From the NCBI GenBank assembly GCA_045119835.1, contig JBGVED010000022.1, positions 27,646 through 51,645 on the forward strand: a stretch of DNA of 24,000 nucleotides, given 5' to 3'. How positions within the stretch are numbered: position 1 is the first letter of the stretch; each line of letters opens with the position of its first letter. This DNA comes from Bacilli bacterium (GTDB lineage Bacteria; Bacillota_I; Bacilli_A; RFN20; DUOF01). This document shows, piece after piece, positions 1 through 24,000 of this stretch. A program made the translations under genes and the position numbers. A model generated the notes under the pieces. The model did no database searches. It was not told the origin of the DNA and saw only the letters and a list, made by a program, of their open reading frames with translations.

Positions 1-813
1 ATGTTTTGCTTTAGCTTCTTCTTCCATTTCAGCATGTTTAGCTTCTGATTCAGCTTTGAAATCAGCCATAGCTTTTTCCATTTCAGCGTGTTTAGCATCT
101 GCTTCTTCTTTCATAGCTTTATGGTCAGCTTCCATTTTTGCTTCCATTTCAGCATGTTTGTCTTCTGCAGCTTTTTGCATTTCTTCATGTTTAGCATCTG
201 CAGCAGCTTGCATGTCAGCCATAGCTTGTTCTATTTCAGCGTGTTTAGCGTCAGCTTCTTTTTTCATAGCTTGATGTTCTTCAGCTATTTGTTCTTGTAA
301 GTCTTGTTTTAATTGTTCTCTGTTTTCGTTTAATTCAGCATGAACTTCATCTGCTACTTTTTGCATTTCTTCTAATTTAGCTTGATTTTCTTCAGCTTGT
401 TTTTGCATAGCTTCGTCTAAATCAGCATGAACTTCGTCAGCAATTTTTTGCATTTCGTCCATAGCATTATTGATTTCGCCAACAGCACCATCTAAGTTAC
501 CTTGTAATTCTGCAACTTTATTTTCAACTTCTTCAACCATTTCGTTCATATCTAAATCTTTTTTAGATACAACTAATTTAAGTTCTCCACTTGCTGTAAC
601 CATATATAATGATTCTGAAGGTTCTACGTTAGCAGCTATTTCTTCTTCTGATCTTGCATCTGCTACATAAAGTATTTGCCCTGGATAAGCTGTAGGGTTA
701 TTTAATGCGTAGTCTTTAGCATCAGCTAAAGTATTGTGTATAGCACTAGAATCTAAAGGGAATTGACCTAAACGTTGGAAGGACATCCCTGTAGGTAAAA
801 TATTAAATGCCAT
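1..813 (-). CDS. Tail-fibre-like coiled-coil structural protein, N-terminal 271 codons (3' end runs off the window)
   Basis: Absent from the ORF track because it has no stop in the window. The reverse strand is open from ATG (813-811) to position 1. SD-like AAGGATGGTGG lies just upstream (816-826). Translation: MAFNILPTGMSFQRLGQFPLDSS...AYPGQILYV, then a long Ala/Glu/Lys/His coiled coil with reiterated ADAKHAEME-type units. The plus-strand ORFs 56..274, 88..300 and 470..670 are its low-complexity antisense shadows. Confidence 0.7.
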   Translation of the reverse strand, partial: MAFNILPTGMSFQRLGQFPLDSSAIHNTLADAKDYALNNPTAYPGQILYVADARSEEEIAANVEPSESLYMVTASGELKLVVSKKDLDMNEMVEEVENKVAELQGNLDGAVGEINNAMDEMQKIADEVHADLDEAMQKQAEENQAKLEEMQKVADEVHAELNENREQLKQDLQEQIAEEHQAMKKEADAKHAEIEQAMADMQAAADAKHEEMQKAAEDKHAEMEAKMEADHKAMKEEADAKHAEMEKAMADFKAESEAKHAEMEEEAKAKH

Positions 814-845
814 ATAATCCACCATCCTTGTAATTTTTTATTTTT

Positions 846-873
846 TTGGGATGCCCTGCACTAGACATCCCAA
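846..873. repeat. 8-bp inverted repeat TTGGGATG(12 nt)CATCCCAA between two late genes
   Basis: Read directly. In the minus (transcribed) sense the hairpin is followed by an A-run, not a U-run, so it is not a canonical terminator. It may be an mRNA processing or stability hairpin. Confidence 0.4.
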
Positions 874-882
874 GATATAAGA

Positions 883-1941
883 TTACCCTAATAGGACATT
901 GAAAGTCATTTTAGCTGCACAAGGAATTAAAAATATAAATGTATATACGTTGTAATCCATCATATTTTCGTTAGGAGTAGCGCCGCTTACGCTTACTACG
1001 CTTTTAACAAAATTAGATACATATTCTGCATCTCCTTGTTGATCATATTCAATTGACACTGGTTGTTTCCCATTTGCAGGAACTGCAATTGTAAGTCTTT
1101 GTGATCCAGCTGGAGCTTCAAGAACAAAATTATCATGAACTGTTTTATTTAAGCTTCTTATTTCTTCGCTATTTTCACAAGCAACTTTTTTATTATCTGC
1201 ACCAAAGAAAATACATCTAAATCCAGAATAAGCACATGATGCTTTAACTTGTCCTGCAGGTAATGGATTTCCAGCAGGTTTTCCAAAGTCATCAAATTTT
1301 TGTTCACCTTGTCCAAAATTAACTATTACAGAATATTCTATATTCCCTTCATCTAATATAATAGCTTCTTCTTGTTGCTCATTATTTATTGGTCCATATT
1401 CTATACTTTCTATTTCACCTGCATCTTTTTTATCAAATACAAAATTTATTTTAGGAGCTATTTTAGTTCCAACTTCATGTTGCATTTGAGCAGGGTCAAG
1501 AGATATAGATACTTGTGGAGCTTCATAAGGGAATTCTTCAGGTTTTTGTAATAACATTTTTAAAAACTCAGTAAATGTAGTTCCAGCTGGTATTACTTGA
1601 CCTTCTAATAAACCACCTATTCCGTCTACTCCACTTATTAGAATATCTTCTTCAGTAGAAGTGTCTGCTTCAAATTCCTCATATTCTCCTACTCTATAAT
1701 TAGCTATAGCTGTAGCAGGTACTCCAGGAACTAATTCTTCGGATCTTAATGATTTAACAGAATAGTATTTATCTGTTTCTTTACAATAAAACATCATACC
1801 TACATATGGGTATTCTATTTTAGCTATTTCATCCATAGTTTCTATTCTTGTTCTTATATCAAGAGGTTTATCATTGTCTTTTTTTGTCCCTACAGTAAGA
1901 GGAGTAGACATAACTGTTTTTTTAGAAAAATTAGTAGCCAT
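883..1941 (-). CDS. Phage structural protein, function unknown (352 aa)
   Basis: ORF-track ORF. GGAGGTG SD lies 7 nt upstream of the ATG at 1941. Sits in a co-directional tail-gene cluster. No motif recognised. Confidence 0.8.
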   Translation of the reverse strand: MATNFSKKTVMSTPLTVGTKKDNDKPLDIRTRIETMDEIAKIEYPYVGMMFYCKETDKYYSVKSLRSEELVPGVPATAIANYRVGEYEEFEADTSTEEDILISGVDGIGGLLEGQVIPAGTTFTEFLKMLLQKPEEFPYEAPQVSISLDPAQMQHEVGTKIAPKINFVFDKKDAGEIESIEYGPINNEQQEEAIILDEGNIEYSVIVNFGQGEQKFDDFGKPAGNPLPAGQVKASCAYSGFRCIFFGADNKKVACENSEEIRSLNKTVHDNFVLEAPAGSQRLTIAVPANGKQPVSIEYDQQGDAEYVSNFVKSVVSVSGATPNENMMDYNVYTFIFLIPCAAKMTFNVLLG

Positions 1942-1963
1942 ACATTTTCACCTCCATTCATTA

Positions 1964-3106
1964 TTAAGCATTATGAGCTTCTACTTCTATTCCAATTTTT
2001 CCACTTGTTAAATCTAGCCATTGAACTTTATAGCTTATACCATGTACAACTATACATCCTGGTTGTTCTATAGTAAAGTTAGCGCCTACAGCATCCCAAG
2101 CTTCAAATTCTAAATTAGCATCTTCTGGTGCAAATAATATCCACCATCCTAAAAATGCACCTGGTTCTTCGTCTTCTTCATCTATTGGCATTCTTGGCAT
2201 AGGTTCTATTGGCATATCCATACCAGCTAATATATAATCTAATCCTTGAGTTTTAAGATCATCTGGATCGTATACATCTACTATTGGACAGTCATTAAAG
2301 AACATTTTAGCTTCTTTAACTTTTATAATTACTTCTGCTTCTACCATATGTGGTTCTTCACAATTGCATTGTCCATGAACTTTAATTCTTGCAACTTCGC
2401 ATTCTTTAAAGTCTTTTGGTTGTGCTAAATCTTTAACTATTATTTTTCCATCTTCGCCTATTGGTTGATCAACAGCGTCTACTCCTTCGCATCCTTCTAA
2501 TACATCAGTATTATTTTGAACATCGAATTTAAAGTTCTCAAAATTAGCTTCGCAACCTTCAGCAACTATTTCTAATACAAGATTAGATAGCTCAACTATT
2601 CCTCTATTTATTATTACTTCTTTTACTTCGACATCATCCTGTTTTATTTTGATTTCTAGTTTTTTATTTTCTGGTTCTGGATCTGGATCTGGATCTACAG
2701 GAGGCTCTGGATCTGGATTAACAGGTGGTTCTTCTGGATCGTCTCCTTCATCTGGATTTTCTACTGGATTAGGAACAATATCGTATTCAGGCTTATATGG
2801 AGCAAGTACTCCTTCTTCTATTATTCCGTAACCTTCTTTTTCAATGTTACAATGACATTGGAAAGTAGCTACTGGCATTTTAGCATCGTCAGCTGGGCCA
2901 GTACCTATATTTTCTACTGAGTCCCATACTATAAGACCAGCTTTTAAACCTTTTAATATTGGTTTTAAATCCATATCGTCTGTAACACATTTAAACCATC
3001 TTTTACCGCAAGTTAAATAGATTTCATTTTTGAAATCATACCATGCAGGTATATGTGGTGCTAATTTAATTACACCATAATATTGTTTAGACATATATAT
3101 GATCAC
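1964..3106 (-). CDS. Phage structural protein with an acidic Pro-rich linker (380 aa)
   Basis: ORF-track ORF. Linker NPVENPDEGDDPEEPPVNPDPEPPVDPDPDPEPE separates two Cys-containing domains. The track start is a GTG at 3106; an ATG at 3094 (MSKQYYG) is an alternative. GAAAGGAA SD lies nearby, with non-ideal spacing to either start. Confidence 0.75.
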   Translation of the reverse strand: MIIYMSKQYYGVIKLAPHIPAWYDFKNEIYLTCGKRWFKCVTDDMDLKPILKGLKAGLIVWDSVENIGTGPADDAKMPVATFQCHCNIEKEGYGIIEEGVLAPYKPEYDIVPNPVENPDEGDDPEEPPVNPDPEPPVDPDPDPEPENKKLEIKIKQDDVEVKEVIINRGIVELSNLVLEIVAEGCEANFENFKFDVQNNTDVLEGCEGVDAVDQPIGEDGKIIVKDLAQPKDFKECEVARIKVHGQCNCEEPHMVEAEVIIKVKEAKMFFNDCPIVDVYDPDDLKTQGLDYILAGMDMPIEPMPRMPIDEEDEEPGAFLGWWILFAPEDANLEFEAWDAVGANFTIEQPGCIVVHGISYKVQWLDLTSGKIGIEVEAHNA

Positions 3107-3169
3107 TATTCCTTTCTTTATTAGACTAGCTTCTCGCTACTCTTTTATTACTTTTATTAATAGCAAATA

Positions 3170-3190
3170 AGACTACTGAAATAGTAGCCT
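3170..3190 (-). terminator. Putative intrinsic terminator after the 3193..4284 gene
   Basis: Minus-strand RNA: AGGCUACU-AUUUC-AGUAGUCU, an 8-bp stem with one G.U that pairs only in the minus sense. It is followed by UAUUUGCUAUU and starts 3 nt after the stop codon. Confidence 0.5.
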
Positions 3191-3192
3191 AT

Positions 3193-4284
3193 TTATATAA
3201 ATGGAACTCCAGGTATATTTGAGTTTCCATATCTATCTTTATATAATCCTCCACCGGAAATAACTCTAGAACCAACTGCAGCTGCTGCATATGTTCCAGC
3301 TATTCTTCCCCATCTTAAAGAACCATCATCATTAGTATGTGCAGATTCTAATGCGTCCCAGAAATTGCCGCCATCTCTAACGCCTTTATATGTATCACCT
3401 ATGCCTCCAAAATAATCATCTGCATAGTCTTTCCATGAACGACGATCATTTGGTCCGCCTTCTGGTCCACTATTTGTATTGGTGTTGCTGTTTGTGTTTT
3501 TATTTTTATTGCCACTACCTGATGAATCAGTACGTGGTCCGCCATCATCGCTAAAATCAAAATTGTTTTGATTTGGTCCATCGTCTATTCTTGTTGTTTT
3601 AATTTCGTCCATAAGGGGACCAATGTCTCCAGGTTTATTGTTTCTTAAACGTTCTTGCGCAGATTTATAATTGTCTCTTTTTATAAAATCATCAATATTT
3701 TGACGTGCAGCATTTTGTGTTTTTGTTAATGCTTCTCCTTTAGGCATTGGTACAGTTTCTAGATCTTTGATTTTTTCTAAATTATTTAATGCTTTATTTG
3801 TTGTATTTACTCCTCTTATTTCTTTTGCTTTCTCTAATGCTTGTTGGTAATTCCCTACAGCATCATATTTACTTGGAGCCGATGTATTTGTTTTTGCTAT
3901 TTTTTTAGCGTTATTCAATGCTGTATCATATTCATTAACTATTTCATTCAATGCTTTTGTTGTTGTATTTGAATTTGCTATTTTTTCAGCATTGTTTAAT
4001 GCTGTTCCATGTTTTTGCACAATATTGTTTATTGATTTGGTAGTTGTATTTGAATTTGCTATTTTCTTAGCGTTAGATAATGCTGTTCCATGTTCACTGA
4101 CGATTTCATTTAATGCTTTTGTTGCCGTATTTGAACCTGCTATTTTTTTAGCGTTATTTAATGCTGTACCATATTCACCTACGAATTTATTTAACGCTTT
4201 TGTAGTTGTTTTACTGTTATCAAGCACTTGACCTGTTATTTTAGCCATATTACGACCAGCTTTTATTACGTCATCTACTGCCAT
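3193..4284 (-). CDS. Structural protein with five 27-aa tandem repeats and a Gly/Asn/Asp-rich C-terminal half
   Basis: ORF-track ORF trimmed to the ATG at 4284 (MAVDDVIK). AGGAGGTG lies 6 nt upstream, and the track's GTG start sits inside that SD. Repeats are of the form SNTTTKALNEIVxEYGTALNNAKKIAx. Confidence 0.8.
   Translation of the reverse strand: MAVDDVIKAGRNMAKITGQVLDNSKTTTKALNKFVGEYGTALNNAKKIAGSNTATKALNEIVSEHGTALSNAKKIANSNTTTKSINNIVQKHGTALNNAEKIANSNTTTKALNEIVNEYDTALNNAKKIAKTNTSAPSKYDAVGNYQQALEKAKEIRGVNTTNKALNNLEKIKDLETVPMPKGEALTKTQNAARQNIDDFIKRDNYKSAQERLRNNKPGDIGPLMDEIKTTRIDDGPNQNNFDFSDDGGPRTDSSGSGNKNKNTNSNTNTNSGPEGGPNDRRSWKDYADDYFGGIGDTYKGVRDGGNFWDALESAHTNDDGSLRWGRIAGTYAAAAVGSRVISGGGLYKDRYGNSNIPGVPFI
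3811..4218 (-). repeat. Tandem 81-bp (27-aa) coding repeats, about 5 copies
   Basis: aa 23-158 of the 3193..4284 protein: four good copies plus one degenerate copy and a partial sixth. The same periodicity produces the antisense shadow ORF 3992..4231. Confidence 0.8.
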
Positions 4285-4296
4285 AATTATCACCTC

Positions 4297-4974
4297 CTAT
4301 TTCAAGTGATCTGGTTTTTCGTCTTCTACAAAGTCTATATCGAAGATACTATCAAGAATACTTCTTTCACTATTTCCATCGTCACCTTTCATTCTAGACT
4401 TCGCTTTACGAGTCGCCATCATAGTATCTAATATTCTCTCTTTGATTTTTAAATTTCTTTCATATAGTTCTTGTGTCTTACTTATTTCTTTTCTAAAATA
4501 ATCTACACCGCTCGATTCAGATGTCCCTATAAATTCTTCTGTTATAGCACTACCTTCTTGACTCATTAGTGCTAAACATCTTTCTATCATAATCTCTGCA
4601 TTTATTAGTTCTTTTACCATTGTCCAATCTGTATAACTACTTTCATCTAGTCCAAATTCTTCTGTATAATTAGCTAGCTTTTGTTCTATCATTGTAGTCT
4701 CAAGTACACATCGTTCTCCAACAGTATCTAATCCGTATTCTAATAAACCACATGTTGCCCCATATGGACAATTACATCCTTTACATACTATAGGTATTCT
4801 ACTGTATAATCCAGTCTTGGTACTTAACATGGTCATTGCTGCTTTCTTACTTTCAAGTGCGCCCTCACTATATCCCCATGGATTACCTACAGTATCCATC
4901 ATCGCTTCAAATGCTTTACGTTTCTCAATCGCTTTTTCTTTATCAGATTTGTCTATATTATTAGTTAATTCCAT
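4297..4974 (-). CDS. Hypothetical protein with a CxxCxC...C cluster (225 aa); weak small-terminase/DNA-binding possibility
   Basis: AAGGAGG lies 7 nt upstream of the ATG at 4974. Motif IPIVCKGCNCPYGATCG, a helical middle and a basic C-terminus (ATRKAKSRMKGDD). Function is not established from the sequence. Confidence 0.75.
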   Translation of the reverse strand: MELTNNIDKSDKEKAIEKRKAFEAMMDTVGNPWGYSEGALESKKAAMTMLSTKTGLYSRIPIVCKGCNCPYGATCGLLEYGLDTVGERCVLETTMIEQKLANYTEEFGLDESSYTDWTMVKELINAEIMIERCLALMSQEGSAITEEFIGTSESSGVDYFRKEISKTQELYERNLKIKERILDTMMATRKAKSRMKGDDGNSERSILDSIFDIDFVEDEKPDHLK

Positions 4975-4998
4975 AATTTTGCCTCCTTCTTTTATTTA

Positions 4999-5307
4999 TT
5001 ACTCTACTTCTTTCTTATACATTTCAAGTAGTTCTTCTAGTTTATAATCTGTTCCATTATTTAATATCTCTACACTTTCATATTCAAATACATATACATA
5101 AAATACATCGTTGGATCCAGATGTCTCTGCATATACTTCAATTCCGTCCAATCTAAATCTATCACATGATAAACTATGAATCTCTTCTATATACAAATGT
5201 GTTTTAAGTATTCCGCTTCTTATAAGTTCTTTTCCTTCTTGTTTTATTTCATATGTTATTAATCCTAATGTTTCTATTTCATCATTGATAATTATATCAA
5301 AATTCAT
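4999..5307 (-). CDS. Hypothetical protein (102 aa)
   Basis: ORF-track ORF trimmed to the ATG at 5307 (MNFDIII). GAGGTG SD lies 6 nt upstream, and the track's GTG start at 5316 lies inside that SD. Confidence 0.7.
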   Translation of the reverse strand: MNFDIIINDEIETLGLITYEIKQEGKELIRSGILKTHLYIEEIHSLSCDRFRLDGIEVYAETSGSNDVFYVYVFEYESVEILNNGTDYKLEELLEMYKKEVE

Positions 5308-5390
5308 TTTATTCACCTCATCTCTACTATATTACTATTTCTTCTTGTATAAAATTGTATACTGTATACGTATAGTACGTACAAACATCG

Positions 5391-5413
5391 TAAAAAAGAG
5401 CCCGAAGGCTCTT
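5391..5413 (-). terminator. Intrinsic terminator of the tail-fibre gene, C(UUCG)G tetraloop
   Basis: Minus-strand RNA: AAGAGCC-UUCG-GGCUCUU followed by UUUU, beginning 3 nt after the stop at 5416-5418. Confidence 0.75.
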
Positions 5414-5415
5414 AA

Positions 5416-8400
5416 TTATTTAAAAATTATTTTGATTATATTTTCATTAACTCTTTCTATTACTCTGTAAGTATCAAAACCTCTTTCACAAGCTGTTGCT
5501 TTTCCATTATCATCGCATTTACAGAAGCCATTAACCTCACAAGTTCCATCGTCATATACCGAAAGAACACCTAGCATACCAATAGCGTCCCATTCAGGTC
5601 TATCTGCTCTAGAAATATATTCTTTATTTGGATCATAATCTGGATTTACAGCAAATGATTCATATTCTACTTCTTTCTCTACAGTTACATCTAAAAGTTT
5701 TTTTCTTTCATCATAAGATAATTTTTCAAATTCTTCTTCTGATATTTCAATATCTTTAAATGATTTTGTTTCTTTTACTTCTACGATGTCTTTATAAACT
5801 TTTTTTATAGGTCTATTGAATTCGTCAGTTAAATATTGCCCATGCCAATTTAAATCATGATTACCTAAAACAGCAGGATGACCTGATACTATACCTAATA
5901 GGTATTCTCCTGATTTAGCTTTTCTTATTTTATTTCCATCTAAAGTAACAAAATAACCAACTCTATCTTCAGCATCAGGATTACCATCAATCCATTCAAA
6001 ATACTCAGCATAGTCCGCTCCTGATGTTGAATAGGCAGCTTTACCCATTACTTGACCTGCATATGATATAACACACGCATTAGATCTAGTTTCTGCATTA
6101 CCATAATTTCCTGTACCATTACCTACAGTAAATGCAGCACCATTTGTCCCAGAACTACTTCCTGACCAGTTAGTATCATTGTAATGTCCTATGACAAACA
6201 TATTTTCTCCATATGAACTAGTAGTTGTACCTACACCGAATACAGATGAATAAGCTCCATTTGCTTCTGCATAATATCCTGAAGCCAATGCGTAACTTGC
6301 TTTAGCTTTGGAATAATATCCTCCCAATGCAGTAGAATACAATCCAGTAGTTATTGCTTCGTAACCCATAGCGTAACTTCCGTTACTTTGTGCTTCTGCA
6401 CAATATCCTAAAGCTACTGTATTATTAGCTATTGCTTTCGGAGAATATCCAAAAGCGACTCCACAATAACCTAAATCTCTATTTGGTTCACCATTACTGT
6501 TTTCTCCTCCTGTATCTGCGTAGTAACCTCCACATATACTATAGTATCCAAATGCTTTCGAATAACGTCCTAATGCTGTACCTTTATCCCATCCTTCACA
6601 ACCGTATCCAAGAGAATTTCCTCCATTATGACATTCGGCATAACTACCAATAGCATTACCATAAGATCCAGTACAATTAGCATAATTACCAATTATGATA
6701 TTATTATTGATACCACTTCCTGTTAAATTATTACCTGTACCTATAACTACGAGATTTGATGCATTATCGTTTGTAGTAGTACCAACTTTATTATTTTCAC
6801 CTATTGCAAAAACATATCCAGAATAAATTTCATTAAGATCACCTATTACTAATGAGCCATAACCATGTACTTTATTATTTCTACCTATTGCAACGCCTTC
6901 ATTTCCATCTACTACGTTTTGATCTCCTATTGCAGCAGATATAGCTCCTGAGACTGTATTGTTATATCCTAAATTAACTTTACTACCTTTATTACTATAA
7001 TTATCTCCACTATATTTTAATTCACTAGCTGTTGCAGTTAAATATGTACTAGGTACATAATTGCTATGTGTATGGTTTCCTGCAGCTGCATTACCTGCAC
7101 CTGTTCCTATTGTTAAATGTGTACCATGTGATGCAGGAGCAGCACCTAATTCTTCAAGATCTGGTTTGTGTAAATTTGTATAGAATCGATTCCAAGCTCC
7201 CCAGCTAGTACCTTCACCTTTTCTAAAATACATTCTACCGTCATCTAAAGTAGCGAATTGAGTTGCTTTACCGCCAGACCAAGATGTCGTATCGCCCCAT
7301 TGTTGATAAGTTATGACACCTGCGAAATTTTTACCTGAATTTGGAAGTCCTACAGTTGAAGTAGATTTAAATTCTGGATAAATACCTCTAGTGGTATATG
7401 TATTTGGTGCGCTATTCGCATTTCTTGTATCCATTGAAGTTATATAATCATGTATATGAGAACTTATAGTGCCTGTCAACTTATTTTCTATTTCAGTTTT
7501 AGTTATATCACTATTTTTTTGAGCATTTGATGGAGCATGAGCTGATTGACTATGATTGTAAGCAGTATTACCATAGTCTCCTCTATATGCAGTAGACGAT
7601 GTAGTACCTAAACTTAAATGTGTACCATGTGTACTAGCAGCCGCTCCTATAGAACTTGGTGTAATATTAATTGTTTTAGCAGCAGAACCATTAAATGTAA
7701 ATAAATTTGTCCCTTCAGTAGAACCACTATTAAGTTTAATAGTCAAATTAGTATTGACTTTGTTGGCACTAGTAGCTGCTCCTCCAGCAGAACTTGAGCC
7801 AGCATAGTTATGTGTATGATTACCAGCTGCCGCATTACTTGCACCAGTTCCTATAGTTAAATGCGTTCCATGTGACTTAGCAGCATACTTGCTAGATAAA
7901 GCTGTTCCGTTTTCAGTAAACGAAGTTGCAGTAACATTTCCTGTTACAGTTAATTTAGCATCAGTTAGTGAAGATGCATCTAATGTCATTGCATTAAATA
8001 ATGTTCCACCACTTGGAGTAAATCTCCATCTCCACATATCGTTTTGTGTTGCATCATCTGCTAAGTTAAAGTCAAAATAAGTATTAGTGCCATCTACAGT
8101 TGTACTTATAGAACCAGAATCAGAACCTTCGGTCGCAAATGCTAAACCTGTTATTCCAGTTAAAGATGTATGATTATGAGATGCAGGAGCATAAGTGCCA
8201 CTATGATTATGGCTAGTTATGGTACCAGTAAGTTTAGCTTCTATTTCAGCTTTTGTTATGTCACTATTTTTTTGTGCGTTGCTAGGAGCATGTGCTGCTT
8301 GTGAATGATTATATGCCGTATTACCGTAATCTCCTCTATACGCAGTACTAGATGTAGTACCTAAAGTTAAATGCGTTCCATGTGACTTAGCAGCATATTT

Positions 8401-8937
8401 ATCAGCTAAAGCAGTTCCCCCTTCTGTAAACGAAGTAGCTGATATAGTTCCGCTTTCATTAAAAGTCATCTTATTAGTAAAAGTAGTTGAACCTGTTCTT
8501 ATATCAAAATATAAGCTACCTCCACGATCTTGTACTCTCCAGTCAGTATAGCTATCACTATCTGATCCTCTATAGAATATTAATGAAGGACTGTCATTAG
8601 AGCCTGATGCGTATAATTTTAAATCTCCTGTAATATTTCCTCCACTTAACGGTAAATAGCTATGTGTATGAGTAGTTATATTTCCAGTTAATTTAGCTTC
8701 TATTTCAGCTTTTGTTATATCACTGTTCTTTTGTGCGTTACTAGGAGCATGAGCAGATTGACTATGTTGATAAGCTGTATTTCCGTAATCACCTCTAAAT
8801 GCATTTCCAGAACCTGTACCTAAAGTTAAATGGGTACCATGTGAACTATTTGCTTTTTTTGCCAATTCCGTATCTATATATTGTTTCGTTCTTGTCAAGG
8901 ACGTATTTAATGCATCTTTTAAACTTAATTTTGCCAT
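5416..8937 (-). CDS. Mosaic tail fibre/tail spike (1173 aa) with a C-terminal Peptidase_G2-type intramolecular-chaperone domain
   Basis: AAAGGAG lies 7 nt upstream of the ATG. There are three 61-aa modules SHGTHLTLGT..AYRGDYGNTAYNHSQSAHAPSNAQKNSDITKAEIEAKLTG..HxH and six HxH motifs. aa ~655-905 carry Gly/Tyr/Asn repeats like YadA-head/hep_Hag repeats (GYxAxAxGxxS). aa 974-982 read ADYAEYFEW, followed by DGNP..DRVGYFVTLDG (DNA 5419-6020), as in phi29-type pre-neck appendage C-termini. Confidence 0.9.
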   Translation of the reverse strand: MAKLSLKDALNTSLTRTKQYIDTELAKKANSSHGTHLTLGTGSGNAFRGDYGNTAYQHSQSAHAPSNAQKNSDITKAEIEAKLTGNITTHTHSYLPLSGGNITGDLKLYASGSNDSPSLIFYRGSDSDSYTDWRVQDRGGSLYFDIRTGSTTFTNKMTFNESGTISATSFTEGGTALADKYAAKSHGTHLTLGTTSSTAYRGDYGNTAYNHSQAAHAPSNAQKNSDITKAEIEAKLTGTITSHNHSGTYAPASHNHTSLTGITGLAFATEGSDSGSISTTVDGTNTYFDFNLADDATQNDMWRWRFTPSGGTLFNAMTLDASSLTDAKLTVTGNVTATSFTENGTALSSKYAAKSHGTHLTIGTGASNAAAGNHTHNYAGSSSAGGAATSANKVNTNLTIKLNSGSTEGTNLFTFNGSAAKTINITPSSIGAAASTHGTHLSLGTTSSTAYRGDYGNTAYNHSQSAHAPSNAQKNSDITKTEIENKLTGTISSHIHDYITSMDTRNANSAPNTYTTRGIYPEFKSTSTVGLPNSGKNFAGVITYQQWGDTTSWSGGKATQFATLDDGRMYFRKGEGTSWGAWNRFYTNLHKPDLEELGAAPASHGTHLTIGTGAGNAAAGNHTHSNYVPSTYLTATASELKYSGDNYSNKGSKVNLGYNNTVSGAISAAIGDQNVVDGNEGVAIGRNNKVHGYGSLVIGDLNEIYSGYVFAIGENNKVGTTTNDNASNLVVIGTGNNLTGSGINNNIIIGNYANCTGSYGNAIGSYAECHNGGNSLGYGCEGWDKGTALGRYSKAFGYYSICGGYYADTGGENSNGEPNRDLGYCGVAFGYSPKAIANNTVALGYCAEAQSNGSYAMGYEAITTGLYSTALGGYYSKAKASYALASGYYAEANGAYSSVFGVGTTTSSYGENMFVIGHYNDTNWSGSSSGTNGAAFTVGNGTGNYGNAETRSNACVISYAGQVMGKAAYSTSGADYAEYFEWIDGNPDAEDRVGYFVTLDGNKIRKAKSGEYLLGIVSGHPAVLGNHDLNWHGQYLTDEFNRPIKKVYKDIVEVKETKSFKDIEISEEEFEKLSYDERKKLLDVTVEKEVEYESFAVNPDYDPNKEYISRADRPEWDAIGMLGVLSVYDDGTCEVNGFCKCDDNGKATACERGFDTYRVIERVNENIIKIIFK
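7450..8844 (-). repeat. Three dispersed ~183-bp near-identical coding repeats inside the fibre gene
   Basis: Long copies at 8662-8844 (aa 32-92), 8203-8385 (aa 185-245) and 7450-7632 (aa 436-496). Shorter related copies (KSHGTHLTIGTGA.NAAAGNHTH) at 7804-7878 and 7057-7131. Identical DNA runs occur, for example AAATGCGTTCCATGTGACTTAGCAGCATA at 7859-7887 and 8368-8396. Confidence 0.85.
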
Positions 8938-8965
8938 TTGTTTTCTCCTTTCTTTCTTTTTTTTA

Positions 8966-8971
8966 ATTATA
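8966..8971 (-). promoter_or_regulatory. Candidate -10 box (TATAAT on the minus strand) for the late fibre operon
   Basis: AATTATATAATT palindrome about 30 nt upstream of the ATG at 8937. No convincing -35, consistent with factor-dependent or phage-polymerase-dependent late transcription. Weak call. Confidence 0.3.
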
Positions 8972-9001
8972 TAATTAAATGTCCGATCATTATTATTTAT
9001 T

Positions 9002-9043
9002 ACCCATGTTCATCATAATTAAATTTTTATGATGAACATGGGT
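9002..9043. promoter_or_regulatory. Perfect 17-bp inverted repeat ACCCATGTTCATCATAA(8 nt)TTATGATGAACATGGGT
   Basis: Read directly. Lies 65-106 bp upstream of the fibre start in the divergent control region. No flanking U-run in either orientation, so operator or activator site is favoured over terminator. Confidence 0.5.
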
Positions 9044-9056
9044 CTTCTTCTATACT

Positions 9057-9235
9057 ATATTTTATATAGCTTTGTGAAAAAATTAACAATCCTATATAGA
9101 GGATAAAAATTTATATTATTTTATATAGAATTTCACTGGAAAAGTTTTCCTATATAGGAGGTGAAAAATTTGAATTTTTTATTCGGGATTACAGATTATG
9201 GAAGATCTATATATAGAACTAAAATTTTGAATTTT
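9057..9235. repeat. Three tandem ~58-bp AT-rich repeats in the divergent region
   Basis: TTTTATATAG at 9060 and 9119. CCTATATAG at 9091 and 9149, plus CTATATATAG at 9207. AAAAATTT-type tracts at 9104, 9164 and 9220. TTTGAATTTTTTAT at 9169 and 9226. Spacings are 57-59 bp. Confidence 0.55.
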
Positions 9236-9260
9236 TTATGAAGGTACCTATTTATTGATA

Positions 9261-9352
9261 TAGTGTGTTAAGGCTCTATTTTGGAGCCCCCACCCTGTTA
9301 AGGTCTGGGACACACTAGGAGAGAATGATCCGTAGGGTGATTATTGCTCTCC
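9261..9352 (+). promoter_or_regulatory. GC-rich structured 5' leader of the 9412 gene
   Basis: Closing stem TAGTGTGT (9261-9268)/ACACACTA (9310-9317) encloses GGCTC/GAGCC (9272-9276/9284-9288) and CCCA/TGGG (9289-9292/9306-9309). A second domain is GGAGAG/CTCTCC (9318-9323/9347-9352). TGTTAAGG occurs twice. Confidence 0.45.
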
Positions 9353-9411
9353 ACATACTAGCATGATTGGATCAATGGGCAACGTCCCACCACATGCATT
9401 GGAGGTATGTT

Positions 9412-10122
9412 ATGATGAAAACTAAAAGATATGAATGTACAGGTGAAGGTGTAGTGCGCCTTATGAAACAACATAATGTTTCTGAGGTAACACTAATCTC
9501 TAAATACCTATGTCGTTGTATTAAAACTACTACTCGTTCTATTGAGTACTTCGATTTAAGAAGTTTTTCTTGGTACGATGTAACTGTTAATATATATAGC
9601 AATGGGTATACTGAGATACATGTATTCAACAACTTAGATACTAAGTGTGAAATATGTGCTCCTGCTGTACAATACTGTGATGAATTACCTAAACCTATAG
9701 GGTTCGATAATAGATACTACTTCCATGGAACTATGGCTTATAACCATTGTACTTTAGAAGAGGGTGTACAAAGAATCCTAGATGTTAAGGATAACTCATC
9801 ATGGCAAATATGCTGCTCTACAAGACACCTTGGACCATGTGGAATCATAGTAAAAGGTGATGTCATAGCAGTGTCTAATATCGATCTATGCTCTGATATA
9901 GACGATAATGGACGCAGATACTATGATGCACGTCATTGGAGAGCAAATAGTATGGTCTATAGTCTTAAAGACATAGACAATACTAAGTGGCATCACAACG
10001 AAATAATTGTGAAAGACCACTATATAGCAGCTCTATGGGTGAGTAGAGACGCACCTGTAGCAGTTATTACAGCTATCGAAGATTTGGCTAAAAAGCTAAA
10101 TCTAAGATGGATGTATGTGTAA
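9412..10122 (+). CDS. Paralog-family protein 1 (236 aa), FHG...CST[RK]...NEII motif set (possible ART fold)
   Basis: ORF-track ORF trimmed to the ATG at 9412 (GGAGG 6 nt upstream). The C-terminal ~130 aa align by eye with the 11542..12039 protein: YFHGT / ICCSTRHLGPCGIIVKGDVIAVSNIDLCSDIDDNGRRYYD / NEIIVKD...LAKKLNL. Confidence 0.8.
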   Translation: MMKTKRYECTGEGVVRLMKQHNVSEVTLISKYLCRCIKTTTRSIEYFDLRSFSWYDVTVNIYSNGYTEIHVFNNLDTKCEICAPAVQYCDELPKPIGFDNRYYFHGTMAYNHCTLEEGVQRILDVKDNSSWQICCSTRHLGPCGIIVKGDVIAVSNIDLCSDIDDNGRRYYDARHWRANSMVYSLKDIDNTKWHHNEIIVKDHYIAALWVSRDAPVAVITAIEDLAKKLNLRWMYV

Positions 10123-10627
10123 TCCGTCAGTCCTGAGTAAGACTATAAACTACTCCCCTATATATATAGGGTATGTCTAATGCAGCCACCTATATGGTGC
10201 AGGTCACAAGCCCTGGTAAATGCAGAGTGGACATAGGAGTTAATGCTTCTCCTCTATCAAAAAGCTAACCTAACCAATTTAAAATGAGTCGGGCTGCCAA
10301 GGCCCCTTAAACTTGGCCAGTTGTCAGTACTGATAGTATGAACTGACTGGGTTTTGTTCTCAATTCTTTCCCATCAAAAAAGGAATTGTCTGCCTAATCA
10401 GGACCGACCAAGTCCCTAAACTGGCGGGTGTATAGCATTAGGCTATCCCCTATAACAAATGATAAAGGTGCATGAGATAGCTCTTCGGTTAGGGCTGGCA
10501 CTGTTCTTGGTTAGGTACCAGTACTACTACGATAGGTTGTGCCAGTGCCATACCGTCAATACATAAACCACATTGACATAGGGTTTAATGTGCTTATGTA
10601 TAAAATAAACTATATAGGGGTGTTTAT
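10123..10627 (+). ncRNA. Candidate large (~500 nt) structured non-coding RNA / GC-rich ORF-free island
   Basis: No ORF of 60 aa or more on either strand, and clearly more GC-rich than the flanking genes. Local helices: 10156-10171 (CCCTAT/ATAGGG), 10172-10177/10230-10235, 10294-10320 (CTGCCAAG/CTTGGCCAG with one bulge), 10324-10328/10342-10346 (TCAGT/ACTGA), 10392-10398/10437-10443 (GCCTAAT/ATTAGGC) enclosing GGAC/GTCC, 10496-10503/10543-10550 (TGGCACTG/CAGTGCCA), 10555-10560/10572-10577 (GTCAAT/ATTGAC). Strand inferred from neighbouring genes. Confidence 0.4.
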
Positions 10628-11416
10628 ATGTATAACAAATTAAGATCTGTAATATTATTAGCTTATAAAAAAGAGATATGTAGAAGAGAAATACTAGATT
10701 GTGATGCTAGAGAAGACATAGAAAATGATATAAATGATATCATAGAATCTAGTTTACGCAATTATGTAGATCAAAGTGAACATTTCTCTAGACCTAAACG
10801 ATTAGTATATGACGATACTTGTGCTCCTATTAATGCTTATGGTTATTATATGCATATGATAGATCTAATAACATTAGATGAAAATTTAAGATGTTTTTAT
10901 TCAATGGCTTCTCTTAATTTTCTTGAAACATTAAAAGTAAGCGTTAATACATTCTTACATGAACATCGTCATTGTCATCAATACAAAACTAACATGGATA
11001 TATTAAACCATCCACTATCTAATAAAAATAATCCTGAGTATGTATATGCAAATAGTCCTCTAGAATTAGATGCTAATAAATATGCAGATATGTATGAATT
11101 AGAAGCAGTAGAATGGATTATAGATAGTATAGAATCATGGTTTGATGTTAAATACACTAAAGATATAGTAGAAGCTGATATTAGAGATGATGTAAGAGCA
11201 GCTATAGAAAACTACTATAATAATTTACCTGAAGAAGAAATAGAAAATAGTTTAGCTGAAATGGAAGAAGAATTAGAAGAATACGAAATGACACAAGCTA
11301 TGTTATCTATGCTAGATGATGATGAAGAAGATGAAATAGAAGAAATAACAATAGATCCAGATGAAGACATAAAAGAATGGTTTAGACAATATGAAGAACA
11401 ATTTGGTGAATGGTAG
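10628..11416 (+). CDS. ImmA/IrrE-like (M78-type) HExxH zinc metallopeptidase with a hyper-acidic C-terminal tail (262 aa)
   Basis: AGGGGTG SD lies 5 nt upstream. HEHRH at aa 111-115, followed 31 aa later by E-L-D-A-N-K-Y-A, matching the family's HExxH...ExxANxFA signature. aa ~195-262 are Glu/Asp-rich and end in EEQFGEW. Confidence 0.6.
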   Translation: MYNKLRSVILLAYKKEICRREILDCDAREDIENDINDIIESSLRNYVDQSEHFSRPKRLVYDDTCAPINAYGYYMHMIDLITLDENLRCFYSMASLNFLETLKVSVNTFLHEHRHCHQYKTNMDILNHPLSNKNNPEYVYANSPLELDANKYADMYELEAVEWIIDSIESWFDVKYTKDIVEADIRDDVRAAIENYYNNLPEEEIENSLAEMEEELEEYEMTQAMLSMLDDDEEDEIEEITIDPDEDIKEWFRQYEEQFGEW

Positions 11417-11422
11417 TATATA

Positions 11423-11449
11423 GGGCTCATAATAATATGGGCCCTTTTT
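11423..11449 (+). terminator. Intrinsic terminator
   Basis: GGGCTCATA-ATAA-TATGGGCCC (9 bp with one G.U) followed by TTTTT, 7 nt after the stop. Confidence 0.75.
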
Positions 11450-11460
11450 ATGTTTTAAAT

Positions 11461-11519
11461 AATCTGTCCAGGTGTAGATGCCTGCTGATGAGTCTTTGCA
11501 AATTAAGACGAAACAGATT
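11461..11519 (+). promoter_or_regulatory. Structured 5' leader (three-way-junction-like) of the 11542 gene
   Basis: Closing stem AATCTGT/ACAGATT (11461-11467/11513-11519) encloses CAGG/CCTG (11469-11472/11481-11484) and GTCTT/AAGAC (11492-11496/11505-11509). Confidence 0.4.
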
Positions 11520-11541
11520 AAATATATTGGGAGGTTTTACT

Positions 11542-12039
11542 ATGAGTAAAATATATGTAAAAGATTATTATCAAATGAATAAAGGATTATTTGAAAACTT
11601 TGAAGATAAAAAATTCTTTCATGGGTTTGGCGCATTCTTTGCGTCAAAAACACCATTAGAAAGAAAATTCACAAGATTAATAGAAGATACAAATGAAGAA
11701 TTCGAAATATGTACATCAACTAAAGCTTGCGGTATGAGTGGAGTCATAGTGCAAGGTAGAGTATTATTAGCTGCAAATTCTGATTTATGTTCAGGAATAA
11801 ATGCTAATGGTAGATACTTTGATTCTAAACAATTAGATGAATTAGTATTCGACTTTAATGATTTAGAATTATGGGAGGATGATTGCGAAGAAAATAATGA
11901 AATCATCCTAGATCATGTACAAGTAGTAGGTATATGGTATTGTGAAGATGCTAACAACAATGTTAAAGCTTTATGTAAACGTTTAGCTGAATTATATAAT
12001 CTACCATTAATAAATGCTGGTCTAAGCATATTTAATTAA
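11542..12039 (+). CDS. Paralog-family protein 2 (165 aa), FHG...CTSTK...NEII motif set
   Basis: GGGAGG lies 7 nt upstream of the ATG at 11542. The track's upstream extension from 11410 overlaps the terminator and leader. Alignable with the 9412 protein: FFHGF / ICTSTKACGMSGVIVQGRVLLAANSDLCSGINANGRYFD / NEIILDH...LAELYNL. Confidence 0.8.
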   Translation: MSKIYVKDYYQMNKGLFENFEDKKFFHGFGAFFASKTPLERKFTRLIEDTNEEFEICTSTKACGMSGVIVQGRVLLAANSDLCSGINANGRYFDSKQLDELVFDFNDLELWEDDCEENNEIILDHVQVVGIWYCEDANNNVKALCKRLAELYNLPLINAGLSIFN

Positions 12040-12064
12040 GAGCTCTAATTATTAGGGCTCTTTT
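12038..12064 (+). terminator. Intrinsic terminator overlapping the stop codon
   Basis: AAGAGCTC-TAATTATTA-GGGCTCTT (8 bp with one G.U) followed by TT. Confidence 0.6.
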
Positions 12065-12077
12065 ACATCTTTGTTTA

Positions 12078-12167
12078 ATATTTCTATAGTTTTTTTATTT
12101 TTTTTACTATTTGTTCAAACGAGAGCGCACCTAAGTACTCTCTATTTTTACATATAACTAAAGATAA
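12078..12167 (+). promoter_or_regulatory. Cassette intergenic repeat, copy 1 (promoter-like block)
   Basis: ATTTCTATAGTTTTTTTATTTTTTTTAC...CGAGAGCGCACCT...TTTACATATAACTAAAGATAAA. Shared almost verbatim with 12799-12887 and partly with 13580-13650. CGAGAGCGC core at 12120-12128. Confidence 0.5.
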
Positions 12168-12208
12168 ATAATTAAAATAAAATAATTATTATTACAGGGG
12201 GTTTAGTT

Positions 12209-12769
12209 ATGAGTAAAAAATTAAATAAAATGGTATCTAGTGGTTTAATAATAACAACTGTATTATCAAGTACAACAACTAAAGTTGAAGCAGATGCAGC
12301 AGCAGTATTAGAAATAGCAAATGAAACAGCTATGGTATGTCCATATGTGGCACCACTAGTAGTAACAGGCTCATTAGTAGTGACTGGTATCACTACTATA
12401 ATTGGTATTAAAAATAACAATACAGAAGAATATATCTATCGTAGTTATAGTCATCTTCCAGATCACTGGAAGAAGAATACTTGGGTTGAAAAACTTAACC
12501 CAAACGGTAGGGTGATTCAGCGTAGATATTATGGATCTGATGGTCTTCCAGTTGTTGATTATGATTTAACTCACCATGGTTTCCCAGAGGATCATCCTAA
12601 AAACTTCGGTGGAGCTCATAAACATTTATATAATAATCAAGCTAGAAGAATAAAAGATAGAAGACAAAAGGGTATTGAAATGACTCAAGAAGAATACGAC
12701 AAGTATATAAAAAACTTTAATGAATACGCAGAAAAAATGAAGGTTAGATATATAGAGGATGCTAAATAG
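12209..12769 (+). CDS. Membrane/secreted protein with a His-rich C-terminal motif (186 aa)
   Basis: AGGGGG SD. N-terminal hydrophobic segments (GLIITTVLSS; VAPLVVTGSLVVTGITTIIGI). C-terminal IQRRYYGSDGLPVVDYDLTHHGFPEDHPKNFGGAHKHLY aligns with the 18053..18439 protein. Confidence 0.8.
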   Translation: MSKKLNKMVSSGLIITTVLSSTTTKVEADAAAVLEIANETAMVCPYVAPLVVTGSLVVTGITTIIGIKNNNTEEYIYRSYSHLPDHWKKNTWVEKLNPNGRVIQRRYYGSDGLPVVDYDLTHHGFPEDHPKNFGGAHKHLYNNQARRIKDRRQKGIEMTQEEYDKYIKNFNEYAEKMKVRYIEDAK

Positions 12770-12787
12770 TAGCATCCTTTCTTTGTA
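12754..12787 (+). terminator. Intrinsic terminator with the stop codon in its loop
   Basis: AGGATGCTA-AATAG-TAGCATCCT followed by TTCTTT. The TAG stop (12767-12769) is in the loop. Confidence 0.65.
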
Positions 12788-12798
12788 TTCCTATGATT

Positions 12799-12887
12799 AT
12801 ATTTCTATAGTTTTTTTATTTTTTTTACATGTTGTACACTCGAGAGCGCACCTTATTGTGCTCTCATTTACATATAACTAATGATAA
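12799..12887 (+). promoter_or_regulatory. Cassette intergenic repeat, copy 2
   Basis: Same block as copy 1. CGAGAGCGC at 12841-12849, inside hairpin GAGAGC/GCTCTC. TTTACATATAACTAATGATAAA follows. Confidence 0.5.
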
Positions 12888-12927
12888 AACAATGTAGAGA
12901 ATAATAAATTATAAAGGGGATATAGAT

Positions 12928-13557
12928 ATGAGTAAAAAAGATATAGAAAGATTAAAAAATATGAAGAAACAAAATAATATGAAGAATCAAATGACTAGAC
13001 AAGAAAAAATACAAAGTATAGAAAATTTAGAAAAGAAATTAGCTGACATGTTTAATCAACGTAGTGAAGAAGAATTAAGAAGTATAATAGAAAGACACAA
13101 AAGAAATCAATCAGTTATATATTTTAACGATCATGACAAAGCATTTCAATTTTTAAGAAATAATGATTATAGTGTAGACATATTAGGTACAGTAAGTGAA
13201 GTTAGCAAAATAAGAAATGTAAATGGTGTAAGAACTATGTGTCTAGAAAATATATATATGGTAGCTGTTGAAAATGATAACGTTTGTATATGCGTTGACC
13301 ATATATGGATGAATGAAGAATTATCATGGACAATACTAAAGAATATATTGAAATATCCTGGTAAGGCTGGATATGAAATATTTATCAATAGATTAAAGCC
13401 AATAAAATATACAGAAGAATATTACAACAATGGAGTTGAAAAACACAGATATCAATTAACACAATTAACTAAAAAGAAAAGAATTGCTTGGGTTCAAAAA
13501 GTACAAAGAGCCAATGGAATAACAATGTCAGTAGAAAAAATAGCAGAAATATTATAG
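12928..13557 (+). CDS. Hypothetical protein, basic coiled N-terminus (209 aa)
   Basis: AAGGGGA SD lies 7 nt upstream. No recognised motif. Confidence 0.8.
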   Translation: MSKKDIERLKNMKKQNNMKNQMTRQEKIQSIENLEKKLADMFNQRSEEELRSIIERHKRNQSVIYFNDHDKAFQFLRNNDYSVDILGTVSEVSKIRNVNGVRTMCLENIYMVAVENDNVCICVDHIWMNEELSWTILKNILKYPGKAGYEIFINRLKPIKYTEEYYNNGVEKHRYQLTQLTKKKRIAWVQKVQRANGITMSVEKIAEIL

Positions 13558-13584
13558 GGTCCTTTATTTTAAGGACTCTTTTTC
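13558..13584 (+). terminator. Intrinsic terminator
   Basis: GGTCCTT-TATTTT-AAGGACT (7 bp with one G.U) followed by CTTTTTC. Confidence 0.6.
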
Positions 13585-13650
13585 TATTTTTATAGTTTTT
13601 TTATTTTTTTTACATGGTGCGCACTCGAGAGCGCATCTAATTACATATTC
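13580..13650 (+). promoter_or_regulatory. Cassette intergenic repeat, copy 3 (diverged 3' half)
   Basis: TTTTTATAGTTTTTTTATTTTTTTTACA, then the near-palindrome GCGCACTCGAGAGCGC (CGAGAGCGC at 13626-13634), then TTACATATTCA. Confidence 0.45.
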
Positions 13651-13755
13651 ATGGACCAATCCATGTGAGGTCCTTAAATAACATCATGGAACCCGATCCA
13701 GTTTTTAATGTGGGGGTTGTCTGTCATCCCATCCCAAAAACAGTCAAATACCAAT

Positions 13756-13806
13756 ATGGGGTTAGGGTTGAACCTCGGTCAAAAACCCATGTGTAGTCTT
13801 ACACAT
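13756..13806 (+). promoter_or_regulatory. Conserved two-hairpin leader motif, copy 1 (upstream of the polymerase gene)
   Basis: ATGGGGTTA-GGGTT-GAACCTCGGTCAAA-AACCC-ATGTG-TAGTCTTA-CACAT. Paralogous to 15942-15992, with compensatory changes in both stems. AAGGAGGG SD and the ATG follow within 25 nt. Confidence 0.6.
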
Positions 13807-13828
13807 TAGCTCAAGGAGGGCAAATATC

Positions 13829-15808
13829 ATGTCAATGAATAACAGTAAATTAAGAGGAATATCAAAAGGATTTGGAAGCAACAAATTACTAAGACAAAAG
13901 ATAAACGAAGCTATATATGCAACAAGTGTAGTAGTTAACAAAATAGAATTAAGCTACAACAAAGAAACAAAAGAATATGAAATAACTAAAGACGTTAGAG
14001 GATTAGCAGTATGGAATCCTGTATTTGAAAGATTTGGCTTAAACAGAGACTATCAAAAGATGAATGTAACAGTAGAAGCAGAAGATGACAATGGAAACAC
14101 AACTAAACGTAAAGTTAATATAGACGGTGAATCAGTAGTTATGTGTGACAGCATAATGTTCATCAAATGTGATAACCTTAAACAAATAGCTAAAATGGAC
14201 GAAGAAGGATTCGTATATAATGGTGAATTATATAGAGTACTAGGTGCTTCTCCTTCTCAACAAAAACACGCAGTTAAAGCTTATTTTAAAGTGACTAATG
14301 AATTCCCAACTGAAAAACATGCATTCTTAGCTATGGACGAAGTAAGTGGTTTTGTCTTTACTAAGGGTATATTCAGAAACAAAGTATCTGGACAAAAAGT
14401 TATTGCTGCCAATACAAGATTTGGTAACTATTTAACAGGTATGCAATGCTTAGCTAAAATAGACTTATCAAAAGATTATATAGTTATAGTTGACGGAAGC
14501 ATACCAGGAGCATATGATTTTGACGAACAAACTAGAGAAGAAATGGAAGCTAAAGGACTTGAATTTGACTGCAACATCAATGATGGAGCTTTACACTTTG
14601 GTGTTCCAACAATACAAGAAATAGGACAAAATGTAGGTGTTAGTTTAACAGAAGAAGATGCATTAAGAGTTGCTTTACAATCAAGAATAACTTATATAAC
14701 AGCTAAAGTTATGGGTGACTGTATGCCAGAAAATCAATTATTACAAATGGCAGCACTTCCTAATGCAGTTAAATATGGAAACACAAACGGAAGATTAATG
14801 TTAGTATGCGATACAGATGGAGCAAAAGCTTTAGCAGTTCCTGAATTAGAAAACGGTACAGCTGTATTAGATGTATACGTTATGGCTCAAGCTGCGGTTT
14901 CTGAACCAAAAAGTTCAGGACAACATTTAATCAAATATATGGCAGTTGCTCCAGAAAGAACATTAGAATTCATAAACACAGTGACTACTGAAAATTTAGA
15001 AGCATATGTTATGAATCAAGTAGCAGAAGGTAAAGGTTCTACAGTTGTTGACGATATAAAAAGAGCTCTTGGAGAAGATGCTTTCACAACTAAGATATTT
15101 GTAGAAGGTATATACAGAGATGCTTTCAAGTTTGTACAATCAGCTATAGCTAAAACTAAATTATCTATAGAAGCAGTATATAGCCATATGACATTTGATA
15201 GTACTTTTGTATTAACTAAAGGATTAATCAGAGGTATACTAGACATAACTAATGAAGGTTTTGTACAAGCATTCTGTCCAGACGTATTAAGAAAATATGC
15301 TAAAGAAATAGCTGCTATAGAAAATGATCCAACATTAACAGAAAGAGAAAAAGAAGTAAAATTATTTAACTTACTATCTGGTACAGTTATAAAATACCCT
15401 TCTGCAGGAACAAAAGAATTTGAAATCATAGTTTATCAAACTATGAAACAAATAGAAACATCTATAAAATCTAGAGTTGCAGAACTAGGATTAGACAATA
15501 AGGATGCAGAAGCTATGGTAGATATGTTATTAGCATATTTTGAAAATAGACCATATGGAACAACTACTTTTGCACCATTAAACGCATTAAAAAACAAGTT
15601 GGCGGGAGCCGACTGTGATTTTGATGCTACTATGACAGATATGAGTGAATTAAAACACATCCTTATAGAGAAAAGATTAGAAGAACAAGAAAAACAACCT
15701 GGATTTATGGGGGATTGTACTTTTATCAGCTATAAAGATGTACCAAGAACAGAAGATAAAAATGTTGTTGAAGATACTTTAGGAAACACTGATGATATAG
15801 AATGGTAG
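13829..15808 (+). CDS. Compact two-barrel RNA polymerase, RdRP/QDE-1/YonO-like (659 aa)
   Basis: The CDS itself is near-certain (strong SD, terminator). The function call rests on an ordered motif series: GELYRVLGASPSQQKHAVKAYF (aa 132-153), ANTRFGN (194-200), NDGALHFG (251-258), LQSRITYITAKV (283-294), IKYPSAGTKEFEII (521-534), LAGADCDFD (591-599; DxDxD, DNA 15611-15625). C-terminal tail EDTLGNTDDIEW. Confidence 0.6.
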   Translation: MSMNNSKLRGISKGFGSNKLLRQKINEAIYATSVVVNKIELSYNKETKEYEITKDVRGLAVWNPVFERFGLNRDYQKMNVTVEAEDDNGNTTKRKVNIDGESVVMCDSIMFIKCDNLKQIAKMDEEGFVYNGELYRVLGASPSQQKHAVKAYFKVTNEFPTEKHAFLAMDEVSGFVFTKGIFRNKVSGQKVIAANTRFGNYLTGMQCLAKIDLSKDYIVIVDGSIPGAYDFDEQTREEMEAKGLEFDCNINDGALHFGVPTIQEIGQNVGVSLTEEDALRVALQSRITYITAKVMGDCMPENQLLQMAALPNAVKYGNTNGRLMLVCDTDGAKALAVPELENGTAVLDVYVMAQAAVSEPKSSGQHLIKYMAVAPERTLEFINTVTTENLEAYVMNQVAEGKGSTVVDDIKRALGEDAFTTKIFVEGIYRDAFKFVQSAIAKTKLSIEAVYSHMTFDSTFVLTKGLIRGILDITNEGFVQAFCPDVLRKYAKEIAAIENDPTLTEREKEVKLFNLLSGTVIKYPSAGTKEFEIIVYQTMKQIETSIKSRVAELGLDNKDAEAMVDMLLAYFENRPYGTTTFAPLNALKNKLAGADCDFDATMTDMSELKHILIEKRLEEQEKQPGFMGDCTFISYKDVPRTEDKNVVEDTLGNTDDIEW

Positions 15809-15815
15809 TATTTAT

Positions 15816-15842
15816 GGGCTCAGTTTATGCTGGGCCCTTTTT
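15816..15842 (+). terminator. Intrinsic terminator (paralogous to the one at 11423)
   Basis: GGGCTCAG-TTTATG-CTGGGCCC (8 bp with one G.U) followed by TTTTT. Confidence 0.75.
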
Positions 15843-15843
15843 A

Positions 15844-15870
15844 TATATCTATGTATAATGCATAGATATA
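15844..15870. promoter_or_regulatory. 10-bp inverted repeat with TATAAT in the loop
   Basis: TATATCTATG-TATAATG-CATAGATATA, immediately after the terminator. Candidate -10 box embedded in an operator-like palindrome. Confidence 0.4.
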
Positions 15871-15941
15871 ATGGGAGCTAAATAATCGGCAGCCTCCTCG
15901 TTGGCGCTCCTGGATATCCAACCAATGCCGTAAATACTATT

Positions 15942-15992
15942 ATGGGGTTAGGGCTGAACCTCGGTCAAAAGCCCGTGCATAGTCTTATGCAC
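15942..15992 (+). promoter_or_regulatory. Conserved two-hairpin leader motif, copy 2
   Basis: ATGGGGTTA-GGGCT-GAACCTCGGTCAAA-AGCCC-GTGCA-TAGTCTTA-TGCAC, followed by the AGGAGGG SD and the ATG at 16018. Confidence 0.6.
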
Positions 15993-16017
15993 TTTGCCTA
16001 TAGGAGGGCGTATATAT

Positions 16018-17655
16018 ATGAAATCAACAAACTCATTAAACAATGTAAAAATGAACAGAAGAGATACTTTATTACAAAAAGTATATGACGGAACTATAAG
16101 CTTAAAAGATTTAAGACAAATGGAAAATATAGACATGAACCAATGTCAATATCCAATTAGGGTTTTACAAAAAGTGTTTAACCCTATATCACTTGTAGGG
16201 CCTACTACAACTGTAGTAGGTAACATCATAAATATAGATGTAGATGACCCTCAAGGATTTGAAGAATTCAAAGATGCTCTATTATTACTAAACGATGAAG
16301 GTACTCATACACCATATGGAGAATCAATATGGAAAATAGGTAAAAACGTATTCTGTGGTTATAAATTCTATAATCATAAATTCTACGTTTATTATCAAGT
16401 AACTAATGCTGAAATGGCTGAAATCGAAAGAAAAATAAAAGGTATGAGAAGAAGCGAAATGACAGTGGAAGATGCTAAACAATTACAAAAAGATTTAGAC
16501 TCTGTACTTCGTGGATGGCAAGAATCTAGTATTGACGTTCACAAAGATGAAAAGAAATCATTCTCATATGATTTCAGACACTTCTTTAAGAAAGTAGATG
16601 TAGTGTCTAACTATTGTAAAACACATGCCGATAAAATAGAAATGAATACAAAAGAAATGTTTAAAGACCATAAGAAAGTTGATTCTAAAGAATTCAAAAT
16701 AACATTACCAAGCGATAATCCATTAGGTGACGATGTAGTATGTAAAGACTTAATAGGTAGAGTAACAGAAGAAATAAGAAAAGCTGCTGAAACATTCTTT
16801 AACGGCGACTTAAAAGATATATATGCAATGAGTAATATGGATGCTTTCTTACCATTTGTAGGTTATGCTCAAGCTAATCCAGAATTAGCATTATTCATAA
16901 AAGATATATATCAAATATGCTACAACGCTATAGGAAAAGAAACAATAGAAAAAGAACAATATGCTTTACTAAGAAATGTTGTATATTCTAAAGCTTTAGA
17001 TCTAGGTGTTGAATTCCAAGATGTAGTTAAAGTAGCTATAGACTGTGCAATGGTATCTGTTAAAGAAACTAAAGAAGGTATAGAAGTTACAAACTCTGAC
17101 GTTAACAGATTTAAACTATATCCAATAGTTAATATGTTTGGTAAAGAGTTTAAAGTAGCTATGACTAACCAACCTTATATGGAGACAATAGCAACAGAAG
17201 ATGATTTCTTAGTATTTGACAGATTTATAAAAGATAACGAAGAAATAGAATTCGTTAATGGTAAATCAACTGATGATAAATTAGTTATGATAAACGATTT
17301 CACAGGAACAGCTGTAGAATGTAATGGTGTATTAGTAGCTGAAACTAATGTTTATGCATTTGAAGAAGTAAAAGCTATGATAGTATTCAAAACATTCGAC
17401 GCAAAAGCAACTCCAAAACAAGCTATATATGATAAAACTGGTGCTTTATTAGACAGCTTAATTGAAGAAAACAATTTTGCAGGTATGAGAGTAACAGGTA
17501 AAAATAACAATGGTTTAAGAAACAACACTAACTTAATAGGTGTATTTAGAAGTACTTGTGCATTTGTTAAAGATGAAATAGTTGAACCAACAGATATAAT
17601 AGCATATGATCCAAAACCTGCTAGCCAAAAACTATTCTTAATTATCTGTAAATAA
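16018..17655 (+). CDS. Hypothetical 545-aa protein sharing its leader motif with the polymerase gene
   Basis: ORF-track ORF trimmed to the ATG at 16018 (AGGAGGG 9 nt upstream). No motif recognised. Same leader motif as the polymerase gene. Confidence 0.85.
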   Translation: MKSTNSLNNVKMNRRDTLLQKVYDGTISLKDLRQMENIDMNQCQYPIRVLQKVFNPISLVGPTTTVVGNIINIDVDDPQGFEEFKDALLLLNDEGTHTPYGESIWKIGKNVFCGYKFYNHKFYVYYQVTNAEMAEIERKIKGMRRSEMTVEDAKQLQKDLDSVLRGWQESSIDVHKDEKKSFSYDFRHFFKKVDVVSNYCKTHADKIEMNTKEMFKDHKKVDSKEFKITLPSDNPLGDDVVCKDLIGRVTEEIRKAAETFFNGDLKDIYAMSNMDAFLPFVGYAQANPELALFIKDIYQICYNAIGKETIEKEQYALLRNVVYSKALDLGVEFQDVVKVAIDCAMVSVKETKEGIEVTNSDVNRFKLYPIVNMFGKEFKVAMTNQPYMETIATEDDFLVFDRFIKDNEEIEFVNGKSTDDKLVMINDFTGTAVECNGVLVAETNVYAFEEVKAMIVFKTFDAKATPKQAIYDKTGALLDSLIEENNFAGMRVTGKNNNGLRNNTNLIGVFRSTCAFVKDEIVEPTDIIAYDPKPASQKLFLIICK

Positions 17656-17670
17656 TTATACAGAACCAGG

Positions 17671-17705
17671 GAGCATCAACCAGTTTAGGTTGGTGCTCTT
17701 CTATT
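17671..17705 (+). terminator. Intrinsic terminator
   Basis: GAGCATCAACC-AGTTTA-GGTTGGTGCTC (11 bp with one G.U) followed by TTCTATT. Confidence 0.7.
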
Positions 17706-17723
17706 GTGTATAATTATACACAA
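17704..17723. promoter_or_regulatory. Perfect 20-bp palindrome TTGTGTATAATTATACACAA centred on TATAAT
   Basis: Read directly. About 30 nt upstream of the ATG at 17754. Candidate -10 box within an operator. Confidence 0.45.
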
Positions 17724-17753
17724 AATAAATATAATAGAAAGGATTTGGTAATA

Positions 17754-18041
17754 ATGAATTACAAAACATTATTAAAAATATGTACAGAAAGGAAGTATAA
17801 AGATATGACTTATGATGAATTTATAATGGACATAATATGTGGCCATGAATTTATATGTGAATTAGACGGAATTGTGTTCAAAATTTTAAACATAAAAGAA
17901 GGGTTTTATACTATACGTTTAGGTGATAAAAGATACGATATATCAGAAGAAGAAGATATAGAAGAATATACTATATATCATAACATGACATTAAAAGAAT
18001 TAATGAATAAAAATATGATCAAAATAAAAGAAACATATTAG
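17754..18041 (+). CDS. Hypothetical protein (95 aa)
   Basis: ORF-track ORF trimmed to the ATG at 17754 (GAAAGGA about 10 nt upstream). The track's GTG start lies inside the palindrome. Confidence 0.7.
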   Translation: MNYKTLLKICTERKYKDMTYDEFIMDIICGHEFICELDGIVFKILNIKEGFYTIRLGDKRYDISEEEDIEEYTIYHNMTLKELMNKNMIKIKETY

Positions 18042-18052
18042 GAGGAAGACAA

Positions 18053-18439
18053 ATGAATAAATTACTTAATAAGACCATTGCTATATGCAAGGTCTTTTTT
18101 AATGTATTGGATAGCGTAGAAAAACTACCAGAATACGAACCAAAATATGCTGATAAATTAGTATTAAAAATTCATCCAAAGGGACACCACATGCAAATAA
18201 GAAAATATAAGAACAACGGTCGTGCTGAATATGATATAGACTTACACGATCATGATGAAGATAAAGAATATACTCATGGAGGTATTCATATTCATTATTT
18301 TGGATGGAGATATATTAAAAAACTTAATGAAAATAAATATGTAAGGTTAACTGGAAGAAATTTAACAGATGAAGAATATGAATTTTTACAAAATATAGAC
18401 TATAGAAATTTAATACAAATACAAGTAAGATATGAATAA
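18053..18439 (+). CDS. His-rich-motif protein (128 aa), paralogous domain to 12209..12769
   Basis: AGGAGG lies 7 nt upstream. MQIRKYKNNGRAEYDIDLHDHDEDKEYTHGGIHIHYF aligns with IQRRYYGSDGLPVVDYDLTHHGFPEDHPKNFGGAHKHLY. Confidence 0.8.
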   Translation: MNKLLNKTIAICKVFFNVLDSVEKLPEYEPKYADKLVLKIHPKGHHMQIRKYKNNGRAEYDIDLHDHDEDKEYTHGGIHIHYFGWRYIKKLNENKYVRLTGRNLTDEEYEFLQNIDYRNLIQIQVRYE

Positions 18440-18488
18440 AAAAATTATGGGTTATGCTTTATCCCTGAAAAGCTAGAAAGGATATACT

Positions 18489-19211
18489 ATGAAAACTACT
18501 ATAATGCAAATAATAAAATCAAACGAAAGATACAATGTTATACCAAAACTATATGAAATATTAACTGATAAATATGGCAAATTAACAATTGCTGGTGGAG
18601 CAATTATTGATTGCTTCTATGACAAACCATTTTATGATGTTGATTGTTTTATTAACATCAAAGATTTAAAACCAGAATGGAAACAAAAACTACACATAAG
18701 AAAAGATACTCATGTACTTGATGTATTAAGAGACAATATAGATGGCTTTGACATTGACATAGTTGTAATAGACTATTCAGTAGCAAAACACATCCGTCGT
18801 TTTGACCAACGCTTCAAGCAAGCTTGGTATGATGACAAAGGTCTTCACATGACTAAAGGAGCAGCAAAAGATATAACTGACAATAAAGTAAGAGTAGGTG
18901 TTTTAAATGGCCCTGCTATATACTTTAGAGTAATCCGTTCAGCTAGAAAATATGGTATGCATCTTGATGATACAGACATGTGGCTAATGGAAAACTTTAT
19001 GTCTTGCCTAGATAAATTAAGACTACCTAAGAAATATCAACACATGAAAAGAGAATTCTTACCTTATAAGAATCCTGACAAATTACTAGGAGAAATAGTA
19101 TATAAATACTCACAAAACTACTGGAATACTAAATTATTATACGCACCAAGCTGGACAACATTAAAATTATTCTTATTACCAGCAATAATAAAACACAACA
19201 GAAATAAATAG
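18489..19211 (+). CDS. Pol-beta-superfamily nucleotidyltransferase (CCA-adding/poly(A)-polymerase-like head), 240 aa
   Basis: IAGGAIIDCFYDKPFYDVDCFI fits hG[GS]-x(9-13)-Dh[DE]h. A further acidic strand is FDIDIVVID. RRFDQRF is reminiscent of the RRDFT motif of class II CCA-adding enzymes. Confidence 0.55.
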   Translation: MKTTIMQIIKSNERYNVIPKLYEILTDKYGKLTIAGGAIIDCFYDKPFYDVDCFINIKDLKPEWKQKLHIRKDTHVLDVLRDNIDGFDIDIVVIDYSVAKHIRRFDQRFKQAWYDDKGLHMTKGAAKDITDNKVRVGVLNGPAIYFRVIRSARKYGMHLDDTDMWLMENFMSCLDKLRLPKKYQHMKREFLPYKNPDKLLGEIVYKYSQNYWNTKLLYAPSWTTLKLFLLPAIIKHNRNK

Positions 19212-19220
19212 GTAGAGAAC

Positions 19221-19262
19221 ATACCCATCAGTATATCTGCAGTATATTGGTGGGTATTTCTG
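19221..19262 (+). terminator. Intrinsic terminator, 15-bp stem
   Basis: ATACCCATCAGTATA-TCTGCAG-TATATTGGTGGGTAT. Two G.U pairs form only in the plus-sense RNA. Followed by TTCTGTGT. Confidence 0.6.
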
Positions 19263-19318
19263 TGTCTATTTATAGGCACAAATAAAATAGTCCTTGAGAC
19301 TTTAAACTGGAGGAATAC

Positions 19319-19993
19319 ATGAAAAAATTATTTATGAGAACTTTAAAAATAACATCTTCTATGATTATATTCACTGTAGCATTTTTTTGTTTTTCAGTAT
19401 GTTGTTGTTGTATAAGTGTGATAACAGACGATACACCAGAACCTATTCAAGAAACAACAAATTATGATGAAGAATTAGCTGAAATAAAAGAACAATATGA
19501 GCAACAAATAGCTGAATTAAATAATACTATAGAAACAAAAGATGAAGAAATAAATAATTTAAAACAACAAATGGACGAACAAAATGAAATAATATTTGAC
19601 AAACAAGAAGAAATATATGAATTAGAAAATCAATTAGAAACAACTAATAATAACTATTATATTTCTCATGATGAATATATAGCTGGAAACGACAGTGATA
19701 ATGATGGAGATAATCAATATGATAATGAATATGCTGATCCTGACAGAATATATATAGACGAAAACGGCAACATCATTTATGACGATCATAATAATTATAA
19801 TTATCCATCTTATGATGTAGACGATAATGAATCTTCAAATTATGGAGATTATTATATTGCAAGAGGAAATAGTTATTATCATAATAGTCCAAACTGCAAA
19901 TATTTACAAGGAGCAGATACAGACAGAGTGACTGAAGAAGAGGCTATATCAAATGGCAAACATGAATGCAACTGCGTTAAATATGGTTATTAA
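19319..19993 (+). CDS. Membrane-anchored coiled-coil protein with a C-terminal YH..C...CxC zinc-ribbon-like motif (224 aa)
   Basis: N-terminal TM segment with a CCCC run (IIFTVAFFCFSVCCCCISV), a coiled coil, an Asp/Asn/Tyr-rich low-complexity region, and a C-terminus YYHNSPNCKYL...EEEAISNGKHECNCV. Confidence 0.8.
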   Translation: MKKLFMRTLKITSSMIIFTVAFFCFSVCCCCISVITDDTPEPIQETTNYDEELAEIKEQYEQQIAELNNTIETKDEEINNLKQQMDEQNEIIFDKQEEIYELENQLETTNNNYYISHDEYIAGNDSDNDGDNQYDNEYADPDRIYIDENGNIIYDDHNNYNYPSYDVDDNESSNYGDYYIARGNSYYHNSPNCKYLQGADTDRVTEEEAISNGKHECNCVKYGY

Positions 19994-20053
19994 AATAAAT
20001 TATTAATTTAAAAAAATATATGGGTGGCGACCGGCGCTAGAAGGAGATTTACC

Positions 20054-21133
20054 ATGAAAAAATATGAATTAGAAATGCAAATACAAAAACAAATGGAAGA
20101 ATTACAAAATAAAGAAACTGAATTACAAAATCAAAAAACTGAAGATAGAAAAACAGTAGAACAATTATGTAGCGAATGGAATTGGACATTATCAGATAAA
20201 GAAGCAACAATAGTTAAAGAAGTAGTAGTAGACAATACAGATACAGCAACAATAGAAATGCTTAGAGAAACAATAAGACAAATGAATCAAACAATAAATG
20301 ATATGAATAAAGAACAAGATGAACTATACAAATTATATTTAGAAGAACAAAGAGAAAAAGAAATATGGGCTGCTGCACATGCCGAACTAAAAGAAGTATA
20401 TGAACAACAAATGATAGATATGACATCTGAGTTCGAATTACAATTAGATGAATTAAATAAAAAATACTCTGCATTAGACAGTGAAAATGAACAATTAGAT
20501 AGAGAGATCCATGTATTAACAGGGCAAGTTGCAGGGTATGAAGCACAATTAACTAACAAGGATATAAAAATAGAATCATTAGAAAAACAAATAGCAGATG
20601 CTAAAGAAGATAAAGTAAGAGCTGAAATAATAAAAACAAAAAGTGGAGCAACAATAGAAGTAGTTGACGATCCTGATTATAATGACGTACCAGAAGAAAA
20701 ACCTGTAACTAATAATAAACCAATGAATAATCCAATAAGCTTAACTTATACTTCTTTACACGTAACTCATGATGCAATAAAAGCAATAGCACACGATAAA
20801 GCTAATGGTGTAACATTCCATTTCGTATGGAAAGCTGGACAAGAAAAACTTCCATGTTTTAGTGCAACAGGAGCTAGAGGAACTTGGAGCAGAATGAATG
20901 GTGCAGGTATGTATCGTTATGGTAAACAAATAGTTGAAGATTTCAAACAACTAGCAGAAGAAAAAATAATAAGCAAAACTAAAGATGGCAAAGTAAAAAC
21001 AACTAAAGCTAATAAACCAAACAAACCTGAAGATAAACCTGTAGTTAAAGTAACAAAAGAAGTTGCAGTAGAAACTAATGATGATCCACTTGGAAACACT
21101 GATGATATGGAGTTTGACTGCTATGACTGCTAG
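20054..21133 (+). CDS. Coiled-coil protein with the shared acidic-aromatic C-terminal peptide (359 aa)
   Basis: ORF-track ORF trimmed to the ATG at 20054 (AAGGAG 7 nt upstream). Long coiled coil, a basic Lys/Pro linker, and C-terminus NDDPLGNTDDMEFDCYDC. Confidence 0.8.
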   Translation: MKKYELEMQIQKQMEELQNKETELQNQKTEDRKTVEQLCSEWNWTLSDKEATIVKEVVVDNTDTATIEMLRETIRQMNQTINDMNKEQDELYKLYLEEQREKEIWAAAHAELKEVYEQQMIDMTSEFELQLDELNKKYSALDSENEQLDREIHVLTGQVAGYEAQLTNKDIKIESLEKQIADAKEDKVRAEIIKTKSGATIEVVDDPDYNDVPEEKPVTNNKPMNNPISLTYTSLHVTHDAIKAIAHDKANGVTFHFVWKAGQEKLPCFSATGARGTWSRMNGAGMYRYGKQIVEDFKQLAEEKIISKTKDGKVKTTKANKPNKPEDKPVVKVTKEVAVETNDDPLGNTDDMEFDCYDC

Positions 21134-21770
21134 GGAGGCAGGGGCACATACTTTCACACGAGAGCGCCAAAATTTCCCCCCTTCGGGGGAGATGGCTCCA
21201 CCCTTCGGGCTCGCCCCTCACGGGTCAGGCTCCGCTCCGCTACGCGGAACCTTCGGTTCCACGTGCTCCGCTCCGCAAAAGACAAAACCCAGCTCCGCTA
21301 CGCTGCGCGAAACCTTCGGTTTCACTCAGCTTCGCTCCGCAAAAGACAAAAGCATCGCTCACTACGTTCGCTCACACAAAGGCGTTTGTAATGAGTGTGT
21401 GCTCGCATGCGCTCGCACAAAAGACAAAAACCACAAAAGACAAAGCCTTGCACAAAGGCGTGCTTTATGGTGTTACGCCCACATGTACTGCCCCCTTCGG
21501 GGCCAGTGCCATGGGGCTAACGCTGCACAGGGCACTCAAACAACGAGTGCCTTGCACAAAGGCGTGTTTTATGATAGAGCATGCTCACTGCGTTCGCACA
21601 AAAGCGTTCGTAGTGCGTCTAGCGCGCTTGCGCTTGCACAAAGGCGTGTTCTATGGAAATACGTCTTGCTTATGCAGTCAGTATGTATGGCATTAACGAG
21701 TGCCATAACTGGTCGTGTATACGACATTGACGAGCGCCACACAAAGGCGTGATTTATGATTTTAAAAAAA
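21134..21770 (+). other. GC-rich repeat- and hairpin-dense non-coding island (structured RNA array, promoter/terminator array or replication origin)
   Basis: CACAAAGGCGTG at 21451, 21555, 21637 and 21740 (plus CACAAAGGCGTT at 21375), each followed by NTT(T/C)TATG(G/A). AAAAGACAAA at 21277, 21341, 21419 and 21435. CCTTCGG-centred hairpins at 21177-21189, 21246-21260, 21309-21323 and 21487-21507. Further hairpins at 21686-21707 and 21712-21725. CGAGAGCGC core at 21159-21167. Ends in an A/T tract (21755-21775). Confidence 0.5.
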
Positions 21771-21781
21771 ATTTATTAGGT

Positions 21782-21801
21782 TGTAGGTCGTCGTGCCTAC
21801 A
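21782..21801 (+). promoter_or_regulatory. TCGTCGTG-loop hairpin, copy 1 (leader of the 21820 gene)
   Basis: TGTAGG-TCGTCGTG-CCTACA, preceded by TTAGGT and followed by GGAAATAGGGGT (SD) and the ATG. Confidence 0.55.
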
Positions 21802-21819
21802 GGAAATAGGGGTATAACC

Positions 21820-22497
21820 ATGAAAAATATAGTATTAGTAGCAATGAACAATGTAAGTGTAGCAGTAGTAGCTAATAAAGGACAAAATCAATATAAAGCA
21901 GTTCAAGCTAACAACAGCAAAATAGCATTATTAACTAACTTAAAAACAGTATTATCAGGAATACCAACTAATGATGATTTATCAGCAGAAACAAGACAAA
22001 TTATAATAGGAAGCAAATCTCCAATAATCGGTTTAGTAACAGGTACTTGGAGAGAATATATAAAAACAGGTAAAAACGCTAAAGGCGTAGAAATAGCAGA
22101 AGAAGAATTAGCATTATGGAAACAAGTAGCAGAATTATATGCTAACCGTTGCTTTAATGTTAAATTTACTAGCGACCAATATATAGGCAAAAACGATAAA
22201 GCTACAAAAGACTTAATCAACGTATCTTGGGAATTAGTTAAACAAGAAGTTAGAAAAGCTAATGATATGGCTCAACCAACTCAACCTAAAGTTGCTCAAT
22301 CAGCTCCAGCAGTTAATCCAGTTGTAGCTAAATTACAAGAGCTTATGACTAAAGCATTAGATGAAGGTGACTTCGAAGCTTATGATAAATTAGAAGAAAG
22401 ATTAAACAAATTACAACCAGCTAAAGAAGTTGCAGAAGAACCAGTTAATAATGATCCACTAGAAGGTGCAGAAGAAATGGAATTTGACGCTGAATAA
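21820..22497 (+). CDS. 225-aa protein with an acidic-aromatic C-terminal tail (speculative SSB-like or hub-binding role)
   Basis: ORF-track ORF trimmed to the ATG at 21820 (AGGGG 7 nt upstream). C-terminus NNDPLEGAEEMEFDAE. No fold recognisable by eye. Confidence 0.75.
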   Translation: MKNIVLVAMNNVSVAVVANKGQNQYKAVQANNSKIALLTNLKTVLSGIPTNDDLSAETRQIIIGSKSPIIGLVTGTWREYIKTGKNAKGVEIAEEELALWKQVAELYANRCFNVKFTSDQYIGKNDKATKDLINVSWELVKQEVRKANDMAQPTQPKVAQSAPAVNPVVAKLQELMTKALDEGDFEAYDKLEERLNKLQPAKEVAEEPVNNDPLEGAEEMEFDAE

Positions 22498-22515
22498 TTT
22501 CTAGTAAATTGGCTC

Positions 22516-22549
22516 TTGTGAGTTCGGCCGTAAACTGAAACTCTCACAA
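22516..22549 (+). terminator. Weak hairpin after the 21820 gene
   Basis: TTGTGAG(20-nt loop containing CGGCCG)CTCACAA, followed by an A-rich rather than U-rich tract. Low-confidence terminator. Confidence 0.3.
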
Positions 22550-22564
22550 AATAATTAATTAGGT

Positions 22565-22584
22565 GATAAGTCGTCGTGCTTATC
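22565..22584 (+). promoter_or_regulatory. TCGTCGTG-loop hairpin, copy 2 (leader of the 22604 gene)
   Basis: GATAAG-TCGTCGTG-CTTATC, preceded by TTAGGT and followed by GGAATCAAGGGTG (SD) and the ATG. Confidence 0.55.
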
Positions 22585-22603
22585 GGAATCAAGGGTGATT
22601 AAT

Positions 22604-23407
22604 ATGATGAATCAAATATGTGGAAACAAATTACAAGTTGAAAGCTTAGTTAATACAGTATTTTCTCAAGTATGTGTATTTGCAGAAGAAGAACAAGTAT
22701 TTGCTAGCTTCGAAACAATAGAAGTTGACGATAATACTGTTATGTTAAAATGGGATACAGATAACTTAACTCCAGAAGCTCAATGCATGCTAAACACAGC
22801 TTTATATTACAGATTCCAAGACAAAACTTTATCAAGTGAATTACAAATAGAACATGCTATAGAAAAACCTCTAGAAAATCACATCAGAATCATGTGTAAC
22901 ATCGACAAATATGAAGAAATCGTTGAAGACTACTGTGTATATAACAACATTCCTCAAGCTCATTTTACAGCTTTAATGTATCCTTTATCATTAACTATGG
23001 CAGTAAATAAAGCAGAAGTTATAATGATAAACTTAACTGATGAACAAATGGCAGTTATAAATCGCCAAGGAAAAACTCAAGTTAAAGCTAATGCAATCCA
23101 TGCAAAAGTTAATAACATTGGTACAGCTTTACACACAACTTCTAAAGTGGCTATGAAAGACGTTGTTAACCCATTAGCAGTTAATACTGCAAAAGTTGGT
23201 GCAACTGTTGTTTCTGGTTTAGCTACAACTGCATTAGACTGTGGTATGGCAGTAGCTAATGAAGTACTAAGAGACGTTGCTAAATTCTCTTTATCAGAAG
23301 TTAAAAAGAGAGATGAAGTACAAACTATGAAATATAGCATAAGAAAAATATTAAACAAAACTAATAAACCAACACAAAAACAACAAGCTAACAACTTCAA
23401 CTTATAG
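22604..23407 (+). CDS. Hypothetical protein (267 aa)
   Basis: ORF-track ORF trimmed to the ATG at 22604 (AAGGGTG SD; the track's GTG start lies inside it). No motif recognised. Confidence 0.8.
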   Translation: MMNQICGNKLQVESLVNTVFSQVCVFAEEEQVFASFETIEVDDNTVMLKWDTDNLTPEAQCMLNTALYYRFQDKTLSSELQIEHAIEKPLENHIRIMCNIDKYEEIVEDYCVYNNIPQAHFTALMYPLSLTMAVNKAEVIMINLTDEQMAVINRQGKTQVKANAIHAKVNNIGTALHTTSKVAMKDVVNPLAVNTAKVGATVVSGLATTALDCGMAVANEVLRDVAKFSLSEVKKRDEVQTMKYSIRKILNKTNKPTQKQQANNFNL

Positions 23408-23414
23408 GATAAAT

Positions 23415-23440
23415 GCAGGGGCCACAAACCCCTGCTTATT
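23415..23440 (+). terminator. Intrinsic terminator
   Basis: GCAGGGG-CCACAAA-CCCCTGC followed by TTATTAA (a weak U-tract). Confidence 0.55.
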
Positions 23441-23520
23441 AACATAAGCACAAAAGCGTTCTTCTTGAATCATTAGCTATGCACAAAAACAACAAATTAA
23501 AATTTATAGGAGGTATCCTT

Positions 23521-23745
23521 ATGAGATTAAATAATGATATGTTACAAGCAATACAAGCTATATTTGACAAAAGAAATGATTACTGGTTCATAGACAAAAC
23601 TAAAGATGTAGATGATGACTACTATGAATTCTGTTTGTCAGCTGAGTCTATCTTAGAAGCTTGGGACATACTAAAGTTTGACAGAGACAGATATGATTAC
23701 GTAGCAGGTCCAGAAGGACACGACGACGATTGGATATTCGAATAA
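23521..23745 (+). CDS. Small acidic protein (74 aa)
   Basis: AGGAGG lies 7 nt upstream of the ATG at 23521. Asp/Glu/Trp/Tyr-rich, ending in GHDDDWIFE. Confidence 0.75.
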   Translation: MRLNNDMLQAIQAIFDKRNDYWFIDKTKDVDDDYYEFCLSAESILEAWDILKFDRDRYDYVAGPEGHDDDWIFE

Positions 23746-23749
23746 TAAT

Positions 23750-23915
23750 ATCAGCGCGAGGCCGAAGGCCGAGCGCGTCTTCCCTTTTGAAAGGGATTGA
23801 GGGTTAGGCGCCGAGCGTATAGCGAGGCGCAATAACACATATGATAAACTATAAGCTAGACTTATAGGTTGAACGAGGCGAGCGTAAGCGAGCCGAGTGA
23901 AAAGGCACTCTCACA
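23750..23915 (+). other. GC-rich intergenic segment with GAGCG/GCGAG mirror-type repeats and hairpins
   Basis: GCGAGGCCGAAGGCCGAGCG (inner GGCC-GAA-GGCC hairpin), CCCTT-TTGA-AAGGG hairpin, GCGCC-GAGCGTATAGCGA-GGCGC hairpin, GGCGAGCGTAAGCGAGCC, GAGTG-AAAAGG-CACTC hairpin. Confidence 0.35.
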
Positions 23916-23923
23916 TTTTGAGC

Positions 23924-23994
23924 AAAAGTTTAGTATAACTAGTCCTATACTAGAAGTTTTAGAACACAACTGTGATAAAAGTTTAGTATAACTA
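23924..23994. repeat. Direct repeat AAAAGTTTAGTATAACTA x2 (53-bp spacing)
   Basis: Exact 18-mers at 23924-23941 and 23977-23994. The array may continue past the window end. Confidence 0.6.
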
Positions 23995-24000
23995 AACATA

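Follow-up and report, generated by a model that had tools for sequence, protein, structure and literature searches.

Organisation of the island

The window, by which we mean the whole 24,000-nt stretch of DNA analysed, contains an island at 10123-10627 that separates two ORFs on the + strand (Table 1). The lack of ORFs in this gap, on which an earlier note on this DNA had remarked, holds for both strands even at a floor of 40 aa, and the indels that distinguish its homologues, being of 1-2 nt and not multiples of three, argue against hidden coding. The same note had the G+C content markedly above that of the neighbours. This is clearly so relative to the downstream gene (0.276) but only moderately so relative to the upstream gene (0.365), the gap having a GC fraction of 0.422 and its core (10234-10557) one of 0.444. 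In 505-nt windows the gap ranks 35th of 940, against a whole-window GC of 0.328 (s.d. 0.047). A stretch at about 21.1-21.8 kb of the window is far more GC-rich than the gap.

The island is a conserved, strand-specific structured RNA. Many of the helices proposed earlier proved to be real: of 97 hand-built pairs, 98.5% are paired in both the window and the homologous locus L005, four of them with double-compensatory changes, while sliding the partners as a control left 34-45% paired and gave no compensatory pairs. Minimum free energy z-scores are weak (-1.8 for the + strand and -1.4 for the - strand), the nested-structure folding used being blind to pseudoknots. Homologues with compensatory changes, which had been named as a check, were found: in metagenomic phage contigs, seven sequence types have the array RNA 3' of the gene that precedes it here. 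The structure of the gap is thus supported by covariation, with small counts because most homologues belong to few phage lineages.

The suggestion of a large structured non-coding RNA stands in so far as the RNA is conserved and supported by covariation, but it is not one stand-alone RNA of the GOLLD, ROOL, OLE or HEARO kind. The island is instead a composite of a twister ribozyme, a pseudoknot-rich RNA and a hairpin with a ribosome binding site (RBS). An Rfam search of 9900-10900 gave no match at E<=10 to GOLLD, ROOL, OLE, HEARO, raiA, group I or II introns, RNase P or tmRNA, and the homologous loci gave none to GOLLD, ROOL, OLE, HEARO, raiA, intron or RNase P models at E<=0.01 or E<=1, nor did the L013 gap at E<=10. 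Over the whole window only a hammerhead passes the gathering threshold, and a relaxed scan of 9900-10900 adds the twister and nothing else credible. The note could match the region to no family; its structured part nevertheless opens with 60 nt of type-P1 twister, and two further modules would fall in the coremin class.

Table 1. Features of the island and of the unit that it heads
Feature	Position	Strand	Basis or remark
Upstream flanking ORF	9367/9412-10122	+	ORF list
Element AGUCCUGAGUAAGACU-AUAAAC, directly 3' of the upstream stop codon	10129..10150	+	left boundary of conserved module
Hairpin CCCCUAUAUAUAUAGGG, immediately 5' of the predicted cleavage site	10155..10171	+	conserved among homologues
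Type-P1 twister ribozyme	10174..10233	+	Rfam RF03160 covariance model
Pseudoknot-rich RNA, ~320 nt	10234-10557	+	between ribozyme and RBS of next gene
Pseudoknot PKa: S1 GGAG/CUCC; S2 loop GCUU/AAGC after A-rich linker	10236..10265	+	S2 covariation
Long-range helix H1, 5' strand ACCUAACCAA	10268..10277	+	pairs with 10507-10516; RNAalifold
Coremin-like module 1	10291..10350	+	descriptor from published coremin rules
Module 1 hp1 GGGC/GCCC	10291-10294/10302-10305	+	loop UGCCAAG, closed by C-G
Module 1 spacer CUUAAACUUGGC	10306-10317	+	UUGGC pairs with loop GCCAA
Module 1 hp2	10317/8-10350	+	3 double-compensatory pairs, window vs L005
Hairpin AAUUCUUU/AAGGAAUU	10348..10387	+	predicted; invariant between window and L005
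Coremin-like module 2	10401..10450	+	descriptor match and recurring core
Module 2 hp1 GGAC/GUCC	10401-04/10412-15	+	closed by C-G
Module 2 loop CGACCAA	10405-10411	+	CGACCAU in relatives
Module 2 spacer CUAAACUGGC	10416-10425	+	UGG(C) pairs with loop CCA(+G)
Module 2 hp2 GGGUGUAUAGC...GCUAUCCCC	10426-10450	+	hairpin
Junction UAUAACAAAUGAUAAA, then nested hairpin (GGUGC...GCACU around AGCUC...GGGCU)	10451..10502	+	conserved
H1, 3' strand UUGGUUAGGU, within conserved UUCUUGG box	10507..10516	+	RNAalifold, mini-constructs
3' tail CCAGUGCCAUACCGU	10542..10556	+	conserved
Hairpin ACAUAA-CACAUU...AAUGUG-UUAUGU	10561..10599	+	without following U-run; window, L005, L009 lineage
Shine-Dalgarno-like UAGGGGUG and AUG (10628) of 262-aa ORF	10615..10630	+	identical in L005, L009
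Downstream flanking ORF, 262 aa	10628-11416	+	ORF list
Intrinsic-terminator-like hairpin and T-run after 262-aa ORF	11422..11455	+	consensus scan only
Type III hammerhead ribozyme	11461..11519	+	Rfam RF00008

The ribozymes at either end

The left boundary of the conserved module is abrupt, nucleotide identity between the window and L005, which is 55% in the upstream gene, reaching 88% at the AGUCCUGAGUAAGACU-AUAAAC element. This element is found in 8/8 aligned gap sequences (six distinct types) and also in L017. It can be read as an imperfect hairpin or as a promoter-like DNA motif, and mismatches in the pairing of the window and L005 make the two readings equally likely.

The twister matches positions 1-68 of the 68 in the RF03160 model with 63.8 bits (E 6.3e-14 in a 1-kb search), and the alignment has P1, P2, P4 and all core letters in place. 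Its short P3 leaves it 3.4 bits under the gathering cut-off of 67.2; the twisters of L005, L011, L014, L017 and L243 score 62.5-64.5 bits. P1 covaries among loci (UGUC/GACA, GGAU/GUCC, GGUU/GACC), while identity between the window and L005 is 98%. The ribozyme is predicted to cleave itself between U10178 and A10179, a position that we take from the twister family consensus, and would thus stay on the downstream RNA, which would carry a 5'-OH end. The CCCCUAUAUAUAUAGGG hairpin, whose sequence in L013 is another one (UCUCUGUAUA...UAUACAGAGA) and whose loop is enlarged by insertions in L011, L014 and L015, would then become the 3'-terminal hairpin of the upstream RNA. The twister resembles the rest of its subtype in its P1-P4 helices and core (UAA, GCC, GGUC.CAAGCCC, UAAA, GAG) and in its placement in a phage 5'-UTR. 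It differs in what follows: in some 30 IMG/VR phages with the same subtype a gene begins about 28 nt after the ribozyme and the array is missing, whereas here 320 nt of pseudoknots intervene. Insertion of the array between ribozyme and RBS is thus optional.

At the position of the twister in L013, HDV-like helices (P1 with G1.U, P1.1, P2 and P3) can be drawn at 4773-4826, with a C two nucleotides before P2 and P4 absent; the RF00094 match is weak, at 19.4 bits and E 1.9. The twister thus appears to have been replaced there by an HDV-like fold, which would be a swap between unrelated ribozyme classes. Should this non-homologous ribozyme be real, its presence at the site of the twister would imply selection for cleavage itself. 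The L013 fold recalls the HDV-like and theta ribozymes of gut phages (PMC10879173) in its minimal double pseudoknot, reduced P4 and predicted cleavage at its own 5' edge, but it is not tRNA-adjacent, its score is weak and the window itself has no such fold. In L245 a terminator and a promoter-like stretch take the place of the ribozyme. What is constant across L245 and the ribozyme loci is the array at the 5' end of the unit.

The 3' limit of the processed unit is set by the hammerhead. With 49.2 bits it exceeds the gathering cut-off, which is 48.5 (E 3.3e-8), has the core CUGAUGA...GAAA intact and is predicted to cut after C11468. Homologues of it are present in L005, L009, L014 and L243, and L243 has two of them between successive genes. 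The two ribozymes could in principle, with RtcB, give a circular mRNA, as their products would have 5'-OH and 2',3'-cyclic phosphate ends. This idea was rejected on account of the terminator-like site before the hammerhead, since most transcripts would probably never carry both ribozymes.

The pseudoknot array

Whatever its function, the region 10234-10557 is an unannotated, pseudoknot-dense RNA family. The first pseudoknot, PKa, is conserved as a pairing and not as a sequence, S2 being GCUU/AAGC in the window, CCCUU/AAGGG in L005, CCUAGU/ACUAGG in L011, CCUGGU/ACCAGG in L013 and GUUGG/CCAAC in L015 and L017. Since the central part of the RNA could not be aligned by MAFFT between subfamilies, helices were compared between families on hand-anchored segments; the multiple alignment of hp2 was out of structural register and was left out of the counts. 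For the long-range helix H1, anchored 8-bp mini-constructs from six sequence types, with strands chosen by eye, gave pairing in 100% of cells and changes on both sides at 6/8 pairs, a result reached by 0/500 shuffles. The segment CCUAAUC (10397-10403) is an alternative partner in H1. L015 and L017 differ from one another by seven compensatory pairs.

The loop CCCA of the 10348..10387 hairpin and an upstream UGGG may form a further pseudoknot (PKd'), read by eye. The junction UAUACAA/GAUAAAGGUG recurs in L243, L245, L011 and L242, and the nested hairpin that follows it shows compatible single changes between the window and L005. The tail reads YCAGUGCCAUAC in the window, L005, L011, L015 and L017, is shorter in L243 and is reduced to CAGUGC in L245; a search across the homologues for a consistent pairing partner for it (10542..10556) found none. 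The competition for CCAG (10317-10320) described in the earlier note is borne out, as C10317 both ends the UUGGC strand of module 1 and starts a CCAG...CUGG hairpin.

The 10561..10599 hairpin is kept in L009 with shifted pairing and is missing from L011, L015, L017, L243 and L245, where the RBS comes directly after the tail, RBS and start codon lying ~25-40 nt from it with no terminator. Since these five sequence types have no terminator after the array, it behaves as a processed 5' leader. The genes downstream differ between loci, and Pfam and PHROG searches with the flanking and downstream genes returned no function.

Coremin-like modules

In coremin, eukaryotic RNA viruses have a small pseudoknot of two hairpins at which the 5'-to-3' exonuclease Xrn1 stalls. 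On their sequence, the candidate modules at 10291-10350 and 10401-10450 fit this published Xrn1-resistant motif in its Watson-Crick form. Published coremins have an hp1 of 3-4 bp with C-G closure and a spacer of ~10 nt, in which A16-A20 are essential and U13U14 tolerant, the BNYVV register being U13U14-A15A16A17C18U19 (PMC6546385). The YGAD loop can be extended (YGNNAD), the heptaloops CGAGUAA and CGAAAAA being Xrn1-resistant (PMC10520033), and a variant, xrRNA_WCC, has Watson-Crick pairing between loop and spacer (PMC10321173).

Compared with coremin/xrRNA_C as represented by BNYVV RNA3 (GUCCGAAGACGUUAAACUAC and hp2; PMC6546385, PMC10520033, PMC10321173), both modules have an hp1 within the 3-4 bp rule with the C-G loop-closing pair and a loop of the YG...A-D kind, CGACCAA and UGCCAAG both fitting YG-NNN-AD and so extending the YG(N)nAD rule. 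The module 2 spacer follows the BNYVV register as NN-AAACU. Over 13 instances NN is CU, UA, GU, UU, GA or AU, and this variable pair corresponds to the mutation-tolerant U13U14, while the invariant AAACU overlaps the essential A16-A20. As in coremin, the loop pairs with the 3' part of the spacer, and the obligatory hp2 of free sequence lies directly downstream, 12/13 core instances having a closed hairpin 0-3 nt after UGGC, of unrelated sequences. Tandem repeats and RdRp-capsid intergenic sites are further likenesses.

The modules differ from the coremin type in having a heptaloop with ACC or CCA in mid-loop and a spacer that ends in UGG(C) and not UAC, so that positions 20-21 are GG(C) here and A20, C21 in BNYVV, where A20U abolishes resistance; membership of the coremin class therefore rests on the less-studied Watson-Crick variant. 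They differ too in their setting: DNA bacteriophages (an AT-rich lineage of ~238 kb, T7-like phages and a GC-rich phage), where there is no Xrn1, and a larger helix-clamped array behind a self-cleaving ribozyme. The coremin descriptor gave two matches in 48 kb of strand, both on the + strand of the gap, where 0.045 were expected; in 2.29 Mb of other loci there is one comparable unascertained match. L015 and L017 have the full array and no module that passes the descriptor, so that members of the family can do without coremin modules. The H-type pseudoknots of ordinary frameshifters fail to stall Xrn1 (PMC10321173), and the non-coremin modules of the array may therefore serve another purpose.

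Distribution

The core of module 2, some 25 nt long (GAC-CGACCAW-GUCC-NN-AAACUGG(C)), is found in identical form in L005, L011, L013, L243 (two copies), L245 and L242, in the T7-like phage contigs L244 and L247-L249 and in the sobemo-like RNA-virus contigs L128, L167/L246, L176 and L251. The phages that share it include a GC-rich one. The hosts of these RNA viruses are presumed to be eukaryotes. Their cores lie between the RdRp and capsid genes, a site from which xrRNAs, coremin among them, have been reported (PMC10520033, PMC12397905); a -1 frameshift or readthrough signal was considered for this site and rejected, as there is no upstream slippery site, though the capsid frame is -1. Apart from chance matches, which lie in or at the end of coding sequence in higher-GC genomes, the core is absent from 185,579 cellular genomes. 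Its spread over phages and RNA viruses would fit a mechanical function that is independent of the host.

Among GenBank phages, BLAST returned no near relative of the window, the gap being matched through its twister only, and no matches to the L245 and L011 RNAs. Scans of IMG/VR guided by the proteins of the two flanking genes were negative, and full-text literature searches by sequence returned primers only. Scans with 15-mers for the tail and the hp1 core gave over 100 mostly chance matches and were informative after filtering for co-occurring motifs.

Possible function

The island is best read as a processed 5' leader, its end set by the ribozyme and its tandem roadblock pseudoknots guarding the mRNA downstream against 5'-to-3' decay. 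We favour this reading as a real possibility, if one still somewhat short of probable. The twister would cut at U10178/A10179 and detach the upstream RNA with its terminal hairpin, leaving a downstream RNA whose 5'-OH begins inside the compact ribozyme fold. Behind it would stand H-type pseudoknots in series, joined by A-rich 'UAAAC' linkers and clamped by H1, the two putative Watson-Crick-type coremins among them. Such an array may mechanically block whatever moves along RNA from the 5' end, namely the RNase J exonuclease and possibly scanning RNase E or Rho, and so would stabilise and insulate the mRNA of the 262-aa gene, which would end at the terminator and hammerhead (11422-11519). What the analysis shows is the identity of the ribozymes by covariance model, the conservation and covariation of the RNA, its match to the motif and its place in the genome; self-cleavage, exonuclease resistance and the stabilising effect, and with them the function of the island, are inferred. 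The 5'-OH product of the glmS ribozyme, studied by Collins et al. in 2007, is reportedly degraded by RNase J1. In vitro, bacterial RNase J1 is stopped by an xrRNA from a flavivirus (PMC5760640). A simple roadblock does not need H1, the junction UAUACAA..GAUAAAGGUG or the tail CAGUGCCAUAC.

A stand-alone trans-acting RNA (a scaffold, protein sponge or tRNA/tmRNA-like molecule), freed at its 5' end by the ribozyme and at its 3' end near the tail (...GUGCCA), is an alternative that we regard as rather unlikely. At ~380 nt including the ribozyme it would belong to the same broad category as ROOL, GOLLD and tmRNA. A long-range helix closes the molecule, which has four to six pseudoknots, a density for which we know of no parallel but tmRNA. 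The strongly conserved tail includes GCCA, the RNA accompanies different downstream genes, the motif region of L242 ends in an intrinsic terminator ahead of the next gene, and the window and L005 have an extra hairpin between tail and RBS. The array also shares with tmRNA and the upstream pseudoknot domain of TMV its consecutive H-type pseudoknots with A-rich linkers, and with tmRNA a long-range closing helix (compare P2), but it differs from them in having no tRNA-like domain or tag ORF and in its place in a 5' leader, not at a 3' end. The tmRNA/tRNA-like identity was accordingly rejected: ARAGORN finds no tRNA or tmRNA, the array has no Rfam match at E<=10, no T-arm, acceptor pairing or conserved tag ORF can be drawn, no T-loop was seen on inspection, and a ribozyme kept at the 5' end is incompatible with an acceptor stem. 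More generally, five sequence types run from tail to RBS without a terminator or recognised processing site, and the window gap has no terminator-like site. The constant position directly 5' of an RBS could point instead to translational control of the downstream gene, by a leader that recruits or blocks ribosomes or responds to a ligand or temperature. A coremin motif stalls ribosomes during scanning and enhances frameshifting (PMC10520033, PMC10321173), RNA-virus UTR ribozymes promote translation initiation (bioRxiv 10.1101/2024.05.16.594327), the two possible 5' partners of the H1 3' strand could make a switch, and in RNA viruses the core lies 60-90 nt before the capsid AUG. We nonetheless think it distinctly unlikely, since bacterial ribosomes do not scan, the phage coremin modules are ~200 nt from the start codon, no conserved pairing that sequesters the Shine-Dalgarno sequence was found, the downstream genes are unrelated, with no evident common regulatory logic, and the same core in unrelated hosts (bacteria and presumed eukaryotes) argues against a host-specific ligand or factor. 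No riboswitch class matches; a superficial 'CCAUAAAC' likeness to fluoride or preQ1-like riboswitches has no covariance-model match behind it.

The unpaired nucleotides of the core are so conserved across phages and RNA viruses, in a host-independent distribution, that GAC-CGACCAW-GUCC-NNAAAC-UGGC with its hairpin could be imagined as a new small self-cleaving ribozyme that cuts up the leader or excises short RNAs. Pistol, hatchet and twister-sister were discovered through co-location with known ribozymes, and the core is tightly associated with twister, hammerhead and HDV-like ribozymes in operons where ribozyme-based mRNA processing is seen throughout. It lies in T7-like intergenic regions, where RNase III sites normally act, is present in L243 as two perfect copies 81 nt apart, and has a pistol-like connectivity, a hairpin loop that pairs downstream with a second hairpin after it. 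Even so this is very improbable. The biochemically characterised, non-cleaving coremin is a much closer match that explains the same conserved positions, and cutting within a helix-clamped leader would destroy a conserved long-range architecture. Pistol, hatchet and twister-sister themselves are rejected, their models giving no match and their junctions differing, and the linker between pseudoknot strand and hp2, where pistol cleaves, is missing. A DNA-level element (a replication origin, packaging site or promoter/operator array), of which the earlier note had mentioned packaging and origin sites, could draw on the repeated modules of ~35 nt and unusual composition, the conserved promoter-like sequence at the left edge (10129-10150) and the sharp break in window-L005 identity at the upstream stop codon, as at a module junction. 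It is scarcely credible, and the DNA reading is not needed: compensatory changes preserve RNA pairs including G.U, which would be A.C on the opposite strand, two covariance-model-supported ribozymes bracket the unit on the same strand, descriptor matches are on the + strand only, the core also occurs in RNA-virus genomes, and sigma-70-like promoter sites are not in excess.

If the protected-leader reading holds, phages may encode natural xrRNAs, a coremin-type tandem behind a ribozyme giving a cap-like, decay-proof mRNA 5' end, an idea that we put forward tentatively. To our knowledge xrRNAs have so far been described from eukaryotic RNA viruses only. RNase J1 has been called an enzyme that xrRNAs 'never naturally encounter' (PMC5760640). 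An xrRNA native to phages would carry the concept over to bacterial DNA viruses and make it a cross-domain viral strategy, with RNase J (or scanning RNase E, or Rho) as a natural target, and the same ~25-nt RNA device would be at work in phages and RNA viruses. The ~320-nt helix-clamped array would be a new RNA family built around a coremin-type motif. The array would share with flaviviral and plant-virus class 3 xrRNAs the proposed protein-independent block to 5'-to-3' exonucleases (for the flaviviral kind also seen with RNase J1 in vitro; PMC5760640), the tandem copies and the intergenic location in Solemoviridae-like viruses. Class 3 xrRNAs have a coaxial P1-P2 stem, a large apical loop with a T-loop L2B and a pseudoknot to a 3' strand (PMC12397905); the array has no three-way junction, no such stem and loop and no sequence similarity to either group, and a class 3 identity was rejected on direct reading, as the modules have 7-nt loops and no L2B hairpin.

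The twisters and hammerheads of phage operons, long puzzling, would on this account gain a role in setting RNA ends that are then protected. Structured 5' ends that protect or insulate a message are familiar from the 5' stabilisers of the B. subtilis phage SP82 and ermC type and from the synthetic RiboJ. The SP82 and ermC-type stabilisers are single hairpins or ribosome stalls, whereas the leader described here joins a natural ribozyme to an array of several pseudoknots and would supply compact parts for the stabilisation of bacterial mRNAs.

Composition of the gap

The gap at 10123-10627 contains no ORF of at least 40 aa on either strand, so that its description as ORF-free is borne out. Its GC content (0.422, with 0.444 across 10234-10557, against a window average of 0.328) ranks 35th among 940 505-nt windows. 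The earlier note's claim that it is richer than its neighbours holds strongly for the downstream gene (0.276) but only moderately for the upstream gene (0.365). The folding energy of the gap is unremarkable by itself (z = -1.8 on the + strand, -1.4 on the - strand), nested-structure folding being blind to the pseudoknots that dominate the array RNA. The earlier note matched the region to no family. The relaxed Rfam scan shows its first part to be a known ribozyme, a twister, whilst 10234-10627 gave no tRNA, no tmRNA and no further Rfam family at E<=10.

Features of the gap and of other parts of the window
Feature	Position	Remarks
Upstream ORF, 236 aa	9367/9412-10122	Gap's strand
Conserved sequence AGTCCTGAGTAnGACTATAAAC	10129-10150	Directly 3' of upstream stop codon
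Conserved hairpin	10155-10171	
Type-P1 twister, full-length	10174-10233	Relaxed Rfam scan: 63.8 bits, E 6e-14; gathering cut-off 67.2
Pseudoknot array	10234-10557	No Rfam family
Pseudoknot PKa	10236-10265	Directly 3' of ribozyme
Long-range helix H1	10268-10277/10507-10516	
Module 1	10291-10350	
Hairpin	10323-10347	Holds 3/4 window/L005 compensatory pairs
Second CCUAA(Y)C and (G)GUUAGG strands	10397-10403/10487-10493	
Module 2	10401-10450	
Downstream ORF, 262 aa	10628-11416	Gap's strand
Terminator-like hairpin	11422-11445	Between 262-aa ORF and hammerhead
Type III hammerhead	11461-11519	Next intergenic gap; Rfam scan of whole window at gathering threshold
366-aa ORF	3193-4293	81-nt tandem repeat x4 at 3883-4209
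1173-aa ORF (-)	5416-8937	Tail-fibre or pre-neck-appendage-like, with Peptidase_G2 intramolecular-chaperone domain
GC-richest stretch	21130-21760	GC 0.50-0.57, against 0.33 overall
Sole ORF of that stretch	21078-21752	Translation not protein-like
63-nt tandem repeat	21229-21366	

Ribozymes and proposed transcript processing

Each of the two ribozymes, twister and hammerhead, is an ordinary representative of a known class. From the family consensus we take the cuts to fall at U10178/A10179 and 3' of C11468, and each ribozyme presumably remains on the RNA 3' of its own cut. Type III hammerheads also occur in related loci (L243 1976-2034 and 2729-2787; L005 4046-4104; L009 977-1035; L014 2722-2780). 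Since they lie in successive intergenic gaps, these phages appear, from the placement of the predicted ribozymes, to divide polycistronic mRNAs into gene-sized pieces.

The AGTCCTGAGTAnGACTATAAAC element has the same position in L005, L011, L013, L014, L015 and L017, its hairpin being imperfect at some loci; the GACTATAAAC part resembles the promoters of single-subunit RNA polymerases. Identity between the window and L005 jumps abruptly at this element, from 55% to 88%.

Structure and covariation of the array

Relatives for the proposed covariation analysis were found. The closest comparison is with L005, which is 89% identical to the window in the RNA (with indels of 1-2 nt) and 90% in the downstream gene but only 55% in the upstream gene. 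In a hand-built structure of 97 pairs, pseudoknots included, 98.5% of cells are paired, with four double-compensatory pairs and five compatible single changes; sliding the partners by 1-3 columns leaves 34-45% paired and no double-compensatory pair. Loci L015 and L017 show seven compensatory pairs between them. MAFFT fails for the middle of the RNA across subfamilies, but the same elements nonetheless recur.

The loop-to-downstream pairing of PKa varies across homologues from GCUU/AAGC to CCCUU/AAGGG, CCUAGU/ACUAGG, CCUGGU/ACCAGG and GUUGG/CCAAC. In H1, whose strands were chosen by hand, six of eight anchored pairs covary with 100% pairing, which none of 500 shuffles reaches; a second candidate 5' partner is present. 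Between PKa and H1 lie three to five additional H-type pseudoknots, each built as S1 (3-5 bp, GC-rich), loop, S1', NN-UAAAC, S2'. A strict automatic search finds three such modules in the window RNA, compared with about 0.5 per shuffle (maximum 2). A junction, UAUACAA...GAUAAAGGUG, and a tail, YCAGUGCCAUAC, are also conserved. Both strands of H1, 5' CCUAA(Y)C and 3' (G)GUUAGG, are present twice, as they are in L243. The four strands can pair either as nested double helices or in combinations that exclude one another, and could form a conformational switch.

Relationship to the coremin motif

Judged from sequence, the layout of the core module is that of coremin (xrRNA_C), the smallest element with which BNYVV and many other RNA viruses stall Xrn1. 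Coremin has the consensus GUC-CGAA-GAC-GUUAAACUAC followed by a second hairpin (hp2), with a first hairpin (hp1) of 3-4 bp and C-G closure, a YGAD loop that tolerates central extension (YGNNAD; the heptaloops CGAGUAA and CGAAAAA are Xrn1-resistant), and a spacer in which A16-A20 are essential and U13U14 tolerant (PMC6546385, PMC10520033, PMC10321173). Both phage modules have such an hp1. Their loops, CGACCAA/U and UGCCAAG, fit YG-NNN-AD, and in the spacer two variable nucleotides (NN) precede an invariant AAACU, in register with coremin; as there, hp2 lies immediately 3' and is kept in structure rather than sequence. Watson-Crick coremin variants pair loop with spacer, and here the pairings are CCA(G)/UGG(C) and GCCAA/UUGGC. 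Unlike coremin, positions 20-21 are GG(C), not AC.

A coremin-rule descriptor matches the 24-kb window twice (10291 and 10402), both times on the + strand and in the gap, against 0.045 matches expected; 2.29 Mb of other loci gave a single unascertained pseudoknot-positive match. The L015 and L017 arrays have no module that satisfies the descriptor; in the family, coremin modules are thus common without being obligatory.

One array module carries the invariant core GAC-CGACCAW-GUCC-NN-AAACUGG(C), which was scanned for across public sequence collections. It occurs in four settings: AT-rich phages; L242, a GC-rich phage with a terminator at the end of the region; marine T7-like phages with a single-subunit RNA polymerase gene (L244, L247-L249); and sobemo-like RNA viruses encoding a protease and a GDD polymerase (L128, L167/L246, L176, L251), between the RdRp and capsid genes. 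Matches in 185,579 cellular genomes were only chance ones, lying inside coding sequence or at its end in higher-GC genomes. A hairpin of unrelated sequence begins 0-3 nt past the core in 12 of 13 instances. In the T7-like phages the core lies in an intergenic region of ~400 nt, a few small ORFs past the RNA polymerase gene and upstream of phage-promoter-like TCATTTCACTATAGGACC and the gene after it. T7 has RNase III sites at the corresponding position. L243 has two perfect copies 81 nt apart (1304-1407), and the segment between them forms its own hairpin-loop pseudoknot (GAUCGU...ACGAUC).

Natural phage xrRNAs did not come up in full-text literature searches. As the array also lacks an Rfam family, what is new here is a candidate xrRNA motif of coremin type, present in DNA phages as an array and apparently ribozyme-coupled.

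Locus layouts

A BLAST comparison of the window with GenBank phages gave no near relative, and protein-guided scans with the two flanking genes gave none in IMG/VR. Contigs from Logan, ENA and JGI, one of them 238 kb long, encode the flanking proteins in exact or 53-95% identical form. Behind the 236-aa gene, L005/L006, L011/L012 and L015/L016 have gaps of 493-511 nt, and in L017 the RNA fills a similar-sized stretch ahead of the next start codon; all these loci have the twister. Locus L014 has the twister without the long RNA. Two further AT-rich phage contigs came from a motif scan of metagenomes: L243, with a twister, a ~290-nt version of the RNA and hammerheads between each of the following genes, and L245, with no ribozyme and a terminator and promoter-like stretch 5' of the RNA. 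Downstream genes vary among loci. In L017 the ORF after the array (2257-2347) opens with an EF-Tu N-terminus (30 residues); either the phage encodes EF-Tu or this short contig is chimeric.

About 30 phage contigs (L256-L286; IMG/VR and MT835795.1) have nearly the same twister subtype without the array, in most cases 27-32 nt (about 28) upstream of a gene, an 86-aa ORF; L259 has two twister copies 116 nt apart. Thus, the ~320-nt RNA is an optional module between a 5' ribozyme and the RBS.

In L013 the gap is 379 nt, and exactly at the twister's expected site (4771-4836) a minimal HDV-like (theta-like) fold can be drawn with every helix (P1 with G1.U, P1.1, P2 and P3, a C lying two nt 5' of P2), at a weak covariance-model score of 19.4 bits (E 1.9). 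If the fold is real, one ribozyme would have been exchanged for a non-homologous one, and two unrelated classes at one site would imply selection for cleavage as such.

Possible functions

We are highly confident that the ribozyme and the structured RNA element are genuine. The comparisons establish a 5' ribozyme backed by its covariance model, a pseudoknot array that is conserved and covaries, two modules of coremin type, an RBS directly continuous in relatives, and a hammerhead and terminator-like hairpin at the far end. The large structured RNA that had been suspected is a structured RNA, but a composite, probably processed leader rather than a GOLLD- or ROOL-like giant.

Twister cleavage would free an upstream RNA with the conserved hairpin at its 3' end and leave a leader whose 5'-OH may stay buried within the ribozyme fold. 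RNase J1 acts on the 5'-OH RNA that glmS ribozyme cleavage produces, and RNase E scans from the RNA 5' end. The array could act as a mechanical block against 5'-to-3' attack; bacterial RNase J1 is stopped in vitro by a flaviviral xrRNA (PMC5760640). Rho, another 5'-to-3' translocase, might also be halted by the roadblock. A protective function for the leader is our tentative preference, at a little under even chances.

That the array acts in trans as a free ncRNA is unlikely, at perhaps one chance in five; in L011, L015, L017, L243 and L245 an SD and start codon follow some 25-40 nt past the conserved tail, with no terminator between. The same continuity speaks for a translational control element, a reading that we think rather less probable still. 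A new self-cleaving motif is improbable, and a DNA element, set against the compensatory pairs, is hardly credible.

Other features of the window

The 21130-21760 stretch holds at least five GC hairpins capped by UUCG and the repeats GCAAAAGACAAAA (four copies) and CACAAAGGCGUGnUUUAUG (five copies). Pfam, Rfam and tRNA searches of it gave no match, and it may be a second, larger repeat or non-coding element.

Follow-up and report, generated by a model that had tools for sequence, protein, structure and literature searches.

Two neighbouring genes in the 24,000-nt stretch of DNA analysed here (the window), one of them predicted to encode a polymerase, carry the same leader element, raising the question of what this element is and what it may do for the messages that contain it. 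A sequence-only reading had proposed a two-hairpin motif with compensatory substitutions. Both copies were found where that reading had placed them, ATGGGGTTAGGGTTGAACCTCGGTCAAAAACCCATGTGTAGTCTTACACAT at 13756-13806 and ATGGGGTTAGGGCTGAACCTCGGTCAAAAGCCCGTGCATAGTCTTATGCAC at 15942-15992, and all 8 bases that differ between them fall in the two stems it described, with pairing kept: its stem 1 is GGGTT/AACCC in one copy and GGGCT/AGCCC in the other (one double change), and its stem 2 is ATGTG/CACAT and GTGCA/TGCAC, respectively (three double changes, at pairs 1, 4, and 5). The copies are the same at the 8-nt loop and at 29 other positions, and a 24-nt core, with 2 positions left free, gives exactly 2 occurrences, compared with 0.00 expected from shuffles. 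The repeat starts 10 nt earlier than had been noticed, at AAATAC (family D18, 88% identity over 56 nt), and the full extent of the two copies, of about 56 nt, is 13746-13806 and 15932-15992.

Anatomy of the leader element

The proposed functional RNA structure in the leader holds up, as do the two stems put forward, which are real and show covariation in relatives, but the two-hairpin anatomy does not. The GGGG that had been taken as single-stranded pairs with CCUC, giving an H-type pseudoknot of which stem 1 is one half (stem B), with stem 2 as the adjoining hairpin C (Table 1). The Shine-Dalgarno (SD) sequence AGGAGGG is also closer than the 10-25 nt originally given, beginning 7 nt (13814) and 9 nt (16002) past the end of the motif. 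The folding energies of the single sequences are unremarkable (z = -1.0 and -2.1 for the two copies), and the antisense strand of the motif folds about equally well by the same single-sequence thermodynamics. As folding energy is thus uninformative, the evidence for structure is comparative.

Table 1. Coordinates of leader structures and ribozymes in the window.
Feature	Position	Strand	Details
Copy 1 H-type pseudoknot	13758..13788	+	model R1 50.8 bits, E 3e-8; comparative pairing
Copy 1 stem A	13758-61 (GGGG) with 13773-76 (CCUC)	+	
Copy 1 stem B	13765-69 (GGGUU) with 13784-88 (AACCC)	+	stem 1 of the sequence-only reading
Copy 1 loops	L3 13777-83	+	L1 UUA; L2 GAA; L3 GGUCAAA
Copy 1 hairpin C	13789..13806	+	AUGUGUA-GUCU-UACACAU; 0 nt from stem B; stem 2 of the sequence-only reading
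Copy 1 weak hairpin D	13809..13821	+	GCUC/GGGC; covers 3' half of SD AGGAGGG (13814-13820)
Start codon after copy 1	13829	+	
Copy 2 H-type pseudoknot	15944..15974	+	R1 50.1 bits; comparative pairing
Copy 2 stem A	15944-47 with 15959-62	+	
Copy 2 stem B	15951-55 (GGGCU) with 15970-74 (AGCCC)	+	
Copy 2 hairpin C	15975..15992	+	GUGCAUA-GUCU-UAUGCAC
Copy 2 hairpin D	15996..16009	+	GCCU/GGGC over SD 16002-16008
Start codon after copy 2	16018	+	
Third, short pseudoknot copy	18449..18473	+	GGG UUAU GCUUU AU CCC UGA AAAGC
Extra pseudoknot of the same architecture, leader 1	13712..13743	+	GGGG GUUGU CUGU CA UCCC AUCCCAAAA ACAG
Candidate further pseudoknot, leader 1	13653..13690	+	GGACC AA UCCAUG UGA GGUCC UUAAAUAACAU CAUGGA
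Pseudoknot 2 nt past twister	10236..10265	+	GGAG UUAAU GCUU CUCC UCUAUCAAA AAGC; weak R1 match, E 0.75
Minimal P4-less HDV-like ribozyme	15873..15930	+	13 nt upstream of copy 2; weak Rfam HDV-family matches and homologues
HDV-like P1	15873-78 with 15906-11	+	G.U at base
HDV-like P2	15887-91 with 15926-30	+	
HDV-like P3	15892-94 with 15903-05	+	
HDV-like P1.1	15896-97 with 15912-13	+	
HDV-like candidate catalytic C	15922	+	
HDV-like predicted cleavage site	between U15872 and G15873	+	
Variable hairpin	15845..15869	+	3 nt upstream of the predicted cleavage site; from sequence, with a hairpin in the equivalent place in relatives
Type-P1 twister ribozyme	10174..10233	+	63.8 bits, gathering score 67.2, E 1e-13
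Hammerhead ribozyme	11461..11519		

Among 36 distinct instances from metagenomic relatives, in an alignment (A3) that was registered by hand and in which many instances share descent, paired cells make up 89%, compared with 70% in shuffles (0/500). Stem B is paired in 97.9% of cells, with 6/6 pairs changed on both sides, and stem A in 90.3%, with 3/4 such pairs. The 15 long forms, in an unbiased MAFFT alignment, give 95.5% of cells paired and a covariation score of 0.544, vs 0.256 (0/500), and RNAalifold, unaided, chooses stem A together with hairpins C and D. The weak hairpin D is itself paired in 87.5% of cells among relatives, including an ACCU/GGGU variant in relative L040. We note that 12 of the 29 pattern matches in metagenomes and genomes were discarded as chance matches inside GC-rich coding sequence. 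Two other foldings were rejected: a nested minimum free energy fold (GGG..CCC around GGCUGA/UCGGUC) that suits both window copies but does no better than shuffles in relatives, and an inward extension of stem A (U-A, U.G), for which just 62% of cells are paired.

The fold belongs to the sense-strand RNA. Many of its pairs among the instances are G.U, which would be A.C mismatches on the opposite strand, and all 23 of 23 strong model matches lie on the gene-sense strand. The resulting consensus is an H-type pseudoknot with a G-rich/C-rich stem A (almost always GGG/CCC), a stem B that is free to covary, a U-rich L1, and an A-rich L3 end. G4, U5, C19, and A32 are invariant across the 36 instances; in the loops, only the opening U of L1 and the closing AA of L3 do not vary among relatives. 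Long forms have GGYCAAA as loop 3, and in 15/20 of them hairpin C follows stem B after 0-1 nt, while the other 5/20 carry an alternative, sequence-conserved hairpin (..ACACGCAACGUCGUGCC..) 1-10 nt past stem B. Relatives also show tandem pseudoknot copies and short forms of about 25 nt without hairpin C, in which L3 has 2-4 nt, the SD lies 1-6 nt downstream, and the AUG lies 12-18 nt downstream. The third copy in the window is such a form, 3 nt ahead of the SD of gene 18489-19211. Rfam scans at gathering and at permissive thresholds, which covered the window, the two leaders, copy 3, and 7 relatives, gave no match on the motif.

Leader 1 contains additional structure. At the place of the 13712..13743 pseudoknot, relative L002 has GGGAG/CUCCC and CUGUC/GACAG. 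The candidate at 13653..13690 occupies the spot of the HDV-like ribozyme in relatives and is without covariation, the L001 and L002 sequences being identical. Its hairpin-loop pseudoknot and UUAAAUA linker suggested a pistol ribozyme (RF02679), which we rejected: there is no consistent P2, no G-U site in the aligned leaders, and no Rfam match.

Predicted self-cleaving ribozymes in mRNA leaders

Three ribozyme classes (HDV-like, twister, and hammerhead) occur in the window within 6 kb of one another. The element upstream of copy 2 contains the nested double pseudoknot (P1, P1.1, P2, and P3) of the HDV-like class, and in 21 homologues 100% of its 336 cells are paired, with covariation at 3 pairs of P1, 4 pairs of P2, and 1 pair of P1.1. 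The G.U that closes P1 at the cleavage site is present in 21/21, the base at -1 is U or C in all HDV-like leaders, and C50 (window 15922), the putative catalytic C at the start of J4/2, is invariant within C(C/U)AA ahead of the P2 3' strand. The P4 helix is absent, and the Rfam scores fall short of the gathering thresholds (RF00094, 16.1/50 bits; RF02682, 12.2/44 bits; RF01787, 11.2/37 bits), both of which are consistent with a "minimal" HDV-like subclass. The element is predicted to self-cleave, in which case the RNA set free on its upstream side would end, at the 3' terminus, in the hairpin at 15845..15869.

The ribozymes and the pseudoknot occur together: the motif nearly always comes after a ribozyme, and 22/23 HDV-like leaders have a pseudoknot within about 8-15 nt downstream. 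The twister lies in the 505-nt leader of gene 10628, and the order twister, pseudoknot, SD is common to the window and relative L015. The arrangement is a recurrent cassette, in the order small hairpin, HDV-like or twister ribozyme, one to three pseudoknots, optional hairpin, SD, AUG.

Which genes carry the element, and what it may do

The 659-aa gene had been read as a polymerase, in agreement with an AF2 model (pLDDT 81.6) that matches QDE-1, RDR2, and the virion RNA polymerase of the crAss-like phage phi14:2; on the basis of this model, its product is a two-barrel RNA polymerase of the QDE-1/YonO-like type. The 545-aa neighbour has no sequence match in Pfam, PHROG, or PDB. The element does not, however, belong to this pair of genes: the third copy precedes the nucleotidyltransferase-like gene 18489-19211, and at least six gene families carry it in relatives, which argues against polymerase-specific autoregulation, and thus against the proposed autoregulatory operator limited to polymerase mRNAs. 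No relatives were found in IMG/VR by the exact motif, the HDV-like core, the short-form pattern, or the polymerase protein or profile, nor in GenBank phage records by DNA and protein searches; the source clade is an uncharted, metagenome-only phage group.

The best explanation, in which we place roughly balanced confidence, is that the element is a cis-acting 5'-UTR module that combines ribozyme trimming with a pseudoknot/hairpin spacer, as a natural counterpart of the synthetic insulator RiboJ. In this mechanism, the ribozyme would remove the RNA upstream, whether promoter-proximal leader or preceding cistron, and would remain as a compact fold at the new 5'-OH end. L3 of the HDV-like ribozyme contains a perfect anti-SD, CCUCC. 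The pseudoknot and hairpin, which are local and would fold fast, could act as a structural spacer that prevents the C-rich ribozyme core from pairing with the strong SD (AGGAGGG). The spacer would also set the SD in a fixed, context-independent position at the edge of the 30S binding site, and may add a barrier to 5'-end-dependent decay, stabilizing the message. We infer an effect of the element on translation or mRNA stability along these lines. Against an insulator, stem A and the long-form loop 3 are more conserved than a pure spacer needs, copies 1 and 3 of the window have no ribozyme directly upstream, and the hammerhead leader (11461-11519) has no pseudoknot.

A translational operator in the broad sense is possible, and more tentatively, a phage or host RNA-binding protein could recognize the pseudoknot (GGG-UU...CCC...AA) and here also the UAGUCUUA hairpin loop, blocking or promoting 30S binding and coordinating a gene set in the manner of T4 RegA, gp32, and gp43, with polymerase autoregulation as a special case. 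Copies 1 and 2 share their loops and stem A while stems B and C carry four compensatory pairs, which is the pattern expected of a sequence-specific binder and a further point against an insulator; the four invariant bases, the position 1-6 nt from the SD, and the replacement of hairpin C by a sequence-conserved hairpin in some relatives point the same way. However, the hairpin-C loop and L1-L3 are not constant among relatives, tandem copies are unlike in sequence, the downstream families (at least six) are unrelated, so that the element is not polymerase-specific, and no RNA-binding protein was identified nearby. A kissing partner for the UAGUCUUA loop was sought, but the contexts of its complement TAAGACTA (at 3168, 10138, and 19018) are unconvincing, and stem A's 3' strand (CCUC) was rejected as a switchable anti-SD, as it offers at most 4 bp and is absent from short forms. 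It is rather unlikely that the pseudoknot is a responsive switch instead of a passive spacer, in the form of a mini-aptamer like preQ1-I or of a site that binds a factor, with U/G/A replacing the ligand-pairing C, that gates a phage regulon including the two-barrel polymerase together with ribozyme processing; if true, this would be the smallest class of natural aptamer known, with a length of about 25-31 nt. The narrower form, a miniature preQ1-I-like aptamer in which a small molecule stabilizes the fold beside the SD and tunes phage translation, is somewhat less probable again. Its topology is the same as that of preQ1-I, and its sequence partly so: a small H-type pseudoknot directly upstream of the SD, with P1 (G-rich/C-rich), P2, an L1 that starts with U, and an A-rich L3. 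The local resemblance is seen between the B. subtilis sequence AGAGGUUCUAGCUACACCCUCUAUAAAAAACUAA and L003 AGAGGUUAGGGUUUAUCCUCGGUCAAAAAACUC, and likewise the T. tengcongensis sequence CUGGGUCGCAG.. and L014 AUGGGUCGCUU..., and among the instances L1 keeps its first U and L3 its terminal A's; tandem copies also occur in some riboswitches. Nevertheless, Rfam PreQ1 (RF00522) gives no match at the gathering score or even at E<=10 (four scans, 76-321 nt), and the ligand-pairing C position (A3 column 18, at the L2 3' end) is U in 23/36 instances, G in 9, and A in 4, and never C. Moreover, the junction bases vary, P2 is longer and L3 often shorter than in preQ1-I (just 2-4 nt in short forms), the SD lies outside the fold and is not sequestered by it, and the downstream genes (RNA polymerase, its neighbour, the nucleotidyltransferase-like protein, and unknowns) share no metabolic theme and include no queuosine genes.

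The remaining alternatives are much less probable. Unknown conserved RNAs beside twister and hammerhead ribozymes have previously proved to be ribozymes themselves (pistol, hatchet, and twister-sister), and the presence of three ribozyme classes within so short a distance, as well as the hairpin-loop pseudoknot and AAA linker with which pistol also begins, would fit a new, very small self-cleaving ribozyme formed by the pseudoknot with or without hairpin C. We consider this very improbable: the motif matches none of the ribozyme families in Rfam, it lacks a consistent pistol P2 and a consistent G-U cleavage site, few unpaired bases are invariant, short forms have only about 25 nt, and a second cut just behind the HDV-like ribozyme would be redundant. 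Action as DNA, through the N4-like extruded hairpin promoter that had been suggested or through an antisense sigma-70-type promoter, is similarly far-fetched, even though the phage encodes its own RNA polymerase and a promoter scan matches the minus strand of both copies (10/12 and 9/12; TTGACC-18 nt-CATAAT/CATATT). Such promoter-like matches are not enriched (88 vs 79 expected), TTGACC is missing in many relatives (GGCCAAA, GUUAA, UUACAAA, and short forms), and the covarying stems and the pseudoknot with its sense-specific G.U pairs would be left unexplained. A ribozyme also precedes the element on the same transcript, and instead of the short stem and 3-nt loop of an N4-type promoter it has a pseudoknot with 8-nt or variable loops. 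The least probable reading, which we rejected, is that of a small upstream ORF or leader peptide starting at the AUG directly before GGGG (MGLGLNLGQKP...). Both stem-B changes are synonymous in this frame, and AUG, GUG, or UUG stands at the same spot in about two thirds of instances; yet 11/34 scored instances have no start codon, the upstream frames are 4 to 45 codons long or fuse with the main ORF, their register relative to that ORF is not constant (a 1-nt indel separates even the window from L001), no SD precedes them, and in hairpin C the changes are non-synonymous. The insulator module is more likely than any of polymerase autoregulation, a riboswitch, or a DNA hairpin promoter.

Known systems and the proposed insulator module

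Several known leader RNAs resemble the proposed insulator module in part. H-type leader pseudoknots influence 30S binding in T4 gene 32 mRNA and in E. coli rpsO/S15, but in those cases control is gene-specific, with the encoded protein acting on its own message, whereas the phage module is generic and precedes many genes. The putL and putR RNAs of HK022, two-stem-loop structures just after promoters that modify the host RNA polymerase, likewise occur as two copies in one phage genome, with conserved shape, compensatory differences, and action in cis on the transcript; the present element, in contrast, occurs in more than two copies and has a pseudoknot fold locked to the SD. RiboJ places the sTRSV hammerhead ribozyme and a 23-nt hairpin ahead of the RBS, and it standardizes expression and raises it 2-10 fold, with the hairpin thought to expose the RBS and stabilize the mRNA (PMC6206723). 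The phage cassette has the same order, beginning with a ribozyme that would remove upstream RNA and be kept on the 5' end, followed by a small autonomous structure and finally the SD, but it is natural, uses HDV-like or twister ribozymes, and has as its spacer an H-type pseudoknot, often in tandem or with a hairpin; its insulating function is our proposal. Minimal HDV-like ribozymes, including theta ribozymes, are known from gut phages, with 526 non-tRNA-associated copies of unknown function (PMC10879173). These share with the element described here a nested double pseudoknot with no or a very short P4, a C at the start of J4/2, and an origin in tailed phages (PMC10879173); unlike those beside tRNAs, however, the present copies are found 70-90 nt ahead of start codons within mRNA leaders, coupled to a pseudoknot on their downstream side.

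What most self-cleaving ribozymes of bacteria and phages do has long been an open question, and in this locus three ribozyme classes lie in mRNA leaders, two of them systematically preceding a covarying pseudoknot that adjoins the RBS. This yields a testable model of ribozyme 5'-end trimming combined with a structural insulator, and makes the locus a source of compact natural parts for synthetic biology. It also offers a first view of gene expression in a metagenome-only phage clade with a predicted QDE-1/YonO-like RNA polymerase.

Structure of the Leader Motif

The two leader motifs that the sequence-only reading had described upstream of the genes for the 659-aa polymerase (copy 1, 13756–13806) and its 545-aa neighbor (copy 2, 15942–15992) are present exactly as described. 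They differ at eight positions, all within the proposed stems, and every change keeps the bases paired: stem 1 has one double change, stem 2 has three. The 8-nt loop and all the rest of the 51-nt motif, 43 positions altogether, are identical. This repeat family, D18, extends 10 nt further 5′ (13746–13801 vs 15932–15987, 88% identity), and a core pattern of 24 nt has two occurrences where 0.00 are expected. The AGGAGGG SD lies 7 nt (13814) and 9 nt (16002) past the motif, rather than the 10–25 nt that had been claimed.

The pairing of stem 1 likewise holds, but its anatomy as a simple hairpin does not, since stem 1 is stem B of an H-type pseudoknot. In relatives, collected both as homologues of the 659-aa protein and with a DNA pattern based on the element preceding copy 2, the G-run 5′ of stem 1 (GGGG, GAGG, AGGG, GGAG, or GGG) is always matched by a C-run in the “loop” (CCUC, CCCC, CCCU, CUCC, or CCC), and this match (stem A) together with stem 1 defines the pseudoknot. 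In the long form it is followed by hairpin C (stem 2), which is absent from the ∼25-nt short form.

Across 36 distinct instances (alignment A3, registered by hand, with N as a gap placeholder), 89.2% of cells are paired compared to 70.3% in shuffles (0 of 500), with stem B being 97.9% paired and changed on both sides in all six of its pairs, and stem A being 90.3% paired with three of four pairs changed; shifting the partner strand by 1–3 columns lowers pairing to 30–60%. Because A3 was fitted by hand, the count was redone on plain MAFFT alignments, in which 15 long forms have 95.5% of cells paired and a covariation score of 0.544 vs 0.256 (0 of 500). The 10 window-like leaders are paired at 100% (stem A), 96% (stem B), 91% (hairpin C), and 87.5% (helix D, added here), and RNAalifold, unaided, selected stem A, hairpin C, and helix D. 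Helix D covaries to ACCU/GGGU in the metagenomic relative L040, and in leaders of the L003 type a GCC is located in the hairpin-C loop instead. Hairpin C starts 0–1 nt past stem B in 15 of 20 long forms, and 1–10 nt past it in the other five, which carry an alternative conserved hairpin. The many G·U pairs assign the fold to the gene-sense strand. A covariance-model search, which had been suggested as a check, covered 219 kb and returned 23 strong matches to the long-form model, every one of them 5′ of a gene and in sense orientation.

We note that the nested fold preferred by RNAfold for copy 2 fits both window copies, but was rejected, as the relatives are then 74.5% paired, which is the level of shuffles (116 of 500).

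Ribozymes and the Spread of the Pseudoknot

The motif had been described as shared by the polymerase gene and its neighbor, but it is not specific to them, as seen both from a third, short copy before a nucleotidyltransferase-like gene and from the relatives, in which the short form (consensus UGGGUUCUCACUUAGCCCUAAAAGUGA) occurs upstream of at least six gene families. Whether the polymerase and neighbor genes themselves have the long or the short form differs between phages. Short forms have the SD 1–6 nt and the AUG 12–18 nt downstream, whereas the distance from the upstream stop codon varies from 9 to 75 nt, which ties the element to the downstream initiation site.

Leader features in the window
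Feature	Position	Strand	Remarks
Type-P1 twister ribozyme	10174–10233	+	Rfam 63.8 bits (gathering score 67.2), E 1e-13
Additional pseudoknots	10236–10265, 10291–10316	+
Type III hammerhead ribozyme	11461–11519	+	Rfam 49.2 bits, above gathering score
Promoter-like repeat D4, three copies	12049–12136, 12770–12857, 13555–13642	+	TTTCTATAGTTTTTTTATTTTTTTTACAT, then GAGAGCGCAC..GUGCUCUC hairpin
Candidate third pseudoknot, leader 1	13653–13690	+
Further pseudoknot of the same design, leader 1	13712–13743	+	covaries with relative L002
Copy 1 H-type pseudoknot	stem A 13758–13761/13773–13776, stem B 13765–13769/13784–13788		L1 UUA, L2 GAA, L3 GGUCAAA
Helix D (weak)	13809–13821, 15996–16009	+	GCUC or GCCU with GGGC, over 3′ half of SD
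Start codons of the two downstream genes	13829, 16018
Minimal HDV-like ribozyme, P4-less, predicted self-cleaving	15873–15930	+	58 nt, 13 nt upstream of copy 2
Short pseudoknot copy	18449–18473	+	missed in the sequence-only reading; 3 nt before SD of nucleotidyltransferase-like gene (phrog_1614)

Directly 5′ of copy 2, and likewise in the relative L014, there is a weak Rfam HDV match, far below thresholds. The 21 homologues of this element have 100% of 336 cells paired, with covariation at three pairs of P1, in P2 (CGGCA/UGCCG vs GACUA/UAGUC), and in P1.1 (C–G vs U–A). All of them lack P4, and both the G·U that closes P1 at its base and a C in J4/2 are invariant. On these sequence features, we identify the element as a minimal HDV-like ribozyme, with cleavage itself predicted. 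Gut phages are known to carry such ribozymes, mostly beside tRNAs, and those away from tRNAs are without assigned function (PMC10879173). The pseudoknot follows the HDV-like ribozyme within ∼8–15 nt in 22 of 23 leaders, and a variable hairpin always ends 3–5 nt before the predicted cleavage site, the −1 base being U or C. Leader 1, which precedes copy 1, has no HDV-like ribozyme at 13643–13755, where relatives carry one, and has other conserved structure instead; the UUAAAUA linker of its candidate third pseudoknot resembles pistol.

Gene 10628 has a 505-nt leader that contains the twister ribozyme and, 2 nt after it, a pseudoknot; in the relative L015, a pseudoknot comes 4 nt after a twister (9890–9942) and is itself followed by the SD. 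The hammerhead is preceded by a terminator and followed by the SD of a gene that starts at 11543 and is overstated by the predicted ORF 11410–12039. The leaders at 10123–10627 and 9250–9412 (+) are long, GC-richer, and noncoding, with no ORF, and, beyond the twister and at least two pseudoknots, hold much other structure (e.g., GGTTAGGGCTGGCAC at ∼10488).

Possible Roles of the Pseudoknot

The leaders repeatedly run from a hairpin through a ribozyme and one or more pseudoknots to the SD, with an optional further hairpin just before it. The synthetic RiboJ insulator is built in this way, with a ribozyme and a 23-nt hairpin placed upstream of the RBS; it strips variable upstream RNA, raises expression, and is thought to expose the RBS (PMC6206723). 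With CCUCC, the HDV-like ribozyme core contains a perfect anti-SD, and the genes themselves have very strong SDs. A local pseudoknot that folds quickly between the two would shield both ribozyme folding and SD accessibility, and the 5′-OH RNA would be left with a compact, structured 5′ region. We consider it about an even chance that the observed structure and placement reflect a natural RiboJ-like insulator, with putative cleavage and effects on translation or stability.

Three features of the pseudoknot are more in keeping with a structural role than with a ligand pocket or an operator specific to one gene. It is modular, occurring in one to three copies, with hairpin C and a ribozyme each optional; it is generic across genes; and its loops are poorly conserved among relatives, save for two generic pseudoknot-stabilizing features, the U that opens L1 and the A’s that end L3. 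A protein-binding operator is nevertheless the most serious competitor, although unlikely: all loops and stem A are identical between the window copies despite the changed stems, and the alternative hairpin of some relatives is conserved in sequence. A preQ1-I-like riboswitch, which the pseudoknot resembles in fold and part of its sequence, is improbable, as the Rfam model never matched and the C that pairs with the ligand is never present. We regard a new ribozyme as very improbable, and the same holds for a DNA-level element, for which a sigma-70-like promoter on the minus strand of both copies (13753–13782 and 15939–15968; TTGACC, 18 nt, CATATT/CATAAT) could be cited; this match probably follows from the conservation of loop 3 and from the AU-rich 5′ flank. 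A uORF is the least probable of all.

Neither H-type pseudoknots in leaders nor minimal HDV-like ribozymes are a new kind of element. Rfam 15 has no entry for this pseudoknot family, and our literature searches turned up no account of its systematic coupling to self-cleaving ribozymes in mRNA leaders. Such leaders make ribozyme function in phage mRNAs directly testable.

The Polymerase and Other Repeats

The 659-aa protein (13829–15808, +) has no sequence match in Pfam, PHROG, or PDB, and carries an invariant DxDxD motif. As its AF2 model (pLDDT 81.6) matches QDE-1, RDR2, and the phi14:2 virion RNA polymerase (E 1e-9 to 9e-4), the predicted structure identifies it as a two-barrel RNA polymerase of this fold. 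Its clade comprises ∼200 metagenomic homologues, with no relatives in IMG/VR or GenBank phage records, and the 545-aa neighbor (16018–17655, +) belongs to no recognizable family. The D4 copies lie after terminators and before three genes, and in the relatives L003, L022, and L040, D4 and its hairpin are directly 5′ of the HDV-like ribozyme; D4 may be the promoter of the phage polymerase plus the cut-off leader.

A sequence-conserved hairpin/loop motif (GUCGUCGUG / ACACGCAACGUCGUGCC), which looks like a candidate binding site, occurs in other leaders of the window (∼21780–21795 and ∼22560–22590, +) and in the relatives L011 (5950–5990), L028, L018, and L015 (8040–8080), and replaces hairpin C in some relatives. 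Finally, GC-rich short repeats interrupt the otherwise AT-rich genome at 21229–21325, 21447–21766, and 23746–24000 (+), comprising GCTCCGCTCCGC..., four copies of CTTGCACAAAGGCGTG, and GC-rich hairpins after 23746.

Follow-up and report, generated by a model that had tools for sequence, protein, structure and literature searches.

A Putative Two-Gene RNA Polymerase of the RdRP/QDE-1-like Lineage in a Large Gut Phage

Among the relatives of cellular RNA polymerases (RNAPs), the single-chain two-barrel enzymes of phages (YonO, crAss gp66, and P23-45 gp64/gp96) have the simplest form, and they have been used to ask which parts of such an enzyme are essential. An open reading frame (ORF) of 659 codons, located in the 24,000-nt stretch of DNA from an uncultured gut phage analyzed here (the window), appears to encode a polymerase related to these. 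A sequence-only reading had taken its product to be a minimal, single-subunit two-barrel RNAP that would be unusually compact and would carry a docking-type peptide at its C-terminus. The locus raises two questions: is the 659-aa protein a polymerase of this kind, and does the ORF that bears the catalytic Asp residues encode the whole enzyme?

Conserved Motifs of the 659-Residue Protein

The ORF begins with ATG, preceded by a Shine-Dalgarno sequence (AAGGAGGG, 13813-13820), and its product has ∼200 homologs in metagenomes. The features of the gene are as follows.

13829-15808, + strand: gene for the proposed catalytic, N-terminal subunit of a two-barrel RNA polymerase in two pieces (659-aa ORF, ∼200 homologs, AF2, Foldseek)
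14390-14434, + strand: helix 188-202, NTRxGNY motif with invariant R197 (AF2 secondary structure; 48-sequence alignment)
14441-14893, + strand: first barrel region, residues ∼205-355, with D252-G253, Q284-x-R286, K293, and K333 invariant (invariant columns; Pfam mapping of homolog P0011)
15173-15640, + strand: second barrel region, residues ∼449-604, containing the catalytic loop and, in a Pro-Gate-like loop, the invariant K522-x-P524 (model strands; invariant columns; relative P0168)
15611-15625, + strand: codons of the metal-binding triad D595-C-D597-F-D599 (invariant in the 23- and 48-sequence alignments)
15701-15805, + strand: C-terminal tail, residues 625-659 (conservation; predicted disorder)

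The ORF is real, and every motif string quoted in the sequence-only reading is found in it in the claimed order. From N- to C-terminus these are GELYRVLGASPSQQK..AYF (residues 131-152), ANTRFGN (193-199), NDGALHFG (251-258), LQSRITYITAKV (283-294), IKYPSAGTKEFEII (521-534), and LAGADCDFD (591-599), and the chain ends in DDIEW. The core residues of these motifs are invariant among close homologs (23-sequence alignment, 47-88% identity to the 659-aa protein). When the alignment is widened to 48 sequences, with a mean column identity of 18%, there are 15 invariant columns: M1, R197, D252, G253, Q284, R286, K293, K333, K522, P524, A592, G593, D595, D597, and D599. All except M1 fall within or between the motifs named earlier. 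Because invariance extends across both alignments, the motif series exceeds what chance would produce.

The order R197, D252, Q284xR286, K293, K333, K522xP524, and D595/597/599 parallels that of QDE-1, where the counterparts are R671, D709, Q736xR738, K743, K767, the Pro-Gate loop, and D1007/1009/1011 (PMC9508822); for barrel 1 the equivalence is one of residue order rather than of residue-by-residue superposition. The three Asp residues are essential in QDE-1, and the Q-x-R signature has been described as typical of RNAi-related RNA-dependent RNA polymerases (RdRPs; PMC9508822). In the first barrel of the 659-aa protein the invariant Q284 and R286 replace the lysine of multisubunit RNAPs, as they do in eukaryote-type RdRPs. 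We propose that helix 188-202 is the equivalent of the DPBB1 auxiliary helix that carries R671 in QDE-1, an assignment drawn from order and pattern, not from superposition. By analogy, D595, D597, and D599 of barrel 2 together with D252 of barrel 1 would bind two Mg2+ ions, and R197, Q284-x-R286, K293, and K333 would grip the RNA 3′ end and the phosphates of the NTP.

The C-terminal peptide pointed out in the sequence-only reading also exists. In the 23-sequence alignment it comprises a conserved PGFMGxCxFISYK segment and then an acidic peptide with a hydrophobic last residue, and residues 630-659 are predicted to be disordered (pLDDT below 50 in the single-chain AF2 model).

Predicted Fold and Lineage

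The AF2 model of the 659-aa protein (pLDDT 81.1, pTM 0.78) has its catalytic loop at low confidence. From the N-terminus it runs through a β-rich domain and a D1AH-like helix to DPBB1, then through a helical connector to DPBB2, which bears the Asp triad, and it closes with a short tail, so that both barrels are present. In a Foldseek comparison with the PDB the only significant matches are chains of RDR2 and QDE-1, which make up the top 11 (probability 1.00, with E from 4.3e-10 to 1e-6; alignments of 619-691 columns at 9-11% sequence identity); TM-scores against the RdRPs are moderate, at 0.41-0.46. The next PDB match is the P23-45 gp64 RNAP (E 0.11, probability 0.51, 546 columns), and weak matches to β′ also follow the top 11. 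Proteins of uncultured phages score best in BFVD, including two with an RdRP annotation (E 4e-14 to 6e-11), while a crAss-like virion RNAP protein appears at E 6e-3 and the phi14:2 protein, at E 1.1, is not significant.

Searches by sequence gave a mixed result for Pfam RdRP (PF05183), the profile that had been put forward as a check. The 659-aa protein has no Pfam match even at E ≤ 10 and so lies below the PF05183 gathering threshold; three of 23 family members do match, and one of these, P0011, is over the cutoff (28.4 vs 23.8 bits). P0011 is 56% identical, and its match spans the SPS, NTR, and NDG motifs, with Pfam positions 57-196 mapping onto the first barrel region and the SPS motif that precedes it. 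In the distant relative P0168 (23.7 bits), the triad is aligned to Pfam positions 414-447 of 582. Searches of PHROGs and PDB sequences with the 659-aa protein returned nothing usable, profiles of the polymerase family had zero matches among PDB sequences, and P0011, used to seek a residue-level alignment to RDR2 or QDE-1, had no relevant match there.

The fold matches confined to RDR2 and QDE-1, the Pfam RdRP matches among homologs, and the QDE-1 pattern of active-site residues together support the view, based on a model and on sequence comparison, that the 659-aa protein is a double-psi-β-barrel polymerase of the RdRP/QDE-1-like lineage. To this extent the original lineage assignment holds. 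Its narrower part, which named the YonO or crAss gp66 family, gained no clear support: besides the phi14:2 result, tblastn against GenBank phages, SPbeta included, found no match, and hhalign of the 48-sequence profile against YonO gave a weak alignment (probability 5%, E 0.007) in a plausible motif register, with YRVLGASPS opposite YVYFTSSAGQ and NDGA opposite TDGC. The 23-sequence profile gave nothing meaningful against YonO, and the polymerase family profile had no hhalign match to gp64.

The Chain Ends Shortly after the Asp Triad

Whether this protein is a complete enzyme depends on what follows the triad. According to published structural comparisons, the bridge helix and trigger loop belong to the conserved core; both follow the triad in QDE-1 and gp66, in the latter at 165-270 residues past it. 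The 659-aa chain has 60 residues after the triad, with a single 14-residue helix (609-622, conserved), compared with 286 in gp64, 300 in YonO, and 391 in QDE-1, and a bridge helix and trigger loop past the triad in the same polypeptide are not found. Within the superfamily the post-triad length is bimodal, at either 25-93 or 563-792 residues. We note that the conserved helix 609-622 could be a short substitute for a bridge helix.

Nor is 659 aa unusually compact, as had been suggested, since P23-45 gp64, a validated complete two-barrel RNAP, has 616 aa. This non-virion Thermus phage enzyme (PDB 8F72), for which activity has been shown, shares with the 659-aa protein the major clade that unites phage, plasmid, and RNAi polymerases. 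It also resembles the 659-aa protein as a compact two-barrel phage RNAP encoded by a non-structural gene; unlike the 659-aa protein, it is complete in one chain and has its DYDGD at position 326. SPbeta YonO (839 aa), a DNA-dependent two-barrel RNAP that the phage encodes as one chain, falls in the RdRP-like branch (PMC5467207, PMC7824862), and its 300 residues after DNDGD are in the same chain. The crAss-like phi14:2 gp66 (2180 aa), structurally closest to QDE-1, likewise has both barrels on one polypeptide, as does the 659-aa protein. However, gp66 is a giant virion-packaged protein from a transcription/structural block, whereas the 659-aa gene is small, lies in the non-structural arm opposite the tail-fibre genes, and is probably split after the triad. 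QDE-1 of Neurospora and plant RDR2 share with the polymerase here the order of active-site residues, including Q-x-R and DxDxD, and the Pfam family PF05183, matched in homologs at the N-terminal motifs and at the triad. They differ in that each is one chain, 1100-1400 aa long, whose bridge helix and trigger loop come past the triad, and in acting in RNAi, whereas here the chain ends past the triad, a second gene comes next, and the context is a dsDNA phage.

The Downstream Partner Gene

The second gene encodes what we call the partner.

16018-17655, + strand: proposed second subunit (partner), 545 aa by the gene caller (synteny, co-duplication, fusion in relatives, AF2)
16522-16545, + strand: partner motif E169-S-S-I172-D173-x-x-K176 in the loop after helix 150-170, a candidate trigger-loop tip (conservation)

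In 33 of 35 loci the partner gene comes directly after the polymerase gene, and tandem duplication of the two as a unit is seen in L016, L022, L023, and L036. Some relatives have the two in one chain: of 17 large relatives, eight match the partner profile C-terminal to DxDxD (E 1e-9 to 1e-26). In these fused proteins of 1300-1900 aa the polymerase profile stops by position 645 and is followed by a linker and then the partner module, so that the order in the fusion is the gene order, with the partner C-terminal. The fused relatives sit on short contigs, and their orthology to the split pair is for that reason putative. Read from sequence, the fusion shows a functional linkage; which structural elements the partner bears is a separate question.

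On that question the most conserved motif of the partner is suggestive. ES(S)IDxxK is invariant in 26 sequences and kept in all eight fused relatives. In QDE-1, V1115-D1116-x-x-K1119 contact the NTP, and the I-D-x-x-K loop of the partner is a candidate counterpart of that trigger loop, the resemblance being at the level of the pattern. The AF2 model of the partner alone has a pLDDT of 85 and a pTM of 0.55; compared with PDB folds it gave nothing significant, the best match being a bacterial β′ chain at E 1.0. Comparison of the partner with YonO, gp64, and PDB profiles yielded nothing, and the fused relatives, searched against Pfam to extend the RdRP profile into the partner region, had zero matches. 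That the partner is a paralog of the polymerase was ruled out, as BLASTP similarity is absent. The partner most likely supplies the post-triad module, which would consist of the bridge helix, the trigger loop, and the clamp's C-terminal portion.

A Probable Split Enzyme and Its Alternatives

The short post-triad chain, together with the synteny, co-duplication, and fusion of the 545-aa gene, indicates that the 659-aa ORF encodes one subunit of an enzyme of ∼1200 aa, and the description of the protein as a minimal single-subunit polymerase is accordingly not retained. The reading we favor, at a probability of roughly 0.7, is that a two-barrel phage DNA-dependent RNAP has been split, with the 659-aa protein as its catalytic subunit and the remainder encoded by the 545-aa gene. 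The enzyme would fall in the branch shared by the eukaryotic RNAi polymerases (QDE-1, RDR2) and by diverse single-chain RNAPs of phages and plasmids. Its first chain stops 60 residues past the triad, the next gene would encode the rest, and the conserved tail of the first subunit (625-659) is probably a tether or docking segment for the second. Both genes are in the non-structural arm, which consists mostly of small genes without assigned function, beside a divergent intergenic region; this location makes a non-virion polymerase most likely. We infer that such an enzyme would be made after infection and, acting on phage-specific promoters, would transcribe one class of the phage's genes.

It is fairly unlikely, in our estimate, that the 659-aa protein is instead a complete minimal single-subunit two-barrel RNAP with the 545-aa neighbor as an accessory, such as a promoter-specificity or processivity factor, that has become fused in some relatives. 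One chain does contain both barrels and every invariant catalytic residue, the partner is without a significant fold match to polymerase elements, and the helix at 609-622 might serve as a short bridge helix. Yet every validated single-chain enzyme examined has at least 286 post-triad residues where this one has 60, and the elements at issue are those that published comparisons describe as core and conserved. The strict synteny, the duplication of the pair as a unit, the agreement of fusion order with gene order, and the trigger-loop-like I-D-x-x-K motif of the partner also argue against an accessory. As for the template, the gene is in a dsDNA phage of ∼238 kb, among genes with flanking conserved promoter-like blocks, and the characterized phage members (YonO, crAss-like gp66, and P23-45 gp64/gp96) are all reported to transcribe phage DNA. 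We therefore find it improbable that the enzyme is an RNA-dependent RNA polymerase that copies phage or host transcripts, for example into dsRNA or antisense RNA, even though the nearest solved structures and the sole Pfam family matched are eukaryote-type RdRPs and the Q-x-R signature is held in common with RNAi-related RdRPs; QDE-1 too has DNA-dependent activity (PMC9508822).

A role as a replication primase, or as another non-transcriptional nucleotidyl transferase brought to the replisome via the acidic C-terminal tail, appears very improbable. The C-terminal tips of SSB and T7 gp2.5 recruit partners, and an acidic tail with an aromatic last residue recalls them; replication genes were, moreover, not recognized within the window. 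Positive evidence for a primase is nil, however, the conserved partner gene directly downstream offers a simpler target for the tail, and the known phage relatives are all transcriptases.

The proposed split enzyme can be set beside other divided polymerases. Large RNAP subunits are split in cyanobacteria (γ/β′) and in archaea (A′/A″). The β/β′ fragments of jumbo phages are likewise split large subunits of multisubunit RNAPs (PMC7824862). Here, as in those systems, a catalytic polypeptide would be distributed over adjacent genes, with the Asp-triad barrel and later elements on separate pieces. In contrast to multisubunit RNAPs, whose two barrels are on different subunits, the polymerase described here keeps both barrels on one subunit, with the post-triad module alone set apart. 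Phage two-barrel polymerases are already known; the split variant is new.

Distribution and Significance of the Family

A DNA search against GenBank phages gave no match either, the distant relative P0153 also found nothing there, and IMG/VR viral contigs contain zero relatives. Among isolate and MAG genomes the sole match is one short contig of a fecal "Bacilli" MAG, which as a single short contig conveys no host or prophage information. With GenBank phages and IMG/VR lacking the family and gut metagenomes commonly containing it, an entire set of large phages that have transcription machinery of their own appears to be unannotated at present.

These findings support the notion that the size of the ORF bearing DxDxD should not be equated with the size of the enzyme, a tempting misreading that is corrected here. 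What the family contributes to the set of simple polymerases is a natural break immediately past the catalytic loop. The occurrence of split, fused, and duplicated forms among relatives provides a ready test system for the contribution of the bridge helix and trigger loop and for the docking of the two halves.

Promoter-like Blocks, Leaders, and Ribozymes

The regions before and after the two genes contain the following elements.

13556-13579, + strand: GC-rich hairpin and T-run after the upstream gene (terminator-like)
13587-13613, + strand: 27-nt block TTTTTATAGTTTTTTTATTTTTTTTAC, rich in T, upstream of the polymerase gene; a candidate promoter for one class of genes (repeat count)
13637-13754, + strand: unclassified conserved leader element upstream of the polymerase gene (alignment A5; copies in L007, L008, and L045/L046)
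13757-13788, + strand: putative pseudoknot of the H type (UGGGG-UUA-GGGUU-GAA-CCUCG-GUCAAA-AACCC), shortly before the Shine-Dalgarno sequence of the polymerase gene (repeat D16)
15816-15837: equivalent hairpin after the polymerase gene
15873-15930, + strand: HDV-like ribozyme with a minimal P4, predicted to self-cleave, in the intergenic leader that separates the subunit genes (covariation; predicted cleavage 15872/15873)
15943-15974: second pseudoknot copy, upstream of the partner gene
17669-17700: equivalent hairpin after the partner gene

Identical copies of the 27-nt block occur at 12081-12107 and 12802-12828, giving three copies vs 0 expected, and it is also conserved ahead of the polymerase gene in L001-3, L007, L008, and L029. 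The arm contains conserved non-sigma-70 blocks, which might be used by one polymerase or another; the phage-specific promoters of the favored reading may be among them, and the host-independent transcription put forward in the sequence-only reading is a hypothesis. Sigma-70 promoters were rejected as the source of the intergenic repeats, their consensus sites not being enriched (88 vs 79 ± 10). Terminator-like sites are enriched (17 vs 5.3 ± 2.3), and in relatives a ribozyme lies within a few nucleotides 3′ of the hairpin.

The assignment of 15873-15930 as an HDV-like ribozyme is based on 46 copies in related loci, every one on the coding strand. In the double pseudoknot 99.4% of cells are paired, with compensatory changes in 9 of 16 pairs, P1.1 among them (C-G ×16, U-A ×13); slid controls give 26-47%. 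P1, P2, P3, and P1.1 are nested, 28 of 28 copies have the cleavage-site G·U, and the J4/2 C (column 57) is invariant. Rfam RF00094 aligns weakly over the full length, at 16.1 bits, under its gathering score of 50, and a search of L001 against Rfam found nothing. In relatives the same ribozyme-plus-pseudoknot leader precedes both genes, whereas in the window the two leaders have the pseudoknot half alone in common. Enumerated without a shuffled control, the 36 pseudoknot copies form S2 from many different complementary pairs while keeping to one geometry. Identification of the 3′ leader pseudoknot as a preQ1-I riboswitch or as a pistol or twister ribozyme was supported by no Rfam model.

The element at 13637-13754 fills the slot that an HDV-like ribozyme occupies in most relatives, and an Rfam search of the polymerase-gene leader that contains it returned noise only, with no match at E ≤ 10. 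Ribozyme-rich leaders suggest a coupling of transcription and RNA processing in these phages. A broader picture, possible but tentative, is that undescribed gut jumbo phages (∼170-290 kb) carry out their own transcription with a two-gene RdRP-type polymerase, present in some as two paralogous pairs, perhaps for different temporal classes, and that the polymerase mRNAs are processed by interchangeable 5′-leader ribozymes; 13637-13754 would then be a new self-cleaving class.

Theta ribozymes, minimal HDV-like ribozymes of gut phages, adjoin phage tRNAs (PMC10879173). The ribozyme at 15873-15930 resembles them in its HDV double pseudoknot, its reduced P4, and its origin in gut-type phage sequence; it differs in lying in the mRNA 5′ leaders of polymerase genes and in scoring under every Rfam threshold. 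Twister and hammerhead ribozymes are also present in 5′ leaders of the same arm.

Polymerase Reading Frame and Fold Assignment

The open reading frame at 13829-15808 on the plus strand encodes 659 aa from an ATG start, and a strong Shine-Dalgarno sequence, AAGGAGGG, stands ahead of it at 13813-13820. The sequence-only reading had picked out a series of polymerase motif strings in this protein; all are found there in the order described, and the observation goes far beyond chance, as the motif cores are invariant across homolog alignments. About 200 homologs are present in metagenome assemblies. In an alignment of 23 homologs that are 47-88% identical to the window protein, the invariant cores are S141-P-S143..K146, N195-T-R197-x-G-N-Y, N251-D-G253, and Q284-x-R286..K293 on the N-terminal side and K522-x-P524-S-A and A592-G-x-D595-x-D597-F-D599 on the C-terminal side, the last holding the metal-binding Asp triad. 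Profile searching among 1.8 billion representative proteins brought in distant relatives; in an alignment of 48 sequences, with a mean column identity of 18%, just 15 columns are invariant: M1, R197, D252, G253, Q284, R286, K293, K333, K522, P524, A592, G593, D595, D597, and D599.

The window protein has no Pfam match even at E ≤ 10 and none in PHROGs or PDB sequences, so the assignment proposed earlier, to the RdRP/QDE-1 lineage of two-barrel polymerases, could not be checked by a simple domain search. The proposed comparison with Pfam RdRP (PF05183) gives no hit for the protein itself and hits for 3 of the 23 homologs, one of them above threshold. This one, P0011, a homolog of 56% identity, scores 28.4 bits against the curated 23.8 over profile positions 57-196, the stretch with the first three motifs, and the GSDFDGDD triad of a distant relative, P0168, aligns to positions 414-447 of 582. 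AlphaFold2, given the family alignment, produces a confident model (pLDDT 81, pTM 0.78). The only significant PDB matches to this model are 11 chains, all from plant RDR2 or fungal QDE-1 (E 4.3e-10 to 1e-6 at probability 1.00, over 619-691 aligned columns), so that the structural comparison bears the assignment out; the next matches are the RNA polymerase gp64 of Thermus phage P23-45 (E 0.11) and then bacterial beta-prime chains (E ∼1). Searched against viral protein models, the fold matches uncultured gut-phage proteins best (E 4e-14 to 6e-11), two of which carry an RNA-dependent RNA polymerase annotation, and it matches a crAss-like virion RNAP protein at E 6e-3.

The QDE-1 active site comprises R671 on an auxiliary helix, D709 in barrel 1, Q736-x-R738, K743, K767, the Pro-Gate loop, and D1007/D1009/D1011 (PMC9508822). 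The window counterparts are R197 (helix 188-202), D252, Q284-x-R286, K293, K333, K522-x-P524, and D595/597/599. The Q-x-R pair is typical of RNAi-type RdRPs, whereas multisubunit RNAPs have lysine instead (PMC9508822). The invariant residues thus reproduce the QDE-1 active site as well. On all these lines of evidence, the protein is a well-supported two-barrel polymerase of the RdRP-like branch, and the core of the sequence-only reading was right.

A Probable Split Enzyme

The same reading had called the protein a minimal single-subunit polymerase of unusually compact size. At face value, 659 aa is not exceptional: gp64 is a complete two-barrel RNAP of 616 aa that has been crystallized and is enzymatically active, and BFVD includes a 563-aa phage protein of the same fold with an RdRP annotation. 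The single-subunit description also gives way, for reasons that begin with what follows the triad. The chain has only 60 residues beyond D599; in the model they form a single strand and a helix of 14 residues and then run out into a disordered tail. QDE-1, by comparison, has both its bridge helix (∼1082-1091) and its trigger loop (1102-1136) after the triad, and in gp66 of crAss-like phage phi14:2 the DFDID at 1361-1365 is followed by a bridge helix at 1529-1559 and a trigger loop at 1598-1636. Triads located directly lie at 326 of 616 in gp64 (DYDGD) and at 535 of 839 in YonO of SPbeta (DNDGD). Within the superfamily of the window protein, the post-triad length is bimodal: proteins of 600-920 aa have 25-93 residues there, and those of 1274-1802 aa have 563-792.

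The next gene, at 16018-17655 (+), encodes a partner of 545 aa, whose profile matches 8 of 17 long relatives, always directly on the C-terminal side of the stretch homologous to the polymerase. P0190 (1335 aa) has its polymerase part at 25-683, with DLDGD at 671, and its partner part at 778-1236 (E 2e-20); in P0188 the two parts span 399-1057 and 1151-1616. Of 35 informative related metagenomic loci, 33 have the partner gene starting 180-430 nt 3′ of the polymerase gene, in the same orientation; of the other two, one is on a contig that breaks off too soon and one has a fused form. Tandem duplication of the entire pair is seen at four loci:

L016, L022, L023, and L036: tandem polymerase-partner pairs, in relatives of ∼45% identity
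L023: partner-A 536-2173, RNAP-B 2340-4277, partner-B 4539-6170

Such duplications would give two paralogous split polymerases, recalling the virion and non-virion RNAP pairs of other phages.

Conservation in the partner peaks at the motif E-S-S-I172-D173-x-x-K176, found in the loop that follows a conserved helix of 21 residues and present in every fused form. Its I-D-x-x-K part resembles, as a pattern, V1115-D1116-x-x-K1119 of QDE-1, trigger-loop residues that touch the incoming NTP. A model of the partner alone (pLDDT 85, pTM 0.55) matches nothing in the PDB significantly: a Thermus beta-prime chain comes closest at E 1.0, and several further beta-prime chains are among the noise. That the partner supplies the bridge helix and the trigger loop is therefore a candidate reading, based on fusion, synteny, and motif pattern rather than fold. 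Taken with the short post-triad segment, the conserved synteny, the joint duplication, and the fused relatives, we consider it probable (about 0.72) that the 659-aa protein serves as catalytic subunit in a ∼1200-aa split enzyme, the second half of which the next gene encodes.

Place among Phage Polymerases and Genomic Setting

Alignment by hhalign does not place the 659-aa family with YonO: the probability is 5%, for a weak alignment in a sensible motif register. Nor does hhalign place it in the gp64 family, or BFVD in the crAss gp66 type. Neither DNA nor tblastn searches of GenBank phages (∼50,700 records) found a relative, nor did IMG/VR hold one, and among 185,000 species genomes the sole representative is one 6-kb fecal MAG contig. 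Putative RdRP-like RNAPs have been reported in Faecalibacterium, Lactococcus, and actinobacterial phages (10.1101/842583) and YonO-like enzymes in the jumbo phages 0305phi8-36 and c-st (PMC7824862), and 23 families of two-barrel RNAPs are mentioned in the P23-45 paper. Enzymes of this kind are therefore known; the novelty is the split form, from a phage group missing in curated collections, which should be of moderate to good interest to specialists in transcription evolution.

An identical 659-aa protein is recorded on a 237,947-bp contig and relatives on contigs of 87-287 kb, hence these are large phages. Tail-fibre-like proteins are encoded in the minus-strand block at 1-8937; they show Peptidase_G2 and YadA-head domains as well as a match to a pre-neck-appendage PHROG, and include:

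5416-8937, (-): tail-fibre/pre-neck-appendage-like protein of 1172 aa, with YadA-head repeats and a Peptidase_G2 intramolecular-chaperone domain

In its neighboring genes there are tandem repeats of 81 nt (3802-4206) and periodic ones of 33 nt (1-470). The polymerase-partner pair sits in the divergent plus-strand arm amid small genes without known function, a position resembling that of non-virion polymerase genes such as gp64, whose pre-early product transcribes early and middle genes. QDE-1 has both DNA- and RNA-dependent activities and the characterized phage members of the RdRP-like branch are all DNA-dependent, which makes DNA-dependent transcription the most likely function of the split enzyme. 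Host-independent transcription, as suggested earlier, is plausible.

Three genes downstream of the partner, 18489-19211 (+) encodes a protein of 240 aa that weakly matches a nucleotidyltransferase PHROG (phrog_1614, E 7e-6); in relatives, a ∼239-aa gene adjoins the partner gene. The locally GC-rich (46%) region 21200-21770, with at least four CACAAAGGCGTG hairpin units and GCTCCGCTCCGC repeats overlapping weak ORFs, may be iteron/origin-like or RNA-rich.

Candidate Promoters and Terminators

Sigma-70-like sites are not enriched in the window (88 observed against 79 ± 10). Hairpin-plus-T-run sites are (17 against 5.3 ± 2.3), with one after nearly every gene. A 27-nt T-rich block, TTTCTATAGTTTTTTTATTTTTTTTAC, occurs in three identical copies against 0 expected, each followed by a GAGAGCGCA hairpin, and the copy upstream of the polymerase gene is kept in relatives; it is a candidate promoter class. 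TATATAGR is also enriched (17 against 5.3 ± 2.4) and is a candidate second promoter or operator motif.

12081-12107, 12802-12828, and 13587-13613, (+): T-rich block, upstream of three consecutive genes, the polymerase gene last
9091-9217, 10157-10170, 10611, and 11417: TATATAGR, clustered at the head of the plus-strand arm, in the divergent intergenic region

Ribozyme-Rich Leaders

In relatives, the same ∼130-nt leader precedes both the polymerase and the partner gene. The corresponding elements in the window, and two further ribozyme matches, are as follows:

15873-15930, (+): predicted HDV-like self-cleaving ribozyme with minimal P4, a complete copy between the subunit genes, after the hairpin at 15816-15837
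13637-13754, (+): conserved leader element without class, ∼110 nt; other copies at L007 3792-3924, L008 342-456, and L045 7497-7622
13757-13788 and 15943-15974, (+): putative H-type pseudoknot (repeat D16), between the ribozyme slot and the Shine-Dalgarno of both subunit genes
10174-10233, (+): twister-P1 match at 63.8 bits and E 1e-12, slightly short of the 67.2-bit gathering score
11461-11519, (+): type III hammerhead ribozyme, 49.2 bits, above the Rfam gathering score of 48.5

The 5′ half of the leader aligns end to end, if weakly, with RF00094 (16 bits in a lax Rfam scan, below every Rfam threshold). The 46 copies across loci (L001, L007, and L009-L044 among the related ones) point to an HDV-like ribozyme: in 29 distinct copies the double pseudoknot (P1, P2, P3, P1.1) is 99.4% paired, against 26-47% in slid controls, and compensatory changes occur in 9 of 16 pairs. 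The diagnostic P1.1 pair covaries (16 C-G, 13 U-A), and the cleavage-site G.U and the J4/2 C are both invariant. The 3′ half resembles an H-type pseudoknot in which many different complementary pairs make up S2 (36 copies, enumerated without a control); it matches no Rfam model, and its architecture is reminiscent of the preQ1-I class.

Ahead of the polymerase gene, the window and its closest relatives carry the element at 13637-13754 in place of the HDV-like ribozyme, in the exact same slot. Rfam gives no hit to it at E ≤ 10. There is a covarying stem in its variable middle, and the element may form a pseudoknot between a hairpin loop and downstream sequence, making it a candidate for an alternative, possibly new, ribozyme or regulatory leader.

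The twister-P1 match falls within 500 nt of non-coding sequence ahead of the gene at 10628. The hammerhead comes shortly after a terminator-like hairpin (11422-11445) and before ∼11542, which is probably where ORF 11410-12039 really starts. Together with the HDV-like element, these suggest that transcripts of the plus-strand arm are cut into monocistronic mRNAs, each starting with a ribozyme fold. Minimal HDV-like ribozymes of gut phages are known, adjoining tRNAs (PMC10879173). These leaders are a bonus beyond the polymerase finding and merit their own follow-up. In the divergent intergenic region, a motif GAGCCCCCACCC..TAAGGTCT at ∼9277-9305 (+), common to the leader of locus L035 (∼910-940), may be another conserved RNA element.

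Follow-up and report, generated by a model that had tools for sequence, protein, structure and literature searches.

A conserved acidic C-terminal peptide shared by a predicted two-barrel phage RNA polymerase and two unrelated proteins probably serves docking to one partner

Three otherwise unrelated proteins end in similar acidic peptides in a 24,000-nt stretch of contig JBGVED010000022.1 (the whole of which is called the window here), and the question is what this common ending is for. The window represents an uncultured gut phage lineage, for which tblastn of the three proteins against INPHARED and scans of IMG/VR contigs gave no match; literature searches found no description of the lineage or of the motif. 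The features concerned are as follows.

13829..15808, plus strand: pol gene, for a 659-aa protein predicted to be a single-chain two-barrel RNA polymerase (fold matches of the AF2 model, DxDxD motif, PF05183 in homologues); bears tail copy 1
15770..15805, plus strand: tail copy 1, EDTLGNTDDIEW, the disordered end of pol (residues 640-659, pLDDT <50)
16018..17655, plus strand: p545 gene, for a 545-aa protein without the tail; candidate receptor or RNA polymerase partner (synteny; divergence tracking the tail variants)
20054..21133, plus strand: cc gene, for a 359-aa coiled-coil protein, mosaic in its middle and C-terminal regions (coiled-coil Pfam matches, alignment); bears tail copy 2
21077..21130, plus strand: tail copy 2, NDDPLGNTDDMEFDCYDC, the end of cc
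21820..22497, plus strand: p225 gene, for a 225-aa protein with a predicted RNase H-fold N-domain (AF2 and Foldseek); bears tail copy 3
22447..22494, plus strand: tail copy 3, NNDPLEGAEEMEFDAE, the end of p225 (pLDDT <50)
15782-15798 and 21092-21108: 17-nt nucleotide identity, GGAAACACTGATGATAT, between the pol and cc tails

On re-reading of the window, the positions that a preliminary description had given for the three tails and the 17-nt identity were all correct. To measure the likeness of the tails, the last 20 residues of the 23 ORFs in the window were compared by local alignment, and the top scores were 48 (cc versus p225) and 47 (pol versus cc). The maximum among 20,000 random pairs of internal segments was 43, and neither tail score was attained when the tails were shuffled 2,000 times with their composition preserved. 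The likeness of the three tails therefore exceeds chance, bearing out the original claim of a shared acidic C-terminal peptide. The tails follow a rough pattern, [DE]-x-L-x-G-x-[DE]-[DE]-hydrophobic-[DE], with 0-7 residues after it; two of the three window tails run on beyond Phe. In the AF2 models the pol and p225 tails are disordered, and the peptide is thus predicted to end a disordered linker.

The preliminary description had let its claim depend on conservation of the tails in orthologues, and they are conserved: the core of the tail was present in 109 of 120 homologues of pol, in 109 of 120 of cc and in 52 of 55 of p225, as against 0 of 167 proteins from other families of the same loci. 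A strict version of the motif occurred at 30 of 399 C-termini, 29 of which belong to the pol, cc and p225 families, and internally at a rate of about 1e-4 per residue. It is a C-terminal feature of these three families alone. In the cc family alignment the body of the protein is mosaic and the tail constant, and in relatives with two pol-p545 pairs (L025, L026 and L029) both polymerases bear the tail. Tails of the relatives finish, for example, with ...DDME, ...DDIEL, ...DIDC or ...DDLLE, and their last residue may be E, L, M or C; the tail does not require an aromatic residue at its end with a free carboxylate.

We asked whether selection acts on the peptide or on a DNA element. At tail positions with shared residues, identical codons were found 7 times in the window (6.9 expected from codon usage) and 68 times in nine genomes (68.5 expected). 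Identical codons are not in excess, and therefore selection acts on the peptide. The 17-nt identity is present at both places, as the preliminary description had it, and carries no information beyond that of the peptide, codon identity being what codon usage predicts. In the relatives, moreover, the three tails are written with differing synonymous codons. A DNA-level element or a recent gene conversion was thereby ruled out.

The exact form of the tail differs between genomes. In the order pol, cc and p225, the variants are DDIEW, DDMEF.. and EEMEF.. in the window, DDIEL, DDIDL and DDIEL in L008, and NSLDM, DGIDM and DSIEM in L036, whereas L006, L007 and L013 have DDME on all three proteins. 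In L039, with pol and cc only, the variants are ADDFEC and WDDFEI. The pol tail departs from the others in L054 (NEEELK, against DDLLE common to cc and p225) and in L055 (DNSIF, against DDMEF on cc and p225), and membership of pol in the tail set is therefore looser. Within genomes, the mean tail score across families was 30.3, whereas label permutation gave 20.3 +/- 1.2, none of 10,000 permutations reaching 30.3; the score within the same family between genomes was only 20.3. The tail variant goes with the genome, not with the protein family, showing that, as peptides, the tails of one genome evolve together.

What, then, are the proteins that bear the tail? The AF2 model of pol (pLDDT 82, pTM 0.79) matched the structures of QDE-1 and RDR2 with E values of 1e-10 to 1e-8 over about 650 columns; the nearest solved phage structure was gp66 of crAss-like phi14:2 (6vr4, E 5e-5). 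By these matches the fold comprises two double-psi beta-barrels in one chain. The DxDxD motif, GAD595-x-D597-F-D599-AT, is invariant in 25 sequences with 46-83% identity to the window protein. The Pfam RdRP model PF05183 did not match the window pol and matched 5 of the 25 homologues (best E 8.8e-7), and a PDB sequence-profile search with pol gave no match. Judged from its model, pol belongs to the two-barrel RNA polymerases typified by QDE-1, RDR2 and crAss gp66; a DNA polymerase was rejected on the same matches. Its fold and catalytic motif resemble those of the QDE-1/RDR-type and YonO-type single-chain enzymes. By contrast with these, pol is a much smaller protein whose gene always stands next to p545, and it bears the putative docking tail, for which literature searches found no counterpart on QDE-1, YonO or gp66.

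The RNase H-fold N-domain of p225 (residues 1-148; AF2 pLDDT >90) is joined by a disordered linker to a helical hairpin (167-198) that is strongly conserved, and a further linker leads on to the tail. In Foldseek searches the N-domain matched E. coli RNase HI (E 4e-7; target-normalised TM-score, TMt, up to 0.61) and a phage RNase H (E 1e-7). Its only conserved acidic residues are D119, D126 and E143, which do not make up a D-E-D-D set. When the alignment was read against secondary structure, the first strand had Asn-Asn in place of the expected Asp, and the first helix lacked a conserved Glu. Lacking the catalytic Asp-Glu-Asp-Asp residues, p225 is predicted to be a catalytically dead RNase H-fold protein. 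We rejected an SSB identity for p225, whose fold is that of RNase HI instead of an OB fold. For cc, only coiled-coil Pfam matches were obtained, also when the family alignment was searched. This protein has a lysine-rich linker.

Searches of most window proteins against Pfam and PHROGs gave no match, as did Rfam on a GC-rich spacer. The p545 gene follows pol in every locus with downstream sequence available; its product had no sequence match in Pfam or PDB. For each sampled protein family, we asked how closely its identity between genomes goes with the similarity of the cc and p225 tails. The correlation with p545 identity (rho 0.55, Mantel p 0.0005, in 12-15 related, mosaic genomes) was the best among the sampled families, which came from about 30 kb of the ~89-kb genome and did not include capsid, portal, clamp, SSB or host proteins. 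Values were lower for the pol core (0.44) and for the cores of the tail-bearing proteins themselves (0.23 for cc, 0.36 for p225), and were not significant for p267, p242 and p186 (0.12, 0.04 and 0.13). Partial correlations were 0.32 for p545 given pol and 0.09 for pol given p545. The p545 correlation may simply mark this protein as a fast, clock-like gauge of overall divergence, and its net charge of about -15 would at first sight ill suit the binding of an acidic peptide. We therefore regard p545 as a weak lead, a candidate tail receptor suggested by sequence comparison. p267, a 267-aa downstream protein, is an unlikely receptor, since the window and L005 differ in their tails but share 97% identity in this protein; its family alignment had no Pfam match.

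Since the tail peptide changes in step on pol, cc and p225 from phage to phage, it is most likely a tag for one shared partner. With a probability of about 0.6, we propose that a short linear motif docks the three proteins on one site of a putative co-evolving partner, our best guess for which is the transcription machine, with p545 as the leading candidate. From the sequences we infer a single receptor bound by the tail, probably encoded by the phage and, as the weakest step, perhaps p545 or the polymerase complex. The tail would then hold all three, namely the QDE-1-type polymerase of the phage, the coiled-coil cc and the dead RNase H-fold p225, at the same site. The pol tail would latch the enzyme to its partner, and cc and p225 would fit into that same socket, whether one after the other or, on an oligomer, at the same time, much as the gp45 clamp of T4 serves gp43, gp55 and gp33. 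One common partner, as first put forward, is thus strongly supported by orthologue conservation and within-genome co-variation. The replisome framing that went with it fails, because pol is an RNA polymerase, p225 is an RNase H-fold protein instead of an SSB, and no terminal aromatic residue is needed.

The T4 precedent is close: the C-terminal motifs of gp43 (the DNA polymerase), gp55 (the late sigma) and gp33 (the co-activator) can be exchanged for one another, and each binds gp45 (PMC2988020). There, as here, a short hydrophobic and acidic peptide lies at the extreme C-terminus after a divergent flexible linker and is common to a polymerase and otherwise unrelated proteins of one phage. The carriers differ, being a DNA polymerase and factors for the host enzyme in T4 and the phage's own two-barrel RNA polymerase here, as does the pattern, L-x-G-x-D-D-hydrophobic-E. 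In T7, two different proteins, gp2.5 and gp4, have the same kind of acidic tail and one partner, the T7 DNA polymerase, and the SSB tip DDDIPF has a terminal aromatic residue with a free carboxylate. The present tails are similar in having an acidic run with a hydrophobic or aromatic end on a disordered C-terminus. Unlike these systems, however, the carriers here include neither an OB-fold SSB nor a helicase, and the system appears to be centred on transcription, not replication.

N4 and crAss-like phages package an RNA polymerase and inject it with their DNA to begin transcription. The tail might accordingly be a cargo-loading signal that binds the procapsid inside, the scaffold or the portal, so that the polymerase and two helpers are packaged and injected to start transcription. 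We consider this unlikely, although the fold of pol is related to that of gp66, which is virion-packaged, and a common C-terminal peptide on unrelated cargo parallels the encapsulins, whose cargo is loaded into HK97-fold shells by such a peptide; the encapsulin signal is glycine- and leucine-rich and differs from the tail. A cargo-loading peptide is also known from the HK97 protease. The C-terminal part of the N4 virion RNA polymerase is required for encapsidation (PMC13492108). Sigma-70-like promoters upstream of the plus-strand gene block were not enriched (33 versus 29 +/- 5 in shuffles), so that dependence on the host polymerase is not evident, though the scan itself was uninformative. Co-variation of the tails would fit any single receptor, a capsid protein included, whereas the variants track p545, a non-structural protein, in a comparison outside which the capsid gene lay. 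The gene arrangement also argues against packaging: pol, cc and p225 belong to a block of small non-structural genes on the plus strand, which is divergent from the tail-fibre genes on the other strand, and pol thus stands outside the structural/late module, unlike its counterparts in N4 and crAss-like phages. Unlike their virion polymerases, too, pol is a small, compact, free-standing enzyme of 659 aa and no part of a giant virion protein. Furthermore, both polymerases are tailed in the relatives that have two, whereas known phages with two polymerases package only one.

QDE-1 works with RPA, and N4 vRNAP with SSB. Such pairings would suit a separate DNA-bound hub, namely a sliding clamp or SSB of phage or host, on which the tails would dock in the manner of the T4 gp45 'toolbelt' or of T7 gp2.5/gp4 and couple transcription to replication or to single-stranded templates. 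The T4 format, with hydrophobic and acidic C-termini on flexible linkers of a polymerase and transcription factors (PMC2988020), is alike, and within-genome co-variation would fit a phage-encoded hub. However, a gene for a clamp, an SSB or a DNA polymerase turned up neither in the window nor in the ~30 kb surveyed per relative (genome ~89 kb), and the tail bearers are no replication proteins. By inspection, moreover, the tail is unlike the bacterial clamp-binding consensus QL[SD]LF, and it differs from the SSB tip in that the terminal aromatic residue with its free carboxylate is dispensable, making a hub of this kind quite improbable. Even more doubtful is a tail with no specific partner, either an acidic DNA-mimicking end that folds back on the protein's own nucleic-acid-binding surface, as the tails of SSB, gp2.5 and gp32 do, or a degradation tag for a host protease. 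Nucleic acid binding is plausible for the polymerase, for the RNase H fold and for cc with its lysine-rich linker, and other early proteins of these phages, such as the p242 family, end acidic-aromatic. Generic charge nevertheless leaves unexplained both the position-specific conservation (L-x-G, acid-acid-hydrophobic-acid) and the exact variant common to three proteins per genome that switches between genomes. AF2 did not dock the tails on their own proteins (pLDDT <50), and a host degron would be expected to be constant across related phages.

Docking of the three proteins to one partner would place shared peptides of the T4 and T7 style, which wire replication and transcription machines, on a minimal RNA polymerase of the QDE-1/crAss type. 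The three tails offer a handle for finding partners of pol, and the natural variants (DDIEW, DDME, DDIEL, DDLLE and others) a built-in specificity-swap experiment. Were p545 the receptor, the subunit architecture and factor-exchange mechanism of a new minimal transcription machine would be defined. If the tail instead bound the capsid, it would amount to a transferable tag for packaging, the first short capsid-targeting signal of this kind for a phage RNA polymerase, usable for packaging foreign proteins.

Two looser variants of the tail had also been proposed. DDDWIFE on a 74-aa protein scored only 26 against the cc tail, and EEQFGEW on a metallopeptidase-like protein is absent from the BLAST-assigned members of its family, which end LLGM and EYLFD; neither protein is supported as a tail bearer. 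Another acidic ending, free of the L-x-G...acid-acid-hydrophobic-acid pattern, recurs on the p242 family of the relatives: ...EDWMF.

Re-reading of the ORF ends placed the three acidic tails at exactly the coordinates recorded in the preliminary description, on a 659-aa polymerase (pol), a 359-aa coiled-coil protein (cc) and a 225-aa protein (p225). The window (GC about 31%, AT-rich) is phage-like in character, and its two gene blocks and three tailed proteins are as follows.

883-8937, minus strand: block of tail-fibre and pre-neck-appendage-like proteins
9394-23745, plus strand: block of proteins mostly without assigned function
13829-15808, plus strand: pol, 659 aa, C-terminal end EDTLGNTDDIEW
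20054-21133, plus strand: cc, 359 aa, coiled coil, C-terminal end NDDPLGNTDDMEFDCYDC
21820-22497, plus strand: p225, 225 aa, C-terminal end NNDPLEGAEEMEFDAE

All 23 credible window ORFs were compared with one another by local alignment of their 20 C-terminal residues. The top two scores, 48 and 47, joined exactly pol, cc and p225, as against a highest score of 43 among 20,000 random internal segment pairs, and 0 of 2,000 composition-preserving tail shuffles attained either value. Two looser variants proposed earlier did not hold up: DDDWIFE, on a 74-aa protein, scored just 26 against the cc tail, and EEQFGEW, on a metallopeptidase-like protein, was not kept in proteins assigned to the same family. 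The latter carrier (10628-11416, 262 aa) has a HEHRH (HExxH-like) motif, from which alone it is putatively named, and a long acidic C-terminal region; it had no Pfam or PHROG match.

We then analyzed homologues, all metagenomic and mostly from gut, defining the tail core as acidic-hydrophobic-acidic within the last 12 residues. The core was present in 109 of the best 120 of 198 pol homologues (E <= 0.001; 47-93% identity for these 120), in 109 of the best 120 of 121 cc homologues and in 52 of 55 p225 homologues, but in none of 167 proteins from other families of the same loci. Conservation in orthologues, on which the preliminary description had made its proposal depend, is thus clear. A stricter pattern with an upstream L-x-G, which turns up internally at a frequency of roughly 1e-4 per residue, occurred at 30 of 399 C-termini from 51 loci, 29 of them in the pol, cc and p225 families. 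The lineage is previously undescribed and rare, with 106 representatives in 1.84 billion protein clusters and no relatives in INPHARED or IMG/VR; its only genome-bin match is one 6-kb contig binned with a Bacilli MAG of faecal origin, and a single homologue carries the label Clostridia MAG. Contigs of 88.9, 90.2, 176.6 and 269.0 kb (behind loci L003, L007 and L008 and protein P0253) point to a genome size near 89 kb, the two longest looking like two and three copies.

Pol is a two-barrel RNA polymerase formed by a single chain. The AF2 model of pol (pLDDT 82) matched QDE-1 and RDR2 (E about 1e-10, roughly 650 columns) and, at 5e-5, the virion RNA polymerase gp66 of crAss-like phi14:2; D595-x-D597-F-D599 is invariant, PF05183 was weakly matched in 5 of 25 homologues, and the last 20 residues are predicted to be disordered. 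p225 opens with a confidently modelled N-domain of RNase HI fold (pLDDT above 90) in which the catalytic D-E-D-D residues are not kept; after it come a linker, a highly conserved helical hairpin, another linker and finally the tail. No part of p225 is more conserved than this hairpin (residues 167-198, 22318-22413; NPVVAKLQELMTKALDEGDFxxYDxLEERLNKL), which recurs at the C-terminus of P0175, an otherwise different, tail-less 345-aa protein, and probably serves as an interaction or oligomerisation module in its own right. In cc, a coiled coil, the middle and C-terminal domain are mosaic and the tail is constant. None of the three carriers, an RNA polymerase, an RNase H-fold protein and a coiled coil, is a replication protein, so the replisome framing proposed earlier falls, and a transcription-centred analogy with T4 fits better than SSB or the T7 replisome. 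In T4, the C-terminal motifs are borne on flexible linkers and can be exchanged for one another, gp45 being the partner of each (PMC2988020). The present tails share this format but have a different sequence pattern, have as carriers a phage-encoded RNA polymerase of the two-barrel type and a pair of new accessory proteins, and have only a candidate receptor in place of gp45.

The tails of pol, cc and p225, whose genes are syntenic, were compared across neighbourhoods of divergent polymerases.

Tails of pol, cc and p225 in the window and in related phage loci
Window: pol TLGNTDDIEW; cc PLGNTDDMEFDCYDC; p225 PLEGAEEMEFDAE
L003: pol VAGNTDDIEF; cc CGDTDDIDFF; p225 VLGDTSEVDFE
L005: pol VLEGAEDIEF; cc PMAGAENLDL; p225 PLAGAEDIDC
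L006, L007, L013: ...DDME on pol, cc and p225 alike
L008: pol ENDDIEL; cc EADDIDL; p225 DADDIEL
L036: pol LNSLDM; cc LDGIDM; p225 LDSIEM
L039: pol IADDFEC; cc MWDDFEI; p225 not seen
L054: pol NEEELK (degenerate); cc DPDDLLE; p225 DADDLLE

Mean tail similarity across families within a genome was 30.3, a value attained by 0 of 10,000 genome-label permutations (20.3 ± 1.2), whereas between genomes inside one family it was just 20.3. The tails evolve in concert, and independent drift from a common ancestor would not produce this pattern. Some relatives (L025, L026, L029) have two gene pairs of pol and p545, the tail-less 545-aa protein, with the tail on both polymerases; in L029 the cc tail, VTAWDDIDI, is closer to that of the adjacent polymerase (FTAYDDIDM) than to that of the other (FSDVEDIDVD).

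The same tail residues are written with differing synonymous codons in the three genes of relatives. At 121 positions in nine genomes where two tails have a common amino acid, the codon was identical in 68 cases, against 68.5 expected from codon usage, indicating that selection acts on the peptide, the hallmark of co-evolution with a shared binding site. The same agreement rules out a nucleotide-level element translated by accident and recent gene conversion; the 17-nt identity reported earlier is present in the sequence but has no special meaning.

With the core kept and the variants co-varying within genomes, the proposal of one common partner for the three tails is the sound half of a partly supported reading, and we put the probability that the tail would be a docking motif for such a partner at roughly 0.6. 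It is unlikely that the tail instead directs the three proteins into virions: the pol fold is related to crAss gp66, and N4 vRNAP requires its C-terminal part for encapsidation (PMC13492108), but pol is a small enzyme, the tail-bearing genes sit in a non-structural block, and where there are two polymerase-p545 pairs both polymerases are tailed. Binding of the tails by a separate clamp- or SSB-type hub is more doubtful still, no clamp or SSB gene being present in any region sampled. Least credible are generic acidic ends or a degron, which leave both the position-specific motif and the genome-specific variants without explanation.

Returning to docking, we ranked candidate receptors by correlating pairwise cc and p225 tail similarity with the identity of each conserved family in 12-15 mosaic genomes, a small sample in which phylogeny and evolutionary rate are confounded and which covers about 30 kb of the ~89-kb genome, a part that takes in neither the capsid and portal genes nor any gene for a clamp or SSB. 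Spearman rho was 0.55 for p545 (Mantel p 0.0005), 0.44 for the pol core, 0.36 for p225's own core and 0.23 for that of cc; three other families, p186 (0.13), p267 (0.12) and p242 (0.04), were not significant. Partial correlations pointed in the same direction: for p545 they were 0.32 with pol controlled for and 0.43 with the cc and p225 cores controlled for, and for pol 0.09 with p545 controlled for. The window and L005 have different tails, yet their p267 proteins are 97% identical, which argues against p267 as receptor. The p545 gene directly follows pol in every locus with downstream sequence available, and p545 had no Pfam or PDB sequence match for its fold. The polymerase-p545 machine would be the best receptor candidate among the genes sampled, the p545 part being much less certain than docking itself.

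Between the cc and p225 genes lies a GC-rich spacer (21134-21819; 46% GC versus about 30% elsewhere) with no credible ORF or Rfam match; spacers of about 630-690 nt occupy the same position in L003, L005, L010, L049, L055 and others. A 31-nt repeat (CTTGCACAAAGGCGTG..TATG) occurs in it five times, alongside several hairpins of the UUCG type, and its predicted folding is much stronger than that of shuffles (z = -8.3). It shows compensatory changes in 8 of 33 predicted pairs in its first 140 nt, and its sequence is kept across relatives whose flanking proteins share only 30-85% identity. The spacer probably encodes a new structured RNA, or is possibly a replication origin with iterons.

Three gene pairs have common conserved, structured upstream leaders, which may serve as promoters of the phage, as processing sites or as translational operators.

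13740-13828 (pol) and 15935-16017 (p545): common ATGGGGTTAGGGYTGAACCTCGGTCAAAA...
12110-12208 and 12830-12927 (p186 and p209b): common CGAGAGCGCACCT...TTTACATATAACTAA
21783-21800 and 22566-22585 (p225 and p267): common hairpin with loop GTCGTCGTGC

p242 (9394-10122) and p209a (11541-12039) are paralogues. Relatives of p242 (L003 7684-8460, L005 1586-2356, L055 3342-4118, L020 450-1322) have an additional acidic-aromatic ending (...EDWMF, ...DEDWF), a distinct, second type of acidic tail for these phages; the window copy lacks it. A type III hammerhead ribozyme (11461-11519, plus strand; Rfam RF00008, 49.2 bits, gathering score 48.5, E 3.3e-8) sits in the gap that separates the metallopeptidase-like gene from the gene after it, and the plus-strand transcript may undergo self-cleavage there. 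The divergent intergenic region separating the tail-fibre and plus-strand blocks contains, at 9002-9043 and 9091-9158, a hairpin with a 17-bp stem and repeated palindromic CCTATATAGG motifs, and another copy of CTATATAGG lies at 10610-10618, immediately before the metallopeptidase-like gene.

Follow-up and report, generated by a model that had tools for sequence, protein, structure and literature searches.

A conserved, GC-rich non-coding locus of covarying hairpin modules in a gut phage, opened by a candidate promoter for the phage's own RNA polymerase

What does an AT-rich phage keep in a gap of about 650 bases between two genes, where base composition departs from that of the rest of its genome? 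The gap lies in a 24,000-nt window, the whole stretch of DNA analysed here, and its carrier is an uncharacterised gut phage. The island has a G+C content of about 52%, compared with about 30% for the genome background. Values of 0.51-0.53 were found over 21001-21600, against roughly 0.23-0.39 in most other 300-nt windows, which confirms the GC island picked out in an earlier sequence-only reading. As judged from sequence comparison, the island is a conserved non-coding locus built of covarying hairpin modules. Its + strand folds with z = -8.7. The two features that frame the question are the following.

21134 to 21790, + strand: the whole GC-rich non-coding island, defined by G+C, position, non-coding tests and fold
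21820 to 22497, + strand: the downstream gene; its 225-aa product combines an RNase H-like fold with an acidic tail at the C terminus (AF2 pLDDT 77)

The island occupies the identical position in relatives whose flanking protein is 35-98% identical, and it was found in each relative having enough flank, down to 35% flanking-protein identity. In L012 and L014 the island is absent and the 5'-UTR hairpin of the downstream gene is retained. The 5' domain is conserved and collinear across deep divergence, and the number and order of the modules vary in every relative. Turnover is visible even between genomes with a 98% identical flanking protein, which differ in the copy number of a 63-nt tandem repeat and in the presence or absence of a 64-nt unit. 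A second gap opens with the same two signals and carries related motifs.

Substitutions in the island are spread evenly over the codon positions (62/61/60 and 20/16/20), as opposed to 19/18/50 and 9/7/16 in the adjoining gene. The island indels, of 1, 2, 63 and 64 nt, break the reading frame, two or three frames are open simultaneously, and the longest open frame shifts relative to a conserved anchor among relatives. A 224-codon open reading frame does exist at 21078-21752, and Pfam gave no match. On these comparisons the island is non-coding and the 224-codon frame fortuitous; the flat substitution profile and the frame-breaking indels uphold the earlier view that conservation here acts at the DNA or RNA level.

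The signal common to the whole family is a box, ACGAG(AG)YGCC, which is strand-specific and intergenic. Distinct instances number 69 on the + strand and 6 on the - strand. In six loci, 27 of 27 boxes are intergenic and 26 of 27 lie on the + strand, intergenic DNA making up only 17-27% of the sequence. For the form WCGAGAGCGCM, 0.02 occurrences are expected in the window and four are observed, each of them between genes and on the + strand. This AG form marks the 5' edge of the island and three other intergenic cassettes, and a Y form stands at the island's 3' end.

21146 to 21168, + strand: box of the AG type together with its upstream half (ACATACTTTCAC-ACGAGAGCGCC), the candidate promoter marking the island's 5' edge
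12119 to 12129, + strand: AG-type box of an intergenic cassette; the gene at 12209 lies 90 nt downstream
12840 to 12850, + strand: AG-type box of an intergenic cassette; the gene at 12928 lies 88 nt downstream
13625 to 13635, + strand: AG-type box of an intergenic cassette; the RNA polymerase gene lies 204 nt downstream
21696 to 21738, + strand: pair of Y-type boxes at 34-nt spacing (ACGAGTGCCATAAC at 21696, ACGAGCGCCACA at 21730), with GT(A/G)TAT in front of each

Most relatives have the counterpart of the box at 21146 to 21168 at the 5' edge of their own islands, and the box before the polymerase gene keeps its position in L001 and L004. A cassette of about 75 nt (terminator, T-tract, box, TTTACATATAACT) is common to three window copies. 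Relatives carry two to five Y-type boxes at the 3' end of the island with spacings of 17, 34 or 51 nt. These variant boxes, ACGAGYGCCAUA, lie about 80-130 nt upstream of the next gene and often exactly 17 nt apart; the terminal ones are 81-104 nt from the start codon, a distance similar to that in the cassettes (88-90 nt). The genes at 13829 and 15994 share a structured, conserved leader element upstream. The 23-nt element at the island edge includes CGAGAGCGC, and the structural context of the box varies, being a 5' arm, a 3' arm or unpaired. A spacing of 17 nt is odd for promoters and suits an array for a DNA-binding protein better.

One of the genes preceded by a box encodes a polymerase.

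13829 to 15808, + strand: single-subunit two-barrel RNA polymerase (QDE-1/RDR/YonO-like), 659 aa

A homologue exceeds the Pfam threshold for RdRP PF05183, and the GxDxDFDA motif is invariant, D595-x-D597-F-D599 being the same in 23 sequences. In its AF2 model (pLDDT 78.7), the top seven PDB matches returned by Foldseek were all RDR2, with E values of 3e-9 to 3e-6, a probability of 1.0 and full-length coverage. Together these features, with the double-psi beta-barrel fold and the DxDxD metal-binding motif characteristic of the class, identify the 659-aa protein as a two-barrel RNA polymerase of the QDE-1/RDR/YonO type. The box is asymmetric, intergenic, gene-oriented and recurrent before several genes, as a promoter sequence would be, and it is most likely the promoter or recognition site of this polymerase. 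The earlier proposal of clustered promoters for a phage polymerase is therefore partly borne out, in that a polymerase is encoded and a promoter-like box is present, but the motif concerned is not the CACAAAGGCGTG repeat. Sigma-70 promoters were rejected (9 found against 9.0 expected, none within the island body), and inspection by eye led to rejection of a Bacteroidetes-type -7/-33 promoter and of a CsrA-type GGA motif.

The interior of the island is a succession of hairpins, all listed here on the + strand, together with the leader hairpin of the downstream gene.

21173 to 21225, + strand: conserved 5'-domain hairpins CCCCCC-UUC-GGGGG, CCC-UUC-GGG and GCCCC-UCAC-GGGU, from alignment A2 and its RNAalifold consensus
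21229 to 21366, + strand: 63-nt tandem repeat, 2.2 copies (Tandem Repeats Finder)
21240 to 21266, + strand: hairpin H4 copy a, CTACGCGGAACC-TTC-GGTTCCACGTGC, one of a 14-member hairpin family
21303 to 21329, + strand: hairpin H4 copy b of the same 14-member family, in the extra tandem unit
21393 to 21429, + strand: repeat module with conserved loop TCGCATGCGCTCGCACAAAA and a stem degenerate in the window, found with covariance model R1
21478 to 21516, + strand: long hairpin with cap CCCC-UUCG-GGGG, -22.9 kcal/mol, z = -3.1, conserved in relatives
21528 to 21554, + strand: hairpin GGCACUC-AAACAAC-GAGUGCC, with a Y-type box (21543-21551) as its 3' arm
21581 to 21618, + strand: module CACUGCG-UU-CGC-ACAAAA-GCG-UU-CGUAGUG, R1 E = 0.0026, -16.8 kcal/mol, z = -4.3
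21781 to 21802, + strand: 5'-UTR hairpin of the downstream gene, UUGUAGG-UCGUCGUG-CCUACAG, z = -2.4

The 5'-domain hairpins show little covariation because their stems are nearly invariant. Compensatory change is strong in the H4 family, where both sides change in 9 of 12 pairs. Pairing there extends to 81.5% of cells, compared with 20-41% for slid controls, and 0 of 500 shuffles attain the covariation score of 0.45 (0.17 for comparison). The 64-nt unit that carries H4 copy b is absent from L025, L026, L013 and L028. Elsewhere, the R/Y position of the hairpin at 21528 to 21554 covaries (A/U in the window, G/C in L028), as does the stem of the 5'-UTR hairpin (GTAGG/CCTAC, GATAGG/CCTATC, GGTACG/CGTACC).

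The modules consist of a variable stem around a conserved loop of about 20 nt with the consensus UCGCnnGCGCUCGCACAAAA, in which the GG of CACAAAGG varies (AAGC, GAGC, GGGC); loops are conserved as well as stems. In the seed of the covariance model 93.7% of stem cells are paired, a figure subject to ascertainment bias given that the seed was picked for pairing, and the non-seed instances recovered by the model keep 8-9 of 9 pairs. All 21 of its matches at E < 0.01 fall within islands and on their + strand. Degenerate stems occur in several modules of the window itself: the module at 21393 to 21429 scores 26 bits with R1 (E = 9e-6) and keeps four of six stem pairs. Gapless stem matching over all modules is noisy, with at least seven pairs in 35% of cases compared with 19% at random positions. 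The hairpins noted in the sequence-only reading thus proved real and under selection once covariation was considered, through compensatory changes in H4 and paired module stems, and this pairing suggests that the island is a structured RNA.

Strand was assessed by folding both strands, a tally of G.U against A.C in module stems being biased by stem selection. The + strand fold was the stronger in 8 of 12 islands, a modest difference, with a mean z of -6.1 compared with -4.7 for the - strand. Two observations weigh against a + strand RNA: the + strand of the island is rich in C and A, which is odd for a structured RNA, and A.C cells outnumber G.U in H4, where a conserved C.A mismatch, read on the opposite (-) strand, would become G.U. 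Duplex energies gave no significant long-range complementarity of the island with the second non-coding region, and local matching gave only a marginal signal, which 2, 3 and 6 of 200 shuffles reach in three genomes and 26 and 56 of 200 in two others.

The repeat described in the earlier reading, CACAAAGGCGT(G/T)NNTYTATG, is present in five copies at 21375, 21451, 21555, 21637 and 21740, with spacings of 76, 104, 82 and 103 nt and against 0.05 chance matches expected. A sixth, weak match with three mismatches lies outside the island at 23449.

21375 to 21393, + strand: CACAAAGGCGT...TATG copy 1, within a stable nested hairpin, z = -3.0
21451 to 21469, + strand: CACAAAGGCGT...TATG copy 2, terminator-like, local fold not significant, z = -0.8
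21555 to 21573, + strand: CACAAAGGCGT...TATG copy 3, from the repeat search and the terminator-site scan
21637 to 21655, + strand: CACAAAGGCGT...TATG copy 4, local fold not significant, z = -0.1
21734 to 21778, + strand: terminal hairpin GCGCC-ACACAAA-GGCGU, equal to repeat copy 5, followed by a U/A-rich tract, a terminator-like site

The five repeats, their spacings and the four occurrences of CAAAAGACAAA were thus found as described, far above chance. The idea that an invariant AAGGCG right arm forms a hairpin followed by a T tract holds less generally, since only three of the five copies are terminator-like. The local folds of the copies differ, and those at 21451 and 21637 are no stabler than shuffles. 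A better reading of the repeat takes its two halves as the putative arms of one small hairpin, CACAAAG/YUUUAUG, in which one pair is a C.A mismatch; relatives have UUUGUG as the 3' arm, and there the pairing is perfect. The stem of the terminal hairpin also covaries in relatives (CGCC/GGCG, UGCC/GGCA, GAGUGC/GCGCUC). The CACAAAGGCGTG...TTTATG repeats are lineage-specific, being missing from distant relatives that retain the island. Five CCTTCGG sites were counted rather than four, and for most of them a true C(UUCG)G tetraloop is a poorer fit than a triloop or pentaloop in the CC-UUC-GG register.

Database searches returned no family or neighbour for the locus. The Rfam scan assigned the island to no family at the gathering threshold (best permissive score 16.6 bits, E = 2.6), and the islands of 10 relatives had no match up to E = 10 either, GOLLD, ROOL, riboswitches, ribozymes, tmRNA and 6S included. 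ARAGORN found 0 tRNA or tmRNA genes over the whole window. No DNA match, and no protein match for two window proteins, was found in GenBank phages; IMG/VR had no match by protein, protein profile or two DNA motifs; the module core was absent from 185,579 representative genomes, and representative genomes were also without a match to the protein profile. An exact-protein look-up of the two flanking window proteins found nothing, and searches of the literature for comparable phage regions mostly yielded nothing relevant. CRISPR-repeat mimicry and ToxI-like antitoxin arrays were set aside on informal comparison, as repeat lengths and sequences do not match.

The explanation that we favour, to which we give about an even chance, is that the island is a non-coding transcription unit or extended leader. 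The 23-nt element at its 5' edge belongs to the box family that also fronts three other genes, one of them the polymerase, and would be the promoter at which the phage polymerase starts. Transcription of the + strand would yield an RNA of about 600 nt made of GC-rich hairpins, with the conserved 5' domain followed by a variable number of modules that display the conserved loop UCGCnnGCGCUCGC-ACAAAA. The unit would end at the hairpin and U-tract, beyond which the A/T-rich tract and two to five variant boxes plausibly restart or regulate transcription of the next gene. The RNA itself would most likely be a multivalent platform, a sponge or scaffold offering repeated loops to a protein. YonO of SPbeta provides a precedent: its transcription starts ahead of an unannotated non-coding RNA situated before its late operon (PMC5467207). 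The earlier suggestion of an array of short RNAs, each ending in a terminator-like hairpin, fits less well: only three of the five copies are terminator-like, their folds are heterogeneous and the repeat is missing in distant relatives.

A more ambitious version of the transcription-unit reading, which we put forward tentatively as less likely than not, takes the island as the founding member of a new modular class of phage RNA. It would be made by a two-barrel polymerase from the promoter ACATnTGTnnAC-(A/T)CGAG(AG)YGCC, and its loops would serve in trans to decoy or scaffold a factor of the host or the phage at many sites at once. If this is true, the promoter consensus would be among the first defined for the two-barrel polymerase class.

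It is rather unlikely that the island acts only in cis and has no function as an RNA of its own. It could then be a boundary between gene blocks, where hairpins pause, terminate or insulate and clustered boxes restart transcription, or a long structured 5' leader governing the stability or translation of the RNase H-like gene's mRNA. The resemblance of three of the five repeat copies and the terminal hairpin to intrinsic terminators speaks for a boundary, although most hairpins lack U tracts and the gene upstream lacks its own terminator ahead of the box. Other leaders of the phage are structured and conserved too, for example those before 13829 and 15994, and the second gap is introduced by the same two signals. 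The downstream gene of L014 keeps its 5'-UTR hairpin without the island, a further point in favour of this reading; the island is therefore not strictly needed by the gene. Against it, 600 nt with conserved loops and a 5' domain far exceeds what a terminator or insulator needs, and conservation extends beyond the stems to the loop sequences.

A replication origin, in which transcription from the box primes or activates replication and the 17-nt-spaced boxes are iterons beside the A/T tract at 21755-21778, appears unlikely. A promoter followed by GC clusters and an A/T tract resembles the layout of transcription-primed origins. In every relative, two to five direct box repeats at exact multiples of 17 nt precede the A/T-rich tract, and one box is also part of an inverted repeat (21528-21554). 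The regular spacing expected of iterons beside an A/T tract is, however, a property of the boxes (17, 34 and 51 nt) and not of the CACAAAGGCGTG repeats; the proposal of five CACAAAGGCGTG iterons fails as stated because those repeats are lineage-specific, and only in the weaker form of the box copies by the A/T tract does an origin reading stay alive. A spacing of 17 bp is no multiple of the helical repeat, unlike typical 22-bp iterons, and boxes also occur singly in ordinary intergenic cassettes.

The neighbouring proteins give evidence on both sides. The top structural match of the modelled 225-aa protein is RNase HI (E = 3e-7), but the match is one of fold only, as the DEDD residues of RNase HI are not conserved and the catalytic positions hold no invariant acidic residues; strand beta-1 reads KNIVLVAMNN. 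It is not a winged-helix Rep, and no initiator protein was identified. The flanking proteins bear SSB-like acidic, aromatic-ended tails, but the RNA polymerase has the same acidic tail, which is therefore not specific to the replisome. Finally, a C-rich transcript disfavours R-loops, and the cumulative GC skew turns at about 9 kb, where gene strands diverge, rather than at the island.

We consider it improbable that the modules are GC-rich mini-repeats of a selfish or neutral kind, gaining and losing copies by recombination within a gap where they are tolerated. The fast gain and loss of the 64-nt unit at 98% flanking-protein identity would agree with this, as would the modular hairpin build and the related motifs in the second gap. 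Nevertheless, the modules sit at one or two fixed positions in one orientation, the 5' domain stays collinear over deep divergence, the module core is absent from the 185,579 genomes and IMG/VR, and compensatory substitutions indicate purifying selection on structure.

The least credible alternative, that the 224-codon frame or the 140-182-aa frames predicted by gene callers in L006 and L025-L028 encode a real protein, can be set aside as extremely improbable: the frame is open and in several relatives AGGAGG followed by ATG stands at the 5' edge, but substitutions lack codon periodicity, indels shift the frame, two or three frames are open at once, Pfam gives no match, and the ATG was rejected as a start codon because it is a piece of the conserved box element ACATATGTTTAC and its frame relative to the box takes all three values, the ATG being absent altogether in the window and in L025.

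The closest known arrangement to the favoured transcription unit is P(yonO) of SPbeta, where the start site of a likewise single-chain two-barrel polymerase precedes a non-coding RNA (PMC5467207). The likeness rests on fold class and locus layout, not on sequence: the polymerase described here has about 660 aa and plant RDR2 as its best structural match, whereas YonO is about 100 kDa, and the SPbeta RNA is not described as an array of hairpin modules. The promoter recognised by YonO was not determined in the 2017 study (PMC5467207). The candidate promoter of the present phage is compact and directly testable, with a clear consensus and four copies within 10 kb, and the island would be a natural template that opens with a stable hairpin. 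Two-barrel single-subunit phage polymerases, such as YonO and the crAss-like virion polymerase, are a recently recognised class. T7, T3 and SP6 promoters and mycobacteriophage stoperators are likewise asymmetric, strand-specific, intergenic and transcription-oriented elements of about 12-24 nt containing GC, and part of the sequence layout of the T7 promoter ACGACTCACTATAG is like that of the box ACGAGTGCCATAAC; however, the polymerase here belongs to an unrelated fold class and the 17-nt tandem copies are atypical.

As an RNA, the predicted transcript is comparable to CsrB and RsmZ, which also have repeated stem-loops with variable stems, a conserved loop and copy numbers that vary between relatives. 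A CsrB/Rsm sponge with GGA in its loops was nevertheless rejected: the island's loop, of about 20 nt and in a phage setting, follows the consensus UCGCnnGCGCUCGCACAAAA with no GGA motif, and the GG of CACAAAGG is not conserved. GOLLD and ROOL are similarly structured, GC-enriched, non-coding phage regions of several hundred nt in AT-rich hosts, but the island is modular, repetitive and fast-turning rather than one fixed fold, and Rfam gives nothing for it up to E = 10. The T7 primary origin, ColE1 RNA II and the yeast mitochondrial ori share the order of promoter, GC-rich structure and A/T tract; the island differs in its C-rich transcript and in an RNase H-fold neighbour without catalytic residues. 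Pneumococcal BOX, REP/BIME and yeast mitochondrial GC clusters are modular GC hairpins in variable copies between the genes of AT-rich genomes, whereas the island modules are not dispersed, keep one orientation and are absent from the host genomes searched. The island is a new candidate structured RNA, well supported by covariation, whose modular repeat architecture is unusual among phage RNAs, and partners of its repeated loops could reveal a new RNA-based strategy of host takeover or anti-defence. The phages that carry it are apparently common in human and animal gut metagenomes and are essentially without annotated genes.

The best-supported reading of the island is a three-part non-coding unit. 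A box, ACGAG(AG)YGCC, opens the unit and is probably a promoter of the phage polymerase; about 600 nt of hairpin-array RNA would follow, and the unit would close with a U-tract hairpin and clustered variant boxes that lead into the next gene.

Main features of the window
20024-21133: gene of the upstream 369-aa protein
21134-21790: GC-rich island
21781-21802 (+): 5'-UTR hairpin, GGT(G/T)(A/T)TAGGTCGTCGTGCCTA(C/T)C
21820-22497: gene of the downstream 225-aa protein
22560-22590 (+): the UTR hairpin again, before the next gene, as GGTGATAAGTCGTCGTGCTTATCGG
13829-15808 (+): gene of the 659-aa protein, a two-barrel RNA polymerase
12119, 12840, 13625, 21158: boxes of the AG form, WCGAGAGCGCM
23746 onward: second non-coding gap

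Nothing similar was found in GenBank phages, IMG/VR or representative genomes, and by these searches no related phage has been described so far. Metagenome assemblies of gut type contain 55 homologues of the 225-aa protein (24-98% identity), and 33 loci were fetched for comparison. Gene order around the island is kept among them. A GC-rich gap, 480-700 nt long and without consistent gene calls, occurs at the same position in every relative with sufficient flank, even at 35% protein identity. Two rearranged loci, L012 and L014, retain only the short 5'-UTR hairpin; this hairpin, a covarying stem with a conserved UCGUCGUG loop, lies upstream of at least two consecutive genes. At L014 1160-1325, the 225-aa-gene homologue lies directly 3' of a 270-aa-gene homologue with no island between; the stretch has a terminator, a single CAAAAGCGTTATCTATG module and the UTR hairpin, and nothing more. 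Either the copy is paralogous, or the locus is rearranged, or the assembly is chimeric.

Covariation analysis, a check proposed in the sequence-only reading, gave a positive result in the conserved 5' domain (first ~135 nt; alignment A2). Its hairpin H4 (14 instances, with one conserved internal mismatch) has both sides changed in 9 of 12 pairs; 81.5% of its cells are paired, compared with 20-41% in slid registers, and its covariation score (0.45 versus 0.17) was reached by none of 500 shuffles. The remainder of the island is built from modules with the core GCTCRC-N3-GCGYTCGC-ACAAARGC, the flanks of which pair and covary in many instances.

Module flank pairs in three relatives
L006: GATATGTTGC/GCAACATGTT
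L027: GATATGATGC/GCGTCATATT
L016: TGATGTGTTGC/GCAGCATGTCA

When 140 kb was searched on both strands, a covariance model seeded with seven clear instances gave 21 matches at E < 0.01, all on the + strand and all within islands. Non-seed matches retain the stem (9/9 in L001 and L016, 8/8 in L023 and L026); the window has two clear matches and one weak, with partly degenerate stems. Folded as RNA, the island gives z = -8.7 on the + strand and -4.8 on the - strand, and among 12 islands the + strand is favoured in 8 (mean z -6.1 versus -4.7), which is supportive of the + strand as the structured one, not decisive; H4 alone points toward the - strand. An Rfam scan, also suggested earlier, gave no match to the island with gathering thresholds or with a cut-off of E = 10; no known RNA family matches the island, and ARAGORN found no tRNA in the window. 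Because conserved loops are carried on covarying stems and their copy number varies, we favour a trans-acting, multivalent RNA that would present these loops; a purely cis-acting leader or insulator is possible, if unlikely.

The box is the motif conserved across the whole family, and its distinct instances number 69 on the + strand versus 6 on the - strand. Most islands have one copy at the 5' edge; a further two to five are found toward the 3' end, where spacings are often exactly 17, 34 or 51 nt (17 nt for the four copies in L022), and the last copy precedes the start codon by 81-104 nt, immediately before an A/T-rich tract. A transcription-linked or iteron origin, the latter proposed in the sequence-only reading, is quite unlikely. 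Across six loci, the 27 boxes all fall between genes, whereas intergenic sequence makes up only 17-27% there. The AG form occurs four times in the window, with 0.02 expected; three of these sites (12119, 12840, 13625) occupy consecutive intergenic gaps, each with a copy of a common ~75-nt cassette, ordered terminator hairpin, T-tract, ACATnTGTnnnAC, box, TTTACATATAACT. The box at 13625 lies upstream of the 659-aa gene and is retained there in relatives.

This 659-aa protein is identified as a single-subunit RNA polymerase of the two-barrel class (QDE-1/RDR/YonO), because a homologue exceeds the Pfam threshold for RdRP (PF05183), G593-x-D595-x-D597-F-D599-A is invariant across 23 sequences, and the AF2 model (pLDDT 78.7, pTM 0.77) has plant RDR2 as all of its best seven PDB matches (E 3e-9 to 3e-6, full length); for the window protein, neither Pfam nor PHROG gives a match. 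YonO has a mapped start site upstream of an unannotated non-coding RNA preceding the late operon, its promoter being left undefined (PMC5467207). As a kind, structured non-coding phage loci that carry phage-specific promoters are known; the island's architecture and its tie to a two-barrel polymerase are not. A ~55-nt leader, ATGGGGTTAGGGYTGAACCTCGGTCAAAARCCC-RTGYRTAGTCTTAYRCA, is common to the polymerase gene and a 553-aa gene (13735-13815 and 15935-15993, +), and its terminal hairpin covaries (UGUGUA/UACACA versus GUGCAUA/UAUGCAC).

The second non-coding gap holds a different conserved structured element, preceded in relatives by the same two signals, a CACAAAAGC module and then a ACGAGCGC box. 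Hairpins in this GC-rich element (window 23746-23925, +; L001 9760-9960; L028 5320-5480; L031 5540-5650) carry tandem G.A motifs and loops of a GNRA-like type (GCGCGAGC-GAA-GCGAGCGC, GAGCG-UAA-GCGAG). The island's GCUCGC loops are complementary to GCGAGC motifs in the element, with marginal statistical support (reached by 2-6 of 200 shuffles in three genomes, not significant in the window).

The compositional anomaly first noticed by eye is real: G+C is 0.51-0.53 in the island versus about 0.23-0.39 for most 300-nt windows elsewhere. CACAAAGGCGT(G/T)NNTYTATG was likewise recovered in five copies, spaced 76, 104, 82 and 103 nt apart (0.05 expected by chance), with a weak sixth match (3 mismatches) outside the island at 23449. 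CAAAAGACAAA occurs four times, as had been reported; CCTTCGG has five sites, not four. A 63-nt tandem repeat (2.2 copies) is also present in the island. Within the five-copy repeat, the best reading of CACAAAGGCGTG and NTTTATG is as opposite arms of one small hairpin, CACAAAG:YUUUAUG with a C.A mismatch; in relatives, CACAAA pairs with UUUGUG. Only three of the five copies resemble terminators, the form suggested for all of them in the sequence-only reading, and local folds vary among the copies (z from -0.1 to -3.6). Distant relatives that retain the island lack the five-copy repeat. Selfish GC repeats are a very unlikely explanation.

The 224-codon ORF is present across the island, and its dismissal as fortuitous is upheld by flat substitutions across codon positions (20/16/20, 62/61/60, 63/52/53), by frame-shifting indels (one of 64 nt against L025, whose flanking protein is 98% identical, and others of 1-2 nt against L026) and by two or three simultaneously open frames, the longest of which varies relative to the conserved 5' anchor. 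The adjacent gene has a third-position excess (9/7/16, 19/18/50, 30/25/54) and in-frame indels only. These comparisons show the island to be non-coding, and a real ORF is extremely improbable. In several relatives AGGAGG and then ATG occur at the 5' edge; this candidate start was rejected, as the ATG falls in three different frames, is absent from the window and is part of the conserved box element.

The 225-aa protein has an RNase H-like fold by model, and its DEDD residues are not conserved. The polymerase and the 369-aa protein, otherwise unrelated to it and to each other, end like it in an acidic C-terminal tail with an aromatic end (LGNTDDIEW, DPLGNTDDMEFDCYDC and DPLEGAEEMEFDAE for the polymerase, 369-aa and 225-aa genes, respectively); the tail could be a shared docking or virion-packaging signal. 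A 505-nt gene-free gap (10123-10627, +) has elevated G+C (0.42), several inverted repeats and neither box type. The sole clearly annotated structural gene in the window (5416-8937, -) encodes a 1173-aa tail-spike or pre-neck-appendage-like protein, in which YadA-head repeats accompany an intramolecular chaperone domain (Peptidase_G2). Two type III hammerhead ribozymes score high enough for Rfam's gathering threshold, one in the window (11461-11519, +; 49.2 bits) and one in L019 (1137-1192, +; 53 bits). The former stands at the head of a ~630-nt segment comprising an ORF (11410-12039), a terminator and an AG box, and its absence between homologous flanking genes in L001 and L004 suggests an insertion.

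Follow-up and report, generated by a model that had tools for sequence, protein, structure and literature searches.

The hairpins that precede two neighbouring genes, here called A and B, in a phage-like stretch of DNA of 24,000 nucleotides (the window) constitute a previously undescribed regulatory RNA motif that is real and goes beyond chance. Comparison with related loci has established that the hairpin is a selected RNA element in the 5' leaders of both genes. With respect to its function, the original prediction had proposed an operator in the RNA that is recognised by a protein, and this reading, putative as it is, was the best available after the analysis.

The hairpins and the genes that follow them

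Hairpin A occupies positions 21782-21801 of the plus strand, with the stem arms TGTAGG (21782-21787) and CCTACA (21796-21801) on either side of the loop TCGTCGTG (21788-21795), and hairpin B occupies positions 22565-22584 of the same strand, with the arms GATAAG (22565-22570) and CTTATC (22579-22584) around the identical loop (22571-22578). Both are directly preceded by TTAGGT (21776-21781 and 22559-22564, respectively), at the end of an A/T-rich box with GG that adjoins the 5' side of the hairpin (plus strand; 21764..21781 with the invariant GG from 21779 for A, and 22548..22564 with the GG at 22562-63 for B). On the 3' side, hairpin A is followed by GGAAATAGGGGTATAACC and then by the ATG of gene A at 21820 (SD AGGGG and ATG: 21808..21822, plus strand), and hairpin B by GGAATCAAGGGTGATTAAT and then by the ATG of gene B at 22604 (SD AAGGGTGAT and ATG: 22591..22606, plus strand). 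The end of the hairpin is 6 nt away from the SD at both sites and some 18 nt away from the ATG, and RNA folding showed that the hairpin itself leaves the SD and the ATG free. The local RNA fold energy was -9.0 kcal/mol for hairpin A and -6.6 kcal/mol for hairpin B, an extra pair being optional in each (U21781-G21802 and U22564-G22585), and the covariance-model scores were 46.0 and 43.8 bits, respectively.

The original prediction had the coordinates and letters of the hairpins exactly right at both sites, but it overstated the difference between the stems when it called them completely different: in the window three of the six pairs differ, every one of them compensated, and three are the same. 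The leaders of A and B form a 49-nt repeat of 78% identity. The loop sequence TCGTCGTG was found three times in the window where 0.11 occurrences were expected, a count that was reached by none of 100 shuffles; the third copy lies on the minus strand in coding sequence (23719-23726), without a stem.

Gene A (21820..22497, plus strand) encodes a protein of 225 aa with an N-terminal RNase H-like fold, which is followed by a conserved helical motif in the C-terminal part (NPVVAKLQELMTKALDEGDF...) and by an acidic tail, and gene B (22604..23407, plus strand) one of 267 aa with an N-terminal alpha/beta domain that was modelled with moderate confidence. The model of protein A had a pLDDT of 79, with the N-terminal 150 residues above 90, and its N-terminal domain matched the RNase H type 1 fold (E. 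coli RNase HI with E ~3e-7, phage RNase H models with ~2e-7; RNase HI fold matches overall with E ~1e-6 to 1e-7). The invariant columns of the family contain no acidic residues at the first three catalytic positions, as we place them by comparison with E. coli RNase HI. The modelled N-terminal domain is probably non-catalytic, because its invariant columns are without the expected DEDD acids. The fold search recovered no recognisable RNA-hairpin-binding domain in protein A and no significant match for protein B, for which weak matches to tandem ferredoxin-like folds were listed.

Homologues of protein A (55 clusters, from 98% to ~35% identity) and of protein B (36 clusters) occurred only in metagenome assemblies, on contigs of up to 120-276 kb, and at least 25 related loci were compared. 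We found no relatives of protein A in IMG/VR, in the GTDB genomes or, with either DNA or protein searches, among the GenBank phages, and the same three collections contained no relatives of the phage-like window; an exact-protein look-up of A and B returned no record. Nearly all proteins of the window were without a Pfam or PHROG match, and a 1173-aa protein matched tail-fibre and pre-neck-appendage families. The gene order is conserved and consists of genes for proteins of ~660 aa, ~550 aa, (240 aa) and ~330-420 aa, a G+C-rich non-coding stretch of ~650 bp, A and B. The first of these is the 659-aa protein of the window, which contains the invariant motif KNKLAGADxDFDATM, the ADxDFDA part of which could be a polymerase metal site; searches with this protein, with its family profile and with protein A against PDB, Pfam and PHROGs gave no matches. 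Rfam matches in the window identified a twister-P1 ribozyme (10174-10233) and a hammerhead III ribozyme (11461-11519), and a twister was also found in a relative (L010).

Conservation of the loop and covariation of the stem

We aligned 18 distinct leaders from metagenomic relatives that have the hairpin at A and/or B and in which the identity of protein A goes down to ~43%. Their loop consensus is [U17/C1] C G U C G [U11/A7] G, which means that the loop, described as invariant in the original prediction, is indeed identical in A and B of the window but varies at positions 1 and 7 among relatives. The closing G-C pair is invariant, and so is the first G of the GG located 5' of the stem (alignment position G18), the second (G19) being conserved to at least 90%. 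The inner five stem pairs were paired in 100% of the cases, and changes on both sides had occurred in 5 of the 7 pairs. Paired cells amounted to 89.7%, as compared to 26-42% when the 3' partner was slid, and the covariation score was 0.66 versus 0.30 for shuffled alignments, none of 500 of which reached the observed value. The position relative to the gene is nearly constant, for the end of the hairpin lies 4-7 nt from the SD in 18/18 leaders, in agreement with the prediction that the hairpin stands just 5' of the SD.

In the inner pairs, G-U or U-G occurs in seven cells and A-C in none, from which it follows that the sense strand, i.e. the mRNA, is the strand that folds, as the other strand would carry C-A mismatches. 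The A stem of L010, which has two wobbles, forms as RNA and on neither strand as DNA. Both the compensatory substitutions and the sense-strand folding that are looked for in structured cis-regulatory RNAs were thus recovered, and these two observations, together with the stem of L010, bear out the RNA hairpin that had been predicted. Within the alignment it could be shown that a stem of 5-7 bp is maintained by compensatory change and that purifying selection acts on the loop and on the GG located just 5' of the stem. RNA folding also pairs loop positions U1 and G8, and the C1 of one relative gives a C-G pair with position 8, and therefore the loop is probably a CGUCGW hexaloop that is closed by U-G on the invariant G-C pair. 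The closing G-C pair, the CGUCG core and the last G of the loop stay invariant while the identity of protein A falls to ~43%, whereas the loops of other simple leader hairpins of neighbouring genes change at comparable or far smaller divergence.

Distribution of the hairpin and leaders in relatives

We ran a covariance model built for the hairpin (R1) over the window and the related loci (212 kb + 79 kb, ~290 kb), for which ~30 kb had been sampled per relative out of a genome of 120 kb or more. This is the kind of search that had been put forward as a check on the original prediction, and it recovered 35 matches, all on the plus strand, all with E below 3e-7 and all in leaders of A or B; the next best hit had E ≥ 0.5. 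Every sampled genome region has two hairpin sites, at A and B only, in line with the claim that the motif marks just the genes for the 225-aa and 267-aa proteins. Because R1 matched the leaders of A and B only, the two-gene 'regulon' holds within the ~30 kb sampled per genome. Rfam 15, including the RAGATH motifs and self-cleaving ribozymes, gave 0 matches at E ≤ 10 for positions 21700-22650 (951 nt), by which the hairpin differs from the RAGATH motifs, the setting of which (phage-like DNA whose intergenic regions contain twister and hammerhead ribozymes) it otherwise shares. Rfam likewise contained no match for the neighbouring pseudoknots that are described below, and a literature search with the loop sequence retrieved primers and unrelated matches only. 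The pattern TTAGGT-N-TCGTCGTG-N-GGAA had 4 matches in IMG/VR, with 0 hairpins among them, and these were attributed to chance.

More distant relatives have other leaders. At gene A of L013, L021, L023, L027, L029 and L033 we found a two-hairpin module, first UCGYRYG-CGUGAAG-YRYRCGA and then CUGGC-UUAGGACUGG-GCCAG, which itself covaries and carries G-U pairs. Gene B is without a hairpin in L013, L027, L029 and L033, where an A/T run, GGAGG and the ATG follow each other; it has an unrelated hairpin, GCCG-UUUGUUAG-CGGC, in L021, and it keeps the TCGTCGTG hairpin in L023, which therefore combines the two types. The hairpin is consequently an exchangeable module and not an obligatory one. Loss of the hairpin from homologous leaders had been named beforehand as evidence against the original prediction, and the outcome is divided in this respect: more distant relatives differ at A and lack the hairpin at B, but 18 leaders keep it. 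The type of leader does not track protein A either, as the A proteins of L021 and L023 are 69-72% identical to that of the window and yet have a different gene A leader. These leader swaps and the retention of the TCGTCGTG hairpin on gene B of L023 weaken the case for strict autoregulation by A. That the module can be dispensed with is equally compatible with regulatory rewiring and with an exchangeable leader function of a generic kind.

The surroundings of the hairpin recur at neighbouring genes. A weight matrix of the A/T box and GG matched on the plus strand only, namely before A, B, the gene for a 240-aa nucleotidyltransferase-like protein (leader at 18438-18488, plus strand) and the gene for a 369-aa protein (leader at 20010-20053, plus strand), and the hairpin before the SD differs between these four genes. 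The leaders of the genes for the 659-aa and 553-aa proteins contain an H-type pseudoknot (13757-13788 and 15943-15974), GRGG-UUA-[P2]-..CCYC-GGYCAAAA-[P2'], which is followed by a hairpin with a GUCU loop; the pairing covaries among relatives (GAGG/CCUC versus GGG/CCC). The hairpin of A and B differs from the motif that precedes these two genes, as had been predicted. A further conserved H-type pseudoknot is located between A and B (22510..22547, plus strand), with the layout UGGC-UCUU-[GUGAGUU]-CGGCCGUAAACUGA-[AACUCUCAC]. Its 5' UGGC pairs with the GCCG of the loop, and the covariation among relatives comprises UGGC/GCCG, UGCC/GGCG, GGGC/GCCC and UGUC/GACA. The general layout is thus an A/U box, GG, a structured module, 4-8 nt and the SD, in which the structured module is specific to the gene or gene class.

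Possible functions of the hairpin

The explanation that we favour, tentatively and with somewhat less than even confidence, is that the hairpin is a loop-specific site for a putative trans-acting factor that co-regulates the translation or the stability of A and B. The loop and its closing pair would then form the recognition surface for a sequence-specific factor, most likely an RNA-binding protein encoded by the phage. As the hairpin lies right against the 5' side of the ribosome-binding site, the bound factor would compete with binding of the 30S subunit and would repress A and B together, so that the hairpin would act as a shared translational operator, possibly with a coupled effect on mRNA stability. 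Repression would rest entirely on the putative factor, because the hairpin alone leaves the SD and the ATG open. Recognition in trans is favoured since no conserved complement of the loop was found in cis: a local pseudoknot via the loop was dismissed after inspection of -170 to +130 nt, and the loop complement CACGACGA at 23719-23726 proved to be coding sequence (DDD codons) that had no support in relatives and was considered a coincidence.

By analogy, the closest precedent would be the gp43 operators of T4 and RB69, in which a hairpin with conserved loop bases stands upstream of the RBS and specificity resides in these loop bases and not in the stem sequence (PMC3014915). The likeness is that of a short hairpin with a conserved loop that adjoins the RBS of an early or replication-region phage gene, and such a hairpin was present on the 5' side of the RBS in all 18 leaders. 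The differences are that one hairpin type serves two genes, that its loop sequence is unrelated, and that gene A encodes an RNase H-fold protein, whereas gene 43 encodes the DNA polymerase, while autoregulation by A is made less plausible by L021 and L023. The leader of T4 gene 32 consists of a 5' pseudoknot, an A/U-rich region and the RBS (PMC3014915). The leader of B similarly opens with an H-type pseudoknot, from which an A/U-rich stretch leads to the RBS, but it has an extra conserved hairpin between the A/U region and the SD, and the pseudoknot precedes gene B and not gene A, the one that encodes the acidic tail. Gp32 has an acidic C-terminal tail and shares this with protein A, which, unlike gp32, is not an OB-fold SSB.

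The main rival holds that the hairpin is a protective or insulating structure at the 5' terminus: transcripts would start, or be cut, in the A/U box at the invariant GG, and the hairpin, at the very 5' end of the mature mRNAs of A and B, would guard them against 5'-end-dependent decay with no need for a specific factor, much as the self-cleaving ribozymes, the pseudoknots and the other hairpins would do in the other intergenic regions of the phage. We consider this unlikely, yet to be taken seriously, as it would account for the generic succession of A/T box, GG, module and SD before several plus-strand genes with differing modules, for the A/T-rich run that always precedes the GG, for the swapping of modules between relatives and for the twister and hammerhead ribozymes in other intergenic regions (after ribozyme cleavage the downstream RNA carries a 5'-OH). 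A generic stabiliser, however, needs no conserved 8-nt loop, and the loop is near invariant while the stems turn over; moreover, the stability is moderate (-6.6 to -9 kcal/mol). The specificity of the loop argues equally for a site at which a hairpin-specific endoribonuclease separates the cistrons, as a protein-dependent counterpart of the ribozymes. The ribozymes in neighbouring intergenic regions show that the phage processes its transcripts, and the fold of protein A is of a nuclease type (RNase H-like), but the protein is without conserved catalytic acids at the expected positions and the searches yielded no hairpin nuclease, whether Cas6-like or other, which makes processing by such an enzyme an improbable role for the hairpin.

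The two remaining rivals place the element in transcription. The promoters of the N4 virion RNA polymerase are short hairpins with variable stems of 5-7 bp, conserved central bases and a 3-nt loop, formed on the template DNA strand, and the hairpins of A and B resemble them in being short, in their variable stems and conserved central bases and in their location before phage genes. The A/T box and GG might accordingly be the promoter or start site of a phage RNA polymerase, with the hairpin serving in recognition, or else the hairpin might be a single-stranded DNA origin or nick signal. The region scan revealed no convincing sigma-70-type promoter before A or B (88 sigma-70 promoter-like matches were found in the region and 82 were expected, which is chance level), an invariant GG after an A/T-rich run is reminiscent of phage-polymerase start sites such as those of T7-type promoters, the ADxDFDA motif of the 659-aa protein may be a polymerase metal site, and a conserved loop on a variable stem is also encountered in the origins of HUH nucleases. 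Against this stands the strand asymmetry: the sense strand has G-U and no A-C cells, its wobbles would be C-A mismatches in a hairpin on the template strand, and the consensus stem does not form as DNA at the A site of L010. The loop measures 8 nt (6 if U1-G8 pairs) instead of 3 nt, the fixed spacing to the SD would be left unexplained, and the polymerase role of the 659-aa protein is putative, the PDB and Pfam searches being empty. The hairpin promoter that had been mentioned as an alternative is hence contradicted in its N4 form by strand asymmetry and loop size, and we give little credence to a promoter-linked DNA element in general. Even less probable is a site for processive antitermination, at which the nascent hairpin, by itself or together with a phage protein, would modify the polymerase for read-through of terminators. 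The boxB elements of lambda nut and the put sites of HK022 are small stem-loops with a conserved loop that are present in two copies per genome and act in cis on the transcript, and the hairpin, with its conserved loop on a short stem, likewise occurs twice per genome region. Intrinsic-terminator-like hairpins are enriched after plus-strand genes (17 found versus 5 expected), and the GCTCTT upstream of B presumably resembles the boxA core. This sequence is found only upstream of B, though, within the pseudoknot, the pairing of which largely accounts for it, and site A has no boxA-like sequence. The loop UCGUCGWG is unlike the GNRA-like pentaloops that boxB has on its 5-bp stem, each copy is followed by a single gene, and antitermination gives no reason for the 4-7 nt distance to the SD.

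Several simpler readings were discarded. The hairpin is not a Rho-independent terminator, as it is followed by GGAAAU, GGAAUC or AAAUAU and not by a U run, and neither copy appeared in the terminator scan. An upstream ORF or N-terminal extension starting from a GTG in the loop was rejected because 7 of the 20 loops that were scanned end in GAG, without the start codon, and the frames and stops are inconsistent in the rest. CsrA-type GGA sites were sought by eye, and a GGA after the hairpin was present in one clade only.

If a loop-specific factor exists, the shared operator that we favour would represent a new RNA-protein operator pair in a phage group that is without cultured or annotated relatives; the pair could serve as an orthogonal regulatory part, and it would provide a first handle on how the expression of replication-region genes is scheduled in these phages. 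It is conceivable, as a speculative and rather improbable extension, that the phage lineage uses a set of interchangeable 5'-leader cassettes (the conserved-loop hairpin, the two-hairpin module, preQ1-like H-type pseudoknots and self-cleaving ribozymes), each inserted between the A/U box with GG and the SD, that phage RNA-binding regulators of a new, loop-specific family use the TCGTCGTG hairpin as their operator, which defines a regulon of two genes, and that the lineage may even have its own non-canonical RNA polymerase. The hairpin is moderately interesting alone and gains in interest as one component of a phage leader system that is unusually rich in RNA structure, and the wider pattern of leader modules may outweigh the hairpin itself in importance. 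The swappable leader modules and the ribozymes, in nearly every intergenic region, suggest that gene control in these phages is unusually RNA-centred.

Pseudoknots in the leaders and between the genes

The motif preceding the 659-aa gene (13829-15808, + strand) and the 553-aa gene (16015-17655, +), two neighbours upstream of the gene encoding the 225-aa protein A, had been described in the original prediction as a pair of hairpins and is better read as an H-type pseudoknot followed by a hairpin with a GUCU loop (13757-13806 and 15943-15992, respectively, both +). The pseudoknot has the form GRGG-UUA-P2-..CCYC-GGYCAAAA-P2', and its pairing covaries when relatives (related loci from metagenome assemblies) are compared (GAGG/CCUC vs GGG/CCC). 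Its topology recalls that of the preQ1-I riboswitch, and none of the Rfam models matched it. A simpler version of the leader motif was found at 18450-18475 (+).

Another conserved H-type pseudoknot (22510-22547, +) was located immediately 3' of the stop codon of gene A, where a 14-nt conserved loop (CGGCCGUAAACUGA) supplies the GCCG that pairs with a 5' UGGC. This pairing covaries in the relatives (UGCC/GGCG, GGGC/GCCC, UGUC/GACA), and the structure is retained even in those that lack the hairpin at the downstream gene B (267-aa product).

Ribozymes and hairpins in the intergenic regions

Self-cleaving ribozyme matches were likewise positioned in intergenic regions: a type-P1 twister (10174-10233, +; 63.8 bits, E 1.5e-12) that narrowly missed the gathering score of 67.2, a type III hammerhead (11461-11519, +; 49.2 bits) that exceeded its gathering score, and, within the related locus L010, a twister (6913-6965, +) in a different intergenic region from that of the window. 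The hammerhead is preceded by a terminator-like hairpin (11422-11445) and enclosed by a mechanically called ORF (11410-12039), the true start of which is probably the ATG at 11542. Hairpins resembling intrinsic terminators are enriched on the + strand between 9000 and 24000 (17 found vs 5.0 expected) and lie 3' of most + strand genes (11422, 12754, 13556, 15816, 17669, 19221); their role might be to terminate transcription or to protect the 3' ends of processed RNAs. The 186-aa and 209-aa genes also have an intergenic motif in common upstream (12121-12142 and 12842-12865, both +), in which (A)TTTACATATAACTAAWGATAAA lies 3' of a hairpin of the form GAGAG(C)-loop-(G)CUCUC.

The non-coding stretch upstream of gene A

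A non-coding stretch of ~630 bp (21134-21760, +), conserved in position in all relatives, has a G+C content of 41-51%, compared to 30% for the genome. It contains five + strand hairpins of the cUUCGg type (at 21176, 21198, 21246, 21309 and 21490). A unit resembling a terminator, GCCUUGCACAAAGGCGUGYUUUAUG, is present in five copies at intervals of 76-104 nt, and GACGAGYGCCAYAC boxes also recur in the stretch. The stretch probably represents either one large structured RNA or a small-RNA array, and might alternatively be an origin of replication; the ORF calls at 21078-21752 and 21391-21696 can almost certainly be dismissed as spurious.

Protein A and its upstream neighbours

Protein A (21820-22497, +) is predicted to adopt an RNase H type 1 fold, and none of its invariant residues is acidic where the first three catalytic residues are expected. 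It resembles a pseudo-nuclease to which a conserved helical motif (NPVVAKLQELMTKALDEGDFxxYDxLExRLN) has been added. In the 659-aa protein, the motifs KYPSAG and KNKLAGADxDFDATM are invariant among eight relatives and resemble, by eye, the RAPTLH and NADFDGD motifs of the RNA polymerase beta' subunit; its profile had no match in PDB or Pfam. The acidic C-terminal peptides of the 659-aa protein (15770-15808, ...LGNTDDIEW), the 369-aa protein (21076-21133, ...DPLGNTDDMEFDCYDC) and protein A (22446-22497, ...DPLEGAEEMEFDAE) are related, also at the DNA level (74% similarity), which suggests that this common C-terminus may be a docking motif for one common partner.
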